A stretch of DNA of 64,000 nucleotides from Octopus sinensis (Eukaryota). Shown here one piece after another: positions 1 through 64,000 of the stretch. Position numbers and translations under genes: made by a program. The notes beneath the pieces were generated by a model that had not been told where the DNA came from, ran no database searches, and saw nothing but the letters and a program-made list of their open reading frames with translations. The stretch lies in the NCBI RefSeq assembly GCF_006345805.1, contig NW_021832829.1, forward strand, positions 248,001 to 312,000, read 5' to 3'. How positions within the stretch are numbered: the first letter of the stretch is position 1; each line of letters opens with the position of its first letter.

Positions 1-1243
1 CGGAAAAGTCATTTCTACTTTGGTCGATGGGAAATCTATGCACGTGCCATACAGAAATTCCAAATTGACGAGAATTTTGCAAGACTCGTTGGGCGGGAAT
101 TCAAAGACCGCGATGATTGCGAACGTGGGCCCCGCAGATTATAACTACGAGGAGACCCTGAATACAATCCGATATGCCAACCAAACAAAAAATATAAAAA
201 ATAAGCCGAGGATCAATGAGGACCCCAAAGATGCTCTTCTCCGTCAATATCAAAATAGCATTGATGAGTTGAGAAAGAAACTGGCTGATTGTAATTTGTG
301 TAAAAATATTATTTAGGCAACGATTCAGGAGATTCGACGTTTAAAAAATCGAGTTTGGTAATTTTAATATCGAAGAATTTTCGAAAACCCAAATTCTCGA
401 AATTCAAGAAGCGATCGATCAGGATCGGCGAACCCTGGAAATGAAAAAGAATATGGCGGAGGAAGAGCGGATAAAAATTCTCAATAATCTTCAAATGAAG
501 GAAAAGGAACTTAGTGTTGCCGAGTTGTCATGCTGACTTGATCTTTTTAGAGACGAACAAAAATTCCTGATGGAAGAATTATCGCAGTTGGAAAGGAAGG
601 TCATTGTGGGGGGAGTCAATCTCATGGAAAAAGCTGAGGAGCAGGAACATTTGTTAGAAGAGAGCGCTCGGAATTTGGAAGAGAAACGAGTCCAGGAAGA
701 GCTTTTAAGAAAGACTTTAATGGCCAAGGAGGTATATATCAGAAATACTATAAAAAAGCAAGAACGATTGGATATTGAAGAAAAGTATTCATGCTTACAA
801 GAGGAAGTCGATTCGAAAACAAGGAAAATTCAAAAGGTCTGGGATTTATTAATGCAAGCAAAATCTGAGGTTTTTTAAATTCAAAAATAGTAGATGGAAG
901 ATATGGAGGCTAATCACAAACGAGATATTGACGAACTAATGGAAAACTGTCGTCAACTTTGTCTTGATACGAAATTCCACATGTTACTGATAGACAGTTA
1001 TATCCCCAAGGAATATCAGGTATTTTGAAATTCTTCGATGGCAGGAATTGATAAACGAAAATTCAAGATGGGACAATGAAATTGGGGAGTGGGTTATCAA
1101 AGGAGTGGCGTATACAGGAAATAATATGCCAAGACAAAAAGAGGATGTAGAGAAAGTTGACAAAATTGTGAGGACTGTGATTTGTATATTTTGAGGGAGC
1201 TGACTTGATGACTAGTGTGTACATGAAGTATCCAAAAAACTGA
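1..1243 (+). CDS. KIF3A: Kinesin-2 motor subunit KIF3A, 5'-partial (motor C-terminus, stalk, tail); multi-exon
   Basis: [46 protein letters not shown] motor motif; stalk [19 protein letters not shown] and [10 protein letters not shown]; tail [16 protein letters not shown], typical of KIF3A. Introns include 291-316, 732-758, 870-893 and 1020-1044. Stop TGA at 1241-1243. Confidence 0.9.
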
Positions 1244-1879
1244 GCCGAAAATGGAAAAAGATGAGAACTAATATTTCACAATTTTTAAAAATAGTTTCTT
1301 CACAATTTGTTTTAATGGTTTTTGGTAGAAAATGTAGATTGTTCTGTCTATTAAATAAGAAGGAAAAACATTTTATAATTTAAAAATAATCTTAAAATAT
1401 TTGCCATGTTGGCTCTTAAAATGTTTCTTTGGAGAATACGAGTGTTACTTCTACTTCCATTTTTCCGTATTCAACAAGATAACTAGGTTCAATGAGTCAG
1501 AGATAAAAAAAAAAGTTGCTGATTTTGCATTCATCAACTGTATGCCATAGTTTAGCAGAAATATATCTTTTTTCCAGTTTCGAGTATTTAATTTCTATCT
1601 TGACTAAAAAAAGTTTTTTTAATTGCAGATTCATAGTGCCCTTCCCAAGATTTCTAATTAGAAAATTAGATAGTTGATATTGTAGGGTTTTCTGGGGTTC
1701 AACGTCGAAAGCGCAAGCATTAATGTTGAAGCTTTAAGCTTTGAAGTTTAAACAAAATATAAGCAAGCATTGACATTTTTCCTTTGATCAAAACAACATT
1801 ATTTAATCATTAGATTCTAATGAGATGGTTGAGCCTGTTTACTGTTAATACTGATGACTTCATTGATATCCAAATAAAG

Positions 1880-2600
1880 TTAAAGCACCTAATTTTTCTA
1901 AAAAATTCAAAATAATTGAAAAACCACTGCATGCTAGCTATACTGCGGGTGAGATTGCTGCCAAAAAGATGAAATCACATACTCTTGCGGAAACTGTTAT
2001 TTTGCCTGCATGCAAAAGATAGCGAAGATAATGTTTTGAGAAATTGCGGCCGCTGAGATCGATTTAATTCCTATTTTAAACACTTCTGTAAACAAACGGA
2101 TCAAGGATATGTTTGATGACATCAAAACCAGTTTGGTTCAGCAAAAAATCTTAATTTATTTGCGCTTCAACAAAATAAAAGCTCAGATATTAAAGAAAGA
2201 ATGCAACTCCTTGTTTTCGTTAGCTATATGGAAGATGAATCCATTGCTGAAGATTTTCTTTGCTGTAAAGAGTTGCTCAAAACAACAAAAAAATGTGACT
2301 TTTTCAATCTTATGACTTCACATTTCGAGTATATAAAGTTGGATTGGAATGACTGTGGGGGTATCTGTACTGATGGTGCTCTAGAAATGACGGGTCATGT
2401 TAAAGGCTTTGCATCTGTTACGAAAAATAAAAATCCGGACTTAATTCACACCCATTGTTTTCTTCATCGTGAGGCATCACTGTACACTGGTATAATTTGG
2501 TGGCTTAATTTATTGATTATGTTCTATTTGACGCTGCCTAAGACTGTTTTTGACCAATAAATACTAATAACAAGAGCCATTATTTTTATCCAATTCAAAT
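1880..2600 (+). mobile_element. Degenerate hAT (Buster/ZBED5-like) transposase fragment
   Basis: KSHTLAETVILPAC, RIKDM, EDFLCCKEL, GICTDGALEMTGHVKGF and HTHCFLHREA motifs, with frameshifts. No TIR pair found. Confidence 0.85.
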
Positions 2601-2659
2601 TTTATTATGTGACATGAGTACCTATAAGGAATGACAGCAAAGCTCCGACAATGTTAGCT

Positions 2660-3590
2660 ACATAATGAAGTATGTTGAAAGTTCGACCTCCCAAGGGAAA
2701 AATAGACTTTAATCTGAAGTCTACCAGACCCTTGATGAGCGAGTCTTATGGTGTCTTTGAAATTCGCACGAAGTTTGACGCGATAGTGTCTTATCTACCA
2801 GATTGGAAAACTACCGGGATTGATAAAGTATTTAATTTCTCTAAAAAACGCTGTACCGGATTGCACGATTGTATGTTCAATATAATCGAGAAATTTATAG
2901 TGTTCACAAATAGTACCCCAAGCTGGCTATATACTGGTGTTACTTATTCACAACCAAAAGTGCCCTGTCTAGCGTCTACGGAAGATTATCGTCGATAACC
3001 TGCATGCTCACCTTATAAAAACTGATGACTGAGTTGGTGTTCAATTAGTTCAGAGGATTTGTTGATGTGAATGGATTTTATTAGAGAATCAGCTCTAAAT
3101 TGTCAGGAATTTCGAGGATTCGAAAGAGCAAGCATTGATAAACAAGTGTCTTTCTAATGCTTACGGAAACTCGCTTATGTCTATGTGAGTGGATGTTAAG
3201 GAATTTGATTCCGCTGCTCTTTGCGTTCTGCCTCGAAAAATTTAGTAAGCTTTTCAATGGCAGACACAAACAACTATCAATAACTAATTGGAGACTTATG
3301 TTTAGCACAAACCAAATCGTGATTATTGACAACGTGAAGCTGTTCGCTCAGTCTTCAGAGCAACTCTACTTTATGAGAAAGTGTATGAGCGAATTCTTGG
3401 GACAAATAGGATTGAAACTAAATTTATCCAAGTCGGCGACTAATTCGTAATTGTGTGACGTTTTGTTCAAAGTTTTAGAGGATCACGAGGATTAGAAGTA
3501 CTTTGGGGTTACATAAAGCCAAAAATCGCTCATACTCCCTAAAACCAAGATCCAAGTGCGAAACTGGGCAGCAATGCTATATAAAACTAG
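2660..3590 (+). mobile_element. Degenerate non-LTR reverse transcriptase, R4/Dong-like
   Basis: WKTTGIDKVFNF...PSWLYTGVTYSQPK...EDYR resembles WKAPGPD...P.WL..G.T.LIPK...YRPI. NQIVIIDNVKLFA...IGLKLNLSKSATN is a decayed HLLxxDDLKL motif. Stops and frameshifts are present. Confidence 0.7.
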
Positions 3591-4134
3591 TTTTATTTGA
3601 CAGTGCCTGATACTGTTTTGACTGATGAATACTTTTAAAATTTAAATAGAGGGAAAGTCGTTATGTCTTTTTCAGAAAATGTTACTGACAATTTTGAGAA
3701 GGAACTTTTTGGCTACCCACGGCACGGCCGATTTTTTACTCTAGAAATAAATTGACTAAACTAAATTAACCCAAATAAATCTGAAATACTTTAGACTATT
3801 TTTTTTAATCGGTCAAAGGTGTGGTCAAAAAAGGTCCCTACAGATTTTCTTTTAATATCTTTGAAATACCGTTTTTAGTGGATTCTACAACAATTTTTTA
3901 GACTGGGGACCACTTGTGCATTATAAAATTTTGTGGAGACCACATTAAATAAAATAATTTTTTTAATACTAGCGCACAATTTTTGCCCTCGTCAGTGGCA
4001 GGTTTAGACATGTTTGGCTATTTATTATATAAAAATAACATGAAAATTGTAAAAATAACAGACAATCTAGCAGTAATTCAGTGAGATTTCTGATCTTGTT
4101 TGTTCAGAATAATTTTACTTATGTCAGGGTCTAC

Positions 4135-4242
4135 ATGGTCATACTATTGGATGGTCATACTATTAAATATTATGACAAAAAATTTCTTGAAAATGGTCAT
4201 ACTATTTTTTATGGTCGCACTATTTGAAGTGGTCACAGTATT
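4135..4242. repeat. Cluster of five 14-bp motifs (ATGGTCATACTATT and variants)
   Basis: Copies start at about 4135, 4151, 4193, 4211 and 4229; the last two are degenerate. Confidence 0.8.
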
Positions 4243-4572
4243 AAGAGTTATCTTTTTGTTAAATGATAAACTAACACATCAAAAGATGCTAGGGTATTGA
4301 TTGATCTGAGTTCCTTGATAATGAGACAGGTCCAGCGTGACGATAATATAAATATCGACCTTTACAAAATTCTCAATAATTTGCTTGAAATTTAGTACAA
4401 GTTGAAATACGAAGGGATTTTCTTTAGAATCTTATATTTTCGGATGCATTGGATAAATATCTTGTCATAAATATACAGCAATTAGAGAGTCCATTATATT
4501 TAATTTATATAGTACATTGCCTGTTCATTTGATAATTTGTAAAATATTTATTAAATTTGGAAGGAAATAATT

Positions 4573-6202
4573 TTACGAGAAATGTCTTCACTATCTCCAA
4601 GTAGGGAGCCGAGTTTGTTGGCATTCCTCCATGTTTCGCCAATTCTGGTGTCCATTCGTTTTATCTCCGTCAATTCAGTTTTGGAAGTGTTAATTATCAG
4701 AAACCATTTGTTAAGTACCCGTGGGGAATTGTTTAGTAGATGAATTAGATCATCTATGTTGTCCGAGGCAAAGTCCACATCGTCGGCATATACAATTTCG
4801 GTAATAGAATCATTATAGAAAGTTCTCAAATCTCTCAAGGCGGCTTCCAGATAGATTACAAATAGCAGGGGGGAGAGAGAGTCTCCCTGAGGCGTGCCGA
4901 CATTCGTTTTGAACCGCCTGGAGAAGACTGACCCAATACGAACAGAAAGTTCTGTCTTAGCAAGTAGTAATCGTATCATTCTCACTTCATCCACCTCTAG
5001 GAAGCTTTCCAGAACCCCGATGAGTAGGTCATGACGGACACAGTCAAAAACCTTTGACATATCAATACCAAGGATAGCCGTAGCTTTTTTAAATTTTTGC
5101 TGGACAGCGGAGCGCCATCTGTGACTCCAGACTATATCGGCTGTGGATCTTCCAGCCCTGAATCCACTGTGACTGGGGGAGAGATATTCATTAACAGTGT
5201 CCGCATTCAGAGGGCAGCAGAATAAGGCGATAGTCCCCATAGACTTGCTCATCCCCTAGTTTCACTTTGGTTTCTTGTAGACATCCAACCGAGATCCTGT
5301 ATTTCTTCATGTCTTCACATAGTGCATGTTGTTTCCAAGTCGATTTAAGGCCTCTTACATTGAAAGACATAATAATAGTTCGTATGATTGTTTTGCTTGT
5401 GTTATATCAGACATTGTGCAATAGAGGGTTGTCACCACCTACTGCGGCTCTGAGCAGAATACGTAAAAAATGGCTCCAAGCTTGGCCGATAAATCGGGCT
5501 CTCAGATCAAGGCTTTATAATGCATTCGTAAAGCCTGTTCTACTATACAACTTGTCAACATGGGGGATCTCGGACACTGAACTGAAGACTATAGACTCTT
5601 TTCACCGTAAACAACTACGTCTCTTACACAGAATACACTGGCCATCAAAAATTAACAATCGATCTCTGTATAAACATTACGATGCTACGCCGTTGTCTCA
5701 AGAAATCCTTGGAGGCCGGTGGAAATTATTTGGCCATATTTTGCGAATGGACCCCAGAGCTCCGGCCAATCGGGCAATGGACGATTATTTCTCCGAACAT
5801 GGAGACAAATATCGTGGAAGACCTAGACCCACTCTTCCGGCAGTTCTGGAGAGGGATCTCAAACTTCATGGCAAAAGTTTCAAAAACTGGGACGACCTAG
5901 AATCTTTGCGGGATCTCGCCCGCAACAGAGGGGCATGGACAAGGATGGTCCAGAAGATTGTTTCGCTTGTGACACGTGTGGGATTTTTTTTTTTTTGAAT
6001 TTAAAGACTTTACTAAAATGGGGAATAAGTTATACACGAATTAATAAAGAGCCTGGAGGTCAGCTCAAAGTTGCCGCACTGCGTATCGAGTGGCAGTTTC
6101 CGCGGAGCACTGCGACCGAGATTCGCTGGAAGAGCCAGCTCGTCTCCCTCACGTGTGGGATTATAACTTTGTTTATGTTCCTACGGAATGTGTTATAATA
6201 AT
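4573..6202. mobile_element. RTE-type LINE copy with inverted 5' part, internal deletion and 12-bp TSD
   Basis: Minus strand, about 5436 to 4573: APE start (SFNVRGL...LQETK) joined to RT (SGFRAGRSTAD, IDMSKVFD, GTPQGDSLSPLLF, YADD). Plus strand, about 5437-6165: RT C-terminal region (KPVLLYNLSTW, RWKLFGHILRM, RGRPR), then a (TAA)n tail. AAGGAAATAATT at 4561-4572 and 6203-6214. Confidence 0.85.
5986..6149 (-). mobile_element. 5'-truncated CRE-like non-LTR copy with poly(A) tail
   Basis: Minus strand encodes ETSWLFQRISVAVLRGN. T-run at about 5984-5996 is the poly(A). Flanked by the direct repeat CACGTGTGGGATT at 5973-5985 and 6150-6162. Confidence 0.85.
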
Positions 6203-6779
6203 AAGGAAATAATTAGTGCTCATTTTTGTTGTTTGTCAATTAAAAACATAACAGATCAAAGTTTATTTACTAATTAAATCTTGGAGGGTCGCTTTTCTTG
6301 AATAAACAATATTATTTGTAACTCAGAAAAGTCACAGAATGACTTCCAGACTGAGAGAGGTGGTCAATTTATAAATTTAGAGCTTGCAATTAAGATTCTT
6401 TGAATTAATCTCCTATAAATGTTTTCCAAAAAATACTGCTAAAATGAATTTGGTCTGAAAAAAAGAATGATAGCATTCCATTTGAAAAGCCATGTATTGA
6501 TTTGAATAGCACTTGTATCAATTCATTTTCTTCGATCAATGTCAGTCATCGTAGTGCATAGATAATCTCCACATAAGTATTACTAATCTGGATTTACTAA
6601 ACTACAAGATTGCAAAAATAGAGTACAAATTACCTAGTCTCATTTCAGCTCATTTATTAATATTTTTATTAAATTTACATAGTCTATAACGAAAAAACAA
6701 AGAAATAGAAAAAAGCGCTATAAATAATTCAAAGAAACAACTAAAAATTTTTTCGGATATACTCAAAAGACAATTTGAA

Positions 6780-7712
6780 TTAATCAGTTCGTTCATAATC
6801 GACCATAAACAATGCTTCGTTACAATAATAAACACTGCCAAGATTACAGCTGTTTTGGCAAGTAAACACAAACAATCCTCCAAATTCAAGCATCCTCCAC
6901 ACCTCCTGACCTTTCAAATAGTTGATCGCCTGGGACATAACTTGAAACTCAAATTCTCGTGGGCCTCCACACAATTCACATCTCGGAATTACGTCTTGGT
7001 CAATTCGCCTTGCAGAAATCCAAAGGGGATTCCCAGGCGAATATCGAACTACTTGAGAAGGCTGGGAGTTGATCCTCCTGCAAAGACGTAAATAATCCCC
7101 GTTGTGTTTTGCGAACCCTCTCGCCTCTAAAAATAAAAACTGACAAAAAAATGACCGTTCATCTCATCTTCCTGGTAGTCACTATCATTAGAGGAGTCAG
7201 ACTGAGATGGAATATCTTCTTGGACGACGTCAATGTAATGCTCGTCAAATGCGACATCCAAATGAGAGATCTATCGGTTTTGGGTATCATAAAACTTGTT
7301 TCTTGTATAAACCTGCAAATATTTCCAAATACGATTCTTTTATGTTCGAGGAAATGCCTGTTGGGGGGTCATAACTGTAATAATGATTAGAGCGTGGAAG
7401 TTGGCATCGGAAGACATGTGAATATCCATTAGTTTTAGAGCAATAAGTAAGGTTTGAACAGAGAAAAATGTAAATTGTGCGATGAAATGAGTGCTCGTCT
7501 CTAGGTGCATACATTTGAGCAATGAAGCGACATTTTGCTGAGCAGGAAGGGCATAGTAATCTTTCGGGACTTGGAATTTTTACTGGAACCATCCATGCAG
7601 GATTACCTCCAAGTTTACTTGGAAAATGATTTGAACGAAATTTTATATCCCTTTCTGAAGGAGTAAGGTAGGAAACAATTCCAACATCGACGTATTCATC
7701 ACATTTATTCAT
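6780..7712 (-). CDS. PDCD2: Programmed cell death protein 2 (Tsr4/PDCD2 family, uS5 chaperone)
   Basis: FPSKLGGNPAW, CPSC...FIAQMYAP, FHRTIYIFLC and VFRCQLPRSNHYYSYDPP N-domain; C-domain CGGPREFEFQVM...LEFGGLFVFTC. Short introns. Confidence 0.85.
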
Positions 7713-8388
7713 AAAAAATAAATTAATATTTTTTTTATATTAGTAAAAGATGCACGATCTCAAATCCATATTCCATCTAAATTTAATAAAAATAGCAGGA
7801 GGAATTATTATGTAAACTCGTAAAGAATAATTTTGATTAAAGAAATTAATTTTTGCAAATTATTTACGCTCTTCCAGTTTTTGGTGCAGTTTCCTATAAC
7901 ATTTTATTAACTCCATTTCCACAATATCGGGTCTATGTACATATTGGTGTATTCACTATGGGTTAAAGTTCTCAGAAGCCGATTGAACTCTGAGTTCAAA
8001 ATGTTCTGGACTGGACCAAGCCGATCATGTTGCATATCAAAATGTAAGGACTCCACCACTTCATTATTTTTACAGGTGTAATCATGGTAAATCATACTTT
8101 TGCATTTTTGGTGATGGTCAACGTTCATGCATTACTTTTACAGAGTTTGCGTTATAGATCATAACAAAAATTTCTATCCTGGCAATATTAATTTTTTGAT
8201 GTGAGTGTTGTTCATACATTTCAGTCACGTGATGACGACGATATTGTGTAAAAATTAATCAGTAACTAATTTGCGGTTTCTACATAAGAATTTTTGTCGT
8301 ATGGTTTATATATTATTAATTGTTTTAGCTTGATTACGGATTAAAGTGATAGGGAATTATTCAATTAACGAGAAATATAAAGTCTGAG

Positions 8389-9550
8389 ATGGCAAATGAT
8401 AATGCAGTTGAAGACGTCCATTCTTTTAGAAAATACTCAAAAGGAAATTTAAGGTGTCAATTATGTAATACGTCCTTTTAGATGCCAGTTTGGGAATTGC
8501 CGAAATGCTAGAAATTGGAAAGCCGCAAGACGTCTTCGTCGTTTTTTCGAACTTTTTAATAACTGTGACAAATTCCAAAAAGAATCTTGCTACATTTATT
8601 TCAGTTGTCGTGGTTATCATATTTTTAGAGATTCCGAATGACTGTCAGCACTGCTGTTTATCCTGTTGGCTGAAGTTACTTAAATTTATTCAGACTATTA
8701 ACAAAATAAGTTGCATTTTATATATCATATACAATTTTTAGAAACGACGAACAAAAATCCATCACAGGAGCATACAGAAGATTTCACAAAAAAAGAAAAA
8801 GTGGATAAAAACAACGAATCTTATTTGAAACAAAATAGTTTGTTTCGGATTATATTCAGCTTCAGTTCCTCGGTCTTCAATAAATACTTCAGGTCTTGAT
8901 CATCATGGTTGGAACCACCCTGGTTGATTGTTTTAATTAACATATAATATGCAGTAAAAATTTCAGTATCAGAATATGGAATTTACAACAAATTTTCATA
9001 TTCTCCCTATCACCCTTTTCCATCTTCATATATCATAGGAATGCCATCTTATTTTTTCAATTTTTGGAATTATTACAATCACGGATTGTGTGACGTATTC
9101 ATTTTTCCTTTCCCATTTTTCAGAATTTCAATCAATCGAATGTGAATAATGTTTATCTAGAAAGTAATTCATTTTTATTTCATATAGAAGGGACTTCATT
9201 TATTCATCAGAACATGCAAAAGTCATTTTGGTTATCTTCTGTCTACCATAATTACTAGTACATCTCTGAATTTTCCAAGCACAACGATTAACAATATTTA
9301 TACAAGCCAAGTTCTATTCTAATTGGTTTTTAGACAACCGCAATTAACACGAAGGATCAGGAACATTTTTCTAGAGAATTCATTAAACCAAGTACAACAG
9401 TTAAAGATTCACGAGATACAATAACGGAACAAAAATCGGAACCAAATGATGACATCGAGATCAGAAGCAATTTGTATAATGTCATCAAATCCACCGTCGA
9501 AAATTTTGGTGATATGATAGACATCAATTTTCACAATTTTAATTCGTAAT
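8389..9550 (+). CDS. Unidentified multi-exon Cys-rich protein
   Basis: ATG at 8389. Removing tiny GT-AG introns gives ...RCQFGNCRN...CDKFQKESCYIYFSC...NDCQHCCLSCWLKLL. The 3' end is uncertain. Confidence 0.45.
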
Positions 9551-9850
9551 TATAAAATATATTTTTAAGTTTTTGCAAAAACAAAATGAAAACTGAATTT
9601 TTCTCACGTCCTGATTTGTCAAAAGATCGGCATGTGTAAAAAAATCGTCAATATTATTAAAATTAACATTTTATTTGACGTTATTTAAATTAATCAAATG
9701 TCAAAAAAGTAAAAATCATATAGTAAATCCCAAAAACTTGTTTTTATTAAAAATAAACTAAATAATAATAATTTAATAACAATTAAAAAATAATAAAATT
9801 AGTGATATCTCAAGGATTAAATTTGTTGCCTCGATACTAATAATTCGCTA

Positions 9851-12800
9851 ATGAAGTTTGAGGGACTGATTTCATTTAATTTAGTAACTACGACAGCTTA
9901 TTTGATCCAAACATGGCGTCTTATTTTTCAAGCCCAGTTGTACGTGATAATCTTCGCAAAGCTGGCTTTGTAAATTTGAATTCATTTATTTCCAGATTAC
10001 AAAAAAAGGGAAAATTATTTTACCAGAAAAAGTTAAAAATTGTCACGGATACAAACTTAAACATCAAATATCCGACGAAATTGTCACTTACGGTTCGACT
10101 CTTTACTCTCGTCCTAGAGAGGGACGGGTTTTATTTTTTGAAATAAACAAACAGAAAAGTAAAGAAGATCCCGGTTATTATCTTCCAAATCTGCGGAGTC
10201 CGACTCTTTTATTAGGTTTATCCGCCTACATTCAAGAATTTTCTGCAAAAAATGTAAAAAAATTAGCAAGTGACACAAAGACTTCAAATAAATGCCGGGA
10301 GAGCCCAGTTTTATCTTATCAGCTAAAATCTTCAAAAATTAAGTCACAAAGTGACACGTGGTCAAAAAGTCAATCGTTTTGTGAAATCAAATTGAAATTT
10401 CTTGGAATGAAAAAAGGCGCATCTCAAACCTTCCAAAATGCGTTCATATCTATAAGGCAGCAGCACTGTGGGGGCAACACCCTACCAATATTTGATAATT
10501 ACGTTTCCGTTGGGGGTGAAAATGAAATTTTAATTCATAGAAGTTTTAAAGTTTTCTTCTCGACGGAACTTTTCATTTCCACTGGGACTAACCATAAATA
10601 TAAACAGAATAATGGTATGCAGACTGAGTGGATGTTGCGAGTACAAATACAAGATAGGAACTCTGATAGGTGGGAAAATATTTAAAATCGTGTCCATTGA
10701 GAAAGGTCTTCCATGTTTAGCGTGAGAATTAATCGAATGTACTTTAATCAGATGTCAAATCAAATTGAAAAATAAGATGAAATCTTTTGATGACAGGTTC
10801 GGAAATTTCAAAAACATAAACAAATACTGTCGAGTGCTTGCCAACGAAAATAATAATCAACCACGTATTTCCGTTTCTGACTAAACAAGTAGGCTCCATC
10901 GAGTCAAGCCAAAGTAATACAACAAAAAGTTCTTTTGTTGACGTCAATTCAATTAATGAAGAATCAGTTATTCTATTTCTCTAATCAATTTAGTTTAATG
11001 AAAATTCAACGAAAATGGAAATCTCTTCTGAAATTCCACAAAATAATGTTTCTTTAGTAAAATCTGAAGGTAGATGCTGATAATTTAAATTTGCAGAGTC
11101 CCCTAGGATACATGAGAAAGAAAATGTCATTCAAAATGTTCAAAAAGTTGGACCTCAGTTTTTAAAAATTAAGGCCAAAAGCACATCGAGTTTTAACTCG
11201 GACAGTACAAAAAAAAGTATTTCTAGATTAATAAAATTAGTCGCAAAACAATCTAAACAGTACACACAAATTGACGTAATAACTGCCATTGTCATTAAAT
11301 TAAGCCTCAAATAATAAGAAAATACTCAAAAAGTCCTGAGAGTCGTCTGAAGACATCAAGCCAAAAAAGAAGTACAAACAAGGTTGAAGACAGTATAAGA
11401 AGTATTTCAAATTCAAAAAAATGTTCCAATTTATATGGGAATATTTCTAGCGTCACTGAATAAAAATATTTCGAGTTCTCCAAAACATTCGAGCAATCTG
11501 CAAATCACTCGCTCACATAACACAAAGGCACGAGTATTAATTATAACATATTTAATAAATTGTAGAAAAAATCTGCAGATATTTCGGGTAACTTAAGCAT
11601 GATTATCAAATAGTGATATCAACAAGAAGTGACTTTGAAAAAATTGTAAATTCTTTTCGTTTATAATATTTAGAATGCTTCAAGTGGGAAAATGGGTTTT
11701 CTGATTTAATGCTAAATAGTATGATTGTAGAGTCAGGATCCTTTAAATTAAAAAAGGAGCTGAAAAATAATGTGACATTGGGAAGTTCAAATGATACCCA
11801 GCCAACACAAGAACCGAAGAAAAGTGCATGCGTAAAAAAACTTAATTTTATATGTTTTAAGCTTTACGTGCGCCGTCAAAAAAACTTTGGTAGTCTTTAG
11901 TCCATGCTGAATTTTTACAGATCCCGATTCTGAAATTCAGAAAAAAGGCACGAAGAGCAAAAATAAAAAACATTATACTGAAAGTTCGATTTACAGTGAA
12001 AGTATGAGTTTCCACGACGTTTCAATACAAGTAATCTCAATCTATAAATTTTAGGAAGAAAAATGTGATTTAGAAGATGAAAGTATTAAACATTCAATTC
12101 ATATTTCTAGCTAAAAATTTGAAACATACTACAAAAAATTCTCAGTGCAGCAATAAAGAATACAAGTTTATAAAATCCAGAGATGAACTTACAGAAGGTT
12201 TAAATTGAGTAATAGCCCAGACAACATTTTAATCGAAGAAAACAAGGAATTATCACCTGCACTTGATTGCGAGTCAATGGAGCGGAAATCTGTCAATATT
12301 TTATTTGAAATGAATCTTTAGACAGAATCTGTAGTATTTACCAAACCAGTTGTCGAAAAGAATCTTCCGGAGGATCGAGAATTTTCTGAAATAGCAATAG
12401 TAGAAGATTCTCAATTCCTGGTCAATTATTATTAAAATTATTAGTAAGACTGGACTTTCAGATTTTAACAAAAAAGGTTTTATATATTTTAGTTTAAAGT
12501 AAAAGCAAAGATTAAGCGAGAAAATTCATTCGAATCAAGTATGTAAATTTAAACCAAATAGATGAAAAACTCGAAAGTCACATCTCTGAGTTACAAACTG
12601 AAGAAAATAATGAAATATTTCCTGAAAAAATGACTCAATTAGATCCTCATCAAAATTTAGTTTATAATAAGGAACAAAACTATACAACACAAATACAAAA
12701 TACAGATCACGAGGATAGTTCTGTACAAGGCAAAGAAGAAGTAGAAAAAAAATTGGTTAATTTGAAGCATTAATTTGAAGTCTGAAACTTGGTCTGTACA

Positions 12801-12888
12801 CGATTCTGATCAAGAAAGTCTTTTTGGAGGCCAAAATTCCAGTAAACAAGAGTTTATGGGACCAAGTGACGATGATTCATTCATATGA
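9851..12888 (+). CDS. ERICH3: ERICH3-like (DUF4590) protein with long low-complexity C-terminus
   Basis: NYDSLFDPNMASYFSSPVVRDNLRKAGFITKKGKII matches the ERICH3 N-terminus. RQQHCGGN and LSGCCEYKYKIGTLIGG...IEKGLPC match DUF4590. The 3' exons are Glu/Ser/Lys-rich and less certain. Confidence 0.7.
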
Positions 12889-13373
12889 AAGATAATTTAA
12901 AATTTAGCATAATGTTATAAATACACTCACTAATAATACTATAGTATGGTAAATATATACACGAATTTTAAGTTATTTAATTAGAATAAGTGGCGATTTT
13001 ATTATAAATAAATAAGTTGGCAACAAATATTTTATATATAAGCAGCGTACAGATATTAAGACTCGAAAAGCAAATTAGAATAGAAATCAAAAAGCAAATC
13101 AACAATGCCATATGCCCTCGACTGTAGAAACTGTCGAAAATGGTTGTTCACTTGACGAGGCTCAACAGGAATTAAGTGTCCTCTTTCGTTCCACTCCGTG
13201 AGATTCGCTTCATATGTGTTCGTAACAAGTGATATTGTCAACGAATGAGTTTGAAAGCACAGTTTTAAAACCTACACTGCCGAAAAAAGCGGCGCTATGG
13301 CTGTTCTAAAAAATCTCAGCAGCGATCATGAGAAAGAGCTGCTTAGCAATCTGGCATAGCAAATTCTCTAGAG

Positions 13374-13440
13374 CAGTAGTTCTCAAACTGTGGTACGGGA
13401 GATTCTAGGAACCCCGAGGTTTCGAATGGTACGCTGCAAG
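13374..13440 (+). mobile_element. Solo hAT (Charlie-like) terminal fragment
   Basis: CAGTAGTTCTCAAAC TIR-like sequence preceded by CTCTAGAG, a Charlie-type target consensus. No matching right end found. Confidence 0.4.
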
Positions 13441-13574
13441 AGTTCATTATTTGCTGGTTTTCACCCAGCTTTAGTGACTCCACGAACTCCGACTACGAAT
13501 TGTGTTAGTCAAATAAATTTATAATTACGGTATTTAAATTCCTAAAAGTGTTCTTCAAAATAGCTAATTAAGTG

Positions 13575-13648
13575 TCAGCAGTGGCTGCACCTCGGATTGC
13601 AAGCTAGTTACCTCGCAAGATTGCGATCGATATCCTCTGGTACAGCCA
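13575..13648 (-). mobile_element. CRE-like non-LTR 3' end remnant
   Basis: Minus strand WLYQRISIAILRGN*LAIRGAAT; DNA similar to about 49936-50010. Confidence 0.75.
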
Positions 13649-13806
13649 ATTTATAATTATTTCTAGATTTGTTACAAACTACGTACGATATCACGATAAT
13701 AAAATATTTAAAAATTAAATTGGTTGTTGAATCTGGTGGTACATATTTTCTACAGTCTATTAATTATTAAATCGTTTAAAAACCCAACACATTTATTGTT
13801 GTTAGA

Positions 13807-15480
13807 TGTCTTTGGCGGACGAAATAGCACTTGACATTGACGAGATAAATGATCTAGTAGCCATTAAAGAAGAAGAGAACACAGATATCGAAGAAATAAA
13901 CGACTTTAACTACAATGAAGGAAATTCTCTAAGAATGTATGCAAAGCTTCGAGACAGCGACCGTCTGTCCAAAATCCAAAAGGATATCAGAAAATTAGAA
14001 TTCAGCTCCGAAAGCAATTTTCTCGGAAGTGAAGAATATGAAATAATAATTGAAGCCAACAACATCGTCTTTGAGATCGAGAATGAAATGGGCTTATAAT
14101 ATTCTTGTTATTTTTAGATATTGTTTTAAAGTTTTTGAGGGAGAAATATCGAAAAAGGTTTCCAGAACTTGAACAGCTGATTCCCTCCACTGTTGAGTAC
14201 ATGAAAACAGTCAAAGTTTTCCACATCTTGTATGCTACATAGATTTTGGGAAATGATGTACAAAAAGCAGTAAATTCTGAGTTGTTTCATGATTTTCTGA
14301 CAAGTCCGACTATAATGATTGTCAGTGTGTCTGCTTCTACCAATCAGGGGTTTTTTTGTATTAAAAAAATATTTTAGCGAATTATTGGACGACGAGACCC
14401 TTTCCGAGGTGTATGATGCTTGCAAAATGGTTATTGCTGTATATTTAGAGTCAAGGGCTTGGAGTTGAATCAGATTCAGGAAGACATATCGAAATTTGTG
14501 GAGTCCAGGATGCAGTTTGTGGCCCCGAATATGTCAAATATAGTTGGGCCGTTGATTGCGGCAAAATTGATGGGTTTTTAAATGTTTTTTGGGGATTTTT
14601 AGGTGTTGCGGGAGGGTTGGATAAGTTGTGTGTCATCCCCTCCTGCAACATTGCTCTTTTGGGGGCAAAAAAGAAGGCATTGACGGGCCTATCTACAAAA
14701 TCTGTGGTTTTGAATACAGGATACGTTTATTCGTGCGATTTAGTCCAGAACGAGCCAATAGTTTGACAAATTCGACACATTTGTAGGACTTTAGGACCAA
14801 GGCGTGCAGAATAATTTGTTCTAAATTGCTCCTGGCCGCACGAGTGGATCATTTTAGAGAGTCGGATGGAGACTATGGCATGTCTCTGCTTAAATCAATC
14901 AAGTACCGGTTGGAAAAAATGCAGGAACCGCCTCAAGTGAAATTGGTGAAACCACTGGCTGCTCCAATTGACGTAAAAAACAAACGACGTGGAGGGCGAA
15001 GGTTTTTTGGTATAAAATTTTTAGAGCACGGAAGACCAAAGAAAGACTTGGAATCACGGAATTGCGAAAGCAGACTCAAAGAGTGTCTTTTGGGGAGATT
15101 GGAACCGACGCGTATGTGGAGGATATTTACAATGTCCCCAACGTCAAGGGGACAACAGGCGGAAGAATCAGAATGGCCGCACCAGATGCAAACACCACCA
15201 ACAGACTTTCGAAGTCAATTCAGGTTTTTTGGCGTAGTTTGATTTCTCAGCAAAAATTGTCTAAGCAGAATCAGATGATGAGTGGGGTTAGCACTTCCGT
15301 GAAACGACAGATTGCTGGAACGGCCTCTAGTTTTTCATTTACTCCCATGCATGTAAACGTTGATTTTTAGTCTTTTAGGGAATTGAAATATTTAACCCTG
15401 ATGCTGCTGAAAAGCCTCAAACGGATAATTTTAAATATTTTGGTGCCGCGAGTACATTCAGTTCGATCAAGAGAACTTGA
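13807..15480 (+). CDS. PRPF31: U4/U6 snRNP protein Prp31
   Basis: KYRKRFPELEQLIP, VESRMQFVAPNMSNIVGPLIAAKLMG, LLAARVDHFRES, KRRGGRR, RKQTQRVSFGEI and SGVSTSV...AGTASSFSFTP. Confidence 0.92.
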
Positions 15481-15922
15481 CTTGTTTTAATTAGAATGTC
15501 GTTTCTTTATACTGTTGACTATTTTTTGGAGTTTATGTAGCTAATTGTGTGTACGAATTAGAGTTTTATAGTCTTTCTAAAAACTTTTTGACAGAATTCT
15601 CTGAACAAAGTAGTTTTGAAAATCTTTTTGTTTCAAATTTTTGAAATAAATGTTTGTAAAGGCATTTAAAATTACATTTTGTTGTGTTGAAGTTTAAATT
15701 TAGAATTCTAGTAAATCTAATCCTAGTTGGCCTGCTGTTTTAGTCGAGGATTTATTACGAAGATGCTTTTTAATTAGAAGCTCTTGAAATATGTTTTATA
15801 TCAAAGAAGAAAATTAATGAAAATGACTTATTTAATGACTATGAAAATAATTAAACCATTTTTGTAATAATCAGAAATTTAATCCTTTTTAAATAAATTT
15901 GTGTTTATATAAACGTTGTTGT

Positions 15923-18318
15923 ATGCCAATCGAAAAGGCAACTAACCGAGTTCCGTCGTGGGAATTTTATACTTCAACACAGTTTCTTACTTCTCTCGAT
16001 AAAGTGCGAGATTGGATTGTGGAAAATTGTTTAAATGTTAAATATTCATAACAAACTGAGTCATAGTACCTTTCGGGGGAGATCCCAACCACAAAATATT
16101 TATCATCACTAATACTAAGTATCTTCACCTTCCAAGCCCAAATAATGGGGGGAAAGGGAAACGAGAGTTCTCCTCTCACGTTCATTCCTGTGTCCTATTT
16201 CCTTGATCATTCTCCAAACGGAAAACTCTGCAGAATATTCGAAACAATTATCAAATTCAAGTCACATGAAGGATGGTCTGAGTGATCTATGATTACGTAA
16301 TAGGAGTCGATTAGACTTTAATTTGGCTTCCCGGAAAGATAGAAATCTCGACATGTTATTGAAAGTGCAGACGAATCTTGTCGTTTTATTTCCAGAAATT
16401 CAACAAAAAATTTGTTTTTCCTCCCTTTTTGACGGTGAGGACGTGTAAACTATAATTTAGAGGACACAATCAGTAAACTAAGTAGCCTGGCCATCAAACA
16501 CGACGCACTGGTTGTGGACGAAGCCGAGGCTACTCATATTATTGTACCCCGAGAGGAAAAGAAAGACGGAAACTTAGTAAGGCCACTAGTGGGGATTGAG
16601 GAGTGGTATTTCGTCCACTTTTATCGTCTTCCCAACTCCTACGATGTTGTGACTAATGAATATAACTTTGGGAATGTGAAATCTCGAGAAATGACCAAAT
16701 GGCGAGTTACAGAGGACTGGTTAATTGATTCACATTTCTACAACGAGTGGATGAGTGAGGAGGACTACATCACGGATGATTCCACAACATTTTACCCTTT
16801 GGACGAATTGGATGAGTTATTCGTCAAGAACGACTGTGCTAGGAAACGAAAGCGTTCTCCGCTCATTCAAGCATGTAAAAGAAGACACGTGAGTGAATGG
16901 GAGGAAGTTGAGGAAGTCAAATGCAGTGCAGTCCCAGGGGGAGAAACGATTACTCTGGAAGAGGCACATAGCGAGTTTCAAGCTGGTCACCAGACAGTTC
17001 AAATCATAATACCCAGTTATTCCGCCTGGTTTAACTATAATTCCGTGAACATTATCGAAAAGAGGGCAATGGCCGAGTTTTTTGACAAATCTCACCAGTC
17101 CAAGACCCCAGAAATGTATCACGGTATATATCACGTGTAGATATTTGGGTTATCGTAATTTCATGGTGGACAGTTATCGGATTAATCCAACTCAGTATTT
17201 GACGTTTACTGCATGTCGGCGAAATTTGGCTGGGGATGCTTGTTCTATTTTGAGATTACATTCTTTCCTCGAACAGTGGGGACTAATCAACTACCAGGTG
17301 GAGTGTAAACCACATGTACTTGGTCCGCCTGCCACAAATTTCTTTACTGTAATCGGGGATGCACCGTCAGCTCTTCAGCCTATTGGTCGTCCTCGAGAGA
17401 TTAAAAGAGAAGCCAGTCCAGTAGAGAATGCTCCTGTCCCACGTGACCTTTCAAGCTCTTCCGGAGGACGAACTTGGACTGATCAAGAGACACTTCTTTT
17501 GTTGGAGGGAATAGAAAAGTACAGAGACGATTGGCATCGTGTGAGTGCCCACGTTGGTTCCCGAACTCACGACGATTGTATTTTACATTTTTTGCGTCTT
17601 CCGGTCGAAGATCCTTTTCTTAATGGGAAGATGGATAATCTCAGTTGATTTTATTTGACTAAAATTTATAGGTCCACATATTCCGCTTCTGTTTTCGTCT
17701 TCGAGTAACCCGTTAATGTCCACTGTTGCTTTTCTTGCATCAGTGGTCGATATGCGAGTCGCAAAGGCTGCCACCGATGCAGCAATAGGTTAATTAATGC
17801 CTTTATTTTAGAGTCCTTCAATTCCCTTGAATCAAAGAGTTCCGTCGGTGAAGAAACTGAGGAAGTTTTGGGCAACAGTGAAATTGAAGTAGCGGCTGCT
17901 TCTGCCATGGCAGCGGCGTCTGTGAAGGCTAAAGTATTTCAGACTGTTTGAGTTTAGCAATTGGGTGCAATGGAGCAGGAGAAAATGAAAAATGTGTTTT
18001 CCCAGTTAGTGAGAGTGCAGTTGAAGAAAGTGGACTTGCTATTGAGGCATTATAATGAATTAGAGTCTATTATGGAGCAAGAGAGAGACTTTGTATTTCC
18101 TTTATTTTATTGGTATAGTTGGATTATCAAATTAAAAAACTACTTCAAGATAGGCAGGCTTTTCATGCTCAAATGGCAATGGAAATTAGAAGTGTTCCAG
18201 TTCAAGGTTATTTTGTAATGATTTACAATGAATAGAGCCGTTGAGTCAGTCTGGCCAAATGAGTTCTGGGATGTCTCGCATGCATGAAGACAGTCAAGAA
18301 GGTGTCTACAGGGGATGA
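15923..18318 (+). CDS. SMARCC2: SWI/SNF core subunit SMARCC1/2 (BAF155/170, SWI3 family)
   Basis: [18 protein letters not shown]; [32 protein letters not shown]...[29 protein letters not shown]; [20 protein letters not shown]...[12 protein letters not shown]; [17 protein letters not shown]; leucine zipper [22 protein letters not shown]1 versus SMARCC2 cannot be distinguished. Confidence 0.9.
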
Positions 18319-18786
18319 TTTAATTGACATTTTTCTGTTAATAAATCGTTTTTTTTCTATATGCGATCCAGCAGTCACGTTACTTTATTTTTGGTCTTTT
18401 CCTGGCCTACCACGACGCCAGATTGTAGGGTTGAGGGCAGGAAGGTATCTGTTAAAATGAATTTTCTCAAGGAAAGATTTTTGAATCAACCTGTAAAAAT
18501 TGAAATTCAGGGGAGTCTTTTTTAGTATTTATAGCATATATATGATAATTATTTTGATTATATCAATTCGGAGGTTTTGTTGAAATTGATTAATGAGCAG
18601 AAATAAAATTTCATTTTTTCAAAATTAATTGATTAATGCCATTTTTTGAAACAAACTCCAAAATTAAAAGTTTACTTAATTATTTGAAATAAACATTCTT
18701 TATGATTAAAATTTTTTATTAAAACATAAATATACCTGGTAAACCTATTTTAAACAACTTGTTACCATGCAACAATTTGTATAATT

Positions 18787-21700
18787 ATGACTTTTTCCGG
18801 AGTAAATATAGAGCCAACATTTGTCAATTTGGAAGGGATAGAACTGAATTCTGAAGAACATTTCAAAATTAGGATTTTAAATGTTTCTGATAAAAGTAAA
18901 CAAGTGAAGTGCTATACACAAAAATTACAAGTATTTTTTCCCTTAGTCTTTTATAACACAGGTTTGTCAAATGGTTACCAAAATTAATGAATTCCGTTTG
19001 GCTCCTGGGATCGATATACTATTTAAACTAAAATTTGTTATTCAAGAAAACAAAGAACACAACGAAATATTTATTTTACAAATCGAGGACAATCTTGTTG
19101 AAGTTCCTATCAGCATGTTAGCAATAAACGTTTCAAACGTAGAATCCCAACTCGTCCTTATTTAACAATTGAACCGTTTTATGATTTTGGTTCCAGAGTA
19201 GCAAAAAAAAGTATTTCACAAAAAGAAATAAATATTGAAAACCTCGGAACCGCCCCTGGAGAATTTAAAATAAAAAGATTTTCTGATTTTCCATTTAATG
19301 TTAACCCAAAACAGGGGGTAATTCAGGCAAAAAGTCACCAGACATTACAGGCACACAAAAACCTTTTTATTTAAACAGTTAGAAATGCTAATACATAAAG
19401 AAGGAGAATACTCTGAAACAATTGAATTGGAATTCGATCAAAGAACTGTTATGGTGGAGTTGAGAGGCCAGGTGATGTTGCGACGGCTTTATTTCGTGGA
19501 AAACGAAAACTCAAAAGAGCCAAAAAATTTTCTCAATTTCGGAAACGTTTATTACGGTTCAAATAAAGTCCAAACTGCATACCTGGCAAATATCTCTCCT
19601 GAAGAAGTTGTATTCGCTCTAATTCTGGGGGACGACATGGGTGATGAAAATGTTTCTCTTTATAATTTATTTCAAGGAAATAAAAACAATAAATGAACAT
19701 AAAGAAGACTTTCTGGCAGACTCCCCAATCTTTGTGACTCCAAGAGAGGGTATGCTGAAACCTTATGAAATAAGAAAAATTGAGTTTTGCTTCAGCCCCA
19801 GGTATTTTATTATAAAATAGTATACAAGGTATCCTCAGTCAAACCGAGGATTTAAATCTACGGAAAAACCATTTCCTGTACAAGAAATGATTTTTTTCGT
19901 CAAAATAAAAATTCCAGGGGAAGACTCTCTCAACAATAATAATAGTTTTTTGATTATTAATTTTTAGCAATAATATCTTTTCTACCACTCATAGGAAATG
20001 CTTTTCCTGTACAAATGAGTGTTTTCCCTCTTAGGGAACACGACTTCGGTGTTTTATCTGTAAAAGAAAAGTCCCGATATACATGCATTCTTACAAATCG
20101 AAATCGCTTTTTACGAATCAAATATCGTTTCAAAAGACTTGCCAGCTTTGTTATTATTCCCAAAGAAGGGATCATTCAACCTCAGGAAGAAGTTTCAGTC
20201 GACGTTGTCTTTGCTCCAAATCAGATTGGTATTTTCGAAATCCAACATTGTAGGTATTTTCTCATCATGTCAGTATTTGGAAGTCCTCGCTTTGGTCGCA
20301 GATGACTATGATCCTTTTAATCTATCAGAAAAAGTTATTGACTCTTTTAAATTCTACTTATGTGGCAAATGTGAATTAAAACCTCCAGCCATCAATCCCA
20401 AATTCAACTCAGGCTTGAGGATTCTTTATTTTCATTTTATAGGCATAACTCCTTTTATTACTAACGAAGTTGGAATAAATTGCAAACTTACTTTCAATGA
20501 AATTAATGATAAAGATCTGAGAAATGGACTAAATTTATTTTCAAAATCTTTAAATTTTAAAACGAAATTGAAGCAAAATTCCAAACAAATCCTAGCCGAA
20601 TCATACGTAGCGTTTCCTAATGATATGGCGAGAAGTATTGCTTCATATCAACAGAATCTAACTTACTTGTATAATATGAATTCGTAATATTTAAAGAACT
20701 CCATTTACCTTAAAACCAAGACATAATTATGTTGATCCAGATTATTCGTACACTAGTGAAGAGATCAAGCAGCGGAAAGATCACGATGAAAAATATATTG
20801 AGATGATTCACCATTTTTCAAAATTGAACAACAATAAAAGGTAAACCTTGTGTATTGTAAATAACTAAAATTAGAGAAGATATAAAACTTAACAAAAAAA
20901 TTGATTCAGACATTGAAAGTATGGAATCACTTAGCCCACCTCGCCTTTCTATCAAAAACATTTTTGAAGACAAATCAGGTAAATCTAAGTCTTCAATTTT
21001 AGAGATTCGATATATTTCGAGAGCATCATTTATGTTATTGAGCGCTAGAAAACTTAATAATATTGAAAATAATCTTAATGTAATTATTTTAAAACTATCA
21101 AATAGATAAATGAAAAAATCAGAATTAATCTACGAAAATGCGAAATTATCGAATGCAGTAGACGGCTTACTGCATATAATTTGTGCTTAATTCAGATTAG
21201 TTAGATTTTAAAAATTAAATTATTTTCAGACCCCATAGTTGTTGATCTTGGGAAAATTTGCGTCAATTCTGATTGCTCAGCTACAATTACAGTTTTTAAC
21301 GGATTAGATTTTTCAATTAAAATGACAACGAAAGTAGCAATGATATTAAAGTAATTGAAAATAGAACGACCATTCAGAAATAACAAATTCTGATTTACTC
21401 ACGGGTATTCTCCCAGCCAAATCCAAAACTTCATTTCCATTACATTTCCATTTTAAAAGTCCTGGGATTTTGATGAAGTGATATCAAATATTAATATTTT
21501 CAGATCAATAGAATACTGTATAAATGACCAATTTAAAGACAATATACTCATTATTGGAGAAATTGTTACTCCCCATTTGGAACTTAGCACAACAACTCTT
21601 ACATTAACTCCAACTGCTGGAATTTACGCATCGGAACGTATCAATATTATTAATATATCATTTTAGCTGTTAGAGGAGTAGTGCAAATTTATAACAAATT

Positions 21701-24700
21701 GAATTTAGCTACAGGTTTTACTTGGGTTCCCATATCGAACTCTAATGAACAAGTCTCGTTTTCAATCCGCCCTGCGATGGGTGACATAATTTTCGTAAAT
21801 AAATTTTAGGTATTGTTCAGGCTAACTCTTCGATTGATTGTGAAGTGGTTTATCATTCTTTTCTTACGAAGAATGAAGCGGAATTCAACCTAAAATATGC
21901 CAAAGAAACTATTGGATTGAAATGTAAAGCAAGGGCAACTACTTTTTTATAATCTGAGCAGATGGGATCTGCTAAAGTTGTCTCTCTCAATAACAAAATC
22001 GAGTTTACATCTCTTCCGCTATATCTGAAAGTCACCAAGCCACTTTATTTGTACAACACTAGTTCTAATCCAGCATTCTTCGACGTGAAAATATTTAGAT
22101 TTGTAATAATAGATTCCTGATCCAAACCCCATTAATGACCTGTCTGTGACTCCAATAAATGGAGTCATTATGCCAAATGAAATGATCGAACTTTCCGTGT
22201 CTGTAATTTCAAGAGAAATATATAAATTTGACTGCAAATTGATAATAGCGGTCCATTCATCTCCAAGCATTGAAGTAAGAATAAGTGGCACTTCATGTCA
22301 AACATTTCTTGAAATTAAACCAGTTGAGAAAATATTTATTTCTATATATAGGAAATGTTAAAATTTGAGGGAGTTTATATTGGATCTGTTTTTTCATTGC
22401 CTTTTACAATTGAAAACAAAGTAGTTTTGCGATTTATAATATCAATTAGTCTCAAAACGAAGCCAAAGTTGAGTTTCATTTGTCAGAATTCATGGATTTT
22501 AGTCTTCGGACTTGTATTCACAACGAAAGACGTTAAATTATATATGTTAATTATTGGATTAGAACTTCGAGAAAACAAAACAGACAATACATACACTATA
22601 TTTAGTCAACCAGAAGAAAAAATGGAACTAGAAGCGGTTTTCAGCCCAACCGAGGTTTGTATATTTCTTAATATTTAGATTGCCGCATACGATTTTGATA
22701 TCCCCATTTCAATAAACGGAGTATTTATAAAAACAGAAAATAAATCATCAAAAAGGTGTTCGATCATATCAAACGATTATTCCCGACATACAAATACACG
22801 ACTAAATATAACATCACTCAAGATTTCTGCTACTGCACTAAGACAGATTCTTGAAATTTCCTCAAAAAATGTCGAATTTGTTATTTCTTCTAAAAACCTT
22901 GATAACAATTCAACATATCCCATGATAAAAGTATATACTACTTTACCAATCTTAAGCCACTACTTTTTAAAAACTGTTCTTCTAAGACAATTGAATATAA
23001 AATTAATATCCAAGAAATTGTTTATGATGGATTCCAGCTAGTCGATCTGTGTTATTCGGACAATTCTATTATTTCCGTAAATGAGAATTTCATTTCTAAC
23101 CAACTTAAACCTTTGGAGAGCAATGAAATATTGGTCCGTTTAAATCACGGTGAACGTTCATAATTTTATCAAAAGGCATTAGAGAACCAATATCCGCCAA
23201 ATTAAATGTCTATATAAATGGGAATTTAGAAGTTTATCAGTCAGTATCTATTGGGGTCGTGTTTGAATTGGAAAATATCACATTTAATCCATGCGAGTTG
23301 ATAATCCCTCCAATTCCACTATCTCTTGAAAAACAGCTTAAAGTTACACTTTTTGCAAAAAATTATAGAAAGTAAAAATAGAGATTACCTAATTTTTAGA
23401 GATTCTTTCATTCGAGTGGAACTCCCGGAATTAGGAAATAAAACAAATCTCAGAGTAGAATTTAAAAATAGAAACGGTTGGTTAAACTAAATTAATTTTT
23501 TTACTTAGAAATAAAGGAAAGTCACTCAAATTCAATCAAAAAAATTAAATGTTTTGTCTTTTTTAAAAGTGAAATTCCGATTTCTATTTGTGAATATGTT
23601 AAATTTATAGACGATATGAATAACTGGTTTGGTTTATTTTTATTTAGTTGATTATTAGTTTTTATTTGAAGGTCATTGCTTCTGCTGATAATTCATTGTT
23701 TTCGTGCTGCACTTTCCTTGGGGAGCATCAAAACGGGTGGTTTGTGGGTGATAAAATTGTAAAATATGATTATTTACAAAATTAGACATTTAAATCTAAC
23801 CAATGGATGAATAATAATTCACAAAAAATGGCAATTTTTGGCCCATTATCTGATACCAACAGCATGGCAACGACAGTTTCTATTCACTCTCTAAATACGT
23901 CGTCAATTAATTCTATAAGAGAACTTACTACCCTCAATAGTGACAAATAATTTGCTAAAGCTCTAGATATTAGTGAAAGTCTCATAGCTGAGAGAAAATA
24001 TTTAGATGACATGGTAACAGACGAAACAATGAAACCTTGCGTTCGTGATTTTATAAGTACGTTTGGATTTGTATTTCCGTGTTTCCGTAAAAATAATTTT
24101 GAATATTATATGTGTGTATTAAATGTTATACAAACTTGGTTTTCCCATTTTTCAAGTCCGAATGGTTATACTTCCTTCAGAATCCCTGAGACTTTGCAAA
24201 AGTTTACATTAACATTTTATAATTCAAGGGCATTTTCTAAGACAAATGACAAAATCAGAATACTTAAATCCTCTAAATTTGGAACTTTTGACCAGCTATC
24301 CATCCTGGAAATTATACAACACATTTGTGGACGAAATATCCCTGGAATCCCCCAAGATTATTCTCTTCCATCAGACCCAAACGAAAGGGTCAATATGATA
24401 TTCTGGATTTATCAAACATTGCTTAACTTTATTAAGTTATTTGATTCGGATATAGTTTGTTAGAAATCAAGGTGGAATAGTCAATTGGCTGCAACCCGAA
24501 TATTTAATGGAAGAATCTGACTTTAAAATGTTTTCGAACAAATTATCAGTTTCTAATAACACATTTTTAAGCAAAAATCAAGCCAATTTACTTTATAAAT
24601 TGGCTTCCGAAGTTTCGGAAGAACTTTTCCATATTTTATTTCACGCCTTGTCAAGATTTGCATGGATGGAATTAATGTTGCAGCTTATAAAGGTTTCTGG

Positions 24701-27700
24701 TTTTATGCAATTAATCAGGTTCTTGTCTTACCAAAATTACAAAAAACAAACCTGCAGGCATTTGACACCATTTCAAATCAACCTGAAATTACTTCTTCCA
24801 ATATTTTTTCAGATCATGAACTTATTCTAGTTAATTGGTTAAACAAAGTTTATCGATGGAGCATTACTAACATTTGGAAAAAATTCGACCCGCAAAATTG
24901 TTTAAAAATCAATAACTAAATAAATTTAGATGCTCTGTTGGAAAATAGGCATGTCTTGAATATTGAAACAGATTTGAAAGATTCGATCATTTTGATAAGT
25001 GTAATCTTATCGTATTGCCCCTTTTTGGTACTTAATACTATTTAAATTTGTTCCCAGGCTCCTGATACTATTTTTCAAGTTAAAATAAATCCTCAAACTA
25101 GCGAGGAATATTTCCACAATGCTTTACTTTTGATGAAACTAATGCGGTCCATATCTTTGGACTATGATATTGTGGTTTGATTTTAATTAATTCTCGATTT
25201 TCAGGCAATAGAAATATTACAGGGCAATCAAATAATCATGATTTTACTTTGTTACTATTTGTATGAAAATCTCAGGACGTTGCTACCAAAAGAAACTGTC
25301 ACATTCAACTCTTATTTTTACATCGAAGTAGAGAAAAAGGTGTTGCTTATTTTTATCACTTTTAGTTAAAAATTACTAATCCTTCACGTTTTCCTATTAC
25401 ATATGTACCTCTGATTACCGGTGATGGGTCAAAAGACTTTTCCCTAAAAAATCACAATTTAATAAAATTGCCTGGCAATAGTTCCAAATTAATCGATATA
25501 AAGTTTTTTGCAAGATTTGTTAAACCGTCAAACGCAACTTTTTATCTTATTTCAAAGTGTCCGGGATATATTGCTGCAGCGAATATTGCTATCAATTTAG
25601 AAGGAAATGTTCAGGAAATTGTACCTTTGGTTTGTAAACAAGATAAATTTATATTTGCGATTTTAGGGTACTTTGAATTTTGCTGCTCCATGTTATTCGT
25701 CTCAAAAACTCAAATTTCCAATCAAAAATCCTTTCAAACAAGATGGCGACTTTGAAATTAAAATAATAGAGGATCCAAAAAAACTTGATCCTATTCACAG
25801 TTGTATCAGTAACTTGACAACACTGGAGGCTTCGAAGAATGTTTCATCTCTTTATTCAAGGGGTAATTTTTTGATTCCACATTTGTAATAGAAACCATAA
25901 AAATGAAATCATTTCACTGTCACACAAAATCGCTTTTTATAAAATCTGGTTTCACTCAATCCCTTAAACTGGAATTTCTTCCTTTGTTCAGCGGAAAACA
26001 TGAAGAATTACTTATTCTTACATGCAAAGATGTGGGCGAAATAATATACTTTCTTGATGGGAAAGACCTTAATCCAGTGCCTATGCAAGCCACGGCAGTA
26101 ATTGGAACGCATCCTGACCAGTACAACAATTGTTGTATTATATCATAATGTATTATATCTATAGCACCTAGTCACGTTTTACATTGGAGATGTGAACCTA
26201 GTTCTAGAATAAATAACATATTACTTTTACCTCTATTCAATCCTGTATACGAAAAAGTTATATCAAGTCTTGTTCAATCTGTAAATATGAATATCAAATA
26301 TTTAATAGTGCATGTCTAAAAGTGAGTATCAGGTTAGAAAAACGGCAGGAACCATGATCAATAAAAATCTGATTTCAAGAACAATCGAAAGTTTGAAGAC
26401 AGGTCAAAAAAACCATACTGTAACTTGAAAATAGTTTATTCAAGGAACACGTGAATACAAAAATCTTTAAAGTAGAAATAACGGACACGCGAAATTTTTC
26501 TGTCCCAAAGGTTATTGAAGTTCCGTTAGAAACACGACTCAACGACTTTAAATATTCTAAATACAGTGATATATTATCGAAACATGGTATTAAAAATATG
26601 ATTGTTTCAGAGGAGCTTGAGAAAGGAATATTGGAAGTCCCTATTAGTTTCTATAGTAAAGATATTGGTCAATACTGCTGCACTATAAAGTTGAAATGCA
26701 ATGAAGATGTCAGATTGTTCAAAATAATTTGCTCAGTTAATCCAAAAGGAATTCAAGCAAAACTAGAAATGCACTCTCCTGTGCAACAATCGGTGATTCA
26801 GAACATTCCAATTGTAATATTTATATTTTACTTTTAGGTAAATAATTCGAACAATATATGGAAATTAAGTGCAGAAATTGAGGGATCAGAATTTTCGGGA
26901 CCAAAGCAATTAGCTGTGAAAGCGGGAGAAACAATCAGTTATCCTTTAACTTTCTCTCCATTGAGTAAAAAAGCGGTCCATGTTTGAATATTAAGCTTTC
27001 TAACTATCTAAAGGGGAAATTGACCTTGATCAATAGATTGGATAATATTTCAAATATTTTTGATTTGGTCGGTCTTGGAGAAAAATCAACAGCACTCGAA
27101 AACATCGTGATGACCTTACAAGTCAGAACACAGTATTTTTAACTTTTTGATAATTTTAGTGTTACAAAATTTCTTAAGGTTCCTAATGATTCATTTGGTC
27201 GTAGAACTTACAATGTAGTTTTTTACTCTATTTAAGGTTGAAACAAACATTGAGTTTCTTAGCGGTCTATCACGCTTTACTTCGTTACCACAGCGAAATA
27301 CAAATTACACCTTCACTCTTTCTCCCTTGAAACGTGGAATCTATAAAGGAATTATCCAATTTACCACCTGCGAGAGTCCGATTGCGTTTGAAAATAAAAA
27401 TATTTCATTTTTATAGGGAAATTGACAGCGACGGAGACGACATTCTCTCCTACGAATTTGAAAACAATAGCAAAAATGATTCCATAATTTGGTACGGAAT
27501 TGAAATTCAAGTTGATCCTCCAGCTCCAGAAAAATCATTGGATATTAGTTGTCCATGCCATGTAACAATATAATTTTACTGCTATCATAGAGTAAAACTT
27601 CTATACAAGTTGAAGTTACCAATCCTGCAAATTATCCAATTCATTTTCAAGTCGGGATAATCGGCCAGGATTTAGAAGGGCTAAAAGAAATTATCGTAGA

Positions 27701-29495
27701 AAAAAATGCGAGTTACTTCTACGAATTAGAGTACGCTCCGTTATATGTGGGTAGTAGTAAGGGAAGGTAATTTATTTGTATTACAAAATAGTCTTATTTT
27801 CTACAACTCCGAAACAGGAGAATTCTGGTATGAAATTCTAATGACAGCAAAAAATCCTTTACCGCTTAAAATTCCTCTCATTTCATGCGAAATTGGATGG
27901 TTATTTTACAAAAAATTAGACCTCATAGTTGTAAGGAGTTTACAATAACGATTCCCAATCCCACTCAAGAAAGCGTGGTTTTAACACCCCAGATAGAAAA
28001 TGGAGAGTGCTTTCGAATTTCGGAATTGACCGAATGTGGTTTAAATATTCCACCCAACAGCTCTACTGATTCAAAAATCATTTTCATCCCCACAAATATA
28101 GGACGTAAAGGACATGAAGCGACAATTTTCTTTTATTCTCTCAAGTATTTCTACAACAATGATATTGTGTAGTTTGGAAAACTTAGTTATGAGGTAGAAG
28201 GGTTCGGATGTCTTCCAGGAATTCAAGATATACTTACCGTTACTTCATACCCAGGATTCGAATCAACGACTTTTCTCCCATTTCGCAATCCGTTCGATTT
28301 TCCAATCAAATTTTCTTTAAAACTCTCAAGTAAACTAATTAGATTTATGAGCAGATGACTTGGAATTTAAATTAAATCAAAAAATCAATTCTCAGTTACA
28401 AATCAATGAAATGATGGATATTCCCTTAACTTTCAGTCCAAACATGACAATTTCACATTATAATTCGATTTTATCTGTCATTGTGAGACAGAAAAACTCT
28501 AAACTTTGGAGTTTTGAAAAGTAAAATTCTTATTTTGACGAATAAAGCAACGACGGGGAATTGGAATTTCTAGATTCAATCGAATGGACGTTTCCTATCG
28601 AAGGAATAGCTCTTAGCCTGAACAAAACCTATGAAAAACATTTCGTTTTTCAAACTTTATCTAGAAGTCCTTTGGAGAAAGTATATAGATTTATTATGGA
28701 CCCACAAAAAGAAACAAGTGTTAATGTCCTTAGTTTTTTGGAAGCTGAGGAGATATTATTGCAGTGGGAAGGTTTTTAGAATATTGATTTATTAAGAAAT
28801 GGCATGCATATCTAGTAAATTTGAATACAGATGGGCTACTGAAATTAGCGAAATAAATAACGTGTCTGTAGAAGTTATCAAGGCAGTTGAAATCGACGAG
28901 CAGGATCACTTACTTATAAAAGTTATTTTTTACAGTGGAAAACCTATAAAGTGGAATTTATTTCATTATTTGATAGTTACTCTGCAAAGCTTCAGTTTAC
29001 TAAAATCTGTGGAAAACGCTGGAGTTTTCCATTCTCATTTAAAGCCAAAAATCCTATTCCTGACGACACAATAATTATAGAATCCATTGGACTAAACAAA
29101 AACTCGAGCGTATCTTTCCAACTCTCCAGTCACAATAGGTATTATTTATTCATTAATTAAAGCCTTCAATACAAATTCGATGCTTATTTTGAAAAGGGGA
29201 GCGACAAAGAACTATCCGTATCTCCTTCAAGTGGAATATTATCTCCAAATAAATCTGAAAGTACTGAAATATGTATAACCTTCCACCCTTTACAATACGG
29301 AAGAGAAAAGCGTGGGAGTTTGGTTTTAAAAGTATGATGGATGTATAATATATGTAGACCGATGATGTTTTGTGGCTATTTAATGTCATTGGAAAGATTC
29401 CTGATTATCATCCTCCAGTAATTCTAAGGAAGCCTTTTGAAAATATAGTTAATGGACACCAAAATCATTTAAAATTTGATGATTATGTGGTTTAA
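18787..29495 (+). CDS. CFAP47: Cilia- and flagella-associated protein 47 (Ig-like ASH repeats plus CH domain); many tiny introns
   Basis: N-terminus (YDFGSRVA, NLGTAPGEF, NFGNVYYGSNK...NISPE) resembles CFAP47. CH domain LVNWLNKVY...ETDLKDSIILISVILSYCPF. C-terminal YGREKRGSLVLK...WLFNVIGK.P.Y.PP. The 3' end could extend to about 29545. Confidence 0.8.
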
Positions 29496-29699
29496 AATTA
29501 CTAGATTGATATCATTAGGAGACACGGAGATAATTCTTGTATTAACTGATAATTAGTGTAATTCACTAACATGTTTTTAACAATGAATCTTTTAAAAATA
29601 ATAAGAAACCTTCAATTACAAAAAATTTCTTTTAAAAATAAAATTTTTTATTTTCAAATCTGAAATTCTAAAATAATAAGCTTTTAAAATAATTTATGT

Positions 29700-30320
29700 G
29701 ATTAGCACATTAATGGACCCGGCATATTAATGGACCGATAGCATAAATTGCAAAATAAATTATATAAATAAATATTAACCCATTGTAGAGATATGTTTTT
29801 ATATAAATTGTTGGATTTGACTAGGGAAAAACTTGAAAAAATTGGGAAATTCAAAATTTCATCAATAGCAGAGAATTCATTAGACAAGAAACAACGATTT
29901 CGAAACAACCATAATGAGAGAAGATATCCGCTTTGTTTTAAACAAATATGTTTATTGCCAAGTATTGGCTATTTATTTATTAGCTAGTCAAAAAATTTGA
30001 TGGCAACCAAGCCACCTATTACTCCAATCATTGCCAGAGGTCCTGGAGACCGTTATATCGCAGATCTTATAGATCTCAGAAGATCTTCAATAATTATTTA
30101 TATGAAGGTTCTACTGGTCATTGACTCATTCACTAAGTATGCTGTTTTAGAACTAGCAAAACTGGAAGTTTTGGAGTTTACTTCAACATTACAAAGAGGA
30201 TCGTATATGATTACAATCGAACAAAACATGACACAACCAGAAATATTCCCTTTCAAAGTTTTATGGGAATTAAAAAAAACCAGACGAGAATGAAATAAAC
30301 GAATTAATGGCATTCGAATA
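29700..30320 (+). mobile_element. rve-type DDE integrase fragment (KRBA2/SCAND3/Ginger-like)
   Basis: PPITPIIARGPGDRYIADLIDL...KVLLVIDSFTKY is the first catalytic Asp region of an integrase core; internally deleted. Confidence 0.6.
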
Positions 30321-30578
30321 AATAGTTGAAAATTTTAATTTTTTGCAATGTGTCGTATACGGGGTTTTTTAATTAAGTTTTAATAAAACTGTTATTTAGA
30401 GTTGCTCTTAACACTAGAAATTGTAATCAGAAAGTATTAAAGATCGTATTAATCATAAAATTCAAGTCAAATACACTGCGGCCGCAGGCCGCATAGAAAA
30501 CAGTATCAAATTGACTTCGAACAATTAGGGTTTGATTAAGGTTGTCTATCGAAATTGACTTTTAACGTTAGAATATTC

Positions 30579-30731
30579 ATATCTCTAATTTTAAAAGTTT
30601 ACTATTATTATTTTAAAATGAAAATTCTCTAAATATATTAAACACTATAATAATTAATCAATAATATCTCTAATTTTAAAAGTTTACTATTATTATTTTA
30701 CAATGAAAACTCTCTAAATATATTAAACACT
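30579..30731. repeat. Tandem direct duplication, about 68-bp unit with 85-bp period
   Basis: ATATCTCTAATTTTAAAAGTTTACTATTATTATTTT...TATTAAACACT at 30579-30646 and 30664-30731. Confidence 0.9.
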
Positions 30732-30739
30732 CCAATCTT

Positions 30740-31720
30740 AGGTTGAGGTATATCCACTGCTATTGCGAATAAGAAACAAAAGCTAGTTTTAACCCTGAAA
30801 AGAATCTCCAAACTCGGTGCACATGTGGGCTATTTCTCATTAAAAATTATCTTTGTATCCCGCGTCTTACTTACTTCGTTCATCTCCGTGTTTCCGGGAA
30901 CCCGATCTGTTGTGTGACCTGGATTTTATTATTTGGAAGTCAGTCGAGAAATTACTCAATGTTGACTTCTCTGGAAACTAACTTATTTCTGCAATGTTAC
31001 CTCTATGATTTGATAGCATTTAAATCCGCTCGCTAACATCTCTCTTGCTATCTATCTTCGCTCTCTGCATCCAGAAATTTTGTTAATTCTGTCTTTTTTA
31101 CTCTGCAGAACATTTCAAACTGACTGAATTTTCTTCTGTCCTCGAAGTTTAAACTGCATCTGGTCTTGTCATCCTCGAGCTGGATCATTTGCAGAGAAGT
31201 TGGAATTCCATTCGCTGTAAAGAGATCGTGAAATGCCTAAAAACAAGCGCCGATCAAATCAAACTCGCCTCGATAAATGCAGCTGCGCAGCCACACTCGG
31301 GGGATTGGTTAAATGCCGTGCCACTATCCTCAGCCGGTTTACTCTTGGATAATGAATCAGTTTGACTTGGTACTTGAATACGACTCGAAATCCCTCGTTG
31401 CCACCCTCATCCGTGAAAGTGTGGGAATTTGATAGACTCCGATGGTCTCCACCCTCTTTCCTTCCGGTTAAGCGCTGGACGTACCCCGAGACACTCCAAT
31501 TAGAACAACGTCGTCAAACGGGCTGTTAATGCCACAGACTTTCCTTCGGTTCTGGAGCCCACTGATTTTGATCGTGAAGACGGCAAACGTCCGGACGGAA
31601 TGACGGTCTTCCCATTCACCCAGGAGAAATGTCTCGTATGGAACGTAACCTGTGAGAACACATGTGGTCCAGGGAGCGTTATTCAGTCTGCGTCGTGTCC
31701 CGGCTTCGCGTCTCACCATT
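30740..31720 (+). mobile_element. Degenerate CRE-like non-LTR retrotransposon (RT C-terminus, zinc finger, REL endonuclease)
   Basis: AQPHSGDWLNAVPLSSAGLLLDNE, CHPHP*KCG...DGLH, FPSVLEP...REDGKRPDGMTVFPF...LVWNVTC. Confidence 0.85.
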
Positions 31721-32019
31721 AGTTTCTCTTGTCCTATGAATTTTTTATTGTAATGCGCCTGCTTAAACGCTAGAAAGCTCGTGATGCTTCATCCGGAAGT
31801 CCATTAATATTTGGGCTCCCTATGTGATAAGATGTCCATGACGGCATCACTCGTCAAACATAATCGCAACTTTCTGCACAGGTAACCCTTAAGAGCCGAA
31901 CCCGGGACCAATAAGGTTATTAGATTAGTTGTGAAATTGTTCTCACAAATTCACTGGCACGGGGAGTCGAATAAACAAGAGAACATTAGAACAAAAAATC
32001 ATTTATTATTATTAATCCA

Positions 32020-34732
<2,713 letters not shown>

Positions 34733-35023
34733 TCAATATATTATTTTATTACTTGTTTTAATATAAGTAAACAAAATTCCAATATTATAAGTAAAATAGA
34801 TAATTTTCTTTATAATCTTTTATTAATCAAAGTATATTATTAAGAATATTGTATTTCTTTAATCGATAAAATGTATATAAAATTTATAATATTTTTCATT
34901 AAACTAATCTTTAGAATAATTGTTATCAATAAATATTGTTTTATATAAAGATATATACAATTTTTAAAACAAAAAATATTACTCAATAAAAATCAATTTT
35001 GTTTGTGGAATTGCCTATCAAAA

Positions 35024-37233
35024 ATGTACGTATTCTTCGTATTTGAAGCAAAGAGAGAGAATATTTCAATGTAATTTTCTACTCACTACATCTATCAGCT
35101 GCTCCAATCTCCGAGTCATTACCGGCAAAGACTTAAAGAAGCAAATATTTATTCAATTCGAGATTCCCGAGCTCTCCCAAATGATTCTAAAATCTGGTGG
35201 TCAGCTCTTAGATCTAAACGAGGAGATTCTCATTACCGATCACGACCACGTTTTTTCAACATGTTGTAATCGTAGGAGAGCATTCCTTTCTTCTTGTACT
35301 CCTTTTCTCATTTGGAATCGGATGTTTCTCCGGACCAGCGACTCGGTTTGGTTTTAGTAATGATTCGCTTAGATAAGTTAATTTCCGAAAATTCTGTTCT
35401 TTTGTTTTGCTTATTTTTTAGTCCAGTCAGGCATTGCTTAAATTGGCACAACTTTTGGGCACGGAAGTCGCTTTACTTTGTCAGAGCTGGACTATCGTAC
35501 ACAAAAGTTACCGACAAACAAATATGTAAGTCTTGAAATGAATTTTAGTGTTAATTCCGAGCACATTAAACACTGTCGAGAGATGCTTGTGAAGTTTAAC
35601 GACAATCTGAAATGTTTCCAAAACTCTGAGTATGCTAGGCTTTAACAGATTGTGTGTAGATTGGACAAATCTCTGAGATTATCCACGTCAATTCCAATTC
35701 TTCCGCCATTTCTTGAGTTTTTCAAATCAATTATCCAGTCAGAAATGAGTGATAACCCGACATTATTTGACATTATCAAATCTGAGGATCTTGTATATTA
35801 TGGACCTTTCTATTGCTAGAAAACAGTGGAGGCAGTTAGTTCTTACGCCAAGTGGTTGAATTCTAACTGCCACGATGTATTTTCTCACCTTAATTCGTTT
35901 CAGTTTAAACAAAAATATTTGGACAAAATTGAGGATATAGATGAGGATCAGAGACTTGTATTTTCTGAAATTGAAGGCGCGTCTGAGTCCCTGGCCACCA
36001 TAGCTCAACTCGTAGACCTAATATTGAACGAAACCCCCGATAAAAATTGTTTCAGCGACATCCCACTTCCTACAAGACTATCCCTGTTCAAATCCATCAG
36101 GAAAATAATGGATATTTCCGAATTTGTCCGAAAAAGTGTTCAAGCCCGCTGTCGGTATAAAAATAACATTTTTCCACCAAAGGCGGTTGTTTGAACTTGG
36201 GGAACGTGCTTCTTCCAAACTGGACAAAATCAAGATTGCCAACATGCAAATGTATTATTTACTTTGGAGATTCGAACCTATAAAAATGATTATGGAAGCT
36301 CCTCATGTCTACATGCTTGCAGTGAGAGAAATAGTTCGTCGCTCAAAAATCAACTCGGCAGTGCAGTCGGTTGTATGTCCTCTCACATTCAAGTGGGTTA
36401 CTACCGTCTTGGAGCAGGGACTTAGAATATCCATTGATGAGTCAGACAGGAGGAAACAATTTGGAAAATTGATAGGAGATCATTTCCTTTGTGGTTTGTT
36501 TGTATATCTCACGGAAGCAAGAGTTCCTAGCATATCCGTAATCATTGTCTATTCTTTCTAGGTGGAATCCTCTGATTTCGACAGTTCCTTGCCTGAAATT
36601 GATTCACAGGATTTTTATAACTTGGAAAGACTATACAAAGACCTGCTTTCTCATCCAATCCTCGAACATTCCAACTTGAATCTCAGCATTTCGAAAGACT
36701 CGAAGGATGACATTCTGTCTTGTTATACTGTGAATGATGGTGATACTAACGTCAAATCACATTCTTCGTTGGATTTGTTTGTTTGAGTCAACTAGACTTT
36801 CTGGATCGAATGGAAAGAACATCCCTCCTGCCGACGATGCTAAGAGAGATGACGGTTTGAATACTTCCAAGCAACTAGTGTCATTCCATACGTATTATTA
36901 TTTAAAAAAGGAATAGAATATCTATTGGGGATAAAGTTATTGCGATTTATGGAAAAGGAAAGTTCCGACTGCTTACTGCTGACTCATCTCAATATGTGCT
37001 TCACCACTCTTCAAAAATGAGCATCAAGGAGATGGCCAGCACTGGTAGAGCGTGTCTATAAATTATAGAAATGCCCAATTGTGGGTCCTACTCTTCGATT
37101 TGCAGTATAGTCGATCGAAAGACGGTTGCTGTCAAGGTTTGGTGCATTTTTAGTAAATTTAGAATCCAGCAGATGGCTGTCAAAAACAGCGCAAAGTAGT
37201 TTTACTGTATGCCACACCGATTTCAATTCATAA
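35024..37233 (+). CDS. RB1CC1: RB1CC1/FIP200 (Atg11/Atg17 family autophagy scaffold), shortened
   Basis: MYVFFV start; MEAPHVYMLAVREIVRRS...ESDRRKQFGKLIGDHFLCGLF...FDSSLPEID matches the RB1CC1 Atg17-like region; ISIGDKVIAIY resembles the Atg11/claw C-terminus. End approximate. Confidence 0.7.
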
Positions 37234-37380
37234 ATGCCCGATTGGTTTTGAGAATTGAAAATTTATTATTTTTAATTCTTTTGTGTTTATTATTTTCAAA
37301 TTATTCTACTGCTCTAATTTGGATTTTTCGTTTAACTTTAGATATTTAATATTTTTAATTATATTTATTTTTGTGGGGTG

Positions 37381-38453
37381 ATGAAAGGTGTCTTATTTGT
37401 AGTTTTATTTAGTCATAAAATCTCCCCATTATCAGCTTGTATCAGAAATAAAGGAATTGTTGATCAGAAATCACGTTGATCCCAATCCGTTACTCCATCA
37501 AATCCCATCTAAATGGGATCTTTTAGGAGATGTTGCTGTCTTGCCTGTATTTTCATTTACTGACGACAAGTGGAGAGGATTCGGTAATTTGCCCGATTAA
37601 TATTTTCCAGGAGACGAACTATGGAGAATCGTTTGCTCTATTCTGAAGGTTAAACGACTTGCTAAATACTCTAAAATACACGACGATTGTTTTAGAACTC
37701 CCCAAATCTGGTTTATTTATGGCAACGACTCAGCCCTTGTTCATAAACGAGAATTTGGAATTAAGTGATTGGATTTAAGTATTTCATTAGTTATGTCATG
37801 GATATTACTAAATGCATGTTCTGTCCAGGAAATCTGACAGAAAAACAGAGAATATCGAAATTCGACTGCTCCGGCCAAGTTGTGGTTGACCTATTCTCAG
37901 GCTCGGATATTAGTTTAAAAATCAGTAGGAATTGGCTACTTTACTCTTTGTTATCTAAAATATTCAAAAGCACAGCACGTCTATGCATGTGAATGGAATC
38001 CCTCTGCTTGTAGTGCTTTAAGAACAAACCTTGTCCTCAATAATGTTGCGGAACGATGCACTGTTCTTGAGGGAGATTGTCGAATTGTACTGGTCTTTGG
38101 GTATTTTGAAGTTCTCCCCGGTCGGAGTAGCTGATCACGTCAATCTTGGGCTGATTCCGAGTTCTAGTATCGGGTGGAGTGTTGCCTGTAAGGCGTTGAA
38201 TCAGGAAAAAGGTGGAATTCTACATATTCATGGGCTAACACGAACATGTAGTAGTAAAATTACATCATTCGAACAACTTGGGGTGGTTCCTACTCCAGAA
38301 GAGTGGGAGGCATTCGTAATAGATGAGATTTCAAACATATTTAGCCACATTTGTAATACAAAGTGGAAGGTTGTGTCGATTGGGATTTATAAAATCAAAA
38401 AATACGCTCCGCGTGTATTACATTCTGTTATTGATTTGCAATGTGTTCCTTGA
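37381..38453 (+). CDS. TRMT12: tRNA wybutosine-synthesizing protein 2
   Basis: KWDLLGDVAVL, DITKCMFCPGNLTEKQRI, VVVDLFSG-IGYFTL, VYACEWNP, ADHVNLGLIPSS..GW and GGILHIH. Confidence 0.9.
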
Positions 38454-38974
38454 ATTTATTTATAGTCCTTATTTCATTATCTTTTTATGAAATCAATATG
38501 TAAAATAAAGTCAAATCTCAACTAATTAATTAACTTTGTTGTGTTTTTTAGAGTTGTTTCGTGAATTGTCTAAAATTATGAAATCTTTCCGTCTCGTCTG
38601 TAATTTGCATTCTTTTTAACTGAGTTTGAGAGAGCATATTTGTTTTTTACGATTATACTTTGCAATGTTTTCTTTAATCCAACTGTCTGTATATATGTTT
38701 TGACACTTTCTTTGTCAGTATATATGTTTGGACACGTTATTCCTTTTTCACAGATTTTAGATTATACATTGAGATGACCTCTACTTCAAGGATATATATT
38801 AAATTCTCTTTTTTTAAAAAAATATATCAAGTTTGTTATATATTTTATTTCTGACGGTAGCAATTGTCATATTATTGTATTTCCGAATTAAATGCATGTA
38901 AATACACGTTGCAATCTTATCATTCTTTCTAATTAACATTAATCTTAATTATTTATCATTGAATATATTGATCA

Positions 38975-39270
38975 TTGAATATATTCATCTGCCACTTCCC
39001 CCGGGTCCGCCGCGGAAAAGGCTGAGACGGCCAAAATTAAAAAATACCAAGAACTTGGACGCCGTTTTATATTCGTACCAATCGCTTTGGAGACATCGGG
39101 CGTCGCAGGGCCTCTAACCTCGGCCTTCATCAGCGACATCGGGAGTAAATTGGCCCACAGGACGAAAGAGCCACGCGAGGTTTCGTGGCTATTGCAGCGG
39201 ATATCCATCGCCATTCTCCGTGGTAACACGCATGCGGTACTTTCCGCAGGAGGGTGCGAGCTTTAGCCCC
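38975..39270 (+). mobile_element. CRE-like non-LTR 3' fragment (REL endonuclease C-terminus), open reading
   Basis: AAEKAETAKIKKYQELGRRFIFVPIALETSG...WLLQRISIAILRGN, GC-rich within an AT-rich flank. Confidence 0.85.
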
Positions 39271-39619
39271 CCCAGAATTTCCCCTCTGTACATTCCTAAC
39301 TTAATTTGTTTTGCTTTTTAATGTTGAAATATATTGATTAACCACAAATCAATATTTAATTTTCGACATTTTATTCGCTTTTTAAGCACAGTGGTAAACG
39401 TATTTGTTCCCAATACAGTAAATGTTTCAGTAAACTTTCCCTGTGCAATCGAAAAAGGCACTGGAGAATTAATTCCTAGTGGAAACCGAATATTTTGATA
39501 AAACTATTAAGAACAAACACCAATAAAAATTAAAGTAAACAAGAATAAAAAGTTGATCAAAATATAAAAAAAACGTCACAATTAATTAAACCCGGGAGTT
39601 TTTTTATAGCCACAAGTGA

Positions 39620-40865
39620 AACTTCGCTTTAAAAAGTTGGCTACAGACGACCGTAGGGACGACTTTTTGCGTCGAACAAAATTATGGAGAATTGAATAAT
39701 CAGTATCTTGTCAATACAAATACATGTCAAACCAGAAATATTCAAATTAAAGAATTCCGATTTATTCAAGTAGTCAAAAGGTTTCTTTCCATCGAAATCC
39801 AATATCTGATTGTTGCACTCTACAAACATTTCACACGACTTGTTACTGAATTCCATGACGAGGACACTGACAGCCTTCCAACTCTTAGAAATGACGCCAA
39901 CGTGAAGAGGCGTAGAACCCTACAAATGTCAACCACACAAATACCGTCTAAACAAATATACTCAAAAACAACGAAATAACTAAACAATTTAAAACGTGCT
40001 TACATGCTAAAATAGTAATAAATAAAATTACAGTTCTTCGGTCGAAATCAGCTGAATTTTGCCACAACCAACGTAAAACGTCCGCGTTGTTTTTCCGTGC
40101 TGCACAATGAGCGGATGTCTTTGATAAATACAAAATTTATACTTACAAACTAAAGAAGTAGTGTAAACAATTCGACATAAATAAATTTACATAAGAAAAT
40201 ACAAACCCCCTAGATAATAGAGCACAAAAAAAACATTGAATGGATTCTAAAAAGAGCAATCATGATGGTATAGTATGTGTCTGTATCCTTCTAACTAGAC
40301 ATAAACCTGAAGATTTATAATTTCTCGGTTGCTCTTGGCAAAGATAGCCTGCATAGCTTCCAAGTCCATCAGAGACGACGCAATAAGCCAATCGTGTTCG
40401 TCTTTGCTGAACTAGATATTTAGTCACGTGCATAAATACAGTTTTATAGAACTCCTGACTGGAACTTTTTCTTGGATTACTCAACGTAGGCACAGATTGA
40501 GATGAGCCGTGTTTTTCTATTTTATTTAACACTGGTTGTGTGATATTGTTGTCAAGTGAATTATCTTCTCCTACTCTGTCTGAAGTTATTTGACGCGGAA
40601 TAGCAATTAGAGTCTAAGAATATTTATGGATGAATACTCTGTTGAGTTCTTCTTTTTGATGTTGGTTAACCTAATACATATAAATAGCATAAAGGCGGGA
40701 ATACAGAATAATTGAGAGTATTTTCATTGACGATATTTTTAGAAGAGGGAAATTTCTGGAAGGTTTGTTCACATTCAGTTTGAGTATTTGTATTCTAAAA
40801 TAGTAAAAAAATCAAACGGGTTCGTCAAAGAATGTTCCTTCAAACAGATCTTCGAAATTGAACAT
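39620..40865 (-). CDS. Small ankyrin-repeat protein, multi-exon
   Basis: ATG at 40865 (MFNFEDLFEG); TSAHCAARKNNADVLRWL, GSTPLHVGVISKSWKAVSVLV and DFDGKKPFDY ankyrin motifs. 3' end approximate. Confidence 0.65.
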
Positions 40866-41099
40866 TAAGTTTCTTTTTATTATTCGCTATTTTGTTAAAA
40901 TAAATTAAATTAGTATATTTTTAAGTGAATTAAAACTAAAATAATGTAATAAGTGTACACACAAAAAGTGGCCGGTTAAAATAATCCAGAAAATTTTAAT
41001 ATAATTTATATAATACTTTTATCATAAAAATATAATCTTTATCAAACATTTTGTCTCACAATATATATTAGTTAAATAATTTTTTTTTATTTCAAGGTC

Positions 41100-41991
41100 A
41101 TCAGGACGACGCATGTTCGGCTGTTTATTTTGTCCGCAAACCAGGATACTAATGACAGTTGTTTTTAATATTCTTAACCCATATAAAGAATATCATACAC
41201 TGAAGGGGTTGATAGTTAATTGTTCTTCTTCAGAACTATAACATATGCAGACTATCAAGTCAAGATTTTTCATGTTAATTTATGACATGGGCGGTTAAAT
41301 ACGCATTTTCAGCTGGTTGAATTTGGCCTTGAATAAATTTCAAATCAGTAAACTCTCTTCAATTTGCAAATTCTTAAATTTGCAACAACAATAAGACTAC
41401 TTTTTACTACCATGGTTTATTGTGATTCTAGTGATTGATACATTAGACTTACTATCAAACAAACGTACAAATATTGCGTTATAAAGATAACAACAACTTA
41501 TTATCATGCTAATGGATTTGTGATAAATTTTCTTCCTTGTTTAAATTGAACATTTGCGGAGATCAGATTTATAACCTGCCTTTAATAAAATTGCATTGTC
41601 ATCAAGAAATCTTTCAGCTAATTCGATTTTCTTAAGCTAAGGGAAAATTTCCGATTCTGATGCAGGGAATTTCCCGCAAGATAAACGACTTTTTTCCCAA
41701 AAATTGGATTAATACAGGCTATTTAGCTTTTATTTAATTTAGATCGTTTAGTTATCTTTTGGAAATTTTCTTCTTCAAAAGAATCGAGAAAATTGACACA
41801 ATTCGATTTAAGCTATGAGCTTTATTTTCATCAATGAACTTAATAATTCTTATCTTTTCCTAAAAAGATAACTGAGTAAAGTTCCGCATGGTTAATAAAA
41901 GTGAAAAAAGCATTTTATTTTAAATTAAAAATAGTCCCTAGTAACTGAAATTTTCGAGTAATTGGGGTCGGGACTAACCGGGGTTGAACTG
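41100..41991 (-). mobile_element. Highly degenerate pogo/Tigger-like element
   Basis: TA|CAGTTCAACCCCGGTTAGTCC TIR-like end at 41991, followed by a stop-riddled frame starting EKIRIIKFIDENKSS (HTH-psq-like). Left boundary unknown. Confidence 0.4.
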
Positions 41992-42264
41992 TATTTGACT
42001 TCCAAAGTAGAGGAAGAAAGATTAAAAAAAGATTAAAACTAAGCCCCACTTAAAAGTCTATCTCATTCGTTTTTTACTTTTACATTAGCTAGGAACATCA
42101 GCAAGCGTGCAAAAAATATATTGAAATTTTATATTACCCGATTTATATTAGGCTCAACATAATCTTAATCACCTTGGGCAAAATATATTAAATAGTTTAT
42201 TATCATTTACTTTTAATGGTGCTACACGTAGTGGAATATCATACTTGTTATTTTGAACGTTCAA

Positions 42265-42345
42265 GGGATTCTTGGTCAAATCCTCCAGCACCAAAGTTCA
42301 AAAGCATCCTTTTTTCCGATTATCCACTTTTTCAGTATTCACGTA
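42265..42345 (-). mobile_element. RTE (BovB-like) RT remnant
   Basis: RKKDAFELWCWRI*PRIP matches the RIDAFELWCWRRLLRVPW motif. Confidence 0.65.
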
Positions 42346-42780
42346 CAAATTGTGGGCAACGCGATATGTGCTAATAATAATAAAAACCTAACCTAAACAA
42401 GCACAGGTAAGGAGACCATGCATAAACTGCAATAATAAACTCACTTCCTCCAGACAGTTTCTATAACGTTTCTCAGAAAAAGCTCGACTGTCATTTAACT
42501 CTATTGTAGCATAACTCAATGGAAGTGAATCTGTCTTTAATATTAATTTCCGAACTTCTGTGTAATATTATCTGGAATCCCCGAGTCTAAAAAATATCAT
42601 AAAAACCAGCTTTAACGGTACACATTGATCTCATTGAGAAACAAACAAGACCCATTGGTGTTTATACATCAAGGCTCTTCATCCGTACGACTAAACTAAT
42701 GTGGGAACAAGAATTGACTACTACCAGTGAAATATTAAAAAAATAATAAAGCCTAAAAGGAAAGACGGAGGAGAGTAATA

Positions 42781-43721
42781 TTAATCATTATTTTCGTCAC
42801 TTGAACTACTATAACCAACGACGAGTGTGGGCTCAAATTTGACACAGCACTCAGTCTTAATTTCCTCCATGTCGGGAGCCTCTTGCTTTATTTGTCGACT
42901 TAAAACGTCAAAATCGTTAATTTTTGTTATCTTGAAAGAACTCTTTAAATTTGTTGCATTCCGTTTTTTGCTGGAATATTCCAATTCTTTGGTAACCGAC
43001 TGGAAAAGCAATTCCTCGTCATCAATTTGATTTTTCTGTTCTGCCTGGAGTGCAAGTAAATCACTGGAATAAAATAAAAAGGCAACCGCAAGGCCTGTTC
43101 ATCTTGATCTTCCTCGGTGGGCTGATCTTGCTCAATGATATCCTCGTAGTTGATCACGTTTTTCTTGATGAGATTACTGTCTTGAATAATTTCTAATGCC
43201 TCCATGTTTTCCATTTCCTTGTAAGACTGCTTCGTCCGGCTTTCGAGCAATTTCATGGGGTTGTTCGCCTCTTCTTCTTTTTCTGCCTCCATTTCTTCCT
43301 TTGCCTGCTTCTGTGCCATTCTAAGCGCCTGAAATGCTCTCGTAGCTCCAAATTCCATGGCATAATCCATGTTGGCCAAATCGGTTTTGAATGTGATTTC
43401 GGACACACAGTTTGGACAGCGAATGTAGAACCTCATTATGGTCAGTCCCAGGTAGTCCTCACCATACACATCCTCCTTCCTTGCGTTGAATTTCTTTGCC
43501 TTATGGATATACTCTCCGCATGTATTACATCTACCATTGTATTTATAGCTTGATAAACCTCATATTAAAAGGGGCCATCACCCTAATGTAGAATTGGTGA
43601 TTTTTACGTCCTCCTATTCGAGGGATGTTGTTGGGATCAAAATCGGGGGGATAATATTTCTATAAATGTAATATATATTTATATATATTACATTAAAAAC
43701 TTTCCTTTCAGTTCCAGTCAT
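42781..43721 (-). CDS. YJU2: Splicing factor YJU2 (CCDC94)
   Basis: [59 protein letters not shown]...FKTD and [11 protein letters not shown]. Confidence 0.92.
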
Positions 43722-44191
43722 TTTATCACTACAAGAACTATTATAAAATTAAATATATATTTTAATTAAAATATTATATAAGTTCAAAATAAATATTTAA
43801 AATCTCAAATTTAATATTCTCTCTTGAGGCTTGCATACTTAGAAATACATGTACGCAACACTTTGAAGCTTACTCTTCAGTATCCAAAGAAATTTTGGTT
43901 ATGCTTTATGTGCGAGTCACTTTTTTTTCTTAAAAAAGTTTTTTGTGCAAATATTGCAAAAGTTTTATTTTAAAATTCTAAAGGTCAAATTTTTGAATTT
44001 AACATTTTCTTATCCTATAAAATCAAGTCTACCGTTAAATAAAAAATGTGTAAGAGAACTGAACTAAAAACCCAACAAGATTGAAAATTAATAAATCTGA
44101 TAGGCTAAATTCTTGCTGTTTTGTGTTTATTTGAGAAAGTATAAAATTGGTCAGAAAAATATTCAATAAATATAAAATATAATGTTATAAA

Positions 44192-46540
44192 TTAGTCGTA
44201 TCTGTTTTCTGTTATTATCAGACATTTTGGTTTATGCTTACTAGGGTAGATGGGCCCTTCATACCAGCGCTTGGTCATCAAATCAAATATATCAGTTTCC
44301 ATTACAAATTCAGATTTTTCCTTTTTATAGCCACTTACAACAAATAGTTTGTGGAAATATAAAACAGTCCCTAAATGTGATCGTGGATTCTGAACACATG
44401 TTAAAATGGACCAATCGTTTCTGACCACGTCATACTTTTCAATGAAATATACAGGACTCCATCGACCGGATATCTGCCACTCCCCTCCTACAGCGAGGAG
44501 AAACATATCATATGATATTAGTCGGTGTCCAGCACGGGAAATCAGCATATTGGACTTTTCTACCCATTTTTTTGAATTTTCGTTAAATTCTAAAGTCAAG
44601 TGAAGTGCTGGTCCTCCAGGAATAAGTTGGCCTCCAGAAATATAGACAATTCCTTGATGAAAGGCAACGGCGTGATTCATTAAACTGAAAGGGAGAGGTT
44701 GAAGCCATTCCCATTTGACACCTTCATCAAGAATTTCTACGCATCTCAAAACACGCTCTTTCTCAAGAATATCGGTTGTGAAAAGAGGACCATGTTCAGT
44801 CAAATATTTTATGTAGCCATCGTTTCCAACTTGTTTAGTTAGCTGTACTCGTTCGCATAAGAGCATTTCCTGAAAGTCTTCAAAATCTTTGTCAAGACCA
44901 AGACATTGACATCCTCCAGTAATCACAAACCTGGATCCTTCAATTGCCACTGCACATCCATATCTGCTTGGAATCATTTCTGTGTCTACATGCCAAATTG
45001 TATTGGACGTGCTGATATTTAAAGACATAATACTTGACAAGGAACGCCCATTTATCGACTTTCCACCAATAATGAGTATTGAATTATTTAGGAAATTTAT
45101 TTCGAAATCTGTTACATTTTCTACATGTTCACAAATACGATATGGTTTCCAAGACAAAGGATGAAAATTAGGATCGAGGCAATAAATCACCGAAGCGTCA
45201 CTTGCTCCTAAAATTTTATTTTTCTTAAAACCGTCTCCTGTATTTATAGAAATGATTAGATCCTTTTTCCTGAGTTTTGGCCGAGCTTCTGAAATTTATA
45301 TATATCAAAAATAGTGCCTGTGCGATTTACTTGGGGCCAGGAAATCATGGTGATATCAAGTATTCAATTTGTATAAAAATGTATTTTTATTGTGTAATAC
45401 AAGATATACGTGCTCTCTCACCTGATGGATTAATTTAAAAATAATCGCAAAGATCAATTCTCTCAATCAATTAATATGTTGTATCGATTTGAAACACGAA
45501 AGACACAAATCTAGTATAACTCCGAAGAGTACTGGAATTATTTGATCGACCAAAATTATTTCTTTATATAACACATATTATCGATACACATTTTTTTGAA
45601 TTCGAAATTATTTGATCGATACAGCCGATCATTTGAACTCAGATATATGATCTAATAAATTACCGAAGAAGTCGTTTCTCCAATGACTTACATTATCAAA
45701 TAGTATTTTTCTACACTTTAATCTGCAAATATCGTTTAATTATTCAAAAATAGCTGTAAAATGGTACTTATCGAACTCAACATTTTTGTACAAATTTAAA
45801 TAACATTGGTAAACGACCATTTTACATATTCTGCAGAAATACATAAATTACTCGTACTGTTTCTATTCAGTGAGAGCGTCAAAATTTTATAAAGCTTTTC
45901 AAATATTTTTAGATTGTTGAAAAATCTTGTGGCTTATATTTATTCTAATTATTCCGCTGATTTTCCGCATTTTGTCCCAATCTTTCAAATCAGAAAATCA
46001 TTGAACAATAGTTATCTAATTTCAGCGTTAAAATAATATTGAAAATGACAGTGGACATTAAAAATAATATTTTTTGCATTGTAAATAAAGAATTATGAAT
46101 TCTTTCAACAAACAATTATTAACTTTTTTGTGTTCTCATAAAATTATGGAACTCTATTTTCACCAAAAAATTAGTATATATGAAGGAATTAACAAAATAA
46201 ACATTCTTTAGTATAAGTGAAACTTTTTAAATACGAATTAATACTCCTGAGTAAAAAAACTTCATAATAGTGAATAATTATTCTTTTGGGTATTCATTTC
46301 GAATTATACAAAGCACAAAAAACTCAATGTGCGTGGCATCTTGTGATATCTTATCAATCCAACGATGATTTGACCAAAAAATCGAGACTAATTTTTATTA
46401 CTCGATGGTAACTTTTGAAGGATATATTAGTCAAGTTCTTTATTATTCTTAAATTGGTGTCGATATTTTAAATTCGTTGTCGAAAAAACTATTATCATTT
46501 CCAAGCTGTGTTTTTTTGCTTGTTTTATACATTTTTTAAG
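44192..46540 (-). CDS. BTB-BACK-Kelch (KLHL family) protein
   Basis: Kelch repeats in ORF 44192-45190 (IVYISGG, LLAVGG, IEKYD...W, LFVVSG, W..GP). Upstream BTB-like fragments YHRVIKISLDF (about 46400) and FTIMKFFYSG (about 46260). The 5' boundary is uncertain. Confidence 0.7.
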
Positions 46541-47098
46541 TATATACTAGTTTAAAAAAGCAAATTTTATTTTAAAATACAATCTCGGTTCTTTTTGGCT
46601 GGAGCTATTCTTAGATAGAGCAGCTTTATTTGGCTAGAATCTTTCTATTCCAACTCTTTAATTCATAGGATTCATAAATTTCAACAATTTGGTGATATCA
46701 TGACCTCAAATACGGCATACTAACCACAGATGCGAGTGCAAAGAGAAATAATTGCTAAATCAACCCATTAGTCAAGTGACGAGGGCAAATATAACATTAT
46801 CGTACTAATTCGAAATAAATTAGGTAACTCAAAATACTTAAATTATATCTTTGAAATAAAAATTATTTTTACTTGAAAATTATTTCAATTGTATTATAGT
46901 CACGAGGAAATTTGTGGTTACATGAATTAAAAGTTTTTGAAATGTTAAAAAATAGACAATCAAAAAAATTAATGGTACCATTTGTATAAATCTGCGGTTT
47001 GAGGGAAAAATTGGAATCCATTGTTAAATGCGCTTGATGTCAGCGTTACTACGCTGATTCTGCACTTGAAAAGCAAATATGAGCGTTAGTCATAAGTC

Positions 47099-47739
47099 AT
47101 GAGTTACCAATTCTATAATGATGATAAGTGGAATGAAAATTTTTATCTCGATCTCGAGCCGTCTGAAAACCTAAAGAAAAATCAGATCAGCGGTCAATTT
47201 AATCAACCAGATTTTACACAGTTTTCACCCTTCTTTCCTGATATAATGAAATTTCCCGATAACTATGAAAAAAATTCATGCTCTATGATATATCCTAATT
47301 ATAAGTCTTCGAACACGGATTTTTACCCTTCGAGTATCTATAACTATTTAGAAGATATTCAAAATAACGCCGATTCTAATTTCAAACATCTATGGGATAG
47401 CAAACTAACGGAAAAAAACTTGTCCACAAATACAAATTATTTAAAAGACTCACTTGGAAGGTATGTTGATTTTTTTTATCCATGAAAGTGAATAGTTCTG
47501 GTACTCATCGAACTAGACAGACATACACTAAAGATCAGACAAATCTCTTGCAAATTGAATTCCAAAAAGGGAGATATCTCACTAAAAGAAGAAGAAAAGA
47601 ATTAGCTTTGCAGACAGAACTATCAGAAAGGCAATTGAAAATCTGGTTTCAAAACAGACGAATGAAGTGGAAAAAAGAAAACAATATTGAATCTCTTACT
47701 GGTCCAGATAGCGATTATTACTCACTCTCTTTACAATAA
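47099..47739 (+). CDS. Lox5: Central-class Hox gene, Lox5-like homeodomain protein
   Basis: Homeodomain [10 protein letters not shown]...[12 protein letters not shown]...[19 protein letters not shown] followed by NIESLTGP, similar to the spiralian Lox5 KLTGP parapeptide. Two ORFs join in frame if intron 47461-47495 is spliced. Confidence 0.8.
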
Positions 47740-48559
47740 CTCGCATTAATAAAATTATCGATATAAATCTTTAAACAATATTTATTAAAATAAATTTTTT
47801 AATTTTCTTAAATGTCTGCGACCACCATCCAGCTCGAATAAAATTTTTAAACTTTAACTGACTATTGCCATAGCAGAGCTGAGAGCAATGATCAAATTCG
47901 TCGGGATCACCTAGTTAGTTTTTTCTTTCGGTTAACGGTGGTCTTTGGAATAAATTTTGATTTGAGAAACTGCTTTTTTGCTTATCTCGTAAAAAATATT
48001 AACTCTTAATTATACTCTTAATTCTGACATTTTTAGAGAAAATATTTAAAGAAAATTTCTTAGTTTACTAAAACGGTTAAACTATTATCCTCACTTGATG
48101 TCACCTAGATTGCAAAAACTGATTAGATAACCAATTCCTTGTAGAATATATTAATTTAACTTCAATCTTATAACTATTTTAATAAATATGAAAATTTTCT
48201 TAAAGTATAGTGCAAATCATGTAATACCACTAACAGGCGTGTATCTCTATATTGTTCGTTTGTTACCGCAAGTTAACCAAATTTTTTTGGATTCATGTCT
48301 CAATTTGGGATTAATTAGAATAACATGTTCTCTCTCTTAATCTTGAAACAAATTCCTGGCACAAGCAAAACTTTAGGCACTTACGTGCGCTTATGGCAAC
48401 GCGGATGTGCTGTGTTAATTTGGCAGATGAACATTTACTTTTAAAAATATTTTATTTCTTTGCTCTTCAACAAACTTCAATTGATAATAAATATTCAAAT
48501 TTTATTTATCAATGAAGGATCTGTTCTGAGATCCTTTAAACTTTTTATTATTTAAAGAC

Positions 48560-48800
48560 CAAACACGGGCAAAGCCAGTTAATTATAGTTATTCCCGTGA
48601 TCGCCGATCCAAACGAGGGAGATCCTTCTGAAAGGTTCAATCCTTCCCGCAAGATCGGCCTGAGACGACGATGTCCCAGGGTCTGAGAAGCTAAGAGTCC
48701 TTTTTCGGTAGGCATTAAGTGCCTCCTGAGCGTTGCCATATCCGGAGGAATTTCCAACTGACATGGTGGACCCCGTAACGCCACGCTAAGCCCGGAAGGT
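48560..48800 (-). mobile_element. RNase H-like remnant of a non-LTR element
   Basis: GNAQEALNAY...RISLVWIGDHG resembles SDSQAAL...LVWIPGH. GC-rich island. Confidence 0.45.
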
Positions 48801-49189
48801 AAGAGATCTTTTATAGAAATGCCTGACTGCATGGCTTATTCTATACTCAACCCAGTTTGGGCAATGGGACTGAGTTTTTAACTAACTAATATTGACTAAA
48901 GTTGGAAGTAAACTTGTAGATGTAATGACCCAAAGTTTAACTTTCACTTGGAATAACCACGAAATCTTTTGAGGTTATTAGTCTAATTCAGGAAAATTAT
49001 CGCCGTAAAGAATAATTTCAAGAAACTTCAACTAACAAGCTCGCTAGCATATTCTTGTGTCGCAAATAACTAGTACACAAACACATTAGATAGATACCAA
49101 CTATGACAAATTAATTCCCCAACAAGAGGTTACAGTTAATTTATATTATTTTTTATAAATGGATTTCAATTCAAAATGAAAGGGTTATT

Positions 49190-49550
49190 GGAATAGTTCG
49201 GTTATTAGCGGATAACCAGATTACATTACCCCTGACTACAAGCAGGAAAACTCGCTTGATCAGATATCGGTGCTCGGATGGGTCGCTATTAACCCTTTTC
49301 ATAAGCGTCCTGATTTGTCGGACCAAGCTACAAGTGAATGGCCTCTGTATTCTAGACGTCTCGACTGCCAGCGGGACAAACACTTTGCCATTCCCTACAT
49401 TAACATACTTCCCGCGCCTCTTCTCAACGGCTTTTTTGATGGGGCTCCAGGGCTTTCGAGGGACGCATGTTATGAGGAGAAAAAGAGTTTGCGCATGTAT
49501 CGTCTCAAACCAGACACTTTCCCCTTTAAAAGAGAAACTGCAAAAATTCC
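49190..49550 (-). mobile_element. CRE-like non-LTR 3' fragment
   Basis: KAVEKRRGKY...FVPLAVETS...HRYLIKRVFLLVVRGN. Confidence 0.75.
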
Positions 49551-49929
49551 TGTAGGTTCCAGTCAAGATTGTAATTTAACAATACGGAGTGACCGACAGA
49601 TGATCTGGTTTAGTTTACTATGGCATTACGAGCGTTGAATTCCTTACAAAATAAAAGATAATGATAGTTGAGCTTATTAATCTGTACCCTAAATCGACAT
49701 TGTGGTTTCAATCTTCGCAGATTTGTCGTCCAGAAGGCAAACAGTTGTCTCACAAGGGTAAGAGTTTAGTCGAGCACTGTTCAGGGCTGTTTCCTCATTT
49801 TTAAGTATGCCAGTTGGCCTTTGTCCGTAGGTTTGTTCACTCTTTTGTACCCTTTGACATAGATTAGTGATATTTACTGTGATTTGCGGGTGACATTCGA
49901 TCATATAGGCAGTCCCAGTAAAAAATTAA

Positions 49930-50643
49930 GATTTGCCAGTGGCTGCATCTCAAATAGTAAACGAGTTATCTCGCAAGATTGGCATAGATATTTTCTGTTA
50001 CAGTCAGCTGGTTTCCCGGTGGTCAAAGGTCTTCTTTCTGATCAGTTTCCCAATTATAGACAGAATCCTCTTCTAACACTTGTCTCCATGGCAATTGGGG
50101 GGAAGTTGTATGCGTCAGGAAAGGACGCGTACTTCCTCCGTTTGGTTTCCTCGGTCTTGTGTGACGCAAAGCCAGGACACGACGCAGACTGAATAAAGGT
50201 CCCTGGAGCAAGTGTGTCCGCAAAGGTTACGTCCCATACAAGACACTTCCTTTCGCTGAATGAGAAGACCGTCGTTCCGTTCAGACGCTTGCCGTCTTCA
50301 CGATGAAAACCAGTTGGCTAAGTGTCAATAATTCCTCTGAACAAGAGCACTGAGGAAAAATACGCCCCGTGTGCTGAGTCAGCTGAGGTAATCAGACCGA
50401 TGTCTTCAAGGGAGACTGGTAGGCTGTCTCAATTCCCGTGCATCAAACCGCATGTTCAGACTGCTTTCTACGCATACATTCAGCGTGATTTCTAGTAAGC
50501 TGCTTGCTTTATACTACTCTGCTGTTCCAATAGGTTAGCTTTGAGATAGCTGGAATAGACTTTCTCAGAGGTCTATAGTGGCAGAGAAGACGGGGAGATA
50601 AAAAGTAGGCGCATGGACTGCCATCCTCTGTTCACTTCGAAGG
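49930..50643 (-). mobile_element. CRE-like non-LTR fragment
   Basis: GKRLNG...LWDVTFADTLAPGTFIQSASCPGFASH...KRRKY...PIAMETS. DNA nearly identical to 31680-31718 over IQSASCPGFASH. Confidence 0.8.
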
Positions 50644-50651
50644 CTCTAAAC

Positions 50652-52609
50652 CAGGGGTGCGCAAGTGCGGCCGCGAGTCGATGAATGTGCGGCCGTGGGC
50701 ACAATTAGGTCATCGAGCAACTAATCTTAAATATAATGCTCATAGTGTTAATTAATCAAGAAAAACCCTAAATAATAATTAAAAATATTCATATTAAATA
50801 AAATTCTATTTTTATATAATGGTTAACCTTTTTTAAAAGTAATTATCATAAACGGCTTAATTTATTTATGTCATTACTAGGGCAACCAATTGCAATTTTT
50901 GCAATTAAATATAATTTAATTAAAATTCGATAAATAATAAAGTAATGAATAGACATTAATTTTAATTATATTTTATTCGATTTAAATTTGCAATTTTTGC
51001 AATTTTTGTAGTCATTTTACAATTTTTTGCAATTTTTTTAAATTAAAAAAAAAATTTTTTGAAGTTGTGGTTACAAGATGGGGAAGCTGGCTAAAAGCAG
51101 CAAAATATTACTCCCAGAATCTTCCAGAAATTATTAAAATCGTATCTGAATTTGAAGGAGATGGAGTTTTAATACAAAATGTTTTAGTTTTTAATTATTT
51201 TAGGCAAAAAAATCAGTGAATAATCCTACGTTGTTTCCAAGCTTAACCCAAATCAGTTCAAATTATTTGGGATTAATTGAAATGATTTCAAATACTGAAT
51301 TGCTTGATTACTCCATTGCAACAGCTTATGGTGATCTAAACACCCTAGACTTTACATCAGATCCATGCGACATAAAATCCTATATATCAAAAAAGCTTGA
51401 GAAATCAGGAATACTAAGTATTCTTGAATTCTCAAATAAGAATCTATCGCCAGAAGTTTATTCACATCTCAGAAAATGTAGCGCAAGTTCAGCATCTATC
51501 GAAAGGGCAATATCTCTTTTGACGAAAATTCTTAGTAAAGAGAGGAACTTTAAACCTGAAAATGTTCAGGAATATTTGATTTCCTATTACAATAAATAAT
51601 TTCGTTAATTTTTTGCATAATGTAATGTTTACAATTAAAAAAAATTATTTTTGCAATTTTTTACAATTTTTAAAATTCATTTTTGCAATTTTTTTTATTA
51701 AAAAGTGCAATTTTTTGGTTGCCCTAGTCATTACCTGTTAAAAGACGACGTTCTTTGAATGAAGAAAAAAGAAAATTTAATATCAACTGGGAAAGTGAAT
51801 ACTTCGTAGTCGAAACAGACAACAATAGCATGCAATGCTTATTGTGCCATGAGATTGTGAAAACTATAAAACGGGACAATGCTAAACAATATTTTCAAAG
51901 ACATTTAGACCACCTAGTTGTCAAGTCCAAGTGTTCAAGAGAAGATTCCGTCGAAAATTTGAAATACAAATTGAGACAACAAAAAAATGTTTAAAAACTT
52001 TTTTAAATGTGGCAAATGCAAGAGTTGAAGCATCCTTTCGAGTTGCTCATATCCTTGGATCTGCTGGAAAATCTTTTTCAGACGGCGAACTTGTGAAAAG
52101 ATGTATCATGGAATCAGTTAAATGCATTGATCCCGACAAGGAGCATAACTTTGAAGCAATTCCACTTTCACGTGACACAATTCAGCAAAATGAAATATTT
52201 AAAAAGTCAATATAGATCTCGGATAACGGATGCAAACTTAGAGTCATGTTTGCGCATAATGATATCTATCCTACCAGTGGATTTCAATAAGCTCACAAAA
52301 AATACTAAAGATCCTGGCCTTCATTAGAATAACTTGTATAATACATTTCTTTTAATTAATTTTCCTTCTTTCTTATGTTTTGTCCATGAAATAATTATTT
52401 ATTTTAATAATATGATGTCCCTGATGAACGAGAGCATTTCCTGTCCAAGAACTCATTCGGTCTCGATGACAACTTATGCGGTCACTTGTAATAATTAAAA
52501 AAAATTACTATATTAATATCGAAAAAATAATGCAGAAAATGTGCGGCCGTGGAAGAGAAGGAAAAAAAATGCTATGCGGCCGCAAACCCGAAAAGCTTGC
52601 GCACCCCTG
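50652..52609 (+). mobile_element. hAT (Buster/GTF2IRD2-like) deletion derivative with TIRs and 8-bp TSD
   Basis: TIR CAGGGGTGCGCAAG at 50652 and CTTGCGCACCCCTG ending at 52609; TSD CTCTAAAC at 50644-50651 and 52610-52617; transposase fragments KRKFNINWESEYF...CLLC, KSFSDGELVKRC and RSRITDANLESCLRI. Confidence 0.92.
50878..51726 (+). mobile_element. Nested second hAT-type element (TAGGG TIR) with 8-bp TSD
   Basis: TAGGGCAACCA...TGGTTGCCCTA; TSD GTCATTAC at 50870-50877 and 51727-51734; subterminal TTGCAATTTT arrays; ORF 51216-51599 with SSASIERAISLL, a hAT dimerisation-like motif. Confidence 0.9.
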
Positions 52610-52772
52610 CTCTAAACTTAGGAAATTAATTAGTTTTGGCGATTCATCTAATTTAGTTAACTTCTCTATTTTACTTGTTATTAAAAAAAATTAGTTAATT
52701 AGTTTCTTTTTATTAATAAAGGATTTTAATCTTTAGTTGTTAATAAATTTGATTAAATAAATTACGAAATAA

Positions 52773-54010
52773 TTATTTTTTAGGTTTTCTTCGAGGGGCC
52801 TTTTTTTTATTTTTAATTTCGATAGTTTTTGCGATTTTATAAGACCTCCAGAAAGCTTGGATGATTTTCGCTGCTTTTTGCTGCTGTATTTCCGTGTTTC
52901 TCTCCTTTTCAAATTGATATTTGAGTTTTTCTTTTTCGGATATAATTGGATTGTATTCGATTTGCAATTCGGCCAATTTCTCTTGTAATTCGTCGTGCTC
53001 TTTTCTTTCTTCCTGATAAACCCCGTCGATCTCGTCTATCTGATCCTAAAAATGATATATTTTTTGCTACTTGTAGATCCTGCATTTTCTCGTCGTATTT
53101 CTGAATAATTGCTTCTATTTCACTTTCAATTTTATATTTTTTCTATTAGTTACAATGCAAAAATTCCAACCCCTCTCCAATTTTGCTCAACAATTTTATT
53201 CCGTTGAATTGCGCTCTCTAATTGCTTTTTTTCGGTTTCCAGTTCCTTTTCAAGTTTTTCACTTTTCTTAGCTCTTTCAGACTTTTCGATTTCACATTGA
53301 AGCTCTGATTCTCCGACTGTACGTCGAATATATTCATCTGAACATTTCTGAATATTTTCCAGTTGGGCCTGCAATTTTCTTATGATTATATCTTTTTCTT
53401 TCAACTATTAATTTAAAAATGATTTGCAAAATACTTCATTTTCTTTTTCTTCAGCTAAAAGATTAACATCATCTTTTAGTTTTTTGAGTATTGTTCTTTC
53501 AGATGCGTTTTTATTTGAAAGATTTGTCATGTTTATTATTTTTTCGGATTCTTCGGATGCAGAAATCACAAGCTTTTCAATTATAAAAGAACGATAAATC
53601 TCTAGAAGTTCAATAAACTTGGATTTTTCAATTTTTTCCATTAAACTGGAAACAAAATCGTTTTTTAACATCACTTCCCGGCATATATTTTTAAAAGAAA
53701 ACGACAAAGCTTTTTCCTTAGATGGAAATGTCGATTCTGGTTTAAAGGATTTCAACAACTTTTTATGAGTTTCAATTAAAGAAATGAGTTTATCAGACAT
53801 TTGTTCGCTGCTTTTAAAAATAAGCTCTAAATTTTCTCCAATAATACACTCTGTGATTAGTCTATTGATTATTTCAACTATTTTCTGTGATCCAATGAAT
53901 ATCATTTTTCGTTTTGAAACATTTTCTAATGACTCGAAAAATTTAATATCCTTAAAATCATTGTTTAGATAATAAATATCCAGTTCTGATAACTTTTTGG
54001 AAACTTGCAT
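52773..54010 (-). CDS. IQCD: IQ-domain protein D / dynein regulatory complex subunit 10
   Basis: Long coiled coil and C-terminal IQ motif AAKIIQAFWRSYK followed by a Lys-rich tail (KKKAPRRKPKK). Confidence 0.65.
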
Positions 54011-54899
54011 AGGAATCTCAACTCCTTGGAGATTATTCTATATTTTTAAAATAAAATATTTCAAAAATTTATTTAATCTAAAACAATAAAGTTTTGTCTG
54101 CCCTAAAAATGGAAACAATGTAACTCCTGTAAAACTAAGTACATGCATGCTCGTCATTAGGGTTAGACAATCAAAGTTGAAGTACTTTATTTATTTAAGA
54201 ATTTGAAATTATTAACTTTTCGGATATATATTCAATAAATTTGTTAAAAACATTCACTCAATTATTACATATGTTTTTGTATAAACTTAATAAGTAGGCA
54301 GTTGTAATATTTAAAATTTTTTTGATAACTCTCAAAAGTTAATAAATGTGGTTTAATATGTAGGCCAAATGGATAATAATCAAGTTTTTGTTTAATAATC
54401 GTTTTTAACGTTTTTTATATAACCTCAAAATGTTCTCCCACAACCCTAGAATTTTATATCTGCAAATAGTATGCCCGAATTTAGCCACCGTTGAATGACA
54501 CACCAGTCCTTCTTCCTTAACCAACCACATGTCTGTTTATTGAAAGGATAGAGGTTTTGGATCCTAAAAACTGGGAATACATCAATTTTTAAACACACTG
54601 AAAGTTTTGTTATCGATTTATTCAGTACAAATTAGAATTTCTTTCAAGAAAATAAAATCTGATTAATTACTCAATCCTTGGGGGTGAAATTGCATTATTT
54701 GATAATTATATTTTTGAAGTACATAATAATCTCCGTGCACTATTCAAATTTCAGGGTTAAAGTTTCACACAGAAACGGATTCAGGCAAAGGGGTTAATTA
54801 AAAGCTACAGAAATAACTGGTTGAATGAATGAATTTTTTATTAAAACTGAAAAGCCGAAAAAAGAGAGAGAAAGTTAATGAGACAACGTATGCCTCTTC

Positions 54900-55370
54900 T
54901 CCGTTGTTTCCCTCTTTTTTATGTTTAATTAGAGATTCGAGAGGAAAAGGCTCTCTCAAGAACATTTCCAAACGTTTCCGTCGCGTCTTCGATCTCTTGA
55001 GGGATGGGTTGGTCCAGCTGGAGTCCATTTGCCAATTTGATGGCATATCGTCTCGTCTTTTCGAGCTTAGCGATAATTCCATCCCTCGAACCCGTAGGTA
55101 AGCAATGGTTCGACGCACGTTTTATAAACATATAAAAACGTTTCCTGACAAAGGTGGAAGTGAATTATGCTCCTGAGAATTTGAGCGCATTTTCTTCTCC
55201 TCGAGTTGATGTATCTGAAGTAAGAACCATTGGATCCAACTTCAACCCCAAAGTATTTCAGATTCTCCGTTACTGTAAACCCATGGAGGTTTCTCGGCGG
55301 TTTTCGTTTAGCTTGCTGTTTTGCAATCCAAGTGGCGGTGCACTTTTCTTTTGCTAGTGTCAACTGGTTG
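54900..55370 (-). mobile_element. Non-LTR RT C-terminal remnant
   Basis: ENLKYFGVEV...LYVYKTCVEPLLTYGFEGW, with frameshifts. Confidence 0.65.
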
Positions 55371-55606
55371 TAAATACAAAAACTGTTTCTTTTGAATTTA
55401 TCAAAAATAAAAATTTGGCAATAGCCGATAAAATTTCATTTGCACTTAAAAAGCTTATGTCAAGTACCATTAAACACACATAATGACGTTAAATACAAGA
55501 CATTAAGTATCAAAAATCGATTTTTCGCGATTATTTTTAATTTACCATCACATAGTACCTGTGACAATAATTAGGATAACATAAGATGTTGAGAGTTTCC
55601 TTTAGG

Positions 55607-56539
55607 CAGGGGTGTCAAACTTATTTCGCTTCGAGGTCCAAATTTATAATAATTTTTTATCAAGAAAAGATTGTTTTTTGATGAAAAACCATAATTAGGA
55701 AATCTAAATATGTAATCACCATCTTTCAATCATTCTTAGAAAGTTACTTCCAGATGATTGAAATTTTTTTTCAAAACATTTTTTGATATATCGAGCTCAA
55801 TAATTCGGGTAATTCCGACTTTAATGAAAACGATAAATTATAATTTGCAAGTTGTGTTCTATAACAGTTTTTGTTAATTTTATAAATGAAAAAAGTTGTT
55901 TACACAGATATGCCTAACCAAACATTTTGGTAACAAAATTTATAAATTTTTAAAAATTTTCGTGAAGATGCGCGTAAAGAAAACAGGTATTCCAGCCGAT
56001 TAGATCCATAACAATTCTATTTGTAAATTTTTATCTATATTGGAAGCATCGAAAGCGAATAGTGCTATGAATTTCTGTTCAAAAGGCGAGAAATCATTGA
56101 ATCTTTCCAAAAATTTCTTTAACAACACATCCAGTTTTCTTTCATACTTAGAAAAACTCATTACAGCATGTGTACCAACAGTACTTCCTCAAGTAGAAAA
56201 ATGAGCTAAATCTTAATTCAATAGTTGAAACTTTCATAGTGTTATTTTCGAAATAAAACACTTAATATCATCTGACAACTGAGATATGAGCTTGTTTTTG
56301 CACTTCAATTCCATATTAAGGTCGTTCAAATGTGTAGTAAGATCAACTGCAAAAGCCAAATCTTGGATCCAAGATTCACTTTTTTACCTCGTTTGTGTTT
56401 TGAATTTCATTTCTATAAATTTAAATTTTTATTAAAACAAAGAAAATATACTGTTTTACTAGTGTTGCATTACTCCAATAAACATTACTGTTGCAATGAG
56501 GCTTGCGGACCGCATCATAAATTCCGAGAGCCGCATGTT
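55607..56539 (-). mobile_element. hAT (Buster/GTF2IRD2-like) remnant with one TIR
   Basis: CAGGGGTGTCAAAC TIR at 55607; minus strand DLAFAVDLTTHLNDLNMELK...LAHF; the other end breaks at GAGCCGCATGTT, just short of the expected TIR. Confidence 0.75.
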
Positions 56540-56569
56540 AGAATAAAAATTTTTTTGATTTTAGCAATA

Positions 56570-57764
56570 CAGTCCGACCCCCAAATGGGGCACCAAGTGC
56601 CCCAAAATGCGGGGGTGCCCCAAAAACAGGGGTTTGTTATTTTTTTAAAAATTAAACCATTAATAAACATCAAAAAACATTTTTACTAAAATATTCAGTT
56701 ATTTTCTTTTTATTTGTAGAGTTTTGTCTGATATTGTTCGTCAATTTCAGCCGAAAATCAAAAAAATCTCGGAGCATACTTGGTGCAACATTAGAAGTCT
56801 TTCCAGTCATCCATGCATTTTGAGAAGATGAATACAATAACCCAAAATCTTGAACATCAAAATTTTTTAGACACCGAGGTTTTTTATATTTTCCAATAAT
56901 CAATGGATTAAGTTTTTCCCCGATTAAACTGCAGCATAGAAGAACAGTGAGTCTTTCTTTCCCTTGTTTATAACCAAAACACGGTTCGCCTTGTTCAACA
57001 AATGATTTTTGAGTTCTTTTTATAAAAAGCGCAGTTTCATCACAATTAAATATATTCTCAGGTCCATATTTTAATACTTTCTGGTCATATTTTTCAAAAT
57101 AATTTTTCACATAAGATAAATCACATGAAGCTTTTTCACCACATATTGACTTGAATTGAAGTTCATGCCGCAATTTAAATCTATCAAGCCACCCATTGGA
57201 AGCTTTAAAAGAAGTAAATCCAATTTTTGAAGCTGTAACTAAGGCAATTTTTTTCAAAATAGGGCCTGAAATCGGAATTTTATCTACGCGTAGTCTTTGA
57301 AATATTTCAAAGACTTGATCATCAAATTTATCTTTATCGGCTTTAAATGTGTCATATTCCTCAGAAATAGTATTGCCGTGTTGCAAGAAAGGTACAATAT
57401 TTCGTTTTATTCTTGATATTGTTCCTTTACTTGTGTTGTACTTTTTCATTAGTTGCCTCTCAGATAAATTTTTCTTCAAAATTTCTTTAGCAATCTTCAA
57501 TTTAGTTTCGTAATCCATAACCACAACAATAAAAATATAAATTGAAAATAAAACAAAAAATAATTAATTTATTATAATTTTATTTTATTTTTAATTCCTT
57601 ATAAATGATTTTATGGTGCCCCAAAAATTCCATAATTTTTTATCGATTTTTATTTTTTTTCTGCCAAAATGTACTTTTGGAATAAAGTGCCCCAAATTGC
57701 GGGGGTGCCCCAAAATCCGAGGGTGCCCCACCCCTGGGGTCTGCCCCATTTTGGGGTCGGACTG
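56570..57764 (-). mobile_element. pogo/Tigger element, internally deleted, with intact 284-aa ORF (56670-57524)
   Basis: TA TSDs; about 23-bp TIRs CAGTCCGACCCC(C/A)AAATGGGGCA; HTH-psq, CENP-B HTH (PISGPILKKIA, FKASNGWLDRFKLRH), IFNCDETALF, ERLTVLLCCS and AWMT; GTGCCCCA subterminal repeats. Confidence 0.92.
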
Positions 57765-57905
57765 TATGGTTTATTAATATTTGAGATTTTAGTTTGTGTA
57801 GAGAAAAGAGAAAATAGTGCTGAGGAAATTTCAAATTTATATATATCTTAATTAACGCTCAAAGAAATATCTATAATTTTTTAATATTATTTATAAATTT
57901 GATTG

Positions 57906-58529
57906 ATGAGTAGATTCATTCACGTTGGACCACTATTATTAAACAGAACACAAAACATTTTGTCACAGCGAATAACACTTAGTTAATAATTAAATAAAAC
58001 GTAAATGATAGATTTCATTCGGAATGCAGGAGGACCTCCCTCAATAAAGTTCCGTCCATCCACTTTTATGAATAACAGAATAGTCAATGAATTTGTATAA
58101 AGAAAATTAAATTTTAGCACTTTTATACAATGATGGCTGCCATTCCCTCATTTCTCCTAATACTTTACACAAATATTTTTATCGGTTGTCAATTGTAATC
58201 TTAGCACAGGTCGTGCAACCCTGGCTGACATCCCAGAAGGCTACGAACCTGAAGTTTGGGAATATAACCCAGTTTGATCAATTTTCTCATATTCAGCATC
58301 CTATTCAACGATTTATATCATGGTTGACACAGGATCCCATGTATCACTACGAACTGTGTTTAGCTCACTACGTCCGAATATGTGAAGCCAGAGACTTTGC
58401 GTATTATTTTCGTGTTTTGATGCGTAAAGAATGTTGGAAGCCAAGGTAAACGACCTTATGCGTCGGAGGGACGATTATAAAGCATGGTATTATGTGCCAG
58501 TGATCTCTCCTGTTCCGGATGAAGACTGA
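57906..58529 (+). CDS. NDUFB5: NADH dehydrogenase (ubiquinone) 1 beta subcomplex subunit 5 (SGDH)
   Basis: Presequence-like N-terminus; after splicing a 25-nt intron, [23 protein letters not shown]...HPIQRFI; C-terminal KAWYYVPV. Confidence 0.85.
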
Positions 58530-59004
58530 ACTAATATTGTTAATTTTTATTAATTTTCTTTCTTTTTCGGTGTGCGTGTCTAATTATAGCTAGCTAGACT
58601 TTTAGTTTGTATTGCGACACGACGGCAATTCTCTGAGGTGCTTTTGGTCTATTCGAATCTATTTTGATTAGTCTCTATCAAATAAATAAACAGATGGTGC
58701 ATAAAACAGCCCGGAGTGATCAATATCGAAAAAGTGTTGATAACACAAAATCATGCCCATAGACCGTTGTATATTCAAAGTCGGAAGATACATGAACAAA
58801 TTTAGACTTTAAAATAATCGCATAATTTTATTAAGAGATGCATATATTTCACCTATCGATGGATAATGTGAAAGCAACTAATTCGAAACTTAAATCCTAA
58901 AGAGCAGGAGCTGTTTTAGCACTTTTAAGCAATTACTTGATTTACGTTAAATGAACAAAATAAGACAAGGTACCTCCAAAGAAAGAAAAAGTCCAGTCAC
59001 TACA

Positions 59005-60619
59005 TTAAAGTTCTTCTGAAGGAGAAACCTCAAAAGTAAAACTACAAAAGAAACCGATGGAGATGAAGACATGGATTTAACAAAACCAACCAAATCGTTT
59101 AGTTTTCGATCTCCAGTATAGACCGAATGTGTTTCAAAGCTCTTTGCTGATTTAGGGAAAAACACAAGCGTCGGAAACTTCTGAATGTCGAAATCATATT
59201 CGTTCTTTGTCGCGTCAGTCTTAGCAATGATAATGCCATCATTAGATTCGAAGCTTGAAGCCAAATGATCCCAAATGGGCATCAACTTTTTACAGTGACC
59301 GCACCAGGGAGCATCTATAAATATAAAACTATTGGACTAACAGAACATGACAAATGCGTCTTTATCCGAGTCAAATATAACCTGGTCGAAATTCAACAAA
59401 GTCACCACTTTGACTGGATTACTATCCCAGTCCTCCGGAACAGCCTCTTTCTTTAGAGTTCTCTACAAATGAAATGTCAATATTAGCACCTCCAGTTTAT
59501 TATTTAAAAATTTATCCGCAAAGTCAACTATATTATCTTTTTCAAAAGAATCGTCGGTGGGGAAAAATTTAGAAATTGACCCATTTAAATACACTCCTCC
59601 AAAACTTGGGATTTTCGAGAATCCAAAAAACTCTATAATTCCGACGAAATCGGGATTAATTGCATCGATGATAACAAATTGTATCTGAGCTTGAAAACGA
59701 TTAGAAACCTTCATGTCGACAGTATTGACAGCCTCTTCCAGAACTTGAGGGAATCCGAGAATTGGAGGCATCGTAGAGTTGACACAAAACACCACCACTT
59801 TGAGACCATCCTTGAAAACATATTTCATATTGTCCCTCGTCAACCAGACGACGTCGGGAATGTAATTATCATCGATAAATTTGTCGACTGCCTCGCTGGT
59901 TATTTCTCCACTGAAGCGAATAGTCTTTTTATCCTCCTTTTAATATATTAACAGCTAATAAAACATTTCTAAAGAAAAACAGATTCCCAGACTCAGAACT
60001 AAGACTAGAAAGAAGAGAGAAGTCGGTGACATAGACAAATTGTAAATCTCCAGACATCGAAGCAGTTTTAAACTCCTGGAAGTCTTGGGTTTCTGTGTCC
60101 TGTGACAAAATAAGAATCAACAATACAGGAAAATAGCCCACAATGAACGATCCACTAGTCAAGTTGGACAATTCTGATTCAGACGAAACCAGAACGAGAG
60201 ACTTCCCCGTTTTCTTCTTTAAGAACTGGAGAATATCCTGGGATTTTCTTTGACCTGAAATGACAAGATCAGAGATTACCTTCGTAGGTTATTGGTATGC
60301 CATTCGTGAATAATTTAATAACTGGATATCCCTTGATGCCATTTGTCTGACAAAGTTCAGTTTCCTCAGTACAATCCACTTCGGCTACTTTTACGCCAAG
60401 ATCGGGAGATTTTTCGGCAGCTTTAACATACTCGGGTGCCAAAGATTTACAATGACCACACCAAGGGGCATCTGATGATTAAAATGAAAATAATTCAAAT
60501 ATACAAAATTTGACGAGAACATACTTGTTTTCAGAAATGTATTTTGTAAAGTTATCTTCTTCTAATTTTTCCACTGGAGATTGATTACAGATAACGAATA
60601 AGGTAACTAGAAAAAACAT
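59005..60619 (-). CDS. P4HB: Protein disulfide isomerase (a-b-b'-a')
   Basis: Signal-peptide-like start; two WCGHCK active sites (about 60455 and about 59300); [12 protein letters not shown]...FPTLVFFP; predicted C-terminus SEEL*. P4HB versus a paralog is not certain. Confidence 0.85.
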
Positions 60620-61052
60620 ACTAAACATACGTGTTTTTATTTATTCACTTACGAAAATAAGCTAACCAATTAATTCTAAATTAAAATATCAAATAATAAA
60701 TATTGTCAATAATTTTATGATTGACAAAGATCAGGAATAGAACACTACAAGTAATTGTGATTAGTTCAAAGTATCAAATTCAGTGAAAAAAGGAAAAAAA
60801 ATTAAAAAAATTTAAAAAAGCGACCCTTAAAAAATTCAAATTTTTCCGAAAATTTTCGGAAATACCAAAAAGTTCTCCAAAACCAGAGTTTGCGGAGGAA
60901 CTTTTAGGTCAAAACAATTCAAAAACTAATAAGAAAAGAAAAAAGAGTTGTAGATTACCTATCTTGTTATTGACCTGTGTCCACTTGTCATATATGTGCA
61001 AGTTTCAAAGTCTCCTAAATGCTCTGATACAATAACTTAAATATCATTCATA

Positions 61053-62140
61053 CAGTGAACAAAAATAAAAACTGAACACGCTTTTTCTCAAATATTTACA
61101 ATGGGACAATATTACAAATATGTTTCAAATTAATTATTTACATGAAATAAAGTATTTTACGTTTTTTAGTTTTTTTGAGAAATATATATTTATGCGCTTT
61201 TTTAAGAAATCGAAAATTCAAAACCAAAAAAAAAACTGAACAAATTTAATTAATATCTAGTATGTTCACCATTAGCTCGAATTACATTTAGTATTCGGCC
61301 TGTCATGCTATTAATGAGACTTTTTGCGTATTCTGTTTTAAGGTCATTCCAAATCGATGATATTTCTGCAAATAAATGTTCCTTTTTCAACAATTCTCTT
61401 CCTTTGATTTTTTCTTTAATAAAGGCCCAAACATTCTCTATGGGGTTCAAATCTGGGCTTTGTGCAGGCCATGGTAGCAATTCGACTTGAAAAAAGCGCC
61501 TTGCTATCGCCGAAGTATGTTTCAGATGATTGTCATGTTGGTAACTAGGATCTTTATGTTCGATTTTGTTCAGAAATGAGATAATTTTATTCGTTAATAT
61601 GTTAACATGCAAAGCTCCACCCATCTTCTCTTTTATCAAAACCAAATTAATGAATCCAATAATGCTCATGGCACCCCATAACATGATAGTTCCTTTACCG
61701 AATTTTACTGTCTTTGTCAGATTGTTTGTTAAATATTTTTCCTTGCGATTTCTTCATACAAAAGTTCTTCCATCACTATTGTACATATTAAATTTACTTT
61801 CATTACTTAAAATAACTCGCTCCCAAAATATTTTGAGAGCATATTCAATGTTTGGCATAGCGTCAATTATTCAAGTTTACAGGTTTTTGGTAAGAAATGG
61901 TCTTGTATTTATTGTCCTTTTCGTCCAAATTGGAATCTTATTTCACATACTTTCAAGATTTCTGTATTTCTTGGTTTTACGAAAATTTGTGGATTTTCTC
62001 TTTTTTAAGAATACTTATAGGCTGTAAGTTCTAAATAATTGAGATATACTCGATAGAATTTAATAGAAATTTTCTATCAAAATTTTACACCTAGTGGATA
62101 TTTTGTCTTTAAAGGCTGACGTTACTGACATTTGTGGCAT
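61053..62140 (-). mobile_element. Degenerate Tc1/mariner element
   Basis: TA|CAGTG end at 61053; MLWGAMS, YQHDNHLKHTS, LPWPAQSPDLNPIENVW DD34E-type region; frameshifted 5' part; second TIR not found. Confidence 0.85.
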
Positions 62141-62313
62141 GATGATACTACATCCGTAATTATGTTTCGATTGATTATGCAAAAATTATTTTTGCAATAT
62201 TCTTCTATTTTATTAAATCCATAGTGATAAATTGAATGAATCGTTTCACAATGCAGTTTCATGGATTCAAAATCATTTGAGGCAATATCAATATTTTGTT
62301 TCCATCAGATTGT

Positions 62314-62493
62314 AATGGTAGAGGCACTGGGGTACTCCCGCTGCAGGTGCTCTAAAAAGTCTTTATCCTCGAAGTCCCGGGGGACCCCAAGGAGGAGGGC
62401 TCTCACCTGCCCTACCTTGCGTTCAAGCCTGACAAGCCGATGCATGCCAGGCCCGAACGGGATGGACTTTTCTAGCTCCCCTTCGAAGCTGGG
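62314..62493 (-). mobile_element. Non-LTR ORF1 (gag-like) fragment between 43/44-bp direct repeats
   Basis: VRALLLGVPRDFEDKDFLEHLQREYP; repeats at 62271-62313 and 62494-62537. The ORF1 assignment is by resemblance only. Confidence 0.55.
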
Positions 62494-62569
62494 AATCATT
62501 TGAGGCAATTATCAATATTTTGTTTCTATCAGATTGTTTATAGTATAGCACACCTATCATTAGATTTAG

Positions 62570-62850
62570 TAGTAGCTCGTTTCACGACTATCGTGACTCC
62601 TCCTCGAGATGATTAAACCAATATCTGAGAGGAGTTTGAGGGCTTTGGGTCCAATTATCCCACTGGTCTCGAAAGCCAGAGGAATGAAGCAGTTCCCCCG
62701 GGCGATCGCCAATGAGGCTCTTTGGAGAAGATAACGGGTCTTGTTGGGGTTTTTGCTTTTCTTGGCGATCTTCGTCCCAAGCCGACGAAGGAAAAAAAGC
62801 GTTTCCGAGTATCCCCGATGTCTCGACCGCTATTGGGGTAAAATATGATA
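62570..62850 (-). mobile_element. Two CRE-like 3' fragments fused head to tail
   Basis: FYPIAVETSGILG...RYLLQRASLAIARGN joined at about 62691 to CFIPLAFETSGIIGPKALKLLSDIG...RETSY. Confidence 0.75.
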
Positions 62851-63019
62851 ACTTAAATGTAAAATTAGTCGACTTAAGTCCGAAAGTATTTGCATATTTG
62901 TCACCACTTTCTGTACTTTTGTAAAATTTGAGATTAATTTCTTAATTTGTAACAATTGGTGACAAATATTAGCTAATTCTAATCCATTTGAAAATAAAAT
63001 AGACTTAATAGGAGGATTA

Positions 63020-63845
63020 ATACATTATTGTTTGGGACCTGAATGCCAAGCACATAGAACTTGGTTTCAGGATAACCAACGCGCATGGTTTGCTTCTGAA
63101 GACGCTAGTTGAAGACCTCGGACTGGAAGTCCGATTTTCAAGTGAGCCAAACCACATCGACTCGCGAGGAGAACAAGGCTGGCTGGGGCTTGCACTGGTC
63201 AGTCCTGGAATGCTAAATTGGGCTAGTAAAACAATTTTATCGCCCGATATTGGGAGCGACCATCTGCCTCTGTTGCACGAACTCTGAGAGCCAGTTCCTC
63301 AAAGGGTTCCGGGATACTTTGACCTCCGGTCTGGTTCTTGAGCCAACCTGGAGAGGTTCATGGCCAGCAGGTTACCCTCACTTCTAGTGAGGAATACCTG
63401 CGCCAACATACGTGAGTTGGAGGCGCTAGATAATGGAATCAATGCTTCCCTGACTGATCACGCTCCCGTACCGGGTTTTAAATAAAATTAGGTTCAAGAG
63501 ACGTCTGTCCAGACTACGGGATAAATGCGTTCACGAGGTAAACTGTGTTTGGTTTCGTGGCTAGATTAGCCGGCTTCAGAGGGAGATCAGAAGAGAAATC
63601 CATGAATTCGAAAGTTGCCCGCTTCCCGGACTTCTGGAAACAGTTGAAGAGCCTGTTAGGAAGAGGGGAGGCATATTCTGGCAGCAATCTCCTGAAGTAA
63701 GACGGGCCTGGATTGGATCCCTATGGCCATCTTCAAGAAGGCACCGCCTTACAGGTCTTGTTTAGCGGGAGCTTGCGACTTGGGATGATTTCCTCTAGGT
63801 GGAAAGTAGGTGAGGTAATTCTTATTAGAAAACCCGGGAGAATTA
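63020..63845 (+). mobile_element. Degenerate non-LTR ORF2 (APE C-terminus and RT start), Jockey/I-like
   Basis: WDLNAKH...TNAHG...IGSDHLPL APE motifs; ISSRWKVGEVILIRKPG RT motif; many stops. Confidence 0.8.
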
Positions 63846-64000
63846 CTTGAAATTCAATGCGACACTACACTTAAATAAAAATATTTTTCTGAATTAGATA
63901 TTTTGAGCTTTTGCAAAAATTTTGTATGTGTCAAAAAATATCCGCAATTAACCGACAATGCTAAGAAAATGACGTTGCCCTGGAACGATTCGTTCCAAGA

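What the first reader, a model, noticed from the sequence alone, without database searches (positions are those of the whole stretch)
47459..47496. Hox hexapeptide destroyed by a 4-nt loss and apparently turned into an intron, with an ATGA stop-start overlap
Seen: the 5' ORF ends ...DFFYP* (TGA 47483-47485) and the homeobox ORF starts MKVNSSG (ATG 47482). Inserting ATGG into TATCC^ATGAAA gives F-Y-P-W-M-K, the canonical PBX-binding hexapeptide, in the expected position. GTATGT (47461) to TAG (47495) is a 35-nt GT-AG intron that rejoins both ORFs in frame ([13 protein letters not shown]) while removing the broken motif. Possible readings: (a) intronisation rescued a frameshift and produced a hexapeptide-less, possibly PBX-independent Lox5; (b) termination-reinitiation at ATGA yields a homeodomain-only protein; (c) assembly error at the ATGG/ATG repeat. 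Reading (a) would be a clear case of intron gain changing Hox cofactor use in a simplified animal.
Basis: partly seen in the sequence, partly recalled or inferred. Interest (0 to 1): 0.8.

Follow-up and report, generated by a model that had tools for sequence, protein, structure and literature searches.

The report
Broken PBX-binding motif in dicyemid Lox5
A Hox gene (a Lox5 relative of the dicyemid gene DoxC) has the codons of its cofactor-binding motif interrupted by a 4-base gap; the gap sits inside a short intron-like stretch whose removal would restore the reading frame, but sequence alone cannot show that this splice is used or that the gap is not an assembly error.

Summary
ORF1 (47099-47485) ends ...DFFYP*. 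ORF2 (47482-47739) starts MKVNSSG and encodes a Lox5-type homeodomain. Only one short GT-AG interval (47461-47495, 35 nt) joins the two frames.

The broken YPWM motif is very probably a real relic:
- A 4-nt-deleted [YF]PWM[KR] arises by chance in under 0.2% of 45-nt stretches.
- DoxC of Dicyema orientale reads ...YLK(11 aa)PWMKFNNANTS...KRTRQTY, collinear with YLK(11 aa)P|[15 protein letters not shown] here.

The genome is dicyemid-like: 49 curated introns measure 22-32 nt.

The proposed intron is half convincing:
- **For:** its donor outscores all 49 curated introns and 99.8% of exonic GTs.
- **Against:** its acceptor scores below all 49. A well-scoring AG lies 28 nt from the donor, and splicing there gives a dead-end product (...LGSE*). 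In 48 of 49 curated introns the first AG at least 22 nt from the donor is the one used.

The candidate is not the canonical Lox5 intron, which is phase 1 in a mollusc; this one is phase 2.

My rough odds:
- real deletion rescued by the 35-nt splice: 0.4
- unrescued lesion: 0.2
- assembly or allele artefact: 0.2
- remainder: old intron with a chance relic, or recoding

Reads and RNA-seq would decide.

The parts
47099..47460 (+). Exon 1 coding part of the Lox5-type gene (ORF1 up to the candidate donor). It starts MSYQFYN, which resembles the MSSYF N-terminal motif of Hox proteins.
   Evidence: 128-codon ORF directly abutting the homeobox ORF on the same strand. It has no homologue in the 5.8-billion-protein search. 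Its tail YLK...P is collinear with DoxC. N-termini of other Lox5 proteins for comparison: MSSYYSN, MSSYFSN.
47461..47495 (+). Candidate 35-nt GT-AG intron, phase 2: GTATGTTGATTTTTTTTATCCATGAAAGTGAATAG
   Evidence: Only short GT-AG interval that joins the two frames; its removal gives a 201-aa open product. Overall intron score is 3.76, above 63% of true introns in leave-one-out scoring; 2.5% of exonic decoys score as high. At 35 nt it lies above the 22-32-nt range of the 49 curated introns.
47461..47469 (+). Donor site AAG|GTATGTTGA
   Evidence: Donor sub-score is 4.23, higher than all 49 curated introns. Only 0.2% of 507 exonic GTs score as high.
47470..47477 (+). T8 run. It reads as D-F-F-Y codons in the ORF1 frame, or as a pyrimidine tract if intronic. 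It also forms a U UUU UUU slippery heptamer.
   Evidence: There are no T runs of 8 or more in 11.4 kb of curated exons. One extra T, or a -1 slip here, would also fuse the ORFs (...[11 protein letters not shown]), as read from the frames.
47474..47487 (+). Hexapeptide relic: TTT TAT CCA (F-Y-P, ORF1 frame) abutting ATG AAA (M-K, ORF2 frame). The Trp codon plus one base (4 nt) is absent relative to [YF]PWM[KR].
   Evidence: Chance occurrence is under 0.2%. DoxC has VVPWMKFNNANTS at the collinear position.
47482..47485 (+). ATGA: start codon of ORF2 (47482-84) overlapping the stop codon of ORF1 (47483-85)
47487..47488 (+). Competing proximal acceptor AG, 28 nt from the donor. Using it gives ...DSLGSE* (122 aa, no homeodomain).
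   Evidence: Acceptor sub-score is 1.29, close to the mean of true introns (1.32). In 48 of 49 curated introns the first AG at least 22 nt from the donor is the one used. Product translated.
47494..47495 (+). Acceptor AG of the productive 35-nt splice
   Evidence: Acceptor sub-score is -4.19, below all 49 curated introns; 63% of exonic AGs score as high. The 12 nt upstream contain 9 purines.
47496..47739 (+). Exon 2 coding part (S)SGTH + homeodomain + Lox5 peptide + tail, ending at stop TAA 47737-39
47503..47682 (+). Homeobox (60 codons, THRTRQTY...MKWKKEN). DNA-contact residues R5, I47, Q50, N51 and M54 are kept.
   Evidence: Pfam PF00046, E = 1.2e-19. 67-72% identity to mollusc Lox5 and 61% to DoxC. 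Closest solved structures are Antennapedia, Scr and Ubx homeodomains.
47683..47709 (+). Lox5-specific C-terminal flank NIESLTGPD
   Evidence: Aligned with NN(L/I)xKLTGP(D/N) of named Lox5 proteins and with NIPRLTGPEGDY of DoxC. The motif is cited as Lox5-specific in PMC6543705.
47748..47753 (+). AATAAA, likely polyadenylation signal 9 nt after the stop codon

Best explanation
The locus is the divergent DoxC paralogue (a Lox5-type central Hox gene) of a dicyemid.

Its ancestor read ...YLK-11 aa-(Y)PWMK-linker-homeodomain as one continuous coding stretch, as DoxC does. A recent 4-nt deletion between the ATG..ATG repeat of CCATGGATGAAA removed the Trp codon plus one base and created a stop codon.

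The gene can still make a homeodomain protein only if the 35 nt at 47461-47495 are spliced out. That interval has a very strong donor, a T8 tract and a weak acceptor. The product would be a 201-aa Lox5 protein lacking the hexapeptide and the 8 residues before it. Transcripts left unspliced, or spliced at the nearer AG (28 nt), carry a premature stop codon and would be expected to be lost.

Shown: the lesion, the relic, the homology and the quality of the splice signals. Inferred: the deletion event, actual use of the 47460/47496 junction, and any change in PBX dependence.
For: **Relic**
- Chance under 0.2%.
- ORF2 M1-K2 aligns with M88-K89 of the DoxC motif PWMK. The ORF1 tail lies on the same diagonal (YLK + 11 aa + P; shuffle p = 0.008 at that diagonal), and the linker after MK is also similar (p = 0.04).

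**Recency**
- Every retained base of the motif still matches, and both ORFs are otherwise intact: 128 and 85 codons in a 31-33% GC region.

**Intron plausibility**
- The genome splices 22-32-nt introns: 49 curated, mean 26.6 nt; 11 of them (the phosphofructokinase gene) were picked by my recall of the conserved human enzyme sequence, not by a tool alignment. Published work on Dicyema sp. gives a median of 27 nt with about one third at 30 nt or longer.
- The donor at 47461 outscores all 49 curated introns and 99.8% of exonic GTs.
- The whole-interval score exceeds 63% of true introns, and only 1.3-2.5% of exonic bases lie inside an equally intron-like in-frame interval. A random lesion or error would therefore rarely fall in one.
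- The spliced product is open and in frame.

**Not the ancestral intron**
- The mollusc Lox5 intron is phase 1, 6 codons before KRTRQTY. This one is phase 2, 4 codons before HRTRQTY.
Against: - The acceptor at 47494-95 is worse than all 49 curated acceptors.
- A normal-looking AG at 28 nt should be preferred: 48 of 49 curated introns follow the first-AG rule. Splicing there gives ...LGSE*.
- 35 nt lies outside the curated length range, although that set was capped at 32 nt by how it was built.
- No transcript, read or orthologue of this gene exists in any searchable collection. Neither the splice nor the deletion is observed.
- An undecayed relic is what an assembly error or a rare allele would also produce.
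Confidence: 0.4

Rival explanations
1. The lesion is real but not rescued. The gene copy in this assembly is a very recent pseudogene or null allele of a redundant DoxC paralogue. Transcripts stay unspliced (stop at 47483) or are spliced at the 28-nt AG (...LGSE*). At most a trace of homeodomain-only protein is made from ATG 47482, by leaky scanning or reinitiation at the ATGA overlap.
For: - The best acceptor for the strong donor is the 28-nt AG, which gives a dead-end frame.
- DoxC provides a second Lox5 gene in dicyemids (PMC6543705 and PMC6736024).
- The relic is undecayed, so the event is recent.
- The ATGA overlap exists.
Against: - Both ORFs are otherwise intact.
- The paralogue is reported in all three dicyemids surveyed.
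- The lesion falls inside an interval of a kind that covers only 1.3-2.5% of exonic bases, which would be a coincidence under this reading.
- Reinitiation after a 128-codon ORF is inefficient by established knowledge of eukaryotic translation.
- ATG 47482 has T at position -3 (TCCATGA).
Confidence: 0.2
2. Assembly or consensus artefact, or a minor haplotype captured by the assembler. The living gene reads ...DFFYPWMKVNSSG... as one 214-codon ORF with no intron at this point.
For: - The relic is perfect on both sides, and the missing 4 nt lie within a short ATG..ATG repeat.
- If the window comes from the published D. japonicum assembly, that assembly merges Platanus (Illumina) and Falcon (PacBio RS II) contigs, adds GapCloser and HaploMerger steps, and derives from pooled animals with 1.24% heterozygosity.
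Against: - A 4-nt deletion outside a homopolymer is an uncommon consensus error (my own estimate; no error spectrum was measured).
- No frameshift showed up among the 42 curated exons (11.4 kb) of this window, although they were defined as open frames between frame-joining introns, so this is a weak check. There are no Ns in the window.
- An intact coding sequence would carry a top-0.2% donor, a T8 run and an AG 32 nt downstream (28 nt here plus the 4 missing bases). That would invite frame-destroying splicing.
- A random error would hit such an interval only about 1-3% of the time.
Confidence: 0.2
3. 47461-47495 is an ordinary, older intron of this gene in the region where Hox genes usually carry one. 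The protein lost its hexapeptide long ago, and FYP|MK inside the intron is a coincidence.
For: - The donor and T tract look like a long-established intron.
- Hox genes normally have an intron between the hexapeptide and the homeobox (Tegillarca Lox5).
- Dicyemids are reported to conserve ancestral intron positions (PMC2222250).
Against: - A chance relic has probability under 0.2%, and lower still in the correct frames.
- The stretch is collinear with coding DoxC residues 72-96.
- Phase and position differ from the mollusc intron.
- An old intron would not be expected to keep the worst acceptor and a competing in-range AG.
Confidence: 0.1
4. The frame is restored at the T8 run rather than by splicing. 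This could happen through a homopolymer miscall (true T9), transcriptional slippage, or -1 ribosomal frameshifting on U UUU UUU. The product would be ...[15 protein letters not shown]...
For: - T8 at 47470-77 is an in-frame X XXY YYZ heptamer two codons before the stop.
- One extra T, or a -1 slip, puts translation in the ORF2 frame (frames).
- Homopolymer length is the commonest long-read error.
Against: - There is no stimulatory RNA structure downstream: z = +1.7, and 196 of 200 shuffles fold at least as well.
- This reading makes the YP of the relic a coincidence.
- It ignores the collinear P86 of DoxC.
Confidence: 0.05

Closest known systems
DoxC of Dicyema orientale (BAA85262.1 / Q9U8Q5) and its reported paralogue in Dicyema species
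   Same: A short Lox5-type Hox protein (182 aa, against 201 aa for the spliced model here). It shares the homeodomain (61% identity), the LTGPxxDY tail, a YLK-11 aa-P...MK.N..T linker architecture, and an origin in a genome with tiny introns. Published work reports a more divergent DoxC paralogue that keeps the Lox5 motif in three dicyemid species.
   Different: DoxC has an intact VVPWMK. Here the Trp codon plus one base is missing and the frames are split. The N-terminal 110 residues are unrelated at sequence level. Which dicyemid species the window comes from was not established.
Intronization of exonic sequence (new introns made from coding sequence through cryptic splice sites, as described in nematodes, fission yeast and human retrogenes)
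   Same: A coding stretch flanked by a pre-existing GT and AG would be removed as an intron. In human retrogenes, indels combined with intronization kept the total change a multiple of three (PMC3565874). The same arithmetic applies here: 4 nt lost plus 35 nt spliced makes 39 nt.
   Different: Splicing is not demonstrated here. The intron would be only 35 nt, and it would remove a defined functional motif. Comparative surveys in Cryptococcus and Schizosaccharomyces describe intronization as rare or low-frequency (PMC2740785, PMC3629103; titles and abstracts).
Hox proteins that lost or bypass the YPWM hexapeptide (Drosophila Ftz, Abd-B class; hexapeptide-independent PBC contacts)
   Same: A Hox homeodomain protein lacking the Trp-containing motif that inserts into the PBX/Exd pocket. 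Solved Hox-PBC complexes are among the closest structures (2R5Y, 1B8I, 1B72, 1PUF). A Pbx gene exists in dicyemids.
   Different: In those cases the motif was lost by substitution or the proteins use other motifs (from my own knowledge). Here the loss would come from a frameshift plus splicing, and no interaction data exist.
Canonical Hox intron between hexapeptide and homeobox (for example Tegillarca granosa Lox5)
   Same: It lies in the linker a few codons upstream of the homeodomain and has GT-AG boundaries.
   Different: The mollusc intron is phase 1, sits after the hexapeptide, lies 6 codons before KRTRQTY and is 9 kb long. The candidate here is phase 2, starts before the hexapeptide relic, lies 4 codons before HRTRQTY and is 35 nt long.

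Membership tests
Hox gene, Lox5 orthology group | Antp-class homeodomain | tested here: met
   PF00046, E = 1.2e-19. Best named hits are mollusc Lox5 proteins at 67-72% identity.
Hox gene, Lox5 orthology group | Lox5-specific peptide C-terminal to the homeodomain (..LTGP..) | tested here: met
   NIESLTGPD aligns with the LTGP of named Lox5 proteins and of DoxC.
Hox gene, Lox5 orthology group | Hexapeptide (YPWM-type) encoded upstream of the homeodomain | tested here: not met
   Only a split relic (FYP | MK) is present. No other YPWM-like motif occurs in ORF1 or anywhere in the window.
Hox gene, Lox5 orthology group | Placement within the Lox5 clade in a phylogeny | not tested
   No tree was built. 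The assignment rests on the flank motif and the best hits.
Dicyemid-type spliceosomal intron | GT...AG boundaries joining two open frames | tested here: met
   Removing 47461-47495 gives a 201-aa open product.
Dicyemid-type spliceosomal intron | Length in the narrow local range | tested here: not met
   The candidate is 35 nt against 22-32 nt for the 49 curated introns (mean 26.6, sd 2.4). That set was capped at 32 nt by how it was built. Published work gives about one third of Dicyema sp. introns at 30 nt or longer.
Dicyemid-type spliceosomal intron | Donor context like known introns | tested here: met
   Score 4.23, above all 49 curated introns. Only 0.2% of exonic GTs score as high.
Dicyemid-type spliceosomal intron | Acceptor context like known introns, and use of the first AG at least 22 nt from the donor | tested here: not met
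   Score -4.19, below all 49 curated introns. An AG at 28 nt precedes it, and 48 of 49 curated introns follow the first-AG rule.
Dicyemid-type spliceosomal intron | Junction observed in RNA | not testable with these tools
   No transcript or protein of this gene is present in any collection.
Intronization (intron born from coding sequence) | The intronic stretch is homologous to coding sequence in a relative | tested here: inconclusive
   The stretch is collinear with DoxC residues 72-96 (fixed-diagonal shuffle p = 0.008; linker p = 0.04). This rests on a single relative at paralogue distance.
Intronization (intron born from coding sequence) | No intron at the same position and phase in relatives | tested here: inconclusive
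   The mollusc Lox5 intron differs in phase and position.
Termination-reinitiation at overlapping stop and start codons | Overlapping AUGA | tested here: met
   47482-47485.
Termination-reinitiation at overlapping stop and start codons | Short upstream ORF or a dedicated ribosome-tethering element | tested here: not met
   The upstream ORF is 128 codons long. No element was sought or recognised.
Programmed -1 ribosomal frameshift | In-frame slippery heptamer X XXY YYZ | tested here: met
   T TTT TTT at 47470-47476 in the ORF1 frame.
Programmed -1 ribosomal frameshift | Downstream stimulatory RNA structure | tested here: not met
   47478-47570 folds more weakly than its shuffles (z = +1.7).

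The most novel reading that the evidence does not exclude
In a genome whose introns are about 26 nt long and have almost no sequence consensus, a stretch of Hox coding sequence containing the PBX-binding hexapeptide has become a new 35-nt intron. It may first have been an optional in-frame 39-nt 'exitron', then made obligatory by a 4-nt deletion. The result would be a Lox5 paralogue that cannot use the classical hexapeptide-PBX contact while its sister gene DoxC still can.
Probability: 0.3. Interest if true: 0.65.

Novelty: new variant of a known kind. Interest (0 to 1): 0.45.

Why it matters
If the splice is real, this would be a dated, base-resolved case of an intron born from coding sequence in an animal. 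It would also change the cofactor interface of a Hox protein in one of the most simplified bilaterians. Both the birth of introns in tiny-intron genomes and hexapeptide-independent Hox function would then become testable on a single small gene with an intact paralogue as control.

If it is an artefact or a null allele, the value is limited to flagging a gene-model problem in a dicyemid assembly.

Tried and rejected
1. **Relatives of ORF1.** None were found among 5.8 billion proteins. Closer relatives of ORF2 were sought by the exhaustive representative search and by a search with DoxC. No dicyemid sequence other than DoxC turned up, so no orthologue comparison was possible.
2. **Paper supplements.** The supplements of the two dicyemid genome papers hold no Hox sequences.
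3. **Length spectrum of all GT..AG pairs.** This was meant to show the intron population directly, but there are too few introns against the background. I replaced it with introns curated by frame and homology.
4. **Branch-point motif.** No usable consensus emerged (28 of 49 introns lack YTRAH), so the choice between the 28-nt and 35-nt acceptors could not be settled this way.
5. **Other splice combinations.** Donor 47465 with either acceptor, and donor 47461 with acceptor 47488, all run into stop codons or the wrong frame.
6. **Alternative reading through the ORF2 frame.** This needs an extra A in the A7 run at 47411-17 plus a 24-nt intron at 47465-47488, giving ...RLTWKVLNSSG. I rejected it because it needs an unsupported indel and discards the relic.
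7. **'Collapsed ancestral intron'.** The idea was that GTGAATAG after ATGAAA is the remnant of an intron. I rejected it because the phases do not match.
8. **-1 frameshift stimulator.** None was found.
9. **Babylonia Lox5 locus.** The gene is too long to fetch; Tegillarca and Elysia were used instead.

Full report
**1. What is in the sequence**

On the + strand, ORF1 (47099-47485) ends ...CTT GGA AGG TAT GTT GAT TTT TTT TAT CCA TGA, i.e. [13 protein letters not shown]2 (47482-47739) begins ATG AAA GTG AAT AGT TCT GGT, i.e. MKVNSSG.

The two ORFs overlap as ATGA, and ORF2 lies in the -1 frame relative to ORF1.

ORF2 is a homeodomain (Pfam E = 1.2e-19). Its C-terminal flank [13 protein letters not shown] matches the LTGP peptide of named Lox5 proteins.

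ORF1 has no detectable homologue. It does start MSYQFYN, which recalls the MSSYF start of other Lox5 and Hox proteins.

GTATGT begins at 47461 and an AG lies at 47494-95. Removing these 35 nt yields an open 201-aa product ...[16 protein letters not shown].... No other GT-AG interval under 56 nt joins the two frames.

**2. Which organism**

The window has 31-40% GC. It carries LINE, pogo and Tc1-like transposon remains and has very short introns.

In the phosphofructokinase gene (minus strand, 34732-32023) I chose 11 junctions as those whose joined peptide matches the conserved human enzyme sequence as I recall it; no tool alignment was run. These introns are 23-28 nt long. A SMARCC-like gene has a 25-nt intron.

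A curated set of 49 introns measures 22-32 nt (mean 26.6, sd 2.4). This matches the published dicyemid values:
- 26.2 +/- 1.9 nt in D. acuticephalum (PMC2222250).
- A median of 27 nt in Dicyema sp. (PMC6543705).
- 36.7% GC and 49% repeats in D. japonicum (PMC6736024).

Only one homeobox lies in the 64 kb, in line with the unclustered Hox genes reported for D. japonicum. The species itself was not established.

**3. Is FYP|MK a real hexapeptide relic?**

Three lines of evidence say yes.

- **Chance.** A [YF]PWM[KR] motif with one 4-nt deletion appears in only 0.08-0.17% of random 45-nt stretches of matching composition, and about a third of that in the required frames.
- **The one dicyemid relative.** The exhaustive search of 1.84 billion representatives returned DoxC of Dicyema orientale (P0079, BAA85262.1). 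DoxC reads ...SYLKSKASEVPHNVVPWMKFNNANTSQFDHKRTRQTY. BLASTP aligns ORF2 from its first residue, so that M1-K2 pair with M88-K89 of PWMK (61% identity over 84 residues, including LTGPxxDY).
- **Collinearity upstream.** On the same diagonal, ORF1's YLK (114-116) pairs with DoxC YLK (72-74) and ORF1's last residue P128 pairs with P86. Exactly one residue (W87) plus one base is therefore missing. The tail scores p = 0.008 against shuffles at that fixed diagonal and the post-MK linker p = 0.04. This support is modest but independent.

With 61% homeodomain identity to DoxC, a divergent N-terminus and a retained Lox5 peptide, the gene fits the 'more divergent DoxC paralogue' reported in three dicyemids.

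**4. Is 47461-47495 an intron?**

I scored it against the 49 curated introns and against GT..AG decoys inside 11.4 kb of curated exons.

- **Whole interval.** The score is 3.76. That is above 63% of true introns in leave-one-out scoring, and only 2.5% of exonic decoys score as high. In-frame intervals this intron-like cover only 1.3-2.5% of exonic bases. A randomly placed lesion or sequencing error would therefore rarely fall inside one.
- **Donor.** AAG|GTATGTTGA outscores all 49 true introns, and only 0.2% of 507 exonic GTs score as high.
- **Acceptor.** The acceptor at 47494-95 (preceded by ATGAAAGTGAAT, 9 purines in 12) scores below all 49 true acceptors and like an average exonic AG.
- **Competing acceptor.** The AG at 47487-88 lies 28 nt from the donor, a typical length, and has a typical acceptor score (1.29 against a mean of 1.32). 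In 48 of 49 curated introns the first AG at least 22 nt from the donor is the one used. Splicing there gives ...DSLGSE*, a 122-aa product without a homeodomain.
- **Branch point.** No branch-point consensus could be extracted to settle the choice.

In short, a donor is very probably recognised here. Productive use of the distal AG is possible but is not what the local rules predict as the main outcome.

**5. Is it the ancestral Hox intron?**

In Tegillarca granosa Lox5 the intron follows FPWMRAAMNG. It is phase 1, lies 6 codons before KRTRQTY and is 9 kb long. The Elysia exon 2 boundary is consistent with this.

The candidate here is phase 2. It starts before the hexapeptide relic and ends 4 codons before HRTRQTY. 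By position and phase it is not the same intron. If it is spliced, it is new, and the ancestral intron must have been lost. DoxC genomic DNA, which would test this, is not available.

**6. Other ways to bridge the frames**

The T8 run (47470-77) is an in-frame U UUU UUU heptamer. One extra T, or a -1 slip, gives ...[11 protein letters not shown]... in the ORF2 frame.

There is no downstream stimulatory structure (z = +1.7). This reading also leaves the YP of the relic and the collinear P86 unexplained.

Reinitiation at ATGA after a 128-codon ORF has no support beyond the overlap itself. ATG 47482 also has T at position -3.

**7. Artefact or biology?**

The relic is undecayed on both sides, so the event is either very recent or not biological.

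If the window comes from the published D. japonicum assembly, that assembly merges Illumina and PacBio RS II contigs from pooled animals with 1.24% heterozygosity.

Against a plain error:
- A 4-nt loss outside a homopolymer is unusual (my own estimate).
- No frameshift showed up among the 42 curated exons (11.4 kb). They were defined as open frames between frame-joining introns, so this check is weak.
- The window has no Ns.
- The coincidence with an intron-like interval would be a 1-3% event.

Against rescue by splicing: the acceptor problem described in section 4.

My rough weighting, from order-of-magnitude priors and not a computation:
- real deletion with productive 35-nt splicing: 0.4
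- real but unrescued lesion (recent pseudogene or null allele, possibly with a trace of homeodomain-only protein): 0.2
- assembly or allele artefact: 0.2
- older ordinary intron with a chance relic: 0.1
- T8 slippage or miscall: 0.05

**8. Comparison with what is known**

- The gene itself (a DoxC paralogue) has been reported; its lesion has not. No held paper mentions a dicyemid hexapeptide.
- Intronization is an established but rare route of intron gain. In human retrogenes, indels plus intronization summed to multiples of three (PMC3565874), and the same arithmetic applies here (4 + 35 = 39).
- Hox proteins without a functional YPWM are known (Ftz, the Abd-B class; my own knowledge).
- Pbx is present in dicyemids.

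If confirmed, this would be a new variant of known phenomena, made attractive by its base-level clarity and by the intact sister gene.

**9. Verdict**

The 'intron' has a first-rate donor and a poor acceptor, and neither its use nor the reality of the 4-nt gap can be shown without reads and RNA.

Noticed in passing
window 34456-34430 (minus strand): In the phosphofructokinase gene, the junction ...SNIIQK | GGTVIGS fits the conserved enzyme sequence (from my recall of it) only if a 27-nt interval starting GA (GAAAGAGAATAATTAGTCAATAATTAG) is removed. That means either a non-canonical GA-AG intron or a base error at the donor. The only GT-AG alternative (48 nt) deletes 7 conserved residues.
   Followed up: partly
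window 47079-47102 (+): A 7-codon upstream ORF (MSVSHKS*) ends in TGA overlapping the ATG of ORF1. This is a second ATGA stop-start overlap in the same gene. ATGA is common in AT-rich DNA, so it may mean nothing.
   Followed up: no
window-wide, 49 curated introns (e.g. 17116-17140, 19117-19142, 32977-32954): Introns show almost no consensus beyond GT[AT] and AG. Their length is tightly set (22-32 nt), and 48 of 49 use the first AG at least 22 nt from the donor. AGs at 20-22 nt are skipped in 5 introns. This suggests the acceptor is chosen by measuring distance from the donor.
   Followed up: partly
curated exons, 11.4 kb in total (e.g. within 19000-30000 + and 32000-34700 -): Six in-frame GT..AG intervals of 24-45 nt inside supposed exons score as intron-like as typical real introns. 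They could be unrecognised 3n introns or optional 'exitrons', which ORF-based curation cannot detect.
   Followed up: no
window 4551-5998, 56670-57524, 61250-61684: Transposon remains: a reverse-transcriptase ORF (RVT_1), a pogo/Tc5-like transposase (HTH_Tnp_Tc5 + DDE_1) and a Tc1/mariner-like DDE_3 fragment. This fits a repeat-rich small genome.
   Followed up: partly
window 42945-45190 (minus strand): The upstream neighbours of the Hox gene are a Yju2/Saf4 splicing-factor gene and a single-exon Kelch-repeat gene. No second homeobox lies in the 64 kb, so this Hox gene is not clustered.
   Followed up: partly
window 47411-47417 and 47465-47488 (+): An A7 run in ORF1 and a 24-nt GT-AG interval (GTTGATTTT..., with the same first 9 bases as the intron after 17648, read) allow a second, less likely reading...RLTWKVLNSSG..., if the A run were one base longer.
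   Followed up: partly
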